From NCBI RefSeq assembly GCF_963921235.1, contig NC_086106.1, forward strand, positions 16,306,001-16,368,071: a stretch of 62,071 nt of DNA. The letters are read 5' to 3'. Source of the stretch: Mobula hypostoma. Its lineage: Eukaryota. This document shows, piece after piece, positions 1 through 62,071 of this stretch; position 1 is the stretch's first letter, and each line of letters starts with the position of its first letter. Made by a program: the position numbers and the translations under genes. Under the pieces are notes generated by a model. It did not search any database, was not told where the DNA came from, and saw only the letters and a list, made by a program, of their open reading frames with translations.

Positions 1-789
1 GATTTTAAAATTGAAATGAAATGAAAATTCAAAGGAGATGCGGGGGCAAGTTTGGCACGGAGTGTGACGGGTGCCGGGAGCGGTTAAGGCGTCCTTAGAT
101 AGACTCATGGATGAGAGAGCGAGGGAGAGATAACGATCACAGGAAGGCAGATGAGATTAGTTTAGTTTAATTAGGGCTCAATAGCTGAGCACAACGAGGG
201 CCTGTTTCTGAGCTGCGCTGATGTGTGTCTCCATGCTTAGAGGAACCTGTGAACACGGTGAAAGAAACTAGGCCAGAGTCAAGCTGACGGGGGCGTCATT
301 TGCAGCCATTTTCCAAGCGAGGAGACGCACTCTAGGAGGATAAAACGAAGGCAAGGCTTCCACGGTGAGTGGCAGGGCCATGGTGAGTGTTGTAGGCCAG
401 AGGGACCCAGGGGCCCGAAGTACGTGGCCCCCCCGAAAGCGGAGTCACAGGTAGGCTGGGTGGTGAAGAAGGCGTTGGGCACGCTGACCTTCGTCACTCA
501 GGGCACTGGGTACAGGAGTTGTGACCATTATGTTGCAGTTGTACAGGACGCTGGTGAGGCCGCACTTGGAGTATTGTGTTCTGCCCGGTCACCCTTTTGC
601 AGGAAAGATGGTATTAAACTGGAGAGAGGGATCGTTGAGCAAGTTCGGACTTTACTCCTTAATTTGGTCCATCAAATCTCAGTTACATCCTCATAAACCT
701 CTAAACCTTTCCTAACTGTGTACCCGCCCAAGTGCTTTTTAAAAATTGTTAACGTGCCAGCCTCAATGTGCACGCCCAATATTGTGTTG

Positions 790-1020
790 GGCACGTGGCC
801 AAGTGGTCGAGGCATTCACCTAGTGATCTGAAGGTCGCTAGTTCGAGCCTCAGCTGTGGCAGCGTGTTTGTGTCCTTGAGCAAGGCACTTAACCACACAT
901 TGCTCTAGTGTCTGTGCGAGGGGTGGTGCCCCACACAGACTTCCAATCTGCGCCTTGTAAGGCATGGAAATGCCCGACACAGGCCTCTCGTGGTCCGAGT
1001 CGACGTTCCCTCCCCCTGCC
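790..1020 (+). mobile_element. tRNA-derived SINE inserted in a CR1 fragment
   Basis: A-box-like TGGCCAAGTGG and B-box-like GGTCGCTAGTTCGAGCC head, then a SINE body (gtccttgagcaaggcacttaacc). Flanks are CR1 3' sequence. Confidence 0.65.
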
Positions 1021-1779
1021 TGCCTCCATCACTTCCTCTGGTAGCTCTTTCCATATACAGACCACCCTCTGGGTGAAAAAATTGCCCATCAGGTTCCTAT
1101 TAAATCTTCCCTCTCTCATTCTTAAACCAGTGCCCTCTGGTTCTTGATTCCCCCAACCCTGGGGAGAAAGACTGCACGCATTCACCCTATCTGTGCCCCC
1201 TCATGGTTTTATACACCTCGATAAGGTCACACTTCACTCCAAGGAGTAAAGTCCCAACCTCTCTGCATAACTCAGTCCATGGGAGACCTGGCAACACCCT
1301 CTGCGCTCTTTCCAGCTTAAAGGCATCTTTCCTAGAGCAGGGCAACCACACCTGAACACAATACCCAGCGGCCTCAGCAGCATCTGGTACACCTGCAACA
1401 CTGCGTCCCAGGGCTCGGGGCCCTGACCGGATGGAGGTCAGGGTACCCAGGCGTTTTCCTTACCACCCTGTCGACCTGCGACTGGGGGGAAAAAAAATTG
1501 TTGAGCTAAAGAGTTAATGAATTACTTTTGGCACTGTGTAGTCTAGCCTTCAGCTGTTTGCAGTGATCTTGACTGATAAGGTGGAGTTAACAGGCAGAGT
1601 CATTGCTGGCGTGTCTTGGCAGATGGAACAATCGACTACGTTTAATCAGCAATGCCTACTTCCCTTCGCAGGGCGGGGGTGCAGACTGTAAGCATTACAT
1701 CGCAATGTTTACAAAGCAGTGACGAGAGCTTGCTTGCAGCACTGCGAGTAGTTTTGGGCCCCCTCCATCGAAGAAAAGA

Positions 1780-2690
1780 TGGAAACATGGGAAAACCTGC
1801 AGGTGCTGGAAATTCAAGCAACACACACACAAACTGCTGGTGGAAAGCAGCAGGCCAGGCAGCACCTATAGGAAGAGGTACAGTCGAGACCTTTCGTCAG
1901 GACTGACTGAAAGAAGAGATAGTGAGAGATTTGAAAGTGGGAGGGGGAGGGGGAGATCCAAAATGATAGGAGAAGACAGGAGGGGGAGGGATGGAGCTAA
2001 GATTTGGACAGTTGATTGGCAAAAGGGATATGAGAGGATCATGGGACAGGAGGCCCAGGGAGAAAGAAAAGGGGGAGGGGGGAAGCCTAGAGGATGGGCA
2101 AGGGGTATAGTGAAAGGGACAGAGGGAGAAAAAGGTACGCTCTGTCTGCCAGAGAAAGCAGGATCTCCCAGTGGCCACACATTTTAATTCCACGTCCCAT
2201 TCCCATTCTGACATGTCTATCCACGGCCTCCTCTACTGTCAAGATGAAGCCACACTCAGGTTGGAGGAACAATACCTTATATTCCGTCTAGGTAGCCTCC
2301 AACCTGATGGCATGAACATCGACTTCTCTAACTTCCACTAATGCCCCACCTCCCCCTCGTACCCCATCCGTTATTTATTTATTTATATACACACATTCTT
2401 TTTCTCTCTCTCCTTTTTCTCCCTCTGTCTGTCTCACTATACCCCTTGCCCATCCTCTGGGCTTCCCCCCTCCCTCTTTCCTTCTCCCCGGGCCTCCTGT
2501 CCCATGATCCTCTCATATCCCTTTTGCCAATCACCTGTCCAGCTCTTGGCTCCATCCCTCCCCCTCCTGTCTTCTCCTATCATTTTGGATCTCCCCCTCC
2601 CCCTCCCACTTTCAAATCTCTTACTAGCTCTTCCTTCAGTTAGTCCTGACGAAGGGTCTCGGCCCGAAACGTCAACTGTACCTCTTCCCA
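1780..2690. mobile_element. Penelope-like element (PLE) fragments in inverted arrangement (about 1780-2120 minus, 2130-2690 plus)
   Basis: 2130-2340 encodes a frameshifted GIY-YIG C-terminus (RLEEQ.L..RLGSLQP.GMNI.FSNF type). The terminal repeat with ctgacgaagggtctcggcccgaaacgtc is at 2646-2673, and a deleted reverse-complement copy is at about 1880-1910. Confidence 0.75.
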
Positions 2691-3903
2691 TGGAAGAAAA
2701 GATGGGCTGGCATTGGAGAGGGTCCAGAGCAGGTTCACGAGAATGATCCCGGGAATGAAAGGGTTAAGGCCTGAGGAGCGTTTGACGGCTCTGGGCCTGT
2801 GCCACTCAGAAGAATGAGGGAGGATCTCACTGAAACCTGTTCAGTACTGAAAAGCCTCGACAGAGTGGATGTGGAAAGGACGTTTCCTATCGTGCAGGAG
2901 TCTAGGCCCAGAGGGCACTGCCTCAGAATACAAGGACGACCCTTCAGAACAGAGGTGAGGAGGATGGTGAATCTGTGGAATTCTTTGCCACAGATGGTTA
3001 AGTCATTGTGTATATTTAAAGAGGAGGTTGGTAGACCACAAGAGCATAAGAGCAGAATTAGGCCATTTGGCCCATCGAGACTGTTCCGCCATTTCATCAT
3101 GGCTGATTCACTTCGCTCTCAGCCCCAAGCTCTACCTTCTCCCCGTATCCTTTCACGCCCTGACTAATCACGAAACTATCAACCTCTGCCTTAAATATAC
3201 CTCGTAACTTGGCCTCCACAGCCACCCGTGGCAATGAGTTGCACAGATTCACCACTCTCTGGCTAAAACAATCCCTCCTCATCTCCATGCTAAATGACTG
3301 ATTGATGGCATCCGGCTGTCTCGAAGAACAATGGAGAGAATGGCCTCTCCAGGGCACAAGGTACAGAGATCCTGAGAAGCCCAGTCGTCAAGATCCCCCT
3401 CTCGGCCCCACCAGTGTAGTCCAAAGGAAAGCTTATGAAGCGATACGTTTGGCTGCAGGAGCTGCTGGAAGGATATTCAATGACATCCAGCCACCTTAGG
3501 GGCTCCACTCCAGATTCGCTGTCTGGGTTTACTCCCGTAGCCTTCGTCTCTCCCGAGGCTGCCCGCGTTTACCCATAGCTAAATGGGCTTCCCTCTATTT
3601 TCAGGCTTTATTCATTTTACTTTACATTACATTGCTTCAGTGATGTCACTATGGTATCAACTCTTTCTCTGAAGGTTTATTTACGGAATCTTGTAAATTG
3701 TCTGGCAGCCTTTTTGTTTTTTTTGTTTTGTCTGTATTTACTTTGTATTGTTTTGTATGTCTTCAGTACATTTTGTCTTTGTAAAACTGAAAATTGTAAA
3801 TAAAATAATGAACCTTCTCCAATGTCATCACATCCTTCCTTAGATAAGGGGCCCAAAATTGCTCACAACACTCCAAGCGAGGCCTCACCAGTGTCTTATA
3901 AAG

Positions 3904-5055
3904 CAGGGGTCCCCCAACCTTTTTTGCATTGCGGACTGGTTTAATATTGACAATATTCCTGCGGACCGGCCGACCCAGCGGGGTGCGGGGGGGGGGGGTA
4001 GGGTTGCCAATTAGCAGTCAAGTACATTGTGTTTACCCCGAGAAAGACTACAATGACCATGAAGCTTTGCGCGGGCACCTGTGTGTGCATGCGTGTACGT
4101 GCCGATTTTTTCTACCAATCGTTTTTGGCGATTCTGTTCAGGGAGGGGGTTAATCAAAACCGGAATATAGGTGATAAGTGGCTTATACACTCAGTTTCGT
4201 TTCTAAAATAGTTTATCTAACAAATTTAATATTAAACGCACAGCGCATATTTTGCTCGCATGAATATAGTGATAAGTCAATTATCAGGGGAGGACAGGGG
4301 AGCTTGAAGTAAGTGTTGAACGAACTTCCAGTAGAAGTGGTAGAGGCAGGTTCGATATTATCATTTAAAGGAAAATTGGATAGGTACATGGACAGAAAAG
4401 GAATGGAGGGTTATGGGCTGAGTGCAGGTCAGTGGGACTGGGTGAGACTAGAAGGGCAGAGATGGCCTGTTTCCATGCTGTAATTGTTATATGGTTATAT
4501 AAGTCACTTATAAGTCAATAGCATCATAACATTTTAAGTAACGTTTGGATATTAAACACACTGCACATATTTTCCCTGTATGAACATATAAAATCATTGC
4601 AACACACCAATATCGCTGAATCAGTGGGAGCCCTGGGCTTGTTTCCCTGCAACAAGACAGTCCCATCGAGGGGTGATGGGAGACAGCGATACTCGAAGGG
4701 GGTTCCTAATGTCCAGTCTATTCTGCAATTTAGTTTTCGTTGCATTCATTGAAAAGAGATATGTTGGAAGTGGAAGCAACGTTTTCAGTGATTTCGTGGC
4801 TATCTCAGGATATTTAGCCTTGACTTTGATCCAGAATGCCGGCAGAGATGTTATGTCAAACATACTTTTCAGCCCGCCATCATTCGCAAGCTCGAGGAGT
4901 TGATCTCTTTCCCACGCTGATATGGATGACGCGCAGGTAATGACCTCGCGTGCGTTCAAACTCAACAGGGCATGACAGGGAATGAGGAAAGGTGCAGCTG
5001 ACTCATATCACCAAATCATATCGTTTCCTCGCGGCTCGGTGGTTGGGGACCGCTG
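3904..5055 (-). mobile_element. Non-autonomous hAT (Buster/Charlie-like) DNA transposon, copy A
   Basis: TIRs CAGGGGTCCCC(C)AACC ... GGTTGGGGACCGCTG. 8-bp TSD TTATAAAG at 3896-3903 and 5056-5063. Internal hAT dimerisation-domain remnant (FWIKVK..YPEIATK.LK.LLP). Confidence 0.9.
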
Positions 5056-6316
5056 TTATAAAGCCTTAACATTACATCTTTGCTTTTATATTCTAGTCCT
5101 CTTGAAATGAATGCTAACATTACATTTGCTTTCCTCACCACAGACTCAACCTGCAAATGAACCCTTAGGGAATCCTGCAAGAGGACGCCTAAGTCCACAC
5201 CCCACAGTTTTTTGAATTTTTTCTACAGTTAGAAAATAATCTACACTTTTATTTCTTCTACCAAAGTCCATGACCATCTGCCTCTTCATTGCCCATTCTC
5301 CAAATCTGTCTAAGTCTCTCTGCAGACTCTCTGCTTCCTCAACTCTACCTGCCCCTGCACCTAATTTCATATCGTCTGCAAACTTTACAACGAAGCCATC
5401 AAATCCATCATTCAAATCTTTGACATACAATTTAAAAAGAATCGGTCCCAACACAGACCCCTGTGGAACACCACTAGCCACTGGCAGCCGATCAGGAAAG
5501 GTACCTTTTATTCCCACTCTTTGCCTCCTGCCGATCAGCCACTGCTTTATTCATGCTAGAACCTTTCTTTACAATACCACGGGCTCTTAATTTGTTAAGC
5601 AGCCTTATGTGTGGCACCTTGTCTAAGGCAGCGGTCCCCAACCACCGGGCCGCGAGGAAATGATATGATTTGGTGATATGAGTCAGCTGCACCTTTCCTC
5701 ATTCCCTGTCATGCCCTGTTGAGTTTGAACGCACGCGAGATCATTACCCGCGCGTCATCCATGTCAGCGCAGGAAGGAGATCAACTCCTCGAGCTTGCAA
5801 ATGACGGCGGGCTGAAAAGCATGTTTGACATAACATCTTTGCCGGCATTCTGGATCAAAGTCGAGGCTAAATATCCTGAGGTAGCCACGAAAGCACTGAA
5901 AACATTGCTTCAATTTCCAACATATCTCTGCAATGAATGCAACGAAAACTAAATTGCGGAATAGACTGGACATAAGGAACCCCGTTCGAGTATCGCTGTC
6001 TCCCATCACCCCTCGATAGGACCGTCTCGTTGCAGGAAAACAAGCCCAGGGCTCCCACTGATTCAGTGATATTGGTGTGTTGCCATGATTTTATATGTTC
6101 ATACGGGGAAAATATGCGCTGTGTGTTTAATATCCAAACGTTACTGAAAATGTTATGATGCTATTGACTTATAAGTGACTTATATAACCATATAACAATT
6201 ACAGCACGGAAACAGGCCATCTCTGCCCTTCTAGTCCGTGCCGAATGCTACTCTCACTTAGTCCCACCAACCTGCACTCAGCCCATAACCCTCCATTCCT
6301 TTCCTGTCCATATAGT

Positions 6317-6464
6317 CCTTCCTTCAGTTAGTCCTGACGAAGGGTCTCGGCCTGAAACGTCGACTGCGCCTCTTCCTATAGATGCTGCCTGGCCTGCTGC
6401 GTTCACCAGCAACTTTGATGTGTGTTGCTTGAATTTCCAGCATCTGCAGAATTCCTGTTGTTTG
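6317..6464 (+). mobile_element. 148-bp PLE-terminal-repeat-derived short retroposon nested in hAT copy B
   Basis: 13-bp direct repeat CTGTCCATATAGT at 6304-6316 and 6465-6477. The insert is absent from hAT copy A and matches the PLE terminal repeats at about 2630-2690 and 11090-11220. Confidence 0.85.
6329..6366 (+). ncRNA. Minimal type I hammerhead ribozyme motif (PLE-associated)
   Basis: TAGTC-CTGACGA-AGG(GTCTCGG)CCT-GAAA-CG-TC-GACTG. Intact CUGANGA and GAAA core, stem I TAGTC/GACTG, palindromic ACGT stem III, predicted cleavage after C6361. Confidence 0.7.
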
Positions 6465-8554
6465 CTGTCCATATAGTTGTCCACTTTAACTTTAAATGAT
6501 AATATCGAACCTGCCTCTACCACTTCTACTGGAAGTTCATTCAACGCTTACTTCAAGCTCCCCTTTCCTCCCCTGATAATTGACTTATCACTATATTCAT
6601 GCGAGGAAAATATGCGCTGTGCGTTTAGTATTAAATTCATTAGGTAAACCCTTTTAGAAATGAAATTGAGTGTATTAGGCACTTATCACCTATATTCCAG
6701 TCATGATTAACACCCCCGCCCCCAGAAGAGAGTCGCCAAAAACGATTAGTAGAAAAAAATCGGCACGTACACGCATGCACACACAGGTGCCCGCGCAAGG
6801 CTTCATGGTCATGGTAGTCTTTCTCAGGGTAAACACAATGTATTTAACTGCTACTCTTCTCCGTTAGAAAACCTACCCACCCCCCCCCCACCCCCGGATC
6901 GGCCGGTCCGCAAGAATATTGCCAATATGAAACCAGTCCGCGGTGCATAAAAGGTTGGGGACCCCTGGTCTAAGGCCTTCTGAAAATCCAAGTACACAAG
7001 ATCAACCGATTCTCCTTTGTCTATCCTGCTTGTTATTTCTTCAAAGAATTCCAACAGATTTGTCAGGCAAGATTTTCCCTTGAGGAAACCATGCTGACTT
7101 TGGCCTATTTTATCACATGACTCCAAGTACCCTGAGACCTCATCCTCAATAATCAACTCCAATGTCTTCCCAACCACTGAGGTCAGACTAACTGGCCTAT
7201 AATTTCCTTTCTACTTCCTCTCTCCCTTCTTGAAGAGTGGAGTGACATTTGCAATTTTCCAATTCTCTGGAACCATTCCAGAATCTATTGATTCTTGAAA
7301 GATAATTTTTAAAGCCTCCACATGTCTTCAGCCACCTCCTTCAGAACCCTGGGGTGTACACCATCTGGTCCAGGTGATTTATGTACCTTCAGACTTTTCA
7401 GATTCCTAAACACCCTCTCCCGAGTGATGGCAACTTCACTCACGTCTGCCCCCTGAAACTCTCAAACTTCTGGCATACTGCTAGTGTCTTCCACACTGAA
7501 GACTGATGCAAAATACTTATTCAGTTCATCCACCATTTCCTATCCCCCATTACTACCTCTCCTGCATCGTTTTCCAGCACTCCAATATCTCCTCTCACCT
7601 CTCTTTTACACTTTATGTATCTGAAGAAACTTTTGGTATTCTCTTTAATATTATTGGCTATCTTACCTTCATATTCCATCTTTTCCTCCTTTGCCTTTTT
7701 AGTTGTCTTCTGTTGGTTTTTAAAACCTTCCCAATGCTCTAACTTCCCACTAATTTTTGCTCTATTATATGCCCTCTCTTTGACTTTTATGTTGATTTTG
7801 ACTTCTCTTGTCAGCCACGATTGGTCATCCTGCCTTTAGAATACTTTTGTTTTTGGTATGTATCTATCCTGCACCTTCCAAATTGTTCCCAGAAACTCCA
7901 GCCACTGCTGCTCTGCCATCATCCCTGCCAGTGTTCTTTTCCAATCAATTCTGGCCAGCTCCTCTCTCATGCTTCTGTAATTCCCTTTACTCCATTGTAA
8001 TACTGATACATCTGACTTTTGTTTCTCTCTCTCAAACTGCTGGGTGAATTTGATCCTATTATGATCGCTTTCCCCTAAGGATTCCTTTTACCTTAAGCTC
8101 TCTGATCAATTCTGGTTCATTGCACAACACCCAATCCAGAATAACTAATGCCCTAGTGGGCTCAATCATGTGCTGCTTTAAAAAGCCATCTTGCAGGCAT
8201 TCTACAAACTCACCCTCTTGGGATCCAACACCAACTTGATATTCTCAATCTACCTGCATATTGAAATTTCCCATAACTATTGTAACATTGCCCTTCTAAC
8301 ATGCATTTCCTATCTCCTGGTGCAACTGGTAGCCCACACCTTTGCTACTGTTCGGAGGTCTGTACGTAACTCCCATCAGGGTCTTTTTACCCTTGCAGTT
8401 TCTTAACTCTACCCACAAGGTTTCTACATCTTCTGATCCTATGTCACCTCTTTCTAAGGATTTGATTTCATTTTTTTTTACCCCACCCTTTCTGCCTACC
8501 TGCCTGTCCTTTCACTACAATGTGTACCCTTGGATGTTAATCTCCCAGCTATAA

Positions 8555-9680
8555 TTGTTAGGTATTAATATTGAAGTAGTAAAATGGATTCAGCAGTGGC
8601 TGGATGGGAGACGCCAGAGAGTAGTGGTGGATAACTGTTTATCAGGTTGGAGGCCGGTGACTGGTGGTGTGCCTCAGGAATCTGTACTGGGTCCAAAGTT
8701 CCTTGTCATATACATTAATGATCTGGATGATGGGGTGGTAAATTGGATGAGTAAGCATGCAGATGATACTAAGATAGGTGGAGTTGTAGATAATGAAGTA
8801 GGTTTTCAAAGCTTGCAGAGAGATTTAGGCCAGTTAGAAGAGTGGGCTGAAAGGTGGCAGATGGAGTTTAATGCTGATGAGTGTGAGGTGCTACACTTTG
8901 GTAGGACTAATCAAAATAGGACATACATGGTAAATGGTAGGGCATTGAAGAATGCAGTAGAACAGAGGGATCTAGGAATAATAGTGCATAGTTCCCTGAA
9001 GGTGGAATCTCATGTGGATAGGGTGGTGAAGAAAGCTTTTGGTATGCTGGCCTTTATAAATCAGAGCATTGAGTATAGGAGTTGAGATGTAATGTTGAAA
9101 TTGTACAAGGCATTGGTGAGGCCAAATTTGGAGTATTGTGTACAGTTTTGGTCACCGAATTATAGGAAAGATGTCAATAAAATTGAGGGAGTACAGAGAA
9201 GGTTTACTGGAATGTTACCTGGGTTTCAGCACCTGAGTTACAGAGAAAGGTTGAACAAGTTGAGTCTTTATTCTTTGGAACGTAGAAGGTTGAGGGGGGA
9301 CTTGATAGAGGTGTTTAAAATTATGAGGGGGATAGATAGGGTTGACATGAATAGGCTTTTTCCATTGAGAGTGGGGGAGATTCAAACAAGAAGACATGAG
9401 TTGAGAGTTAAAGGGCAAAAGTTTAGGAGTAACATGAGGGGGAACTTCTTTACTCAGAGAGTGGTAGCTGTGTGGAACGAGCTTCCAGCAGAAGTGGTGG
9501 AAGCAGGTTCGATGTTGTCGTTTAAAGTTAAATTGGACAGCTATGTGGACAGGAAAGGAATGGAGGGTTATGGGCTGAGTGCGGGTCGGTGGGACTAGGT
9601 GAGAGTAAGAGTTTGGCACGGACTAGAAGGGCTGAGATGGCCTGTTTCCGTGCCGTAATTGTTATATGGTTATATGGTTA
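8555..9680 (+). mobile_element. CR1 LINE 3' half (RT C-terminus and tail)
   Basis: ORFs 8555-9085 and 9092-9598 separated by one stop: GVPQESVLGP, HADDTK, RPNLEYCVQFWSP, RGNFFTQRVV. (TTATATGG)n tail. Confidence 0.92.
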
Positions 9681-10624
9681 TAATCTTCTTTCAGCCATGA
9701 CTCTGATGCCCACAACATCATACCTGCCATTCCCCAACTGTGAGTTCATTTCCCTTACTCTGTATACTGCAAGCATTTAAACATAACACCTACATAGGTT
9801 CTTGATTAACCAGGGTTACGGGGAGAGGGCAGGAGAATGGGGCTGAGAGGGTCGATGGAACGACAGAGCAGACTCGATGGGCTGAATGGCCTAATTCTGT
9901 TCCTTATGGTCTAATGTTCGCCAGGCTGCAGGAGGGGTAGGATTATGCTGGAGGGGATTCGCTGAGTTATTGCCAGGACCTTGGCTATGGGAAGAGACTG
10001 GACAGGTTGGTACCTCTTGCTCCAGAGCGGTGGAGGGTGTGGGGTGACCTGACAGAGATTCACAACGTTACGACAGGGACAGAGAGACAGCCGGTATCTT
10101 TTTCCTCAGGGTGGGGGGGGTATTGTAAACAAAAGGGCGTGTTTGAGGTGGGAGGAGGGTGGCGATTTAAAGGATAGGTAGGGAGGGTGCCAGAGGAGAC
10201 GGTAGACAGTTAGTGCCTTTAAGGGGCCGTGAGACAGACATTGATCAGACAGGATTCAGACCTAAAGGGTGTAAGTGGGGCAGGTGCTGTCGGGGGTGGG
10301 GTAGGGGAAATCGTCATAGAACATAGAACAGTACAGGTCCTTCAGCCCGCAATGTTGTGCCAGGCTTTTAACATGCTCCAAGATCAATCTAACCCTCCCT
10401 CCCATAAAACCCTCCATTCTTCTTTCATCCATGCACCTATCTAAGAGTTGGGAGGGCGTTCCACACACTCTCCACTCTCCGTGTATAAAACCGACCTCTG
10501 ACGTTCTCCCCCCACCCTATACTTTCCACTGATCTCCTTAAAATTACGCCCCTCATATTAGTCATTTCCATCCTGGGGTGGGGGGGGGGAGGCACTGGCT
10601 AGCCACTCTACCGACACCTCTTTG

Positions 10625-10906
10625 GGGCGGCACGGTAGTGTAGTGGTTAGCACAGCGCTTTACAGTGCCAGCGACCCGGGTTCAATTCCCACCACTGCCT
10701 GAAAGGAGTTTGTACCTTCTCCCCTGTGACCGACTGGGTTTCCTCCGGGTGCTCTGGTTTCCTCCCACAGTCCAAAGATAAGGTTGATAGGTTAATTGGT
10801 CATTGTAAATTGCCCCGTGGTTAGGCTAGGGTTAAGTCAGGGGATTGCTGGGCGGTGAAAGGCCACAAGGGCCTGCTCCACGCTGTATCTCAATAAATAA
10901 ATAAAT
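10625..10906 (+). mobile_element. V-SINE-like tRNA-derived SINE
   Basis: GGCACGGTAGTGTAGTGG A box, GGGTTCAATTCCC B box, central TGGGTTTCCTCCGGGTGCTCTGGTTTCCTCCCACAGTCCAAAGA domain typical of V-SINEs, (TAAA)n tail. Confidence 0.85.
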
Positions 10907-11089
10907 CTTATACACCTCTATCAAGTCACCTCTCATCCTCCTTTGCTCCAAAGAAAAAAAGCCCAAGCTCGTTCAACCTTTCCTTCATAACCTCATAAGG
11001 CAGGCTCTCCAATCCAGGCAGCATCCTGGTAAGTCTCCTCTGCACCCCCTCTAAAGCTTCCAAGTCCTGAACACAATACTCTAATTGTG

Positions 11090-11900
11090 GTCACAAAACA
11101 CTCTGCAGATGCCGGGGTCAAAGCAACACTCACAAGACGCTGGAGGAACTCAACAGGTCAGGCAGCATCTGTAGAAACGATGGGTCGACGTTTTGGGCTG
11201 GAACCCTTCGTCAGGACTGTAGGAGGAGGGGGCAGAGGCCCTATAAAGAAGGTGGGAGGAGGGTGGGAAGGAGAAGGCTGGTAGGTTCCAGGAGAAAAAC
11301 CAGTAAGGGGAAAGATAAAGGGGTGGGGGAGGGGAGGCAGGGAGGGGATAGGCAGGAAAGGTGAAGAAGGAATAGGGGAAAGTACAATGGGTAGTAGAAG
11401 GAGGCGGAACCAAGAGGGAGGAGGTAGGTAGCTCAGGGAGGGGGCAGAGTGACATAGGGATAGGGGAAGGGAGGGAGAGGGAATTACCGGAAGTTGGAGA
11501 ATTCTATGTTCATACCAAGGGGCTGGAGACTACCTAGATGGTATATGAGGTGTTGCTCCTCCAACCTGAGTTTAGCCTCATCATGGCAGTAGAGGAGGCC
11601 ATGTATGCACATATCCGAATGAGAATGGGAAGCAGAGTTGAAGAGGGTGGCAACCAGGAGATCCTGTCTGTTGTGGCGGACAGAGCTGAGGTGCTCGACG
11701 AAGCGGTCCCCCAATCTGCGTCAGGTTTCACCGATGTAGAGGAGGCCGCACCAGGAGCACCGGATGCAATAGATGACCCCAACAGTCTCACAGGTGAAGT
11801 GTTGCCTCACCTGGAAGGAGTGTTTGGGGTCCTGAATGGCGGCAAGAGAGGAGGTGTAGGGACAGGTGTAGCACTTACGCTTGCATGGATAAGTGCCGGG
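11090..11900 (-). mobile_element. Penelope-like element 3' fragment (GIY-YIG endonuclease plus terminal repeat)
   Basis: CKRKCYTCPY...GVIYCIRCSWCGLLYIGET, then DRFVEHL...RLEEQHLIYHLGSLQPLGMNIEFSNFR. Terminal repeat carries a mutated hammerhead (GAAA to AAAA) at about 11181-11218. Confidence 0.9.
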
Positions 11901-12211
11901 TGGGAGAACTCTAATTGTGGTCAAACCAGGGTTTTAGAGAGCTGCAACGTTACCGCATGGCTCTTGAGCTCAGTCCCCTGCCTAAAGAAAACCAACAAAG
12001 AATGTCCCATCTTGAAGCACTCTTATGAGCCAAATGGCCTGTTTCTGTGCTATCCCACTCTGTGGGTCTAGAACAGCCCAACAGATCACGTCACCCCGGG
12101 CTTGCGATTGATGACCTGAAGCCAATCTCTCGTGGCCGGCGTTACACACACTGAACACATCCCCAGGGTGGTGTACTAGACTTCCTGCCACCCTCCCCTC
12201 CCCCAACTTAC

Positions 12212-12284
12212 CCTTTCCCAGTGTCTGCTGGGATCTTCTCCATCGGGATGTCCGTGTTTACCCAGAGAGAGTCTGGACTGGATC
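12212..12284 (-). CDS. Probable cytoplasmic exon of the Ig-like receptor (GSSPDSLWVNTDIPMEKIPADTGK...)
   Basis: Acceptor cccccacag| at 12286-12285 and donor |GTAAGT at 12211. The 73-nt exon is open in the phase-1 frame that follows the TM exon. It ends in phase 2; the next exon was not resolved. Confidence 0.6.
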
Positions 12285-12794
12285 CTGTGGGGGTGGGGGG
12301 AGACAAACATCCGTCATTTCAGCAGGCATTCCCGGAGCCCGACCCAAACACCGGTCAGAGGTACAGAGCTGAGAACGTCTCGTCCCTCCCTCACCCACGA
12401 CCCCTGTCTCCCCATCCCAGGCTCGGCCTGCCTTCCGATCTCCCTATCTGCTCGTGTCTGTACCTTCACTGCTGTGTCTGCGACTGCTGTCTGACGTGCT
12501 CCGGTCTGCGTCTGCCACCTGAACCCTCCGTCCCTGTCTGCGCCTGCTGTCGGACTTTGTCTGCGTCTGTACCTGCCGTCTACCACCCGTCTGTGTCTGT
12601 GCCTGATGTCGGACAACCCGTCTGTGTCTGCACTTGCAGTCTGAACAAGTCTGTGCCGGATGTCTGAACCCTGTAAACCGTATCTGCGGATGATTTTACA
12701 TGAGGAGCCCCCCGCATCCAGGCCCGGACAACCGCCACAATCGTCTGGCCCACTAGCACCACCCCCAAGGAGACCATCGCAGAGGCAGACGAAC

Positions 12795-12932
12795 CTCTCT
12801 TCCTCTGCCGACAGGTCGAGATGCCATGGAAAATGCACAGCACGATGCTAGTGTAGATCACCAGCGCAGCCACGGCAGCTGCAATCCACAGCCAGCTGAT
12901 CTTCCCGAGATACCAGGTCGGCTGGCAGGGTT
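12795..12932 (-). CDS. Connecting-peptide/transmembrane exon of the Ig-like receptor (EPCQPTWYLGKISWLWIAAAVAALVIYTSIVLCIFHGISTCRQRKR)
   Basis: Strong acceptor ttttctgtgtcctag| in phase 1, hydrophobic helix followed by basic stop-transfer RQRKR. Donor AG|GTTCGT is non-consensus; without splicing the frame runs to TAG at 12582-12580. Confidence 0.8.
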
Positions 12933-12959
12933 CTAGGACACAGAAAACAGGTCAGTGAT

Positions 12960-13590
12960 TAACCATGCACGGTGCTCCAGGAGTGGGTCCAACCCAGGGA
13001 TATAGAGACGGGAAGTGAGAACAGTGTTTCCCGGTGTGGGTCTGACCCAGGGATACGGAGATGGGAACTGTGCACGGTGCTCCCGGTGTGGGTCTGACCC
13101 GGGGATACAGAGACGGGAACCATGCACGGTGTTCCCGGTGTGGGTCTGACCCAGGGATACGGAGACGGGAACTGTGCACGGTGCTCCTGGTGTGGGTCTG
13201 ACCCAGGGATACGGAGACGGGAACCATGCACGGTGCTCCCGGTGTGGGTCTGACCCAGGGATACGGAGACGGGAACTGTGCACGGTGCTCCCGGTGTGGG
13301 TCTGACCCAGGGATACGGAGACGGGAACTGTGCATGGTGCTTCCGGTGTGGGTCTGACCCAGGGATACGGAGACGGGAACTGTGTGCGGTGCTTCCGGTG
13401 TGGGTCTGACCCAGGGATACGGAGACTGGAACTGTGCACGGAGCTCCCGGTGTGGGTCTGACCCAGGGATACGGAGACGGGAACTGTGCACGGAGCTCCC
13501 GGTGTGGGTCTGACCCAGGGATACGGAGACGGGAACTGTGCACGGTGCTCCCGGTGTGGGTCTGACCCAGGGATACGGAGACGGGAACGG
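12960..13590. repeat. 52-bp minisatellite family A (GGGTCTGACCCAGGGATACGGAGACGGGAACTGTGCACGGTGCTCCCGGTGT)
   Basis: About 12 direct tandem copies read directly. The same unit recurs at about 16480-16700, 18020-18500, 19830-20310 and 21300-22500. Confidence 0.95.
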
Positions 13591-14640
13591 TTTCCCTTCC
13601 CATGGGAGGGCCCATGGTATTAGAGGAAAGATTCTAGCATGGATAAAGCAGTGGTTGATTTGCAAGAAGCAAAGATTGGGAATAACAGAAGCCTTTTCTG
13701 ATTGGCTGCTGGTGACTAGTGGTGTTCCTCAGGGTTCTGCGTAGGGACCGATTATTTTTACATTATATGTCGATGTTTTGGATGGTGGAATTGATGGCTT
13801 TGTTCCAAAGCTTGTAGACAATATGAAAACAGGTGGAGGAGCAAGTAGTTTTGAGAAGGTAGAGAGGTTACAGAAGGACTTAGACAGATTAGGAGAATGG
13901 GCAAAGAAATGTCAGACAGAATACAGTGTCGGGAAGTGTATGGTCATGCATTTTAGAAGAAATGAAACAGTTAACTATTTTCTAAATGGAGAGACAATAC
14001 AAAACACAGAGGTGCAGAGGGACTTGGGAGTCCTTCTGCAGGATTCCCTGAAGGTTAATTTGCTGGTTGAGTCTGAGGTGAGGAAGGCAAATGCAATGTT
14101 AGCATTCATTTCAAGAGGACAAGAATATTAAAGCAAGGATGTAATGTTGAGACTTTATAAAGCACTGGTGAGGCCTCACTTGGAGTGTTGTGAGCAGTTT
14201 TGGGACCCATCTCTCTGAAAGGATGTGCTGAAACCGGAGAGGGTTCAAAGGAGGTTCATGAAAAATTTTCCAGGATTGAATGACTTGTCATATGAAGAAC
14301 GTTTGATGGCTCAGAACCTGAATTCACCAAAATTCATAAAATGAGGGGTGACCTCATTGAAACCTATTGAATGGTGAAAGGCCTTGATAGAGTGGATGTG
14401 GAGAGGATGTTTCCTATGATGGAGAGTTTAAAACCAGAGGACACAGCCTCAGAATAGAGGGGATGAGGAGGAATTTCTTTAGCCAGAGAGTGGTGAATCT
14501 GTGGAATTCTTTGCCACAGGCATGTGTGGAGGTCAAGTCTTTATGCAAGTTTAAGGCAGAGGTTAATAGATCCTTGACTGGTCGAGGCGTGCAGGGAAAT
14601 TGAGAGAAGGCAGGAGATTGCGGCTGAGGGGATCAGGCGT
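13590..14640 (+). mobile_element. Decayed CR1 LINE RT/3' fragment
   Basis: HGIRGKILAWIKQWL, SGVPQGS, RLQKDLDRLGEWAKK, RPHLECC motifs with stops and frameshifts. Confidence 0.88.
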
Positions 14641-14659
14641 AATGAAACCGTGGAGCAGG

Positions 14660-14860
14660 GGCCGGCTGGTGGTGCCGGACCCGGGAGCGGAGGTTCCCGG
14701 GTTCGAATCTAGTCGGGTCCACTCCCGAGCACGCTTTCCATCCGTGCCGGGTTGAGTGTCAAGACCACAACTCGACCTCGTAAAATAAAGGGAAAAATAC
14801 TGCGAAATGTCCGTGTGAGGAATGGCGGGCCACGCAGTCTCTCTCTCGCTCAGCGCCTTG
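14660..14860 (+). mobile_element. tRNA-derived SINE fragment
   Basis: GCTGGTGGTGCCGG and CCGGGTTCGAATC (B box) head followed by non-tRNA body. Confidence 0.55.
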
Positions 14861-15304
14861 CGGTTCGTCCATCGTCGTCGACAAAGACCCTCGACACCAT
14901 TCGTCACCTAGAGACTGTGTCGGGAGATGACTGGTCAGGAATGTCCTGGCACATGTTGGGCAGACATGTGTAGGCACTGCTACTGTTGCGCTGGTGGCTC
15001 TGGACTCGCGCAGTTCGCGCTTATGTTGTGTTTCAGCAGTGCGCCTTGGTCGTAAGCTTCACAGCCCTTGCGGATGAGGCCGCGCCAGGTAGGACGGTTT
15101 TGTGCCAGCGTTTCCCAAGAGCTCGTGTCTATGTCAAGCGACCTCAGGGAGGCCTTTAGTGCGTCTTTGTAACATTTCTTCTGCCCTCCATGCGAGCGTC
15201 TTCCAGCAGAGAGTTCCCCACAAAGGAGCTGCTCGGGTATGCGCTCGCCCAGCATGTGGATGACAGCGCCTTGTAAAAGCCATGAAAAAGACAACATCAC
15301 GAAC
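14860..15304 (-). mobile_element. RTE-clade LINE 3' fragment joined to the last C1 exon copy
   Basis: ERIPEQLLCGELSAGRRSHGGQKKCYKDALK...WETLAQNRPTWR, C-terminal CPTCARTF..SH knuckle and GACGACGATGGACGAAC tail. All are characteristic of RTE/BovB-type elements. Confidence 0.85.
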
Positions 15305-15554
15305 GCCCCCGAGCTCCAGAGTGATCGAGGGGTGTTCAGCGTGCTGATGGCGAGGTAGGTGCCCTCGGGGGTTCTCACCAGCTCCACGTTCCGCACTCCT
15401 GAGGTCACCGGCCTCCCCTCCACCTCCCAGCCGAAGGAGACCGATGCCGGGTAGAATCCGGTGGCCCCACAGGTGAGCGTGACGCTGGCTCCGTCCCCGG
15501 AGGGGGTCTCGGGGGTCCACAGCAAGAACGTGACTGGCGGCTGTGGGGCTGGAA
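15305..15554 (-). pseudogene. Truncated fifth copy of the tandem C1 exon (lacks F-strand Cys, G strand and donor)
   Basis: Intact acceptor cctctctctcag| and ~83 codons nearly identical to the other copies up to SLWSSGA, then RTE sequence. The missing 3' part was not found downstream. Confidence 0.88.
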
Positions 15555-15864
15555 CTGAGAGAGAGGATGCGGTCACGCATCAAACCGTGCCTGTCGTTCC
15601 CTGCGGGAGTGGGAATTCAGCCGGGGAGCAGAATCTATACAGGGACAGGGGTCGGGGAGTTGAGAGAGAGACTCAAAGACAGGGAGAGAGGTAGAGAAGG
15701 GAGGGGTCACATACACGAGGAATGGCAGAGGAGAGAGTCGGGGAGGAAGATGGGGAAGTGTGTTGGGGGGGAGCTTTCCTGGCACTTACCGACTGTTGTC
15801 AAGTCCATCTCCATGGATTCTGTTGTTAATGGTGTTGTTAAGGATTGGTGCGAGGCTGGAGAGG

Positions 15865-16395
15865 AGACACAATTATAGGAAAGATGTCAATAAAATAGAG
15901 AGAGTACAGAGAAGATTTACTAGAATGTTACCTGGGTTTCATCACCTAAGTTACAGAGAAAGGTTGAACAAGTTGGGTCTTTATTCTTTGGAACGTAGAA
16001 GGTTGAGGGGGGACTTGATACAGGTATTTAAAATTATGAGGGGGATAGATAGAGTTGACGTGGATAGGCTTTTTCCATTGAGACTGGGGGAGATTCAAAC
16101 AAGAGGACATGAGTTGAGAGTTAAAGGGCAAAAGTTTAGGGGTAAGATGAGGGGGATCTTCTTTACTCAGAGAGTGGTAGCTGTGTGGAACGAGCTTCCA
16201 GCAGAAGTGGTTGAAACAGGTTCGATGTTATCATTTAAAGTTAAATTGGACAGCTATATGGACAGGAAAGGAATGGAGGGTTATGGGCTGAGTGCAGGTC
16301 GGTGGGACTAGGTGGGAGTAAGAGTTCGGCACGGACTAGAAAGGCCGAGATGGCCTGTTTCCGTGCTGTAGTTGTTATATGGTTATATGGTTATA
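15865..16395 (+). mobile_element. 5'-truncated CR1 inside the duplicated C1 unit (identical insertion also at about 17410-17940 and 19213-19745)
   Basis: NYRKDVNKIERVQRRFTRML...YMDRKGMEGYGLS plus TTATATGG tail, with the same junctions in three units. The empty site GGAGACACACATGAC is at about 21222-21236. Confidence 0.92.
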
Positions 16396-16781
16396 CACAC
16401 ATGACTGGATCCCAATCTGGAACAGGAATATTCATCCACGTGTTACTCACTGGTTGTGCTGTAGGTTCCCTCACTGATCTGATGCGGGTCTGACCCAGGG
16501 ATATGGAGACAGGAATTGTGCAGGCTGCTCCCGGTGTGTGTCTGACCCAGGGATATGGAGACGGGAACTGTGCACGGTATTCCCAGTGTAGGTCAGGCAC
16601 ATGGAGTCGGAGATGGGAACTGTGTACAATGATCCCAGTGTGTGTCTGACCCTGGGATACAGAGACGGGAACTGTGCACGGTATTCCCAGTGCAGGTCAG
16701 ACAGGGATTCGGAGATGTATGTGAGCTGCTGATATGTGACAACCCCCACACTCCCCCCACCCCCTGCCTCAGCCCACTCAC

Positions 16782-17099
16782 CGTAGACGTCGATGTCCTT
16801 TCTGACGGGCTGATCCAGCTGCTGGTGGCTGATCAGACACGTGTGGCGAGCCCCCGAGCTCCAGAGTGATCGAGGGGTGTTCAGCGTGCTGATGGCGAGG
16901 TAGGTGCCCTCGGGGGTTCTCACCGGCTCCGTGTTCCGCACTCCTGAGGTCACCAGCCTCCCCTCCACCTCCCAGCCGAAGGAGACCAATGCCGGGTAGA
17001 ATCCGGTGGCCCCACAGGTGAGCGTGACGCTGGCTCCGTCCCCGGAGGGGGTCTCGGGGGGCTGCAGCAAGAACGTGACTGGCGGCTGTGGGGCTGGAA
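16782..17099 (-). CDS. Ig C1-set constant exon, tandem copy 4
   Basis: 318 nt, phase 1-1, ctctctcag| and |GTGAGT. VTLTC-GFYP-SFGW-GTYL-W-HTC-I-H motifs. Confidence 0.88.
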
Positions 17100-18585
17100 C
17101 TGAGAGAGAGGATGCGGTCACACATCAAACCGTGCCTGTCGTTCCCTGCGGGAGTGGGAATTCAGCCGGGGAGCAGAAACTATACAGGGACAGGGGTGGG
17201 GGAGTTGAGGGAGAGACTCAAAGACAGGGAGAGAGGTAGAGAAGGGAGGGGTCACATACACGAGGAATGGCGGAGGAGAGAGTCGGGGAGGAAGATGGGG
17301 AAGTGTGTTGGGGGGGAGCTTTCCTGGCACTTACCGACTGTTGTCAAGTCCATCTCCATGGATTCTGTTGTTAATGGTGTTGTTAAGGATTGGTGCGAGG
17401 CTGGAGAGGAGACACGATTATAGGAAAGATGTCAATAAAATAGAGAGAGTACAGAGAAGATTTACTAGAATGTCACCTGGGTTTCATCACCTAAGTTACA
17501 GAGAAAGGTTGAACAAGTTGGGTCTTTATTCTTTGGAACGTAGAAGGTTGAGGGGGGACTTGATAGAGGTATTTAAAATTATGAGGGGGATAGATAGAGT
17601 TGATGGGGATAGGCTTTTTCCATTGAGACTGGGGGAGATTCAAACAAGAGGACATGAGTTGAGAGTTAAAGGGCAAAAGTTTAGGGGTAACATGAGGGGG
17701 ATCTTCTTTACTCAGAGAGTGGTAGCTGTGTGGAACGAGCTTCCAGCAGAAGTGGTTGAGGCAGGTTCGATGTTGTCGTTTAAAGTTAAATTGGACAGCT
17801 ATATGGACAGGAAAGGAATGGAGGGTTATGGGCTGAGTGTAGGTAGGTGGGACTAGGTGGGAGTAAGAGTTCGGCACGGACTAGAAGGGCCGAGATGGCC
17901 TGTTTCCATGCTGTAGTTGTTATATGGTTATATGGTTTTGCACACATGACTGGATCCCAATCTGGAACAGGAATATTCATCCACGTGTTACTCACTGGTT
18001 GTGCTGTAGGTTCCCTCACTGATCCGATGTGGGTCTGACCCAGGGATATGGAGACAGGAACTGTGCAGGGTGCTCCCGGTGTGGGTCTGACCCAGGGATA
18101 CAGAGACAGGAACTATGCACGGTGCTCCCGGTGTGGACTGACTCAGGGATACGGAGATGGGAACTGTGCACGGTATTCCCAGTGTAGGTCAGACACAGGG
18201 AGTCGGAGATGGGAACTGTGTACAATGATTCCAGTGTGTGTCTGACCCTGGGATACGGAGATGGGAACAATGCACGGTGCTCCCGGTGTGGGTCTGACCC
18301 AGGGATATAGAGACGGGAACTGTGCACGGTGCTCCCGGTGTGGGTCTGACCCAGGGATACAGAGACAGGAACGGTGCACGGTATTCCCAGTGTAGGTCAG
18401 GCACAGGGAGTCGGAGACGGGAACTGTGTACAATGATCCCAGTGTGTGTCTGACCCTGGGATACAGAGACGGGAACTGTGCACGGTATTCCCAGTTCAGG
18501 TCAGACAGGGATTCGGAGATGTATGTGAGCTGCTGATATGTGACACCCCCCACACTCCCCCCAGCCCTTGCCTCAGCCCACTCAC

Positions 18586-18903
18586 CGTAGACGTCGATGT
18601 CCTTTCTGACGGGCTGATCCAGCTGCTGGTGGCTGATCAGACACGTGTGGCGAGCCCCCGAGCTCCAGAGTGATCGAGGGGTGTTCAGCGTGCTGATGGC
18701 GAGGTAGGTGCCGTCGGGGGTTCTCACCGGCTCCGTGTTCCGCACTCCTGAGGTCACCAGCCTCCCCTCCACCTCCCAGCCGAAGGAGACCAATGCCGGG
18801 TAGAATCCGGTGGCCCCACAGGTGAGCGTGACGCTGGCTCCGTCCCCGGAGGGGGTCTCGGGGGGCCGCAGCAAGAACGTGACTGGCGGCTGTGGGGCTG
18901 GAA
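18586..18903 (-). CDS. Ig C1-set constant exon, tandem copy 3
   Basis: 318 nt, phase 1-1, canonical splice sites, open frame, C1 motifs. Confidence 0.88.
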
Positions 18904-20390
18904 CTGAGAGAGAGGATGCGGTCACACATCAAACCGTGCCTGTCGTTCTCTGCGGGAGTGGGAATTCAGCCGGGGAGCAGAATCTATACAGGGACAGGGG
19001 TCGGGGAGTTGAGAGAGAGACTCAAAGACAGGGAGAGAGGTAGAGAAGGGAGGGGTCACATACACGAGGAATGGCGGAGGAGAGAGTCGGGGAGGAAGAT
19101 GGGGAAGTGTGTTGGGGGGGAGCTTTCCTGGCACTTACCGACTGTTGTCAAGTCCATCTCCATGGATTCTGTTGTTAATGGTGTTGTTAAGGATTGGTGC
19201 GAGGCTGGAGAGGAGACACGATTATAGGAAAGATGTCAATAAAATAGAGAGAGTACAGAGAAGATTTACTAGAATGTTACCTGGGTCTCATCACCTAAGT
19301 TACAGAGAAAGGTTGAACAAGTTGGGTCTTTATTCTTTGGAACGTAGAAGGTTGAGGGGGGACTTGATACAGGTATTTAAAATTATGAGGGGGATAGATA
19401 CAGTTGACGTGGATAGGCTTTTTCCATTGAGACTGGGGGAGATTCAAACAAGAGGACATGAGTTGAAAGTTAAAGGGCAAAAGTTTAGGGGTAAGATGAG
19501 GGGGATCTTCTTTACTCAGAGAGTGGTAGCTGTGTGGAACGAGCTTCCAGCAGAAGTGGTTGAAGCAGGTTCGATGTTGTCGTTTAAAGTTAAATTGGAC
19601 AGCTATATGGACAGGAAAGGAATGGAGGGTTATGGGCTGAGTGCAGGTCGGTGGGATTAGGTGAGAGTAAGCATTCGGCGCGGACTAGAAGGGCCGAGAT
19701 GGCCTGTTTCCATGCTGTAGTTGTTATATGGTTATATGGTTATACACACATGACTGGATCCCAATCTGGAACAGGAATATTCATCCACGTGTTACTCACT
19801 GGTTGTGCTGTAGGTTCCCTCACTGATCCGATGCGGGTCTGACCCAGGGATACGGAGACAGGAACTGTGCAGGGTGCTCCCGGTGTGTGTCTGACCCAGG
19901 GATACAGAGACAGGAACTATGAATGGTGCTCCCGGTGTGGGTCTGACCCAGGGATACGGAGATGGGAACTGTGCACGGTATTCCCAGTGTAGGTCAGACA
20001 CAGGGAGTCGGAGATGGGAACTGTGTACAATGATTCCAGTGTGTGTCTGACCCTGGGATACGGAGATGGGAACAATGCACGGTGCTCCCGGTGTGGGTCT
20101 GACCCAAGGATATGGAGACGGGAACTGTGCACGGTGCTCCCGGTGTGGGTCTGACCCAGGGATACAGAGACAGGAACGGTGCACGGTATTCCCAGTGTAG
20201 GTCAGGCACAGGGAGTCGGAGATGAGAACTGTGTACAATGATCCCAGTGTGTGTCTGACCCTGGGATACAGAGACGGGAACTGTGCACGGTATTCCCAGT
20301 GCAGGTCAGACAGGGATTCGGAGATGTATGTGAGCTGCTGATATGTGTCAACCCCCACACTCCCCCCACCCCCTGCCTAAGCCCACTCAC

Positions 20391-20708
20391 CGTAGACGTC
20401 GATGTCCTTTCTGACGGGCTGATCCAGCTGCTGGTGGCTGATCAGACACGTGTGGCGAGCCCCCGAGCTCCAGAGTGATCGAGGGGTGTTCAGCGTGCTG
20501 ATGGCGAGGTAGGTGCCCTCGGGGGTTCTCACCGGCTCCACGTTCCGCACTCCTGAGGTCACCGGCCTCCCCTCCACCTCCCAGCCGAAGGAGACCGATG
20601 CTGGGTAGAATCCGGTGGCCCCACAGGTGAGCGTGACGCTGGCTCCGTCCCCGGAGGGGGTCTCGGGGGGCCGCAGCAAGAACGTGACTGGCGGCTGTGG
20701 GGCTGGAA
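20391..20708 (-). CDS. Ig C1-set constant exon, tandem copy 2
   Basis: 318 nt, phase 1-1, canonical splice sites, open frame, C1 motifs. Confidence 0.88.
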
Positions 20709-21299
20709 CTGAGAGAGAGGATGCGGTCACACATCAAACCGTGCCTGTCGTTCCCTGCGGGAGTGGGAATTCAGCCGGGGAGCAGAAACTGCAGAGGGTC
20801 ACTGTGGAGAGGGAAGAGACTCAGAGACGGGGAGAGGTGTAGAGGAGGGAGGGGGCAGCATGGGAGTTGGTCGCGGAGCTGGGAAGGGGTGTTTGAATGC
20901 AAATGAATCACAGAGACAGGGAAGTGAGGAGGACACAGAGACAGGCATTGTGTAAGGGAAGGAGAAGATCATAGAGGTGGGGTGGGGGCATGGGTGAGGG
21001 AGAGGGTCTCTGAGATGGGGAGGGATGTTGGGGTGGGAATGCTTTCAAAGATGGGGAAGAGCTTAGGGGTGGGAGGGCATCATCGGGATAAGGATTTGTC
21101 GGGGAGGAAGATGGGGAAGTGTGTGGGGGGAGCTTTCCTGGCACTTACCAACTGTTGTTGAGTCCATCACCATGGATTCTGTTGTTAATGGTGTTGTTAA
21201 GGATTGGTGCGAGGCTGGAGAGGAGACACACATGACCGGATCCCAATCTGGAACAGGAATATTCATCCAAATATTACTGACTGGTTGTGCTGTAGGTTT

Positions 21300-22500
21300 C
21301 CTCACTGATCTGGTGTGGGTCTGACCCAGGGATACGGAAACAGGAAATGTGCACGATGCTCCCGGTGTGGGTCTGACCCAGGGATATGGAGACGGGAACT
21401 GTGCACAGTGTTCCCGGTGTGGGTCTGACCCAGGGATATGGAGACGGGAACTGTGCACAGTGTTCCCGGTGTGGGTCTGACCCAGGGATATGGAGACGGG
21501 AACTGTGCGCAGTGTTCCCGGTGTGGGTCTGACCCAGGGATACGGAAACAGGAACTGTGCACGGTGCTCCCGGTGTGGGTCTGACCCAGGGATACCAAGA
21601 CGGGAACTGCGCACGGTGCTCCCGGTGTGGGTCTGACCCAGGGATACGGAGACAGGAACTGTGCACGGTGCTCCCGGTGTGGGTCTGACCCAGGGATACG
21701 GAGACGGGAACAGTGCACGGTGCTCCCGGTGTGGGTCTGACCCAGGGATAGGGAGACGGGAACTGTGCACAGTGCTCCTGGTGTGGGTCTGACCCAGGGA
21801 TACGGAGACGGGAACTGTGCACGGTGCTCCCGGTGTGGGTCTGACCCAGGGATACGGAGACGGGAACTGTGCACGGTGCTCCCGGTGTGGGTCTGACCCA
21901 GGGATACGGAAACGGGAACTGTGCACGGTGCTCCCGGTGTGGGCCTGACCCAGGGATATGGAGATGAGAACTGTGCACAACGTTCCCGGTGTGTGTCTGA
22001 CCCAGGGATACGGAGACGGGAACTATGCAGGGTTTTTCTGTTGTGGGTCTGACCCAGGGATAGAGACCAGAACTGTGCATGGTTTGGGTCTGACTCTGGG
22101 ATACGGAGACGGAAACTGGGCACGGTGCTCCTGGTGTGGGTCTGACCCAGGGATACGGAGACAGGAAATGTGCACGGTGCTCCCGGTGTGGGTCTGACCC
22201 AGGGATATGGAGACGGGAACTGTGCACGGTGTTCCCGCTGTGTGTCTGACCCAGGGATACGGAGACGGGAACTATGTAGGGTGCTTCTGTTGTGGGTCTG
22301 ACCCAGGGATACGGAGATGGGAACTCTGCACGGTGTTCCCGGTGTGGGTCTCTCCCAGGGATACCAAGACGGGAACTGTGCACGGTGCTCCCAGTGTGGG
22401 TCTGACCCAGGGATACGGAGATGGGAACTGTGCATGGTTTGGGTCTGACCCTGGGATACAGAGACGGGAACTGTGCACGGTATTCCCAGTGCAGGTCAGA
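21300..22500. repeat. 52-bp minisatellite family A, largest C-region array
   Basis: About 22 tandem units; source of the spurious 305-548 aa ORFs. Confidence 0.95.
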
Positions 22501-22580
22501 CAGGGATTCGGAGATGTATGTGAGCTGCTGATATGTGACAACCCCCACACTCCCCCCACCCCCTGCCTCAGCCCACTCAC

Positions 22581-22898
22581 CGTAGACGTCGATGTCCTTT
22601 CTGACAGGCTGATCCAGCTGCTGGTGGCTGATCAGACACGTGTAGCGAGCCCCCGAGCTCCAGAGTGATCGAGGGGTGTTCAGCGTGCTGATGGCGAGGT
22701 AGGTGCCCTCGGGGGTTCTCACCGGCTCCACGTTCCGCACTCCTGAGGTCACCGGCCTCCCCTCCACCTCCCAGCCGAAGGAGACCGATGCCGGGTAGAA
22801 TCCGGTGGCCCCACAGGTGAGCGTGATGCTGGCTCCGTCCCCGGAGGGGGTCTCGGGGGGCCGCAGCAAGAACGTGACTGGCGGCTGTGGGGCTGGAA
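22581..22898 (-). CDS. Ig C1-set constant exon, tandem copy 1 (VPAPQPPVTFLL...ITLTCGATGFYPASVSFGW...GTYLAISTL...WSSGARYTCLISH...DIDVY)
   Basis: 318 nt, phase 1-1, canonical splice sites. The only copy with an intact Y-x-C in the F strand. Confidence 0.92.
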
Positions 22899-23170
22899 CT
22901 GAGAGAGAGGATGCGGTCACACATCAAACTGTGCCTGTCGTTCCCTGCGGGAGTGGGAATTCAGCCGGGGATCAGAAACTATACAGGGACAGGGGTGGGG
23001 TGGAGGACGGGGCGGGGTAGGAGGGGGGGGTCACAGACATGAGGAATGGCATTGGAGAGGGAGAAAGTCATGGAGATGGGAGGGGGTGTAGGGGAGGGAG
23101 GCGATCGCAGAGAAGGGACGGGCTGTGGGGTGGGGTGGGGTGTGAGTGTGTTCAAGGAGACGGGCTGGGG

Positions 23171-23291
23171 CAACACTCACAACACGCTGGAGGAACTCAG
23201 CAGGTCAGGCAACGTCAGTGGAAACGATCAGTCAACGTTTCCACGGACGCTGTCCGACCTGCTGAGTTCCTCCAGCGTGTTGTGAGTGTTG
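23171..23291. repeat. Perfect 36-bp inverted repeat (hairpin) derived from a PLE terminal repeat
   Basis: Arms 23171-23206 and 23256-23291 are exact reverse complements, with an inner GTGGAAACG/CGTTTCCAC stem. The arm sequence resembles about 11113-11160. Confidence 0.9.
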
Positions 23292-23724
23292 AATTGACCC
23301 CGGGGCACCTGCAGAGTGTTTTGCGTTGCCGTGGGGCTGGGAGTGGTCGCGGTAACATGGAGGGGTGCGCTGAGGAAAGGGGTCAGTTTAACTGGGTTAT
23401 CGTCGGCGAGGAGACGGGTAGGCGCATAGGAGAGGTGAGCGGTCATGAAGATAGGAGGGAAGGAGTCACATATACAGGTAGGGGCGTGGGGCCCAGGGGT
23501 TTGCCAAGACAGGGAGGACTGTAGGATTGGGATGGGTTCACAGCGGTGGGGAGTGCAGAGGTGAGCGAGGGGTTTCACTGAGACAAGGAGGAATGGGAGT
23601 CACGGAGATGGCAACAGGTGAAGGATCAGAAGGGGGTTCATTGGAGTGCACTGACGGGATGGGGGTGGGGGCTGATGTCACCCCCCCCCCCACCCCCAGT
23701 CCTCTGAGGAGGCATCAGTCTTAC

Positions 23725-24036
23725 CAGCATTTCTCTGGAACACACTGACGATGGGTGTGTCTCTGGAGACGTGCGTGACCAGGCAGTAAACGCTCCCGAC
23801 CCGGTCCCACTCCGGGAGCGGGATGTGTATCTGACTGCTGGCGCTGTAGGTCCCGCTGCTGCTCCTGACGGGGCCGTCCTGCTCCGTGGGCAGGGAGTGC
23901 GATTTTCTGTCCACCATCCACCGGAAGGTGATGCTCTCGGGGTAGAACCCCACCGCCTTGCAGATGAGCGTCGCCCTCGCTGACCAGACCACCCCCCCCT
24001 GGAAAGGGGCCTGCAGCCGCACGTCGGGAGACCGCA
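23725..24036 (-). CDS. First Ig C1-set constant exon (MRSPDVRL...ATLICKAVGFYPESITFRW...GTYSASSQI...EW...VYCLVTH...QRNA)
   Basis: 312 nt, phase 1-1, acceptor ttccctccag|, donor |GTAAGA, canonical C1 Cys-Trp-Cys and GFYP motifs. Confidence 0.92.
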
Positions 24037-24099
24037 CTGGAGGGAAGGGTCGGTGAGAGACAGAGAGAGCCAGGTCAGACGAGGCTCCTTGTGGGAAGC

Positions 24100-25430
24100 T
24101 CAGCCGGAAGATTAAGGTGCATGGGATCCACGGTTCGGACTCAGAACTGGCCTGCCCACAGAAGACAGTGGCCTGGCCGGAGAGACGTAACTAGCGGTGT
24201 TCTGCAGGGACCCGCGCTGGGACCGCTGCTGTTTGCCATTTACGTAAATGTCCTGGGTGAAAATGTGGGTGGGTCAGTCGGCAAGTTCACAGATGGCGCA
24301 GAGACTGGTGGTGGGTGTGGTCAACGTCGTAGTTTGGTCAACGTAGATCAGTTACAGGTATGGGCAGGGAAATGCCAGAAGGAGTTTAAGAACGTTAAGA
24401 AATAGGAGCATTCAGCCCATCGAGCCTGCCCCGCCATTCAATAAGATCATGGTTGATCTGACCACGGACTCATCGCCACCTACCTGCCTTTTCCCCATAA
24501 CCCTTAATTCCCCTACTATGCAAAAATGTATCCAACCTTAAATATGTTAACTAAGGTAGCCTCCACTGCTTCATTGGGCAGAGAATTCCACGGATTCACC
24601 ACTCTCTGGGAAAAGCAGTTCTTCCTCATCTCCATCCTAAATCTACTCCCTTGAATCTTGAGGCCATGACCCCTGGTTCTGGTCTCACCTACCAGTGGAA
24701 ACAACATCCCTGCCTGTATCTTCTCTATCCCTTTCATAATTTTCTATGTTTCTATAAGATCTCCTCCCATTCTTCTGAATTCCAGTGAGTACAGTCCTGG
24801 GTGACTCAATCTTGTCTCACAGTCTAGCCCCCTCATCTCTGGAATCAACCAGGTGCACCTCCTCTGAACCGCCTCCAAAGCCAATACATCCTCCCTCAAG
24901 TAAGGAGACCAGACCTGCGCACAGTACTCCCAGGTGCGGCCTCACCTGTACCCTGTACAGTTGCAGCATAACCTCCCTGCTCTTAAATTCAATCCCTCTA
25001 GCAATGAAGGCCAACATTCCGTGTGCCTCCTTGACAGCCTGCTGCACCTGCAAACCAACCTTTTGCGATTCATGTACAAGCGCTCCCAAGTCCCTCCGCA
25101 CAGTGCAAGATATTGCACTTTGGGAAATCAACTGTAAAGCGGCAGTACACAGTTAATGGCCAGACATACAGAGGGACGCTGGGGTCCAAGTCCACAGCCC
25201 CCTGAATGTGGTCGAGAAGGGTAAAGAAGGCGAGGGGCACTTCGAGGCACGGAGTTCAAGAGTTGGGAAGGTGCGTAGCAGCTTCACAAACCTCTGGCCG
25301 AGGCCTCACCTGGAGTATTGTGTGCAGTCGTGGCCGCCCCGTGACTGGAGGGATGTGGGGGCTTTGGAGAGGGTGTGGAAGGGGTGTATGGGGTGTCAAG
25401 GAGGGGTAGCACCTCTGGTGGGGGAACACG
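24100..25430. mobile_element. Cluster of CR1 fragments in both orientations
   Basis: SGVLQGPALGPLL, RGIEFKSREVMLQLY, RPHLEYCVQSW peptides. Confidence 0.8.
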
Positions 25431-25945
25431 TCACGTCCTTTTCAGGGCGGTTAGTCCACCTTTGGTCCCCACCTGGCGCTCAGCTCTCACCTGTGGCTCC
25501 CCGTAGCTGTTTGCATGCGACAGCGGCCACACCCCGGGCAATGGCTTCGACAAGCCGGCTAAACCAGGTGAGGGCAGCCGACGGGTCTCAAACCCTCGCT
25601 GAGATAGGGAGTTGTCTATCCCAGCATGTGAAGACAGATTCCGGCGGATTGAGCGGACGAGACCAATGGAAGGTCCAACGGTCAAGAAGGCGGTCTCTGC
25701 AAGCGTCGTGGAACATGTAGCGCAGGACAAGACACAGAAGACATCCACTGCGCCTAGTCCCATCTCCAGCCGTCTCGATTCTGTCTTGCCACTGGATCCA
25801 GATGGGAATTGGGAAGAGAGAGTGAGGCTGACGCTGCACAACTCTCCCTCACTTAAATCCAAATCACGCGCTAGTCTCGACACCGTCATAATGGTGTCGA
25901 GGTCCTCACTGACGTCAACGATGGACGAACAACAACCAACGGAAG
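25430..25945 (+). mobile_element. Probable RTE-related non-autonomous retroposon
   Basis: Ends in GACGTCAACGATGGACGAACAAC, matching the RTE tail at about 14860-14885. Body lacks recognisable coding motifs. Confidence 0.45.
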
Positions 25946-27019
25946 AGGTTCACCGGAATGCTGCCCGGATTCGAGGGCAGAGGCTATAAGGAGACCTTTG
26001 GCTGGAAAAGCAGTGAGGTTGGGTGGGACCACAACCAGAGGTCGTGGGGCTAAGGCTGAAAGGTGAGATGTTTAAGGGGAGCATGAGGAGGAACTTCTTC
26101 ACTCAGAGGGCGGTGAGAGTGGTGAACGAGCTGCCAGCACAAGTGGTCTGTGTGAGCTCGATTTCAATGCTTAAGAGAAGTCTCGATAGGTACGTGGATG
26201 GTAGGGGTATGGAGGGCTATGGACCCAGTGCATGGCGATGGAAGTAGGCTGTTTAGTATGGTTTTGGCATGGACTAGATGGGCCGAATGGCCTGTTTCTG
26301 TGCTGTACTTTTCTACGACCCTATGACTTAGGTCATTTTCTCTGGAGCAGCGGAGGCTGAGGGGAGATTTGTTAAGAGGTTATGAAACAGGATATTAACC
26401 TGAAGCAACTCACACTCAAGCCTGGAGGAAGTAAGCGGGCCAAGATGTATCTATTCAGGGGGGTTAAAAAGCTGATGTTTTGGGCTGAGACCCTTCATCG
26501 GGACCGGGGGAGGGTGAAGAAATCGCCGGAAGTGCGAGGTACCGATGCTAATGCCATCAGATTGGAGGCCTACCCAGACGCAATGCGAGGCATTGCCCCT
26601 CCAACCTACGTCTGACCTCATGGCGGCAGTAGGGGAGGCCGTGGACAGGTAGGTCGGTGTGGGAGAGGGAAGTGGAATTGAAATGGGTGGCCTTTTGCAA
26701 ATGTGCTCAACATTAACCCTAACTGTAGTCTATGAAGGTTCTCAATCATCCAGAACACTGTACATCGAACAGCAGTAAATCAAGGCACCTTGTGCTGTCT
26801 GGAAGACATTTCGCCACTCGTCTGAGAGGCTCCTTCAGTTCTGTCCCACGGTGGGTAGTTTTCCAGCTGGTAAACTCTGTGAGTTGTTTAAAGGTGTGGC
26901 ACTCACATGAGGGTGGTTAAGAGTCGTAGTCTTATCCTTTGTATGAATAGAGGCTACTTACAATGCAGTCCTAACATCTTCACCCCAGCGTCTCCACAAC
27001 AGTTCACATCTCTGTTCAA

Positions 27020-27980
27020 GACACACACTGTGAATGGTGGGGAGTGTCGCGGGACAGAGGGACTTTGCTGTACAAGGCTAGGACACATTGTGAATGGTGG
27101 GGAGTGTCGAGGGACAGAGGGACCGCGGTGTACAAGGCTAGGACACATTGTGAATGGTGGGGAGTGTCGAGGGACAGAGGGACTTCGCTGTACAAGGCTA
27201 GGACACATTGTGAATGGTGGGGAGTGTCGAGGGGCAGAGGGACCTCGGTGTACAAGGGTAGGACACACTGTGAATGGTGGGGAGTGTTAAGGGACAGAAG
27301 GACCTCGGTGTACAAGGGTAGGACACACTGTGAATGGTGGGGAGTGTCGCGGGACAGAGGGACTTTGCTGTACAAGGCTAGGACACATTGTGAATGGTGG
27401 GGAGTGTCGAGGGACAGAGGGACCTCGGTGTACAAGGCTAGGACACATTGTGAATGGTGGGGAGTGTCGAGGGACAGAGGGACCTCGGTGTACAAGGCTA
27501 GGACACATTGTGAATGGTGGGGAGTGTCAAGGGACAGAGGGACCTCGGTGTACAAGGGTAGGACACACTGTGAATGGTGGGGAGTGTTAAGGGACAGAAG
27601 GACCTCGGTGTACAAGGGTAGGACACACTGTGAATGGTGGGGAGTGTCGCGGGACAGAGGGACTTTGCTGTACAAGGCTAGGACACATTGTGAATGGTGG
27701 GGAGTGTCGAGGGACAGAGGGACCTCGGTGTACAAGGCTAGGACACATTGTGAATGGTGGGGAGTGTCGAGGGACAGAGGGACCTCGGTGTACAAGGCTA
27801 GGACACATTGTGAATGGTGGGGAGTGTCAAGGGACAGAGGGACTTCGCTGTACAAGGCTAGGACACATTGTGAATGGTGGGGAGTGTCGAGGGGCAGAGG
27901 GACCTCGGTGTACAAGGGTAGGACACACTGTGAATGGTGGGGAGTGTTAAGGGACAAAGAGATCTCAGTGTACAAGGGCA
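27020..27980. repeat. 60-bp minisatellite family C (GGACACAYTGTGAATGGTGGGGAGTGTCGAGGGACAGAGGGACCTCGGTGTACAAGGSTA), 16 units
   Basis: Exact 60-nt period visible line to line; variant pattern recurs every 300 nt. Confidence 0.97.
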
Positions 27981-29479
27981 TGTTGGACTGGGCTGTAGAA
28001 TTGTCATTTTTCTTGTAGTTTAACTTTCACGTTTGTATTTTTACATAATCGCCTATAAAAATGTGACGACTGCTCGTACCACTGAGATAGGGCTCCAGGC
28101 TGGAGAAAGTGGAACTGCTCCGGGGCGATGGTTTTCCATTTTAAAAGCTTTTCCGCACAGCTTCCTATCGTCATTGTGGAAAATGACGACAACTGACACA
28201 TACATATGGTTGCTGATTGAGTTGTCTCTGTATTTTCTGGAAACTGGTGTTGCTTCCTCTGCCTCTGACTCCTTCACTCGTTCTCCAGCCGTGTTTCTTC
28301 CCTTGCTCTTGAGAAAGCCACCGTAAGCAACACTTTTCATGTCTCATTCTTAACTTCTGAAGAACCCTTGGGTACAAACGCATCAGGGTCCAACAGCTTG
28401 GCATGGGCAAAGACTGAAGGACGTGGAAGAATCCCAGAGGAAGGGGAAAGTTTTAGCCTGCGCAAGACCATCCTCCTTATTTGTCTGATCATCAGAGAAA
28501 TCGCCTAGTTTTCGCTTCAATACCCCATCTAAAGAAAGTTTAAGAGTGAAGGAAAAGTCTATAGTACTTTAGTCTTATAAAGTTAACTGTGCATAAAAAA
28601 TACTTGTGGTTGCAATTTACTGACCCTTCATTTGGAAACTATTGAGAGTCTCTCTCTCTTTTGATGATGTTGAAAGATATTACAGGAAGTTCTTTGTTTA
28701 TAGGTTTGGACTACGGACTATCTTATGGTTTTTATATTCTTTGTTGTCACTTGTTTGTCGTCGTTTTCTTGAGTGGGAGAGGGGATTTGGGTGCTGACGT
28801 TCTTGTTGTGTTTTGTGCAGGAAGGGAGTTTAGGGGTGGAATTAATTATCGTGTTGACATTCCTTTTGTGTGTGTGGTGGCGGGGGCGGGGGGAGGTTGC
28901 TGTTTCCCTTTGAACCGACTTCCATGGTTTTCGTTGTTTTGTGGCTATCTGGAGAAGACGATCTCAGAGTTGTATCACCGCTACCGAAGCTCCAGTTGTT
29001 ACGCAATGACTGAGGTCTTGCCTAAACAAAGTATTTTGATTTTGCAGGATTAATGAAGCAATCAGAATAAAATACACCAATCACGTTGTGTCTAATGAAA
29101 TGCGGCTGCTGCATGAAAAGTATGGGGTAAGATCCAGAGAGGGGAAGAGAAAATTGCAGGGACATTAGCCGTCTCATTGCACTTAAATAAACGTGCAGCT
29201 ACTGAGTTGGAAAATCCGATATGTGGGTTAATGGAAATAGAGAGAAAAAATTAACTACCTGAACTAATTACCGCTCTGGTCAGTGCTGCCCTCCAGTGTT
29301 CAAACTGTGGAATGACAGGCTGGATTGCTGGAAACTGTACCATCAATTTGTGGGACATGCCGTTCAGAGTCTTGGACTATATATATCTGTTTTTTTTTGT
29401 GTGACTTCTCTATTTTGAATGTGTTGTGTATGTTTTGCACCTTGGCCCCCAGAAGAACGCTGTTTCATTCGGCTGTAAC

Positions 29480-30010
29480 CATGTATAGTTGGACGATGCT
29501 GAGGATGTTCTATGAGTCTGTGGTGGCCAGTGCTATCATGTTTGCTGTTGTGTGCTGGGGCAGCAGGCTGAGGGTAGCAGACACCAACAGAATCAACAAA
29601 CTCATTCGTAAGGCCAGTGATGTTGTGGGGATGGAACTGGACTCTCTGACGGTGGTGTCTGAAAAGAGGATGCTGTCTAAGTTGCATGCCATCTTGGACA
29701 ATGTCTCCCATCCACTACATAATGTACCGGGTGGGCACAGGAGTACATTCAGCCAGAGACTCATTCCACCGAGATGCAACACAGAGCGTCATAGGAAGTC
29801 ATTCCTGCCTGTGGCCATCAAACTTTACAACTCCTCCCTTGGAGGGTCAGACACTCTGAGCCAATAGGCTGATCCTGGACTTATTTCCTGGCATAATTTA
29901 CATATCACTATTTAACTATTTATGGTATTATTACTATTTAATTATTTATGGTGCAACTGTAACGAAAACCAATTTCCCCGGGATCAATAAATTATGACTA
30001 TGACTATGTT
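29480..30010 (+). mobile_element. Rex1/Babar (L2-related) LINE 3' end
   Basis: MLRMFYESVVASAIMFAVVCWG...RKSFLPVAIKLYNS and (TGACTA)n tail. Near-identical to the copy at 33205-34170. Confidence 0.85.
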
Positions 30011-33000
30011 AAATAAACTTGGTTTGATTGCGAGGAAAAGGAGACAGGTGATAAGCAGTGAAAGCAATAAGACAGAGACGGTATAAAGTGTAAAGAGCAA
30101 ATCTCTGCGTTAACTGAGTGAGTGAACTGCTCAACTGAACCACTCCGATTTGCCTACAGGAACAACAGGTCCACAGCAGGTGCCACCCCATTGGCTCTTT
30201 GCTCAACCCTGGAACATCCGGACAGCAAAGATCCAAAACATCAGGATGCCCTTTATCGACTACAGCTTCAGCATTCAATCCCATCATCCCCTCCAAACTA
30301 ATCAATAAGTTCCAAGACCTTGGCCTCAATACCTCCTTTTGCATTTGGATCCCGGATTTCCTCACTTGTGGAACACATTCAGTTGGGATTGGCAACAACG
30401 TCTCCTCCACGGTCTCCACCAGCACAGGCGCACCACAGGGCTGTGTGCTTGGCCCCCTGCTCGACTCGCTTTACACTTCGGACTGTGAGGCCAAGCACAG
30501 CGCCAAGGCCATGTTCAAGTTTGCTGATGACGCCGCGGTCGCGGTGGTGACAAATCAGCGTGTAGGAGGGAGATTGAGCGGTGTCATAAGAATGACCTCT
30601 TGCTCAATGTCAGCAGCACCAAGGAGCTGATTATTGACTTCGGGAGGGGGAAACCAGAGATCCATAAGCCAGTCCTCATCGGAGGATCAGAGGCAACTTG
30701 GAATTCCTCGGTGATATCATTTCAGGGTCCAGCACGCAACGAAAGCATGGCAGTGCCTCTACTTCCTCAGGAGTTTGTGGAGATTTGACATGACATCTAA
30801 AACTTTGACAGACTTCTAGAGATGTGTGGTGGGGAATCTAATGCCTGGCTGCATCACAGCCTAGTCTGGAAACACCACTGCCCCGAACGGAAAATCCTGC
30901 GAAAAGTAGTTGATATGGCCCAGTCCATCGTGGGTAAAGCCCTCCCCACTAATGAGCACGTCTACATGAAGTGTTTTCACAGGAAAGCAGCATCCATCAT
31001 CAGGGACCCCCAGCGTCCAGGTCCTGCTCTCTTCCCGCAGCTGCCATCAGGAAGAAGGTACAGGAGCCTCAGGGCTCACACCACCAGGTTCAGGAACGTT
31101 GGGTTCTTGAACAAAGCGGGTAACTTCACTCAATTTCACTTGCCCCGTCGTTGAAATGTACCCGCAACCAACGGACTCACTTTCAAGGACTCTTCGTCTC
31201 ATGTTCTCGATAGTTCTTCCTTTATTTATTTGCATTATTGCTTCTTTTTTTTTCCAGTTGGTGACTTCTGCACTCTGGTTGAAAGTCCGAATTCGGCAGA
31301 TCCGCCATGGATCCTGTTAGAGTTACTATTATGTAGATTTGTTGAGTATGTCTACAGGAGAATTAACCTCAGGGTTGTATATGATGTCATGTATGGACTT
31401 TCATCATAAAACTTACTTTGAACTTTGTAAGTGGAAAAAAAACAACATAATAAGTGTAATCAAATTGAAGTGCTTTGCATAGAGCTTCAAAGTAAACAGA
31501 AATGGTATCTAAAGACCCAGCAGGGACCTCAGGTGGCTCTTCCTCGGAAAAAACACCCTCTCCGAGGCAGCGCCACCATCCCGTCTCTGAGGAATTACGG
31601 GTGAGACATTTCACGGACTCCAAGGTGCCCTCTAGCGGCTCACGTCAGGGTTGGCAGCCATGACACGACTTGCCCCAAAAGAGACACAGAACCAGAGGAT
31701 GAAAGGAGACGGATGTCTTTCATCAACCACCTCAGCTGGAAAATATTGATAAATGGTCCAAAGAAGTTTCCCACATCCTAAAAAGAGGAAGTTTAAGTCC
31801 ATAAGACATAGAGTCAGAATCAGGCCATTTGGCTCATCGAGTCTGGATTGCAATAACTCAATGTATAATAATTTTGAAAACTTGGGCTTAATTTCAACAT
31901 ATTAAGAACATATATAAATTGCACCCATACGACAGCATCCAAACTCTGGGAACAATGTTGGCTTACATCTGGCAGCTCTTGGGCTGTATTCCTTGGAGTT
32001 GAGGAGAATGAGGGGGGATCTCATCGAAACCTTCCAAATGTTAAAAGGCCTGAACAGATTAGATATGGCACAGTTATTTCCCATGGTAGGGGAGTCTAGG
32101 ACAAGAGGGCATGACTTCAGGATTGAAGGACGTCCTTTTAGAACTGAGATGCGGAGAAATTACTTTAGTCAGAGGGTGGTAAATCTGTGGAATTTGTTGC
32201 CACAAGCAGCTGTGGAGGACAAGTCAAGTCACTTTTTATAGTCATTTCGACCATAACTGCTGGTACAGTCCACAGTAAAAACGAGACAACATTTTTCAGG
32301 ACCATGGTGCTACAGAAACAATACAAAAACTACACTGAAAAAACACAAAAACTACACTAGACTACAGACCTACCCAGGACTGCATAAAGTGCACAAAACA
32401 GTGCAGGCATTACAATAAATAATAAACAAGACAACAGGCAGAGTAGAGGGCAGTAGGTTGGTGTCAGTCCAGGCTCTGGGTATTGAGGAGTCTGATGACT
32501 TGGGGGAAGAAACTGTTACATAGTCTGGTCGTGAGAGCCCGAACGCTTAGGTGTCTTTTGCCAGATGGCAGGAGGGAGACGAGTTTGTATGAGGGGTGCG
32601 TGTGGTCCTTCATAATGCTGTTTGCTTTATGGGTGCAGCGCGTTGTGTAAATGTCTCTAATGGCAGGAAGAGAGAACCCGATGATTTAATGCAGAGATAG
32701 ATAGGTTCTTGATTAGCCAGGGCATCAAAGGGTCTGGGGTGAAAGCAGGGGATTGGGGATGACTGGAAGAATTGGATCAGCCCATGATTGAATGGTGGAG
32801 CAGACTCAATGGGCCGAATGGCCTACTTCTGCTCCTGTATCTTATGGTCTTATGGCTTCTCAGCAAGTCAGACGGTTGTCATGTTGAGTAGACGGCCATA
32901 CAGGACATGACAAACAGAACCTACAAGGTGGTTGGGATGTTATTGAGAGGCAGTTGGAAGAACAGTCTCCAATGCAGGCTGATTGGAGGAATGGGGGGTT

Positions 33001-33204
33001 GACTGCAAGCAAACGGTTTCTGATGATGAGGAAAGTTACCGGACAGTGTGGTTAAGTTATCCAGGGACTTCGGGAATAAACGACAATAACAGGGAGGAAC
33101 CTAGGTATTGTCAGTTTGCAACAAGATATTGCCAGAATGGTGAAGCTGACACATTGAATTGGAGTGAAGCTGGTGTTTCTCGTGGTGGGTTACAGAAAGC
33201 CCTG

Positions 33205-34170
33205 TAGGGATGTTGAAGTCTGAGGAAGCTGGGGCTCCACAGGGGACTGTCTTGTCTCCCTTTCTCTTCACCATTTACACCTCGGACTTCAACTACTGCA
33301 CAGAGTCTTGTCATCTTCAGAAGTTTTCGGATGACTCTGCCATAGTTGGATGCATCAGCAAGGGAGATGAGGCTGAGTACAGGGCTACTGTAGGAAACTT
33401 TGTCACATGGTGTGAGCAGAATTATCTGCAGCTTAATGTAAAAAAGACTAAGGAGTTGGTGATAGACCTGAGGAGGGCTAAGGTACCGGTGACCCCTGTT
33501 TCCATCCAGGGGGTCAGTGTGGACATGGTGGAGGATTACAAATACGAATTGACAATAAACTGGACTGGTCTAAGAACACTGAGGCTGTCTACAAGAAGGG
33601 TCAGAGCCGTCTATTTCCTGAGGAGACTGAGGTCCTTTAACATCTGCCGGACGATGCTGAGGATGTTCTACGAGTCTGTGGTGGCCAGTGCTATCATGTT
33701 TGCTGTTGTGTGCTGGGGCAGCAGGCTGAGGGTGGCAGACACCAACAGAATCAACAAACTCATTCGTAAGGCCAGTGATGTTGTGGGGATGGAACTGGAC
33801 TCTGTCACGGTGGTGTCTGAAAAGAGGATGCTGTCCAAGTTGCATGCCATCTTGGACAATGTCTCCCATCCACTACATAATGTACTGGGTGGGCACAGGA
33901 GTACATTCAGCCAGAGACTCATTCCACCGAGATGCAGTACTGAGCGTCATAGGAAGTCATTCCTGCCTGTGGCCATCAAACTTTACAACTCCTCCCTTGG
34001 AGGGTCAGACACCCTGAGCCAATAGGCTGGTCCTGGACTCATTTCCTGGTATAATTTACATATTACTATTCAACTATTTATGGTTCTATTACTATTTATT
34101 ATTGATGGTGCAACTGTAACGAAAACCAATTTCCCCCGGGATCAATAAAGTATGACTATGACTATGACTA
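33205..34170 (+). mobile_element. Rex1/Babar LINE RT C-terminus and 3' end
   Basis: GAPQGTVLSPFLFTIYTSD, KFSDDSAIVG, LNVKKTKELVID motifs; (TGACTA)n tail. Confidence 0.88.
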
Positions 34171-34439
34171 AGATCATTACAGGAGGGGTCAGTTAACCCG
34201 TCGATCAGCGGCTGCTGAGCAGGGGCCAGCAGCTATTGCTCGCTATCACACCAGCCACGGCAACTGCGGGGAAGCCAGCAGGCAACAACGGTTAACCTAC
34301 AGGACTGGAATTTGCAGCGTGTGCTGCCCCAGCCGAAACCAAACCACCAATGCAAGGGTTCCCAGCCACGGACCCCTACCCTCACTGCCAGCCGGTCGTG
34401 TGGTGGTATCAGCACCAGACTTCGAGGCGACTGTCGAGG

Positions 34440-35870
34440 ACAGAGCGTCCTCAGTGTTCAAGGGTAGGACACACACACTGTGAATGGTGGGGAGTGTCGA
34501 GGGACAGAGGGACCTCGGTGTATGAGGGTAGGACACACACACTGTGAATGGTGGGGAGTGTTGAGGTGTTGAGGGACAGAGGGACCTCGGTGTATGAGGG
34601 TAGGACACACACTGAATGGTGGGGAGTGTCGAGGGACAGAGGGTCCTAGGTGTATGAGGGTAGGACACACACACTGTGAATGGTGGGGAGTGTTGAGGTG
34701 TCGAGGGACAGAGGGTCCTCGGTGTATGAGGGTAGGACACACACTGTGAATGGTGGGGAGTGTTGAGGTGTCGAGGGACAGAGGGTCCTCGGTGTACGAG
34801 GGTAGGACACACACTGTGAATGGTGGGGAGTGTCGAGGGACAGAGGGTCCTCGGTGTATGAGGGTAGGACACACACACTGTGAATGGTGGGGAGTGTTGA
34901 GGTGTCGAGGGACAGAGGGACCTCGGTGTATGAGGGTAGGACACACACACTGTGAATGGTGGGGAGTGTCGAGGTGTCGAGGGACAGAGGGTCCTCAGTG
35001 TATGAGGGGTATGAGGATAGGACACACACTGTGAATGGTGGGGAGTGTTGAGGTGTCGAGGGACAGAGGGACCTCGGTGTATGAGGGTAGGACACACACT
35101 GAATGGTGGGGAGTGTCGAGGGACAGAGGGTCCTCGGTGTATGAGGGTAGGACACACACACTGTGAATGGTGGGGAGTGTTGAGGTGTCGAGGGACAGAG
35201 GGACCTCGGTGTATGAGGGTAGGACACACACACTGTGAATGGTGGGGAGTGTTGAGGTGTCGAGGGACAGAGGAACCTCGGTGTATGAGGGTAGGACACA
35301 CACTGTGAATGGTGGGGAGTGTTGAGGTGTCGAGGGACAGAGGGACCTCGGTGTATGAGGGTAGGACACACACTGAATGGTGGGGAGTGTCGAGGGACAG
35401 AGGGTCCTCCATGTATGAGGGTAGGACACACACACTGTGAATGGTGGGGAGTGTCGAGGTGTCGAGGGACAGAGGGTCCTCGGAGTATGAGGGTAGGACA
35501 CACACTGTGAATGGTGGGGAGTGTTGAGGTGTCGAGGGACAGAGGGTCCTCGGTGTACGAGGGTAGGACACACACTGTGAATGGTGGGGAGTGTCGAGGG
35601 ACAGAGGGTCCTCGGTGTATGAGGGTAGGACACACACACTGTGAATGGTGGGGAGTGTTGAGGTGTCGAGGGACAGAGGGTCCTCGGTGTATGAGGGGTA
35701 TGAGGATAGGACACACACTGTGAATGGTGGGGAGTGTTGAGGAACAGGGGGACCTCAGTGTATGAGGGTAGGACACACACTGTGAATGGTGGGGAGTGTT
35801 GAGGTGTCGAGGGACAGAGGGACCTCGGCGTATGAGGGTAGGACACACACACACTGTGAATGGTGTGGTC
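34440..35870. repeat. Family C minisatellite, variable-length (about 58-72 bp) array
   Basis: Same core as 27020-27980 with (CA)n and GTTGAGGT expansions. Confidence 0.95.
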
Positions 35871-38762
35871 TGCCCAGGAACAGAGGACCTCAGTGCACAA
35901 GTGTAGACCACACAACATGCATGGGTCCCTGGGGCTCTCTGTTCACCCCTGCTCTTCCAACTCTCTGTGTTCTTCTCCTGGGTGACTTGGGTGATTCTAT
36001 CTAAACCTTCTGGGATGGAATGACCTCTTGTCAATGGTGCAATCAGAACTTCCCCTTTCCCTCACAGGAGCTGGACCTGCTCCAGTTCTGATGGGGAAGA
36101 AGAGGGTATTTCAAACCATGTAGTCACAGGACTTCCTGCCAAGACACACAAGACTCAGCAAAGTTGTGCATCAATATCTGTCATCAAAGTTCCCCACCAC
36201 CCGGCCAAGACATCTCTCAGCTCCCACTGGGCAGGGGGCACTCAGGCCGGAAGTTCCACACTGTCCTATTCAGGAACAGCTGTTTCCCCTCAACTATTTG
36301 CCTCTCAATCCGACTGGCACGAGCCTAAATCACCATGACAACTTCGCCCTACAACAAACTTTGTTCCAAAACGTGTTCTGGGTTGCATCACAGTTTGGTG
36401 TTGCAGCTCGAATGCACAGGAACGTGAGAAGGTGCAGGAAGTCGCAGTCTCAGCCCGGCAGATAACGGGCTCGTCGCTCCCCACCATCAGCAGTATCTGC
36501 AGGAGGCGTCGCGTCCGGAGTCCAACACCCACCCATCTGGGCCAGGCCATCTTCTCACAGCTCCCATCGGGCAGGGGTTACTGAACCCTGGACACCCAGA
36601 CCACCAGGTTCAAGAACAACTATTTCCCTTCAACCATTCGGTTCTTGAACCAACGGGCAAGACCCTGACCGTTACCACAGTACAGCGACACTGTGACCAC
36701 CCTGCTCTCCAATAGACTTCGCTTTTTATTCCAATTGTGTTTTCTCATAAATAAAATTGTGTGGAATATATGTTTACGGGACGTTATATGGCACAGTCAT
36801 AGAGAAGTACAGCATAGAAACAGGCCCTTCGGCCCATCTACTCCGTGCCAAACCATTTAAACTGCCTAGTCCCATCAGCCTGCGCCGGGACCATAGCCTC
36901 CAATACCGCTACCATCCATGCACCTATCCAAACTTCTCTTAAATGTTAAAATCGCACTTGCATGGACCACTTGTGCTGGCAGCTCGTTCCACACCCTCAC
37001 AACCCTCTGAGTGAAGAAATTTCCCCTCATGTTCCCCTTAAACTATTCACCTTTCACCCTTAACCTATGACCTCTGGTTGTAGTCCCACCCAACCTCAGT
37101 GGAAAAAGCCTGCTTGCATTTACCCTGTCTGTACCCCTCATAATTTTGCCTACCTCTATCAAATCTCCTCTCAAGAATACAGCCCCAACCTATTCAATCT
37201 TTCCTTATAACTCAGGTCCTCCAGACCCAACAACATCCTTGTAATTTTTCTCTACTCTTTAGAACTTATTGACATCTTTCCTGTCGGTAGGTGACCAAAA
37301 CTGCGTACAAAACTCCAAATTAGGCCTTTCCAACGTCTTACTCTATTTCAAGGCTCAGCATTATCTCCGTATTTAATATTCTATTCCCCTTGAAATAAAT
37401 GCCAACATTCCATTTGCCTTCTTCGGCACAGACTCAACCTGTAAATTAACCTTCTACAAGTCTTGCACAAGGACTCCCAAGTCCCTTGGCACCCCTGATG
37501 TTTGAATTTTCTCCCCATTTAGATAACAGTCCACACTATTATTCCTTTTGCCAAAATGCACTATCATACATTTCCTATCACTGTATTCCATCTGCCACTT
37601 TTTTTGCCCATTTCCCTAGTTTCCATTTTCTGTTCCCCATCTCGCCAGTTTCTAGTTTCTGTTTACGAAATTCCCCAGTTTCTGGTTTCTGTTTCCCGGT
37701 TTCCTGACTTTCCGGCGTCTGTTTCCCAGTTTCCTTTGCCATGTGACTCCCTGCCTCCACCTGAAGACACTCCCTGGAATGGGCCTGGGGGCTGGAGTTA
37801 TTAGGAGACAATGGACAGCCTGGGACATTTCCCTGGAGTGAAGGAAGCCAAGGGACAACGATACCAATGCTTATAAAACCATGAGGGGTGTTGATAAGAG
37901 ACATTTCCCCAGGGCAAGGAAGTCTAAAACTAGAAGGTGAAAGGGTGAAGATTTAAAAGGTTTATAAAATCCTGATTGAAGCTTAGAAGATTATGAGAGG
38001 CATAGATAGGGTAAACAGCCGGTAACCTTCTCCCCTGAGAGGAGATGTCAACTACCAGTGGGTGCACTTTTAAGGTGGGGAGAGGGATAAGTTCAAAGAA
38101 GAGTTCTTTTGAGAAGAGAGCTGTGGGTGTCTGGAATGTGCCGTGTGGAATGATGGTGGAGGCGGATACGACAAAGGCATTTAAGGGGCTGTTGGACTGA
38201 CACATGGATAGGGAGCATGTGCAGCGAGATGGGATTTAGTTGTATTTGACGTTGGACTTGGCACGGACATCTAAGTTCCAAGTCCAAAGCAGACTGATTA
38301 TCAAAGGACACATACGTCACCGTATACAATCCTGAGATTAATTTCCTTGTGGGCATTCACAGGAAACACAGCAGAATCAATGAAAGTCGCCACGCGATGA
38401 CGGGCAAACAACCCAATGGGCAAAAGACAACAAGTTGTGTAAATACAAAAAAGAAAATAAAGCAACATAATTAATAAATAGATAAAAAGGGGAAAAAGCT
38501 AAGTAGTTAATAATATAAGTTGAAGAGTCCTTGAAAGTGAGTCTGTAGCTTGTAGAATCAGTTCAGTGTTGGGGGGAGTGAAATTATTCACACTGGTTCC
38601 TGATGGTCGAGGGGTAGTAACTACTCCTGGACCTGGTGGTGCGGGTCCTGAGGCTCCTGTACCTCCCTCCTGATGGCAGCAGCGAGGAGAGAGGAGAGCA
38701 TGGCCCAGATCATGGGCCGAAGAGTCTGTTATGGACACACAGGGTCACGCACTACGGAAGCA

Positions 38763-38960
38763 GGCCCATTGGCCCATGCCAACCCAGATTCCCATTGGCC
38801 CATGCCAACCTAGATTCCCACTGGCCCATGCCAAGCAAGATTCCCACTGGCCTGTGCCAACCCAGATTCCCATTGGCCCATGCCAACCTAGATTCCCACT
38901 GGCCCATGCCAAGCAAGATTCCCACTGGCCTGTGCCAACCTAGATTTCCATTGGCCCATG
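38763..38960. repeat. 26-bp tandem repeat (CCAACCYAGATTCCCAYTGGCCCATG) with 78-bp higher-order period
   Basis: About 7 units read directly; the translated ORF repeats every 26 aa. Confidence 0.85.
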
Positions 38961-41689
38961 AACCTCCAGACCTTTCCTTTCCATGGACTTGTCCAACTGT
39001 CTTTTAATGTACAGGGAGTGGTTGAGAGGAATAAGATTTTATTCCTTGGAGTGTAGGAGACTGAGGGGTGACTATATAGAGGTGTACAAAACAATGAGGG
39101 GCACAGATAGGGTGAATGCCCGCAGCCTTTTTCCCCAGGGTTGGGGAATCACAAACCAGTGGGCACAGGTTTAAGGTGAGAGGGGCAAGAATAGGAACCC
39201 AGGGGCAGCTTTTTCACCCGGGCATTTGTCCGAACATGAAATGAGCTGCCAGAGGAAGTGCTTGAAGCAGGTACATTAATAACATTTAAAGGGGACTTGG
39301 ATAGGAAAGGTTTAGAGAGATCTAGGCCAAACACAGATGGAGGGGAGTAGCTTGAATGGCAATTGTGGTAGGGCTGAAGGGGCTATGTGTGAATATATGA
39401 TAGGAAAGGTTTTAGGACATATTCTTGAGTTATGGAATATAGCAAATATTAATTTCAGCATTGACCTGTCTTCAGACCTGAATATGGATTGTAGATTGAG
39501 TTTAAGATGCAGCTCAGAACAATGGTCTTCTTGGAACTGCAGACTGGGATCGATTGCAAACCAGGAAAGTCACCATGGACCTGAGATGTCTGCATATGCA
39601 TGAAGGCAACTAAGAGACAGTGGTGATTAACATTCAGTCTCGGGTGTTGGTGTGAAGATCTAGGTGTTTGAAAACTATACATAACTCAAAGGGAGCATTA
39701 TGAATGCATTGTATCAATAGAAATTGTCCTACAATGTCATCTAACGTTGGGTTGGGGAGCCTCTTCTTCGAAGAATGTCTCCTGTATGATGCCTGGTTGT
39801 TGTGCAGAATAAGAGCTTCTATACCCACCAGCTTCAGCGTCTCCCGGTGCCTTCGTTCACAGCCACAACAGGCTAACGTGGGTCAAACGCAGGCAGCCAA
39901 CGTAATGAAAGACCCTACCCACCCCAGATGTTCTCTCTTCTCCCCTCTCCCTTCGGGCAGAAGATACAGACTCCTGAAAGCACGTCCCACCAGGTTCAAG
40001 GACCAGCTTCTGCCCCACTGCTATCAAACACTTGGACGGTCCTCTTGTACGGTGAGACTGACCCTTGACCTCCCAACCTACCTCGTTAGGATCTTGTATC
40101 TTATCCTTTCCCTGCACTGCACTCTTCCCTGTGGCTGTGACACTTTACCCTGCATTCTGTTACTGCTTTAGCTCGTTCTACCTCAATGCACTCTGTAATA
40201 ATCTGATCTTTATGAACCGTGTGCAAGACAAACTTCTCACTGTATTCGGTACTTGTGACAGTAATAAACCAACTTACTGACTCCACAGAAGTTTATAAGA
40301 TTAAGACAGGCACAGACAGACGGGCTAGTGTCTTTTCACAGAAATAAAATCTACAGCACATTACAGGAAGGGTGTGGGGGCTTTGGAGAGGGTGCAGAGG
40401 GGCTCGCCAGGATGCTGCCTGGATTAGAGGACAGGAGCTGTATGAAGACGTTGGACAAGGTTGTTTTCTCTGGAGTTAAGGAGGCCAAAGGGAGACCTGA
40501 CAGAAGTCTATCGATTATGATGGGCAAAGATGGTGTAGACAGTCGGTATCTTTCTCCGCAAGGTGGAAAGATCGAATACCAGGGGGTGTGAATTTCAGAT
40601 GGGAGGGGGCAAGTTTGTGTTTACACAGAGAGTGGTGGGTGCCTGGAATATCCTGCCAGGGGTGGTGTTGGAGATAGACTGGCCATCATTTGTCTGGTAT
40701 GGAGGGAGGGGGCTGCTGCACGGGACCGAAAGAAGCTACAGAGGGTTGTCAATCTAGTCAGCTCCATCTTGGCTACTAGCCTACAAAGTACCCAGGACAT
40801 CTTTAGGGAGCGGCGTCTCAGAAAGGCAGCGTCCATTATTAAAGACCTCCAGCACCCAGGGCATGCCCTTTTCTTACTGTTACCATGAGGACTGAGGCAG
40901 GAGCCTGAAGGCACACACTCAGCGATTCAGGAACAGCTTCTTCCCCTCTGCCATCCAATTCCTAAATGGACATTGAAGCCTTGGACACTATCTCACTTTT
41001 TTTAATATACAGTATTTCTGTTTTTGCAATTTTTAAAAATCTATTCAACATACGTAATTGATTTACTTGTTCATTTATTTATTATTTATTTATTTTCTCT
41101 GCTAGATTATGTATTGCATTGAACTGCTGCTGCTAAGTTAATGAATTTCATGTCACATGCCGGTGACAATAAACCTGATTCTGGTTTTCAGCAGGGACAG
41201 TGTGGGCTGAATGGATGGTGCCCGCAGTGACCGGTTGCCCCAGTGTGGGGCGAGAAAGCAAGGGGTCTCCCAGAGAACCCAGCACATCTGTAGTTGTGAA
41301 CTTCCCACTATTCAGGACATTTACAAAGACAGGTGTGTGAAAAAGGGGCCCAAAGAATCATTGGGGACCCGAGTCACCCCAAACTCAAAACTGTTCCAAC
41401 TCCTACCATCCGGGAAACGGTACCACAGCATAAAAGCCGGGACCAGCAGGCTCCGGGACAGCTTCTTCCACCAGGCAGATTAACTCACGCTGATACAATT
41501 GTATTTCTAAGCTATATTGACTGTCCTGTTGTACATACTATTTATTATAAATTACCATAAATTGCACATTGCACATTTAGATGGAGACATAACGTAAAGA
41601 TTTTTACTCCTCATGTATATGAAGGTTGTAAGTAATAAAGTCAATTCAATTCAATTTACACCCCTCTCAAACTAATGGGGTACCGCAGG

Positions 41690-42660
41690 TTCAGTGCTGG
41701 GACCGCAGCTATTTACAATATACATTAATGATGTAGATGAAGGGATTAAATGTAACATTAGCAAATTTGCAGATGACACAAAGCTGGGTGGCAGTGTGAA
41801 ATGTGAGGAGGATGTTATGAGAATGCAGGGTGACTTGGACAGGTTGGGTGAGTGGGCAGATGCAGTTTAATGAGGATAAATTTGAGGTTATCCACTTTGG
41901 TGGCAAGAACGGGAAGGCAGATTACTATCTGAATGGTGTCAAGTTAGGAAAAGGGGAAGTACAATGAGATCTAGGTGTCCTTGTTCATCAGTCACTGAAA
42001 GTAAGCATGCAGGTACAGCAGGCAGTGAAGAAAGCTAATGTCGGCCTTCATAACAAGGGGAGTTGAGTATAGGAGCAAAGAGGTCCTTCTGCAGCTGTAC
42101 AGGGCCCTGGTGAGACCACACCTGGAGTATTGTGTACAGTTTTTGTGTCCAAATTTGAGGAAGGACATTCTTGCTATCGAGGGAGTGCAGCGTAGGTTCA
42201 TGAGGTTAATTCCCGGGATGGCGGAACTGTCATATGTTGAAAGATTGGAGCGACAGGGCTTGTATACACTGGAATTTAGGGGGATGAGAGGGTATCTGAT
42301 ATAAGATTATTAAGGGATTGGACACGCTAGAGGCAGGAAGCATGTTCCCGATGTTGGGGGAGTCCAGAACCAGAGGCCACAGTTTAAGAATAAGGGGTAG
42401 ACAATTTAGAACGGAGTTGAGGAAAAACTTTTTCACCCAGAGGGTTGTGGTTCTGTGGAATGCTCTGCCTCAGAAGACAGTGGAGGCCAATTCTCTGGAT
42501 TCTTTCAAAAAAGAGTTAGATAGAGCTCTTAAAGATAGCGGAGCGAAGGGATATGGGGATAAGGCAGGAACTGGATACTGATTGTGGATGATCAGCCGTG
42601 ATCACAGTGAATGGCGGTGCTGGCTCGAAGGGCCGAGTGGCCTACTCCTGCACCTATTGT
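41690..42660 (+). mobile_element. CR1 LINE 3' part abutting the V-exon donor
   Basis: KFADDTKLGG, RPHLEYCVQF, RKNFFTQRVV motifs. The tail ends about 40 bp from the V-exon donor. Confidence 0.88.
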
Positions 42661-42701
42661 CTAATGTCAAACGCGGCAATGTGTGGAGACACTGGACTCA
42701 C

Positions 42702-43085
42702 TGCGCTCGACGGAGAGGGAGATCCCGCAGCCACACCAGTCCGTGGCGTTGACGTCCCAGAGGTTGTCGGTAATCTGGCAGAAGTAGCGGCTGGTGTCGA
42801 TGGACATGGCACGGTTGATCTGCAAGGACATGGTCCCGCGGCGGATGTCCTTGCGGGCCAGGTAACGGTCGCTGCTCCCGGCGGGGTATATGGGCTGTTG
42901 GGAGCCGGGCTCCCAGTACAGCAGTTTCTTGAGGCCTCCTCCCCCACCGGGAGGCACGTACAACCACAGGAAGTACCGGTTGTCATGCTGGTAGGAAAAC
43001 CGACATTGCAGGGACACCGGAGAGCCCTCAGTGGCCACCATCTTTGCCGAGGACACGCGGAAGTTGGTTCCAGCCAAGCAGGAGC
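42702..43085 (-). CDS. Ig V-set exon with germline-joined J-like FR4 (non-rearranging VJ)
   Basis: 384 nt, phase 1-1, acceptor tctccctag|, donor A|GTGAGT. SLQC...FLW...DRY...MSLQI...DTSRYFC-CDR3-WCGCGISLSVE; Cys-Cys spacing 75. Confidence 0.93.
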
Positions 43086-43121
43086 CTAGGGAGATTTTTT
43101 TAAAAATGGAGTGGTCAGCAT

Positions 43122-44160
43122 CAGTTCCCGTCTCCGTATCCCTGGGTCAGACCCACACCGGGAGCATGATCACCGTGCACAGTTCCCGTCTCCGTATCCC
43201 TGGGTCAGACTCACACCGGGAGCATGATCACCGCGCACAGTTCCCGTCTCCGTATCCCTGGGTCAGACCCACACCGGGAGCATGATCACCGCACACAGTT
43301 CCCGTCTCCGTATCCCTGGGTCAGACTCACACCGGGAGCATGATCACCACACACAGTTCCCGTCTCCGTATCCCTGGGTCAGACCCACACCGGGAGCACC
43401 GCACACAGTTCCCGTCTCCGTATCCCTGGGTCAGACCCACACCGGGAGCACCGCACACAGTTCCCGTCTCCGTATCCCTGGGTCAGACCCACACCGGGAG
43501 GACCGTGCACAGTTCCTGTCTCCATATCCCTGGGTCAGACCCACACCAGGAGGACCGTGCACAGTTCCCGTCTCCGTATCCCTGGGTCAGACCCACACCG
43601 GGAGCACCGCGCACAGTTCCCGTCTCCGTATCCCTGGGTCAGACCCACACCGGGAGCACCGCGCACAGTTCCCGTCTCCGTATCCCTGGGTCAGACCCAC
43701 ACCGGGAGCACCGCGCACAGTTCCCGTCTCCGTGTCCCTGGGTCAGACCCACACCGGGAGCATGATCACCGCGCACAGTTCCCGTCTCCGTATCCCTGGG
43801 CCAGACCCACACCGGGAGCACCGCGCACAGTTCCCGTCTCCATATCCCTGGGTCAGACCACACCGGGAGCATGATCACCACACACAGTTCCCGTCTCCGT
43901 ATCCCTGGGTCAGACCCACACCGGGAGGACCGTGCACAGTTCCTGTCTCCATATCCCTGAGTCAGACCCACACCAGGAGAACCGTGCACAGTTCCCGTCT
44001 CCGTATCCCTGGGTCAGACCCACACCGGGAGCACCGCGCACAGTTCCCGTCTCCGTATCCCTGGGTCAGACCCACACCGGGAGCACCGCGCACAGTTCCC
44101 GTCTCCGTATCCCTGGGTCAGACCCACACCGGGAGCACCATGCACAGTTCCCGTCTCTGG
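43122..44160. repeat. 52-bp family A array (some 60-bp variants) in the leader-V intron, inverted relative to the C-region arrays
   Basis: Unit GGGTCAGACCCACACCGGGAGCACCGYGCACAGTTCCCGTCTCCGTATCCCT is the reverse complement of the 12960-13590 unit. Confidence 0.95.
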
Positions 44161-44208
44161 GTGAGAACCACACCGATGTAATTAGAAGGAAAAGAGTAGG
44201 TCCCTTAC

Positions 44209-44254
44209 CAGCAAAGAGGAGAAGGAGCTGGATCTGAACGATATTTGACACCAT
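44209..44254 (-). CDS. Leader (signal peptide) exon of the Ig-like receptor, MVSNIVQIQLLLLFA-G
   Basis: Strong Kozak CCAGCATGG, hydrophobic core, 46 nt ending G|GTAAGG (phase 1). Splices in frame to GC-SCLA|GTNF of the V exon, the typical split-leader layout of Ig/TCR V genes. Confidence 0.88.
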
Positions 44255-44460
44255 GCTGGTGGGAAGGGTTTCTGTGTGTCAGAGCCCCAGGAACATGGCA
44301 CTGCCTGATGATAGCTGACAGACAACTGTGCTCTGAGAGCACTTTTGCGATGTGGACTCTCGCTCTGAGTCATCCAGGAAACACTGGGAGCTGACATGGC
44401 ACAAAAGAGAAGAGGGAGCACAAGACTCTTGGGATGGGTCAAATGGGGATTCCTTCGTGT

Positions 44461-46165
44461 CAGACCCTGAGAGTGTGTGATGGGACGGTGTGGAGGGAGA
44501 TACACTCTGTGTCTGACCCCGGGAGTGTGTGATGGGACAATGTGGAGGGAGTTTCACTCTGTGTCTGACCCCGGGAGTGTGTGATGGGACGGTGTGGAGG
44601 GAGCCTCACTCTGTGTCTGACCCAGGGAGCGTGTGATGGGACGGTGTGGAGGGAGATTCACTCTGTGTCTGACCCTGAGTGTGTCTGATGGGACGGTGTG
44701 GAGGGAGTTTCACTCTGTGTCTGAACCCGGGAGTGTGTGATAGGACGGTGTGGAGGGAGGTTCACTCTGCGTCTGACCCTGGGAGTGTGTGATGGGACGG
44801 TGTGGACGGAGATTCACTCTGTTTTGGACTCCGGGAGTGTGTGATGGGACGGTGTGGAGGGAGCTTCACTCTGTGTCTGAACCCGGGAGTGTGTGATGGG
44901 ACGGTGTGGAGGGAGTTTCACTCTGTCTGACCCCGGGAATGTGCGATGGGATGGTGTGGAGGGAGATTCACTCTGTGTCGGAATCCAGGAGTGTGTGATG
45001 GGACGGTATGGAGGGAGCTTCACTCTGTGACTGACCAAGGGAGTGTGTGATGGGACGGTGTGGAGGGAGATTCAATCTGTGTCTGACCTTGAGTGTGTCT
45101 GATGGGACGGTGTGGAGGGAGTATCACTCTGTGTCTGAACCCAGGAGTGTGTGATGGGACGGTGTGGAGGGAGCTTCACTCTGTGTCTGACCCCGGGAGT
45201 GTGTGATGGGACGGTGTGGAGGGAGTTTCACTCTGTGTCCGACCCCGGGAGTGTGTGATGGGACGGTGTGGAGGGAGTTTCGCTCTGTGTCTGACCCCGG
45301 GAATGCGTGATGGGATGGTGTGGAGGGAGAATCACTCTGTGTTGGAATCCAGGAGTGTGTGATGGGACGGTATGGAGGGAGCTTCACTCTGTGTCTGACC
45401 CCGGGTGTGTGTGATGGGACGGTGTGGAGGGAGATTCACTCTGTGTCTGACCCTGAGTGTGTCTGATGGGACTGTGTAGAGGGAGTATCACTCTGTGTCT
45501 GAACCCGGGAGTGTGTGATGGGACGGTGTGGAGGGAGGTTCACTCTGTGTCTGACCCCGGGAATGTGTGGTGGGATGGTGTGGACGGAGATTCACTCTGT
45601 GTCTGACTCCGGGAGTGTGTGATGGGACGGTGTGGAGGGAGATTCACTCTGTGTTGGAATCCGGGAGTGTGTGATGGGACGGTATGGAGGGAGCTTCACT
45701 CTGTGTCTGACCCCGGGAGTGTGTGATGGGACGGTGTGGAGGGAGATTCACTCTGTGTCTGACCCTGGGAGTGTCTGATGGGATGGTGTGGAGGGAGCTT
45801 CACTCTGTGTCTGACCCCAGGAGTGTGTGATGGGACGGTGTGGAGGGAGTTTCACTGTGTTTCTGACCCCGGGAGGGAGTGATGGGAAGGTGTGGAGGGA
45901 GTTTCACTCTGTGTCTGACCCCGGGAGTGTGTGATGGGACGGTGTGGAGGGAGTTTCACTGTGTGTCTGACCCCGGGAGGGAGTGATGGGAAGGTGTGGA
46001 GGGAGTTTCACTCTGTGTCTGACCCCGGGAGTGTGTGATGGGACAGTGTGGAGGGAGTTTCACTCTGTGTCTGACCCCGGGAGTGTGTGATGGGATGGTG
46101 TGGAGGGAGTTTCCCTCTGTGTCTGACCCCCGGAGGGAGTGATGGGATGGTGTGGAGGGAGAGTT
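44461..46165. repeat. 52-bp minisatellite family B (GGGAGTGTGTGATGGGACGGTGTGGAGGGAGTTTCACTCTGTGTCTGACCCC)
   Basis: About 32 tandem units filling most of the intergenic gap between the two genes. Confidence 0.96.
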
Positions 46166-46410
46166 ACATTTTGAAGACTATTGAGAACAGGAATTTCACA
46201 GTGGACGTCCATACCCTGAGGAGTGTTGTAGAAAAGGGAGACCTGGGGGTTGGTTTGGCACATGGGTTGGCATGGGGCAGGAGGGCCGAATGGCTTGCGG
46301 TTGTTTTGTTGTGATGTGGGGTGTGGGCGGAGCAAACACTGTCAATCAACTGATGGAAGAGTGACAGCTGTCAGTACTGGGGGTTGGTCAATGAGCTGTC
46401 CGTCAGAGGA

Positions 46411-46440
46411 GTAGGCGGGCCTCCGGGCGGAAGTGGTGCA
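46411..46440 (+). promoter_or_regulatory. Probable METTL3 core promoter elements: GC box and ETS/GABP-type site
   Basis: GGGCGG at 46425-46430 overlaps CGGAAGTG at 46428-46435, about 75 bp upstream of the ATG in a CpG-rich patch. No TATA box seen. Confidence 0.5.
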
Positions 46441-46508
46441 CCGGGCCTACCGTTCGCTTTGCAGCCTCGGGCTCGAGTTGTGGCTACGGCCCGGAGCCCG
46501 GAACCAAG

Positions 46509-46599
46509 ATGTCAGACACGTGGAGCGACATCCAGGCCCACAAGAAGCAGCTACACAGTCTGAGGGAGAGGCTGCAGCGGAGGCGGAGGGAGCCAGGCG
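46509..46599 (+). CDS. METTL3: METTL3 (m6A methyltransferase catalytic subunit) coding exon 1
   Basis: MSDTWSDIQAHKKQLHSLRERLQRRRR closely matches the vertebrate METTL3 N-terminus; donor G|GTGAGG, phase 1. Confidence 0.96.
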
Positions 46600-48720
46600 G
46601 TGAGGGGAAGGGGAAGGGGCTGGGGAAAGGGAAGTTAAAGGGGAGGGGAGGTGGAGATGTAGGGGTGGGTCGGGGTTTGGATTGGAGGGGAGGGGCATGT
46701 AGCTGGTGGACAGTGGAAAGGGAGGGGCAGGGGAGGGGAGGAAAAGGTGTAGGGAGAGGGGTGTGGGTGTGGGTTAAGAAGGAAGGGGATAGGGGTAGTT
46801 TGAGGGGGAGGGGGAGAGGGATGAGGAAGGGGGTTGAAGGGTAGGGGTGGAGTTGAGAGGGAGGGAATGGGGCAGGGGGTTTGAGGGGGAGGGGGATTGG
46901 GCCGTTGGGGGTTGAGGTAGAATTTGAGGTGGGAAGGGGATTGCCAAGGGGAGTTCAAGGGTGATGGGGTCCAGGGGGGGTTTAAGGGGGATGGGGCAGT
47001 GGGGGGGTTGAGAGGGAGTTTGAGGTGGGTGGGGGATGGGGCCAAGGGAGTTTAAGGGTGATGGGGGCCAGGGGGGTTTAAGGGGTAGGGGGTTGAGGGG
47101 GAGTTTGAGGTGGGTGGGGGATGGGGCCAAGGGAGTTTAAGGGTGATGGGGGCCAGGGGGGGTTTAAGGTGATGGGGCAGTGGGGGGGTTGAGGGGGAGT
47201 TTGATGTGGGTGGGGGATGGGGCCAAGGGAGTTTAAGGGTGATGAGGGCCGGGGGGGGTTAAGGGGGATGGGGCAGTGGGGGGGTTGAGGGGGAGTTTGA
47301 GGTGGGTGGGGGATGGGGCCAGGGGAGTTTAAGGGTGATGGGGGCTGGGGGGTTTAAGCAGGGGGAGGGTGTTGAGGGGGAGTTTGAGGTGGGTGGGGGA
47401 TGGGGCCAGGGGAGTTTAAGGGTGATGGGGGCTGGGAGGTTTAAGGCGGGGAGGGGGTTGAGGGGGAGTTTGAGGTGGGTGGGGGATGGGGCCGGGGAGT
47501 TTAAGGGTGATGGGGGCTGGGTGGTTTAACGGGGGGGAGGGGGTTGAGGGGCAGTTTGAGGTGGGTTGGGGATGGGGCCAGGAGAGTTTAAGGGTGATGG
47601 GGGCTGGGGGGTTTAAGGGGGAGGGGGAGGGGTTTAAGGGGGAGGGGAGGGGGTTGAGGGGGAGTTTGAGGTGGGAGGGGGATGGGGCCAAGGGAGTTTA
47701 AGGGTGATGAGGGCCGGGGGGGTTAAGGGGGATGGGGCAGTGGGGGGGTTGAGGGGGAGTTTGAGGTGGGTGGGGGATGGGGCCAGGGGAGTTTAAGGGT
47801 GATGAGGGCCAGGGGGGGTTTAAGGGGGATGGGGCAGTGGGGGGGTTGAGGGGGAGTTTGAGGTGGGTGGGGGATGGGGCCAAGGGAGTTTAAGGGTGAT
47901 GAGGGCCGGGGGGGTTAAGGGGGATGGGGCAGTGGGGGGGTTGAGGGGGAGTTTGAGGTGGGTGGGGGATGGGGCCAGGGGAGTTTAAGGGTGATGGGGG
48001 CTGGGGGGTTTAAGGGGTAGGGGGAGGGGGTTGAGGGGGAGTTTGAGGTGGGTGGGGGATGGGGCCAAGGGAGTTTAAGGGTGATGAGGGCCGGGGGGGG
48101 GTTAAGGGGGATGGGGCAGTGGGGGGGTTGAGGGGGAGTTTGAGGTGGGTGGGGGATGGGGCCAGGGGAATTTAAGGGTGGTGGGGGCCAGGGGGGGTTT
48201 AAGGGGGATGGGGCAGTGGGGGGTTGAGGGGGAGTTTGAGGTGGGTGGGGGATGGGGTCAAGGGAGTTTAAGGGTGATGGGGGCCAGGGGGTTTAAGGGG
48301 GATGGGGCAGTGGGGGGGTTGAGGGGGAGTTTGAGGTGGCAGTGGGAAGGGGCAAGGGGAGTTTAAGGGTGATGGGGGCTGGGGAGTGGGGTTGAGGGGG
48401 AGTTTGAGGTGGGAGGGGGATGGGGCAAGCAGAGTTTGAGGTGGGAGTGGGAAGGGGATGGGGCAGGGGGAGATTGGGGTGGGAGGGGTGAGGTGGATCG
48501 GGGTGGTGAGAGGTTATAGGGTACAGGGGGTGGTGGGAGGGTGTAGATGGAGGTTCATTGGGGGGTTTGTTGGAGGATGGGGGGAGGGTTGATGGGAAGG
48601 GGGTGGTGAGGGGGAGAGGGACGGGAGTGATGAAACTGGAGCAGAGCCAGTTTGGGGGTGGAATTAGGCAGGATGCAAGAGAGGTTGGTCGGGTGAGGCT
48701 GTTTGAAGGGAAGGGAATGA
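46600..48720 (+). repeat. G-rich tandem repeat (about 80-95 bp unit, GAGTTTGAGGTGGGTGGGGGATGGGGCC...GAGTTTAAGGG) in METTL3 intron 1
   Basis: Continuous G3-G8 runs on one strand over about 2 kb. Confidence 0.93.
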
Positions 48721-49009
48721 ACAGCAAATGGGAGTGAAGTATTATGTGTCCAGCTAACACGTGTACTGTCTGGGCAAACCAGGAGAGTTTAGGGAACCCT
48801 GGCTGAGGAGAGATGTTGGAGCTCAGGTGAAGAAGAAGAAAGAAGCATGGTTTAGGAGATCAGGATAGAGCAAGTCCCTCGATCACTATAAAGTAAGAAT
48901 ACTCTTACAAGGGAAATCGGAAGGGCAAAAGGAGGAAATGAGGTGGATCTAGCAGGTAGGGTTAAGGAAAATCCTGGGAAGTTTTACAGCGAGATTAAAA
49001 GTAAAACTA

Positions 49010-50060
49010 CATAGAACATAGAATAGTAGAGCACAGTACAGGCCCTTCGGCCCACAATGTTGTGCCGACCCTCAAACCTGCCTCCCATATAAGCCCCCAC
49101 CTTAGATTCCTCCATATACCTGTCTAGTAGTCTCTTAAACTTCACTAGTGTATCTGCCTCCACCACTGACTCAGGCAGTGCATTCCACGCACCAACCACT
49201 CTCTGAGTAAAAAACCTTCCTCTAATATCCCCCTTGAGCTTCCCACCCCTTACCTTAGAGCCACGTCCTCTTGTATTGAGCAGTGGTGCCCTGGGGAAGA
49301 GGCGCTGGCTATCCACTCTATCTATTCCTCTTATTATCTTGTACACCTCTATCATGTCTCCTCTCATCCTCCTTCTCTCCAAAGAGTAAAGCCCTAGCTC
49401 CCTTAATCTCTGATCATAATGCGTACTCTCTAAACCAGGCAGCATCCTGGTAAATCTCCTCTGTACCCTTTCCAATGCTTCCATATCCTTCCTATAGTGA
49501 GGTGACCAGAACTGGACATGGTACTCCAAGTGTGGCCTAACCAGAGTTTTATAGAGCTGCATCATTACATCGCGACTCTTAAACTCTATCCCTCGACTTA
49601 TGAAAGCTAACACCCCATAAGCTTTCTGAACTACCCTATCCACCTGTGAGGCAACTTTCAGGGATCTATGGACATGTACCCCGAGATCCCTCTGCTCCTC
49701 CACACTACCAAGTATCCTGCCATTTACTTTGTACTCTGCCTTGGAGTTTGTCCTTCCAAAGTGTACCACTTCACACTTCTCCGGGTTGAACTCCATCTGC
49801 CACTTCTCAGCCCACTTCTGCTTCCTGTCAATGTCTCTCAGCAATCTTCGGCAATCCTCTACACTATCTACAACACCACCAACCTTTGTGTCGTCTGCAA
49901 ACTTGCCAACCCACCCTCCTACCCCCACATCCAGGTCACTAATAAAAATCACGAAAAGTAGAGGTCCCAGAACAGATCCTTGTGGGACACCACTAGTCAC
50001 AACCCTCCAATCTGAATGTACTCCCTCCACCACGACCTTCTGCCTTCTACAGGCAAGCCA
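49010..50060 (-). mobile_element. Young 5'-truncated CR1 with an open 349-aa RT C-terminal ORF
   Basis: [34 protein letters not shown] with no internal stop; (CTATGTT)n-type tail; nested in an older plus-strand CR1. Confidence 0.92.
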
Positions 50061-53000
50061 AGACTAGAGAGAGAGTAAGTCAACTTAGGGATCAGCGCGG
50101 CTGCCTGTATCCTGAGCCACTGGAGATGGGTGGGAATTTCAACGAGTATTTATCTTCTGTAGTTAATGAGAAAAAAAATATGACTGCTCAGAAGGTTGGG
50201 AAAATGTGGAGATCTTTTGGAAGGCAGTCATTGTACCAGGGTGGATACATATAAAATTCTAAAGGGATTGGACAGGCCAGATGTAGGAAGATTGTTCCCG
50301 ATGTTGGGGAAGTCCAGAACAAGGGGTCACAGTTTGAGGATAAAGGGGAAACCTTTTAGGACAGAGATGAGGAAAAACTTCTTCACACAGAGAGTGGTGA
50401 ATCTGTGCAATTCTCTGCCACAGGAAACAGTTGAGGCCAGTTCATTGGCTATATTTAAGAGGGAGTTAGATAAGGCCCTTGTGGCTAAAGGGATCAGGGG
50501 GTATGGAGGGAAGGCTGGGGCGGGGTTCTGAGTTGGATGATCAGCCATGATCGTAATGAATGGCGGTGCAGGCTCGAAGGGCCGAATGGCCTACTCCTGC
50601 ACCTATTTTCTATGTTTCTATTCACAAGCCTGACTGAGCACATCCCAGGACTTTGTAGGAGGCCCGAGAGGAAATTGCAGAGACCCTTGTCTTCATTCTT
50701 TGCTTCATTGTTCACCACTGGTGGAGTTCCCGAAGACAGGGAGGTGGCTAATATGTAGCAGTGACAAGCCAGGAAACTCCAGGCCAAGCAGCCTGACCTC
50801 AGTGGTAGGGAGGTTACTGGAGGGAATTCCTAGGGTCAGTATCTACCAGCGACAAGTGTCTGATCCAGAGGAGTCAGTGTGGCTCTGTGTGCTCGACGAG
50901 CCTCTTTGGAGATGTGTTTTGAAGAAATTACCACAAAGGTAATCGGGGATAGGGCAGTGGATGTAGCCCATTTGGACTTTTGGAAGGGATTTGACATGAT
51001 CCCACGTGGTAGGCTGGTCTGGAAGGTCGTGTCCCGTGGAGTCCAGGGAGAGCGAGTTTGGTAGATTCAAAACTGTCTCAGTGGTAGGAAGCAAGAGGAT
51101 AGTGGATGAAGATTGTTTCTCAGACCAGAGACTGGAGACTAGTGGTGTGCCAGTAATCAGTGTTGGGACCTTTGTTATTTATAGTCAAAGAGAAGTACAG
51201 CAGCCCATCTAGTCCATGCCGAAACCATTTAAACTGCCTACTCCCACCGTCCTGCACCGGGACCATAGCCCTCCGTACCCCTACTACATATGTACCTATC
51301 CAAACTTCTCTTAAACATTGAAATCGAGCTCGCATCCACCACTTATGTTGGCAACTCATTCCACATTTTCACGACGTCTGAGTGAAGAAGATTCCCCTCA
51401 TGTTTCCCTTAAACTTCTCACCTTTCACCCTAAACCCATGACCCCTGGTTGTAGTCCCTCCCAACCTCAGTGGAAAAAGCCTGCTTGCATTTACCCTACC
51501 TATACCCTTCATAATTTTGAATTCTTCTATCAAAACTCCTTTTAGTCTTCTACGTTCTCAGGAATACAGTCCTAACCTTTTCAATCTTTACTTATAACTC
51601 AGGTCCTCCAGACCCAGCAACATCCTTGTAAATTTTCTCTGCACTCTTTCAAACTTGTTTACATCTTTCCTGTATGTAGGTGACCAAAACTGCAGACAGT
51701 ACTCCACATTAGGCCTCACCAACGTCTTATACAACTTCAACATAACATCCCAACTCCTGTACTCAGTACTTTGATTTATGAAGGCCAAGGTTGCAGAAGC
51801 TTTCTTTACAACCCTATCGACTTGGGACAACACTTTCAAGGAATTATGGACCTGTATTCACAGAATAAATAATTTGTTATATGTATCAGTGATTTGGACG
51901 TGAGTGATCAGTAGGTTTTGCAGATGACATAAAATTAGGAGGTTTGTTGATAGTGAAGTAGATTGTCATAGATTGCAGGGGGGGGGATCTTGATCAGTTA
52001 GGAAGTGGGCCGTGCAGTGGCAAATAGATTTCAGTACAGATAAGTGTGAGGTGCTACATACTGACCCTACAGGTAGAAAGGGCCATTAGGAAAGCTTTTG
52101 GCACATTGGCCTTCATAAATCAATGTGTTGAGTACAGGAAGTGAGATCTGTTGAAATTGATTAAGACGCTGGTAAGGCCTAGTTTGGAGTACTGTGTGCA
52201 GTTTTAGGCACCTACCTGCAGGAAAGATGTAAATAAGATTGAAAATTTACAAGGGAAGATTAAATAGGTTAGGGCAGAGATTTAGGGAAGATCTGATGGA
52301 GTGGTACGGATAGGGCAAATGAAAGCAGGCTTTTTCCACTGAGGTTGGTGGGACTAAACAACCAGAGGTCGTGGGTTAAGGGTGAAAGGTGAGAAGTTTA
52401 AGGGGAACATGAGGGGAAACTTCCTCCCTCAGAGGGTGGTGAGAGTGTGGAACGAGCTGCCAGCACAAGTGGTGCATGTGATTTTGATTTCAACATTCAA
52501 GAGAACTTTGGATCGGTACATGGATGGGAGGGGTATGGAGACTGTGGTCTATTTGCAGATCAGTAAAATTACGCAGTTTAAACTGTTTGGCACAGACCAG
52601 ATGGGCCAAAAGGCCTGTTTCTGTGCTGTCGTTTTCTGTGACTCTATTTTAGAAAGTCAAACCAGCGCAGGACTTGTACTATGGGGTGTAATGGTACACA
52701 GTGGCCCCGGGGTACAGGTACATGGTTGCTTGAAAGTGGAGTCACGGGGAGACAGGGTGGTGACGAAGACGTCTGGCACGCTGGCTTTCATCAGGGGGTG
52801 TAGGAGAAGAGACGTTATGTTGCAGATGTAAGAGACACTGGCGAGGCCACACTTGGAGTACTGTGCACAGTTTTGGAAAGACGTGGCTCAGCTGGAAAGA
52901 GGGCAGAGAAGATTCACGAGGAAGTTGCCAGGGCCAGAGGGTGAGGTCGGCCAGGCAAGATCTTCATGCAGTAGGAACATAGGAGAACGAGGGACACCCG

Positions 53001-53744
53001 TACAGAAATGTTTAAAATTATGAGAGGCACAGCTGGGATGAACAGTAACAGTCATTTCCCCAGGGCAGGGGAGTCCAAATCTGGAAGGCACAGATTAAGG
53101 GTGAGAGGGGAGAGATTTAAAAGGGACCCCAGGGACAACATTTCCATTTCCATATGGAACGAGCTGCTAGAGGGGGAGTTGAGGCAGGGACAATAGTGTC
53201 ATCTGAAGCACTTGGGCAGGGACATGGAGAGGTGGGGCTTCGGGGGCTATGAGCTGAATGCAGAGCATTGAGATGAGCTGGGTTGGGCCTGTGGTCAACA
53301 TGGACTAGTCGGGCTGAAGGGCCTGTATCCGTGCTCTATGTGACGCTGTGGTCTGTGGAAAGGCGTGAGTGAACGGCTGGACCGTGACGCCGTGCAGGAA
53401 TTTGCCCCAATTAGAGAGAGCGGTTCCCTCAGGCAGAGGCAGAGTGCGTGGGTAACACGGGAGGTCGAGGACAGAGTCAGGCAAAGTGTCAGAGGCCAGT
53501 GGTGGGACTGAGGACTGGCGAGTCTGCAGGGCTCTCGAGAAGGGAAGACTGATCTTAAACCATACTTGTGTGTGTTCTTGGTACTGGATAGCATGGATCG
53601 GTTGGGCCAAAGGGCACGTGTGCGTCCTGTTGACTCCGTGATGAGGTGGCATAGAAGGTGACCCTTCTCACGGGTGACCTGGGTGGGGATGGGGTCACTA
53701 AGATACACACCCCCCTCAACCACACTTTGCCTTTGCCTCCACAG

Positions 53745-53953
53745 CCCAGACGGAGACTGCTCAGGGGGTAGGTGCAGGCCTGCGTAGTGACAGCCCAGTC
53801 CCGCCGGCTGCCCTACCACCCACCAAACCGAGTGGCCTGGACCAGGACGAGAAGATTGACCCCCTCCTCGAGAGGCGGCTGCTCGAGCACCTCTCCAACC
53901 AGGCTCTGCTTCTGCCCACCGACTCACTTGCCATCCAGAACGCCTTGTTGTCG
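53745..53953 (+). CDS. METTL3: METTL3 exon 2
   Basis: ctccacag| ... |GTGAGA, 209 nt, phase 1-0. RSDSPVP...DPLLERRLLEHLSNQALLLPTDS corresponds to human RSDSPVP...DPELEKKLLHHLSDLALTLPTD. Confidence 0.93.
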
Positions 53954-53974
53954 GTGAGAGATGGGGGAATGGAG

Positions 53975-54900
53975 TGCCACTGAGTCGGGCACAGGGTGAG
54001 ACTCCCTCCACACCGTCCCATCACACACAGGCTGAGACTCCCTCCACACCGTCCCATCACACACTCCTGGGGTCAGACACAGAGTGAAACTCCCTCCACA
54101 CCGTCCCATCACACACTCCCGGGGTCAGACACAGAGTGAGACTCCCTCCACACCATCCCATCACATACTCCCGAGGTCAGACACAGAGTGAATTTCCCTC
54201 CACACCGTCCCATCACACACTCGTGGGGTCAGACACAGAGTGAATTTCCCTCCACACCGTCCCATCACACACTCCTGGGGTCAGACACAGAGTGAATTTC
54301 CCTCCACACCGTCCCATCACACACTCGTGGGGTCAGACACAGCGTGAAGCTTCCTCCACACCGTCCCATCAGACACTCCCAGGGTCAGACACAGAGTGAA
54401 TCTCCCTCCACACCGTCCCATCATACACTCCCGGGGTCAGACACAGAGTGAATCTCCCTCCAGACTGTCCCATCACACACTCCCGGGGTCAGACACAGAG
54501 TAAAACTCCCTCCACACCGTCCCATCACACACTCCCGGGGTCAGACACAGAGTGAGACTCCCTCCACACCGTCCCATCACACACAGGCTGAGGCTCCCTA
54601 CGTACCATTCTATCACACACTCCCGGGCTCAGACACAGAGTAAAACTCCCTCCACAGCGTCCCATCACACACTCCCGGGGTCAGACACAGAGTGAAACTC
54701 CCTCCACACCGTCCCATCACACACTCCCGGGGTCAGACACAGAGTGAAACTCCCTCCACACCGTCCCATCACACACTCCCGGGGTCAGACACAGATTGAA
54801 GCTCCCTCAACTCCGTCTCATCACACACCCCGAGGTCACACAGAGAGTGAAACTCCCTCCATACTGTCGCATCGCACACTTCCGGGGTCAGACATCCCAT
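53975..54900. repeat. 52-bp family B array in METTL3 intron 2, inverted relative to 44461-46165
   Basis: Unit GGGGTCAGACACAGAGTGAAACTCCCTCCACACCGTCCCATCACACACTCCC. Confidence 0.95.
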
Positions 54901-55049
54901 CACACACAGGGTGATGTTCAACAAATCCTTCAGCCCACACACTCCATGCTGACCCAGTTACGCCGATCGCATTCCACTTACCCCACATTCCCATCAACTC
55001 TCTCCAGATGCTTCCTCTCTGCCACAAACTAGGAGCTCAGCTTGTATCG

Positions 55050-55200
55050 CCCAGTAAGCCCACCAACCCAGTACGTCTTCGGGTGTGAAAGGAACCTGGA
55101 GCACCCAGGGGAAACCTATACGCTCGCAAGTGTACCATGCAAACTCCACGCAGACAGCATCTGAGGTCAGGGTAGAAGATGGGTCAGTGGGGGTGTGGGG
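55050..55200 (-). mobile_element. V-SINE fragment
   Basis: Reverse complement of the GGGTTTCCCCTGGGTGCTCCAGGTTCC V-domain. Confidence 0.55.
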
Positions 55201-56385
55201 CAGCTTATCTAATCTTAAAGCTAGCAGGAAACTTACTCTTCCCCCAACTCTCTCTGTCCCATTTCCCTCCCCCTATTCTCTGTCCTCCCTTCTCTCCCTA
55301 GCCCCCTCCCAATGTAAATAAGATTGAAAGAGTGTGAAGAAAATTTATGAGAATGTTGCTAGGTCTGGAGGACCTGAGTTAAATGGAAAGATTGAATTGG
55401 TTAGGACTTTTATCAGAATCTGTTTTAATATCACCAGCATATGTGGTAAAATTTGTTATCTTTCTGGCAGCAGTACAATGGGATAAATAAATACGGAGGA
55501 AAAAACAAAGTTATGTTAAGTATAGATATGTGTAATAAATAGTTAAGTTGGAAAGCAAAAATAAAAAGCAGTTGGGTAGTGTTCACGGGTTCAATGTCCA
55601 TTTAGAAATCGGATGGCAAAGGGGAAGAAGCTGTTTTGAATCACTGACTGTGTTCCTTTAGGCTTCTGTAGCTCCTTCCTGATGGAACAGTGTGAAAAGG
55701 GCATGTCCTGGGTGGTGGGGTTCCTGAATGACGGACGCTGCCTTTCTGAGACACCACTCCCTGAAGATGTCCTGGATGCTATGGAGGGTAGTAGCCATGA
55801 TTAGTTTTTAAAGCGTCTGCAACTTATTTTGATCTGTGTCGTTGTCCCGGTGATGCAGCCAGTCAGAACATTCTCCACAGTACGTTTGTAAAAGTCTTCG
55901 AGTGTTTTAGTTGATAAAACAAATCTCCCTAATGAAATGTTGCCACTGTCTTGCCTTCTTTATTCCTCAGCGTGTGGAAGATTGAGGGATGATTTGACAG
56001 TGGAATACAAAATTATGAGGGGTATAGATAAGATAAATGCAAGCAAGCTTTTTCCACTGAGGTTGGGTGGGACTATAACCGGAGGTCATAGGTTAAGGTG
56101 AAAGGTGAAGCGTTTAAAGGGAACATGAAGGAAAACTTCACTCAGAGTCATGAGAGTGTGGAATGAGCTGCCAGCACAAGTACTGCGCACGAGCTCCATT
56201 TCACTGTTTAAGAGAAGTTTTGATAGGTACATGTTTGGTAAGGCTATGGTCCCGGTGCAGGTGGGTGGGAGGAGGCAGTTTAAATGGTTCGGCATGGACT
56301 AGATGGGCCGAGGGGTCTATTTCTTTGGTGTACTTCTCTCTGACTCTATCCCTGTCTCTAACCACCGCCCCCCCCCCCACCCAAG

Positions 56386-56751
56386 CTCCAGTGCTCGGTG
56401 ACCCAGGGGAATGTGGAGAGCCTACTGCAGAAGTTTGCGGCCCAGGAGTTGATTGAGGTGCGAGGGGGCCTGTCCCAGGACGGCAGGCCGACCACCGTCA
56501 CCTTCGCCGACCACACCAAGCTCTCGGCCATGCTAGTGCTCCTGCCCCAGGAGGGCGAGCAGCCCCTGCCGCAGGCCGAGGGGGGCCAGAAGAGGCGGGC
56601 CCAGCCCCCGCCGGTCGGATCCGCCCCCTCCCCGCCCGACAGGAAGCTCCCCGAGCCTGCCAAGAAGTCCCGCAAGGTGGCCTCCGAACTGGACCTGGAG
56701 ATCGAGAGGCTGCTGAACCAGCAGTCCACCAAGGAGAGGCAGAGCAAGAAG
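56386..56751 (+). CDS. METTL3: METTL3 exon 3
   Basis: TQGNVESLLQKFAAQELIEV...ADHTKLSAM...AKKSRK...DLEIERLLNQQSTKERQSKK|GTACGG. The acceptor could alternatively be the in-frame one at 56392. Confidence 0.94.
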
Positions 56752-57140
56752 GTACGGCTCGTCCCGTGGGGGCCGGGAGGTTGGTAAGGGAGATGGGTGG
56801 GAGGGATTGGGGAAACAAGCTAGGGGGGGAGGGTTAGAGAGGAGGGAGGGGTGAGACGTTGGTGTGCTAGGAGAAGGGAGGAAGGGAGAGTTTAGGAGGG
56901 GGGCGGGTGAGTAGGGTAGAAACAAGGGGGTGGAGGTAAGCTGTGGGAGGAGCAGAAAAGGGGGATCCCTCAGCGACACTCCTTCTTGCGTAGGTGGGGG
57001 GGGGTGATTCCCCTCTGCTCTCACAGAGGTACAATGATCTCTCGGTGCAACCTCACCCACCCCCCCCCCGCGGGGATCGCTCAGCGCTGCCCCCACCCCC
57101 GAGTGGGGAGACCCCCTCAGTGACACTCCCTCTCCCCCAG

Positions 57141-57316
57141 GTGAGCCAGGAGATCCTGGAGCTGCTGAACACCAGCACAGCGAAGGAGCAGTCGATGGTG
57201 GAGAAGTTCCGGTCCCGCGGCCGCGCCCAGGTGCAGGAGTTCTGCGACCACGGCACCAAGCTCGAGTGTATGAGGGCCCAGGACCTGGAGCGGCCCTGCC
57301 GCAAACTCCACTTCAG
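57141..57316 (+). CDS. METTL3: METTL3 exon 4 (CCCH zinc finger 1)
   Basis: VSQEILELLNTSTAKEQSMVEKFRSRGRAQVQEFCDHGTKLECMRAQDLERPCRKLHF; 176 nt, phase 0-2. Confidence 0.96.
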
Positions 57317-57690
57317 GTGGGGGCAGTGTGGTCGGGGAATGATGGGGGGGGGTGAGGGAGAGAGGGGAAGTGTATACGAGGGCCCAGGGCCTGTTGGAGG
57401 GGGGCCCTGCCGCAAACTCCACTTCAGGTGGGGGCACTGTGGTCGGGGAATGATGGAGGGCGGGGTGAGGGAGAGAGGGGAAGTGTATACGAGGGCCCAG
57501 GGCCTGTTGGAGGGGGGTCCTGCCGCAAACTCCACTTCAGGTGGGGACGGGGGTGACATAGTGAGGGGCTGAAGGAAGAGAGGGCAGGACAAGGAGAATA
57601 GGAGGACTGCGGGATTATGATTGAAGTAGGCGATGTTTATGAGAGCCCAGATCCTGGAGCAGCCCTACCACAAGCTTCACTTCAGGTGGG
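57317..57690 (+). repeat. Tandem duplications of the METTL3 exon 4 3' end and donor
   Basis: CC(C)TGCCGCAAACTCCACTTCAG|GTGGG recurs exactly with GT at 57428 and 57541, and a diverged copy has GT at 57686. Confidence 0.9.
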
Positions 57691-58566
57691 TGGGAGTAAG
57701 GGGTGGGTGGGACAGGAAATGGCGGTAGGAATTAGGGCTGGTGGAGCGTTGTGGGGGGGGGGGTGAAGTGTCCAGAATCTTTTGTGTTGGGGGTTCTTTC
57801 ACCCCTGGTGCTCCCTGTTGGGGAGGGATGTCTCAACCATTTGGAGATCCTTCGCACTCTGGTTGGGATCCCTCGCTCTGGCTTGTTCCCTTTGTTGGAT
57901 TGGGGATCCCTCTCACTGGGTGTGGGGGAGGTCCCTTGATGGACATGTTTGGATTAGGGTAAATGATCTTTCTTTTAGGTGGGGGGGGTGATTATTTACT
58001 CAGCATGGTTGGATCTCTTCCTGCTGGGTGGTCCCTCAGGGCTGGCGATCCCTCACCGCCGTAGAGGAGCCCTTTGGGTGGGGATCCTTCTCTCATTCCA
58101 GCGGGATTCCTCACTCATGGGGGGAGTCCCCCTAGTGAGGCTCCTTTTCTCCAGTGGGGTTGGCACTCTCTAATGGGGTATCCCCTGCTTCAATTGGGGG
58201 GGGGGGTCTGTCCAGGTGGGGAACCCGCCTCTCTGGATGGGGTATCTCTTTTTTGTGGGGGGGTTTCCTTGCTTCAGTTGGCAGTTTCCTCCGGGGCAAG
58301 GGATCCCTCTCTCTGGGTGGGGATCTTTCTCTCTCGGCAGGAGAATCCCCCTCTCTCTGGGCTGGGAGATCCCTCTCTCGCTAGGCAGGGGATCCCTCCC
58401 CTGGCTGTAGAATCCCTCTCTCTGTGGGTGGGGTATCCCTCTCCTGGCTGTAGGCTCCCTCTCTCCCTCTCTCTCTCTAGGCAGGAGATCCCTCTCCAGG
58501 GTAGGGGGATCCCTCTCTCCAGGGGGTACCTGTCGCTCCTCTGGGCCTGACCTCTCGCTTCCACAG

Positions 58567-58780
58567 GCGCATCATCAACAAGCACACAGACGAGTCTCTG
58601 GGTGACTGCTCCTTCCTCAACACCTGCTTCCACATGGACACCTGCAAGTACGTGCACTACGAGATCGACAGCTGCCTGGACACCGGCCCAGTTCTGCCCC
58701 TGGATGGCCAGGGGTCCGACAAGCCCCTCACCCCCAGTGTGGGCACTGACCCCAGCCTGGGCAAGCTCTTCCCCCCACAG
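58567..58780 (+). CDS. METTL3: METTL3 exon 5 (CCCH zinc finger 2); later exons not found in the window
   Basis: [34 protein letters not shown]...LFPPQ|GTGTGC; 214 nt, phase 2-0. Confidence 0.96.
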
Positions 58781-60084
58781 GTGTGCCAAGTTCCAGGTGG
58801 ATGGGGTGGGTGGGTGTGTCTGTCTGTCTGAGACAAAACAAATTGAAGAAGGTTGGGCACTGGATGTGGTGTACATAGATTTTAGTAAAGTGTGCAGCGA
58901 GGTTCCCCGTGGTAGGCTCATTCAGAGAGTCAGGACACTTGGGATCCAGGGAAATTTGGCTGCATGAATGCGATGTTGGTTTGCCTATAGAAGGCAGAGG
59001 CTGGCATTAGATGTGTCCTTGGCTGCTTAAGTATAGGGAAGACACTCTCCGGTCCCGCCAAATCCGTGAGATTGATACGGCTCTCCCACCTCAAACCCAG
59101 GTTTGTGCGGGTGCTGTGTCATTTGCTACCCTGTTACAGCTCAGTGCCAAGAAATAACAGCCAGCACACTACATACCATTAAAAGAATTATATTTATGAA
59201 TCTTAGCTTAAGGGTTAGCAAAGAAAACGGCCCATTATAGTTAAACAGTCAAATGTGCACGAGTTGGATCTCATCTCAAACTTCTTTGTCACTCACACGA
59301 TGGGCCCTGGGTCAATGTGAATGTCCACACCACCTTCCGATTGTCACTCGCAATCCGTCTCGAACAAGCAGGTTGTATCCTACAACCGGTTCTCCCCAGC
59401 GTCTTCTCTCTTCATCTCCCGCCGAACAAAAGACTCAAGACCAACCTTAGTGTCCCTCACCAAAAAAAAACCTCCCCCTCCCCCCCCGTTCCACCATCCT
59501 AATTGGATGACACACATTCCTCATCATTCCTTATCCTTGGCAGTAACCCAAACAGGCTGAAAGCAGAACAGCCTGCTCTTACAGAACTGCTAAGTGAAAT
59601 ACATACAGCATTACAGTGAAGATGTGAACCAGGGCATTACAGATGGTACGTATTCTGCCTGGAAATCAGTGACAGTGGTATTCCACAGGGATCTGTTCTG
59701 GGTCTTCTCCTTGTGTGTGTGTATGAGAGACAGATAGATCTAGAGAGGATGTTTCCTGTGGGGGGAGAGTCTAAGACCAGAGGACACAGGCTCAGAATAG
59801 AGGGGCATCCTTTTGGAACAGAGACGAGGAGGAATTTCTTTAGCCAGTGAATGGTGAATCTGGAATTCGCTGCCACAGGCAGCTGTGGAGGCCAACTCTT
59901 TAGGAATACTTCAGGCAGAGATTGATAGATCCTTGATTGGTCAGGGCTTGAAGGGATATGGAGAGAAGGCAGGAGATTGAAGCTAAGAGGGAAATGGATC
60001 AGCCATGATGAAATGGCGGAGCAGACTTGATGGGCCAAATGATGTGTGTGAGTGCATGTCTGTCTGTGTGTGGGACTGGGGGGA

Positions 60085-60093
60085 GTGTGTGTG

Positions 60094-60150
<57 letters not shown>
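60085..60150. repeat. (GT)n(GA)n microsatellite
   Basis: Read directly. Confidence 0.95.
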
Positions 60151-60152
<2 letters not shown>

Positions 60153-62071
60153 TTCATTGTCTGCATGGGACATGGGGAGAGTGTGTGTATGTAGGTGTGA
60201 AATTCGGGGGTGGGGGTTTGTGTTTCTGACATGGGGTACCCGTGAGAGACATGTGCTCTGTATATGAGACACACACCTGACCATCGCCTTTGGTGACCAT
60301 CTTTGGGTCCTCACTGGCCACCAGAGTAGTACCAGAAGATTGGAGGCAGGCAAATGTTATTCCTATGTTCAGGAAAGGGAATCGAGATAATCCTGGGAAT
60401 TACAGACCAGTGAGCTGAGCAAGCTGTTGGAGAGGATTCTTCGAGACGGGATTTTCAAGGATTCGGAGAAGTATAGTCTGATTAGAGATGGTCAGCATGG
60501 GCACTTTTGATAAAACTGACCAATCAAATTAAAGTTAGAGTGATGGATGTGGTGTACATGGGTTTTGGGAAGGAGTTCACCATGGTGGTCTGACCCAGAA
60601 AGTCAGGAGGCATGGGACCCAGGGTACCTGGGCTGCATGGGTTCAATATCGGCTTGCACGCGGAATGCAAAAGGTGGTAGTGAATGGAAGACGTTCTGCC
60701 TGGAGGTCAGTGAATGGTGGTGTTCCTCAGCAATCTGTTCTTGGACCCCTGCTCTTTGTGATTTTTATAAAGGACTTGGATGAAGAACCAAAAGGGTTTG
60801 CGGATGGCACAATCTTCTGCTAAGATGGCAGCACATTCGGGTGCAGAGGGTTCTCAGGCCAACCAAAGGTGGTTTTTTTATGATCACAAGACAGTGCTGG
60901 ACTCCAAGAACTTTGGGTACTGCAGGTCCGCCCCATCAGTGAGCTGCTCGTTGGCGAAGGATCTGGACTTGGTGCCGGCTACAGAAAGGTATCCAAGGCG
61001 GTGTGCAGTGTAACTGTCTCGGACGTTTCACTTGCGAATGCAAGACCCTGTTGGACACTGATGATATAGAATGCCGCAGGCCTGTCTCCATTGTTTGGTG
61101 GTGCAACAGACAGCGAGGGAGCTGTGTGGCATCGGATGTAGTGAGGACTAGGCCTCAAGCTGTGGGCTTGCCTGCTGCTGCAGACCGGGAGAGGAGGCGC
61201 TACAGGCGGTGTAGCGTGGTTTCCGTGCTCAGTTGGGGGCTGGTCTCTCCCGTCGGTGCTGCTCTCCAGTGTTCAATCAGTGGAATGACAGGCTGGATTG
61301 CATGCATGTGAACTGCACCATCAATTTGAGGGACACATCGCTCAGAAATTTGGGGTATATATTTTTTTGTGTGACGGTGTGTGTGTTCACTATCTTGAAT
61401 GTACTGTGTGCCTTCTGCTGTGCACATTCTACACCTTGGCCCCAGAGGAACACTGTTTCGTTTGGCTGTATTTATGATAATTAAACACAGAGTAGGTTTG
61501 ATTAGATTTGAAAAGTTGGTGGTGTTGTGGATAGTGTAGAAGGTTGCTCTAGGTCACAAGGGGACATTGATAGGATGCAGAACTGGGCTGGGAAGTGGTA
61601 GATGCGATTTAATCTCAAAAATAAATGCTCGGAGTCCTGTGTTCAGTTCCAGTCACCTCATTATAGGAGGGATATGGAAGCTTTAGAGAGGGTGTGGAGG
61701 AGGTGTTGCCTGGATTAAAGAACGTGCTTTATGAGGAAAGGTTGAACAAGGCAGGGCTTTTCTCCTTGGAGTGAAGGAGAGTGGGAGATGACTTGATCGA
61801 TGTTAAGAGACAGACAGAGTGGGCAGCCAACAGCTTTCTTCACCGAGTGGAAATGGCTAGTACAAGAGGACATGACTGGAGGAAGTTGTAGAGGGAAGTC
61901 AAGAGTGGATTTAGTACGTGGAGAATGTGGGCCTCTGTGGAACACACTGCCAGGGTTGGTGGTAGAGGCAGATACACTGCGGACATTTAAGATATTCTTA
62001 GACGGACATATGGGTGAAAGAGGGCCACGTGGGATGAAAAGGTTAAATTGATCTTGGAGTTGGTTCATTGC

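Follow-up and report, generated by a model that had tools for sequence, protein, structure and literature searches.

The receptor gene on the minus strand beside METTL3 in the lesser devil ray, Mobula hypostoma, is, judged by sequence comparison, the orthologue of UrIg2 and of the batoid type. Its product would be a type I glycoprotein belonging to the non-rearranging, antibody-like membrane proteins of elasmobranchs. We analyzed a window of 62,071 nucleotides of contig NC_086106.1. The best explanation of the data as a whole, which we hold to be very probably correct, is that the M. hypostoma UrIg2 orthologue lies between PNP and METTL3, is oriented divergently to METTL3, and is served by an apparently separate promoter. 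In public databases the gene carries only the name 'uncharacterized LOC134352673', with the protein XP_062916119 (P0279) of 842 residues. A sequence-only reading of this DNA had placed a receptor gene head-to-head with METTL3, and this arrangement was borne out by the sequence, the spliced gene models and the public annotation. The interval from 44209 to 46599 to which that reading drew attention ends exactly at the ends of the two first exons.

Structure of the receptor gene

Splicing of 13 minus-strand exons gave residues 1–840 of the 842 residues of XP_062916119 with zero mismatches. The reading frame that starts with the ATG at 44254 opens with MVSNIVQIQLLLLFAG. The gene comprises a split leader, a VJ region in one exon, five C1-set exons, four hinge exons, a transmembrane exon and a short cytoplasmic tail (Table 1). 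The earlier description as a 'non-rearranging VJ-C1 gene' was correct as to the absence of rearrangement, but with this exon composition the gene is not a simple VJ-C1 gene. The annotated gene spans 56,038 bp, and its last coding exon lies approximately 11.8 kb before the start of the window.

Table 1. Features of the UrIg2-METTL3 region of M. hypostoma (positions in the window).
Feature	Position	Strand	Remarks
UrIg2 cytoplasmic exon	12212..12284	-	GSSPDSLWVNTDIPMEKIPADTGK; final 2 codons beyond window
UrIg2 transmembrane exon	12795..12932	-	…ISWLWIAAAVAALVIYTSIVLCIF HGISTCRQRKR; hydrophobic 24-residue stretch in translation
Fifth Cb copy, pseudo-exon	15304..15556	-	truncated after WSSGA, without donor; absent from annotated protein
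Four Cb + hinge cassettes	15790..22898	-	near-identical C1-set exon, each followed by a Ser/Thr-rich hinge; Pfam C1-set E 7.9e-18
Hinge exons	21247-21149, 19204-19139, 17400-17335, 15855-15790	-	99, 66, 66 and 66 nt; one after each Cb
Cb1, Cb2, Cb3, Cb4	22898-22581, 20708-20391, 18903-18586, 17099-16782	-	tblastn with P0001 and P0279, spliced model
UrIg2 first C1-set exon (Ca)	23725..24036	-	Pfam C1-set E 3.3e-12; top PDB match 9dmx, E 1.5e-27
UrIg2 VJ exon	42702..43085	-	germline-joined V domain; Pfam V-set E 6.7e-10; single exon, ag/gt boundaries
52-bp minisatellite type A	43122..44157	.	19 copies, fills UrIg2 leader intron; TRF score 1531
UrIg2 leader exon 1	44209..44254	-	46 nt, phase-1 split leader; ATG at 44254, gtaagg donor after 44209
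Presumed UrIg2 5′ UTR and core promoter	44255..44456	-	unique 202 bp; putative role
52-bp minisatellite type B	44457..46162	.	period 52, 32.8 copies, 87% matches; TRF score 2586
METTL3 upstream region and 5′ UTR	46163..46508	+	GC boxes at 46325 and 46425, CGGAAG ETS core at 46428; putative promoter
METTL3 exon 1	46509..46599	+	ATG at 46509, GT donor after 46599
METTL3 exons 2-5	53745-53953, 56386-56751, 57141-57316, 58567-58780	+	spliced translation; catalytic MT-A70 exons past window end

The four Cb exons share 91–99% identity with one another at the protein level. The Cb and hinge exons are all bounded by ag/gt and, when joined, yield the annotated protein; the hinge exons, which are rich in Ser and Thr, encode one to three prolines each. 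For the fifth Cb copy, the tblastn match ends at 15304, where the sequence diverges, and the gene model without this copy equals the annotated protein. When the Ca domain was compared pairwise with the nurse-shark domains, bit scores of 48.7, 31.4 and 19.5 were obtained for C1, C2 and C3, respectively.

The VJ exon includes a J-like G strand (WCGCGISLSVE). A motif scan revealed no recombination signal heptamer inside or abutting this exon and no nonamer within positions 42601–43200. A single CACTGTG is located 93 bp into the intron, in repeat-like sequence resembling a transposon. A cryptic recombination signal at the V exon was rejected.

Assignment of the gene to UrIg2

The V exon showed by far its strongest match to PDB entry 9dmx, the crystallised nurse-shark UrIg2 ('UrIg2 V-C1-C2-C3'), with E-values of 1e-39 to 1e-40; the next-best matches were antibody V domains with E-values of about 3e-9 (2.8e-9). 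In the alignment with the nurse-shark V domain, 65 of 123 residues were identical (53%, E 1.2e-39), and the conserved positions included the FCQxTDNL stretch, an NxT site and the CxCG motif. The Cys-x-Cys of the G strand is part of WCGCG in Mobula and is aligned with FCSCG of 9dmx. In UrIg2, the two non-canonical G-strand cysteines of the V domain form the interchain disulfides of a V homodimer (PMC12227049). For the C exons, too, 9dmx was the top match, strongly followed by the constant domains of IgM and IgA. The sawfish homologue XP_051865846.1 (P0002), which is included in the UrIg2 list of Flajnik et al. (PMC12227049), was 55% identical in V and 62% identical in Cb when compared with the window exon by exon, and identities of the V domain among rays ranged from this 55% to 83% in the red stingray.

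UrIg2 has a paralogue, UrIg, which is linked to MHC class III. Like the Mobula gene, UrIg has a non-rearranging VJ and several C1-type domains, and it is homodimeric and expressed outside lymphocytes (PMC12227049). Unlike the Mobula gene, it resides in the MHC; its V domain is approximately 80% conserved between species and only 28–32% identical to that of UrIg2 (PMC12227049). At 53%, the identity of the Mobula V domain to that of nurse-shark UrIg2 exceeds the 28–32% between the paralogues, and the gene is not located in the MHC but between PNP and METTL3; on both counts it would be UrIg2 rather than UrIg.

RefSeq lists orthologues of the gene under names such as 'immunoglobulin mu / alpha-2 / gamma-1 heavy chain-like', and germline-joined immunoglobulin genes are known in cartilaginous fish. 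These names and the strong matches of the C domains to IgM and IgA, although second to 9dmx, could be taken to indicate a germline-joined immunoglobulin or light-chain cluster gene, or some other VJ-type receptor of the immunoglobulin superfamily (NCR3-like or SIRP-like). We regard this as very improbable, as the V match to UrIg2 surpasses that to any antibody V domain by 30 orders of magnitude, the repeated C-plus-hinge modules together with a transmembrane exon reproduce the published layout of batoid UrIg2, and the sawfish orthologue was classed as UrIg2 by the authors of PMC12227049. Rearranging as well as germline-joined Ig or TCR cluster genes were also rejected because of the missing recombination signal and a C/hinge/transmembrane layout unlike that of IgM, IgW, IgNAR and IgL.

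With the elasmobranch UrIg2 genes described previously (PMC12227049; PDB 9dmx; nurse shark PQ663719), the Mobula gene shares the split leader, the non-rearranging VJ in one exon, numerous C1-set domains, some of them near-identical copies in tandem, and a transmembrane segment with a short tail. Besides the V identity and the Cys-x-Cys motif described above, the N-glycosylation site in CDR3 is shared with the nurse-shark protein, and short hinge exons between the C exons are shared with batoid UrIg2. There are also differences. Shark UrIg2 repeats a C2/C3 pair, whereas in the Mobula gene one unique C exon is accompanied by another C exon that is present four times, each time together with a hinge; a further, fifth copy of the latter is a truncated pseudo-exon. 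The Mobula hinges are rich in Ser and Thr, whereas batoid hinges were described as proline-rich, and shark C1, a domain which batoids are said to have lost (PMC12227049), gives the highest score for the first C domain. M. hypostoma is a species outside those covered by that study.

METTL3 and the intergenic region

On the plus strand, the reading frame from 46509 opens with MSDTWSDIQAHKKQLHSLRERLQRRRREPG. Exons 1–5, when spliced, gave residues 1–352 of M. hypostoma METTL3 (P0273) with zero mismatches. The name is supported by 846 METTL3 matches to a profile including the exons in the window; in the annotation, the gene extends over 44.5 kb. The start codons at 44254 (minus strand) and 46509 (plus strand) are separated by 2,254 bases, as in the annotation GCA_963921235.1, in agreement with the distance of about 2.25 kb given before. 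The proposal that about 1.7 kb of this gap consists of one minisatellite was likewise confirmed by Tandem Repeats Finder (1,706 bp, 76% of the gap).

This minisatellite is not confined to the gap. The type B unit recurs in inverted orientation at 54021–54894 in METTL3 intron 2, the type A unit also occurs, inverted, in the introns of the UrIg2 C region, and, in all, related arrays are present at about ten places in the window outside the gap. Recurrence in METTL3 intron 2, together with the related unit in the UrIg2 introns, rules out the intergenic array as a special element: the 52-bp minisatellite is dispersed and common across the locus, and no particular role is evident for it.

The two unique segments flanking the type B array differ in composition. 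Upstream of UrIg2, the CpG observed/expected ratio is 0.15, and a motif scan of positions 44255–44456 detected one TGACTCA and neither a TATA box nor an Ig octamer. Upstream of METTL3, the ratio is 0.63 compared to 0.44 for the whole window, which is a moderate enrichment. A shared bidirectional promoter, with start sites less than about 1 kb apart and one CpG island, was rejected in view of the distance between the start codons, the CpG ratios of 0.15 versus 0.63 and the minisatellite in between. UrIg2 and METTL3 appear to have separate promoters, a putative CpG-poor one and a putative one of the housekeeping type with GC boxes and an ETS site, respectively.

Gene order in Mobula and other batoids

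In M. hypostoma, the annotated order is PNP, 4.5 kb, UrIg2, 2,254 bp, METTL3. In Mobula birostris, too, a distance of 4.5 kb separates PNP from UrIg2, at the 3′ end of the latter. In the assembly of that species, METTL3 is represented by a 257-residue fragment on an unplaced scaffold of 247 kb and does not adjoin UrIg2, so that the tight UrIg2-METTL3 junction was observed in one assembly only. In Hemitrygon akajei, the RefSeq protein accessions of METTL3 and two UrIg2-like genes, which lie on one chromosome, run consecutively, and this species appears to keep UrIg2 next to METTL3. In the electric ray Narcine bancroftii, PNP and METTL3 are direct neighbours separated by 5.8 kb, in the same orientation as in Mobula, and no UrIg2-like sequence was found in 44 kb of this region. 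Because PNP is placed directly beside METTL3 without UrIg2 in Narcine, tight UrIg2-METTL3 adjacency is not general among batoids. In Hypanus sabinus, no gene was called within 10 kb of METTL3, and in Pristis, METTL3 exon 1 was absent from the 10 kb located 5′ of UrIg2 on an unplaced scaffold of only 44 kb; neither observation is informative as to the gene order. A word-indexed search that used the V region of P0001 as query yielded ray proteins only and no shark orthologues.

A false join of the assembly via the dispersed 52-bp minisatellites could in principle have created the UrIg2-METTL3 junction, given that the array makes up three quarters of the gap, that related arrays occur elsewhere in the window, and that the assembly of the sister species M. 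birostris contains METTL3 as an unplaced fragment. There is hardly any probability left for such an artefact, though, when the other data are considered: the window contains zero N, the array is flanked by unique sequence on both sides, and the accessions of METTL3 and the UrIg2-like genes are consecutive in H. akajei. Moreover, PNP and METTL3, the two flanks of UrIg2 in Mobula, adjoin each other in the same orientation in Narcine, which supports a real rather than a chimaeric join.

The gene order in Narcine is relevant as well for the question of when UrIg2 came to its place beside METTL3. The position could be derived and lineage-specific, in that UrIg2 was moved or duplicated into the PNP-METTL3 interval within the Myliobatiformes; it would then say nothing about the ancestral site. 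This possibility, which we put at slightly under even, agrees with the absence of UrIg2-like sequence between PNP and METTL3 in Narcine, with the two UrIg2-like copies in H. akajei and several UrIg2 copies in the Atlantic stingray, and with the description of the UrIg2 region as 'malleable' and highly plastic in structure and copy number (PMC12227049). However, a loss of UrIg2 in Narcine fits the data equally well, and the neighbourhood is common to two families of Myliobatiformes, the Mobulidae and probably the Dasyatidae.

Relation to the TRA/TRD locus

METTL3, SALL2, DAD1 and ABHD4 flank the TRA/TRD locus in coelacanth, Xenopus and amniotes (PMC12698447, PMC2275272, PMC12529555), and the earlier statement that METTL3 and SALL2 are TRA/TRD flanks is therefore in accordance with the literature. 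Compared with the TRA/TRD locus of tetrapods and coelacanth, which is framed by METTL3-SALL2 and DAD1-ABHD4, the ray locus is similar in having a V gene of the antigen-receptor family on the 5′ side of METTL3. It differs in that neither SALL2 nor TOX4 is present within 10 kb of METTL3 in rays. An expectation of SALL2 or TOX4 beside METTL3 was thus not borne out; METTL3 is instead accompanied by PNP or UrIg2 and by an SLC12 transporter, and rays have not retained the tetrapod micro-synteny around METTL3. On the 5′ side of human METTL3, SALL2 comes first and is followed by the TRAV genes, and PNP, METTL3, TRA/TRD and PSMB5 are all human genes of 14q11.2. Because of this common location, UrIg2 lies in the right paralogon regardless of whether its position beside METTL3 is derived or ancestral.

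The sequence-only reading had suggested that the receptor gene could be a relic or offshoot of the ancestral antigen-receptor locus. This is supported by the assignment to UrIg2, but the idea is not new: UrIg2 has already been argued to be a non-rearranging relic linked to IgH and TCR alpha-delta (Flajnik et al., Sci Adv 2025, PMC12227049), and linkage to the antigen-receptor complex was reported for a stingray and three sharks (PMC12227049). Neither METTL3 nor PNP is named in the main text of that paper. The novelty here is confined to the exact identity of the neighbours, PNP and METTL3, on the two sides of the gene. A further-reaching view, which we consider unlikely, is that the place of UrIg2 immediately 5′ of METTL3 dates back to the ancestor of jawed vertebrates. 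The border at the V end of TRA/TRD would then be the border of the pre-RAG VJ gene, UrIg2 of stingray-type rays would be the unmoved occupant, and the rearranging arrays would have been carried off by an inversion in rays.

Proposed product and significance

In the predicted Mobula UrIg2 protein, the VJ domain is germline-joined, carries a glycosylated CDR3-like loop and has the Cys-x-Cys in its G strand. It is followed by a single unique C1-set domain and by four further ones that are nearly identical and are each succeeded by a Ser/Thr-rich hinge; a transmembrane helix and a tail of approximately 37 residues, in which signalling motifs are absent, complete the protein. On the model of the crystallised nurse-shark protein, two such chains are most likely linked by disulfides into a homodimer via the A and G strands of the V domain and held far out from the membrane by the repeated C/hinge stalk. 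The Mobula protein would then be a germline-encoded (innate) binder or an adhesion molecule and not a lymphocyte antigen receptor. Nurse-shark UrIg2 is a disulfide-linked homodimer expressed in liver and gill rather than in lymphocytes (PMC12227049).

For the kind of gene in which the RAG transposon split the V exon, UrIg2 is at present the foremost candidate. Although the gain from the present analysis is incremental, since the evolutionary idea had been published before, LOC134352673 of Mobula is now identified as UrIg2, the exon map of a batoid UrIg2 is complete except for the last two codons, and the gene is pinned between the conserved single-copy anchors PNP and METTL3. With these anchors, whether the position of UrIg2 is ancestral or mobile becomes an easy question to ask in chromosome-level assemblies of sharks, skates and chimaeras.

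Structure and identity of the receptor gene

One of the constant-region exons, used as query in a domain search, retrieved an 842-residue Mobula birostris protein and homologs from Pristis pectinata and Hemitrygon akajei. M. hypostoma XP_062916119/20, "uncharacterized protein LOC134352673", falls into the same 90%-identity cluster as the M. birostris protein. Thirteen spliced minus-strand exons of the window, all AG/GT-bounded, encode residues 1-840 of this 842-residue M. hypostoma protein with 0 mismatches. The gene spans 56 kb and runs past the start of the window, its last two codons lying about 11.8 kb outside it, and in assembly GCA_963921235.1 the locus lies on a 135.9-Mb chromosome.

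Features of the UrIg2-METTL3 region (window positions)
Feature	Position	Strand	Remarks
Receptor leader (signal-peptide) exon	44254-44209	-	46 nt; ATG 44254, opening MVSNIVQIQLLLLFAG; donor after 44209
Receptor VJ exon	43085-42702	-	
Ca, unique C1-set exon	24036-23725	-	
Four near-identical Cb C1-set exons	across 22898-15790	-	a Ser/Thr-rich hinge exon (66-99 nt) after each
Truncated fifth Cb copy	15556-15304	-	absent from annotated protein; no splice donor
Receptor transmembrane exon	12932-12795	-	
Receptor cytoplasmic exon	12284-12212	-	
UrIg2-side unique stretch between ATG and minisatellite			202 bp; CpG observed/expected 0.15, CpG-poor
Tandem array in gap	44457-46162		period 52, 32.8 copies, 87% matches
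METTL3-side stretch upstream of ATG			346 bp; CpG observed/expected 0.63 (window mean 0.44)
METTL3 first coding exon	46509-46599	+	ATG 46509, opening MSDTWSDIQAHKKQLHSLRERLQRRRREPG; donor after 46599
Inverted array, METTL3 intron 2	54021-54894		copy of 52-bp unit
Related 52-bp unit, leader intron	43122-44157		
Related 52-bp unit, inverted to leader-intron copy	12966-13588, 18028-18495, 19835-20324, 21312-22514		
G-rich minisatellite, start of METTL3 intron 1	46890-48384		unit ~96 bp, ~16 copies
Repeat at METTL3 exon 4	57292-57546		113-bp unit, 2.3 repeats, 97% matches

When the V exon was compared with all PDB chains, the top match was 9dmx, the crystallized nurse-shark "UrIg2 V-C1-C2-C3" (E 1e-39 to 1e-40), followed by an antibody V domain (E 3e-9). 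The identities with 9dmx (65 of 123 aligned residues) include FCQxTDNL, N-x-T in the CDR3-like loop and Cys-x-Cys-Gly of the G strand. 9dmx was also the first PDB match for both constant exon types, Ca and Cb. In an exon-by-exon alignment with the Pristis homolog XP_051865846.1, which Flajnik et al. (Sci Adv 2025, PMC12227049) list among their UrIg2 accessions, V was 55% and Cb 62% identical.

According to its published description, UrIg2 does not rearrange and has a split leader, a single-exon VJ, many C1-type domains, some of them nearly identical via duplication and gene conversion, a transmembrane/cytoplasmic region, and hinge exons specific to batoids (PMC12227049). Its product is a homodimer involving the V-domain A/G strands and two non-canonical G-strand disulfides; expression was found in liver and gill, not in lymphocytes, and the gene is linked to IgM/IgW/IgNAR/TCR alpha-delta (PMC12227049). 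The Mobula gene likewise has a split leader, a single-exon VJ, repeated C1-set exons, transmembrane/cytoplasmic exons and the batoid hinge exons. No heptamer/nonamer signal adjoins its V exon, in agreement with the sequence-only reading of a non-rearranging receptor. Judged by its sequence and exon structure, LOC134352673 is very probably the M. hypostoma UrIg2. The MHC-linked paralog UrIg is an unlikely candidate because the V domain is 53% identical to nurse-shark UrIg2, compared to only 28-32% between UrIg and UrIg2 V domains (PMC12227049), and the location is non-MHC.

In a comparison of scores rather than a domain phylogeny, Ca matched nurse-shark UrIg2 C1 best (48.7 bits; C2 31.4, C3 19.5), whereas batoids are said to have lost the shark C1 domain of UrIg2 (PMC12227049). 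The fifth Cb copy is interrupted after "WSSGA" by unrelated sequence.

The intergenic region between UrIg2 and METTL3

Both first coding exons were read directly from the sequence. Between their ATGs lie 2,254 bases, 1,706 of which belong to one minisatellite, so that the positions and the gap of about 2.25 kb reported earlier were right. The window contains no N. In the 202 bp upstream of the UrIg2 ATG, a motif scan revealed one TGACTCA, and neither a TATA box nor an Ig octamer; on the METTL3 side, the 346 bp preceding the ATG contain two GC boxes as well as a CGGAAG core. We infer from these sequences that the two genes would have independent promoters and not one shared bidirectional promoter.

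The 52-bp unit of the gap is not unique to it. An inverted array is present in METTL3 intron 2, 7.9 kb away, and the two arrays bracket METTL3 exons 1-2. Related units occur in the leader intron and in the introns after each Cb exon.

The METTL3 gene

Five plus-strand exons, once spliced, encode a product that matches M. hypostoma METTL3 at every position from residue 1 to 352. The name is backed by 846 METTL3 matches to a profile built including these exons, and the METTL3 cluster includes M. hypostoma XP_062916121. With an annotated length of 44.5 kb, the gene extends past the window end, where its catalytic exons lie.

The 113-bp repeat begins within the 3' end of METTL3 exon 4 and carries the coding end "PCRKLHFR" plus GT donor in two to three tandem copies, which are possible alternative 5' splice sites. 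The minisatellite in intron 1, just downstream of the presumed METTL3 promoter, is G-rich on the coding strand, with a GC skew of 0.71 for the 46-48 kb bin, and a candidate for G-quadruplex formation.

Gene order in other rays

The annotated order in M. hypostoma is PNP, 4.5 kb, UrIg2 (minus relative to METTL3), 2,254 bp, METTL3. M. birostris (GCA_030028105.1) has the same UrIg2-PNP arrangement on a 148.7-Mb chromosome. For METTL3, the annotation of this assembly shows only a C-terminal fragment of 257 residues, located on an unplaced 247-kb scaffold, and the UrIg2-METTL3 junction is not visible in M. birostris; METTL3 was probably split off by an assembly break in its minisatellite-rich 5' part. 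In H. akajei, METTL3 (XP_072885326/7), a UrIg2-like gene (XP_072885328-32, up to 1,044 residues) and a second one (XP_072885333) have consecutive accessions, suggesting that they are neighbors; all three lie on one 62.8-Mb chromosome at distances of more than 10 kb from each other, and SLC12 is located 9.9 kb downstream of METTL3. The two UrIg2-like genes of this assembly (GCA_048418815.1) are arranged in tandem with the same orientation; the larger (1,044 residues, 32.7 kb) is nested in an antisense model of more than 52 kb with a 106-residue product. Two further rays gave no information on the gene order: in Hypanus sabinus, no gene is called in the 10 kb around METTL3, and in Pristis, the 10 kb 5' of UrIg2 on an unplaced 44-kb scaffold contain no METTL3 exon 1.

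In the DNA of the electric ray Narcine bancroftii (CM072946.1, 1-44065), PNP has the same orientation as METTL3 and ends 5.8 kb upstream of it, and an SLC12 transporter gene lies 6.9 kb downstream of METTL3, giving the compact order PNP-METTL3-SLC12. These 44 kb around METTL3 contain no UrIg2-like or immunoglobulin-superfamily sequence. The adjoining PNP and METTL3 support the Mobula assembly, in which UrIg2 lies between genes that are neighbors elsewhere, and the interval lacking UrIg2 shows that so close a placement of UrIg2 and METTL3 is not a general feature of batoids. The data suggest that the adjacency is shared among stingray-type rays, for H. akajei on the basis of consecutive accessions; it is absent in Narcine.

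Relation to the TCR alpha/delta flank

UrIg2 is located on the 5' side of METTL3 in M. hypostoma. In human, the 5' side of METTL3 is where SALL2 and the TRAV genes are found. The view of METTL3 as a flanking marker of TRA/TRD agrees with published data for coelacanth, Xenopus, alligators, birds and mammals, where METTL3, SALL2, DAD1 and ABHD4 flank this locus (PMC12698447, PMC2275272, PMC12529555), but it does not extend to the immediate neighborhood in rays, where METTL3 is directly flanked by PNP or UrIg2 and by SLC12. The human orthologs of PNP and METTL3 both map to 14q11.2, which fits the placement of UrIg2 in the chromosome-14 paralogon (PMC12227049).

The earlier proposal that the receptor could be a relic or offshoot of an ancestral antigen-receptor locus is supported, the gene being UrIg2, but this evolutionary interpretation was already published in July 2025 (PMC12227049) and is not new. 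Our analysis adds an identity for the unnamed RefSeq gene LOC134352673, a batoid UrIg2 exon map complete save for the last two codons, PNP and METTL3 as positional anchors of UrIg2, and evidence on UrIg2-METTL3 adjacency within stingray-type rays as opposed to the electric ray.
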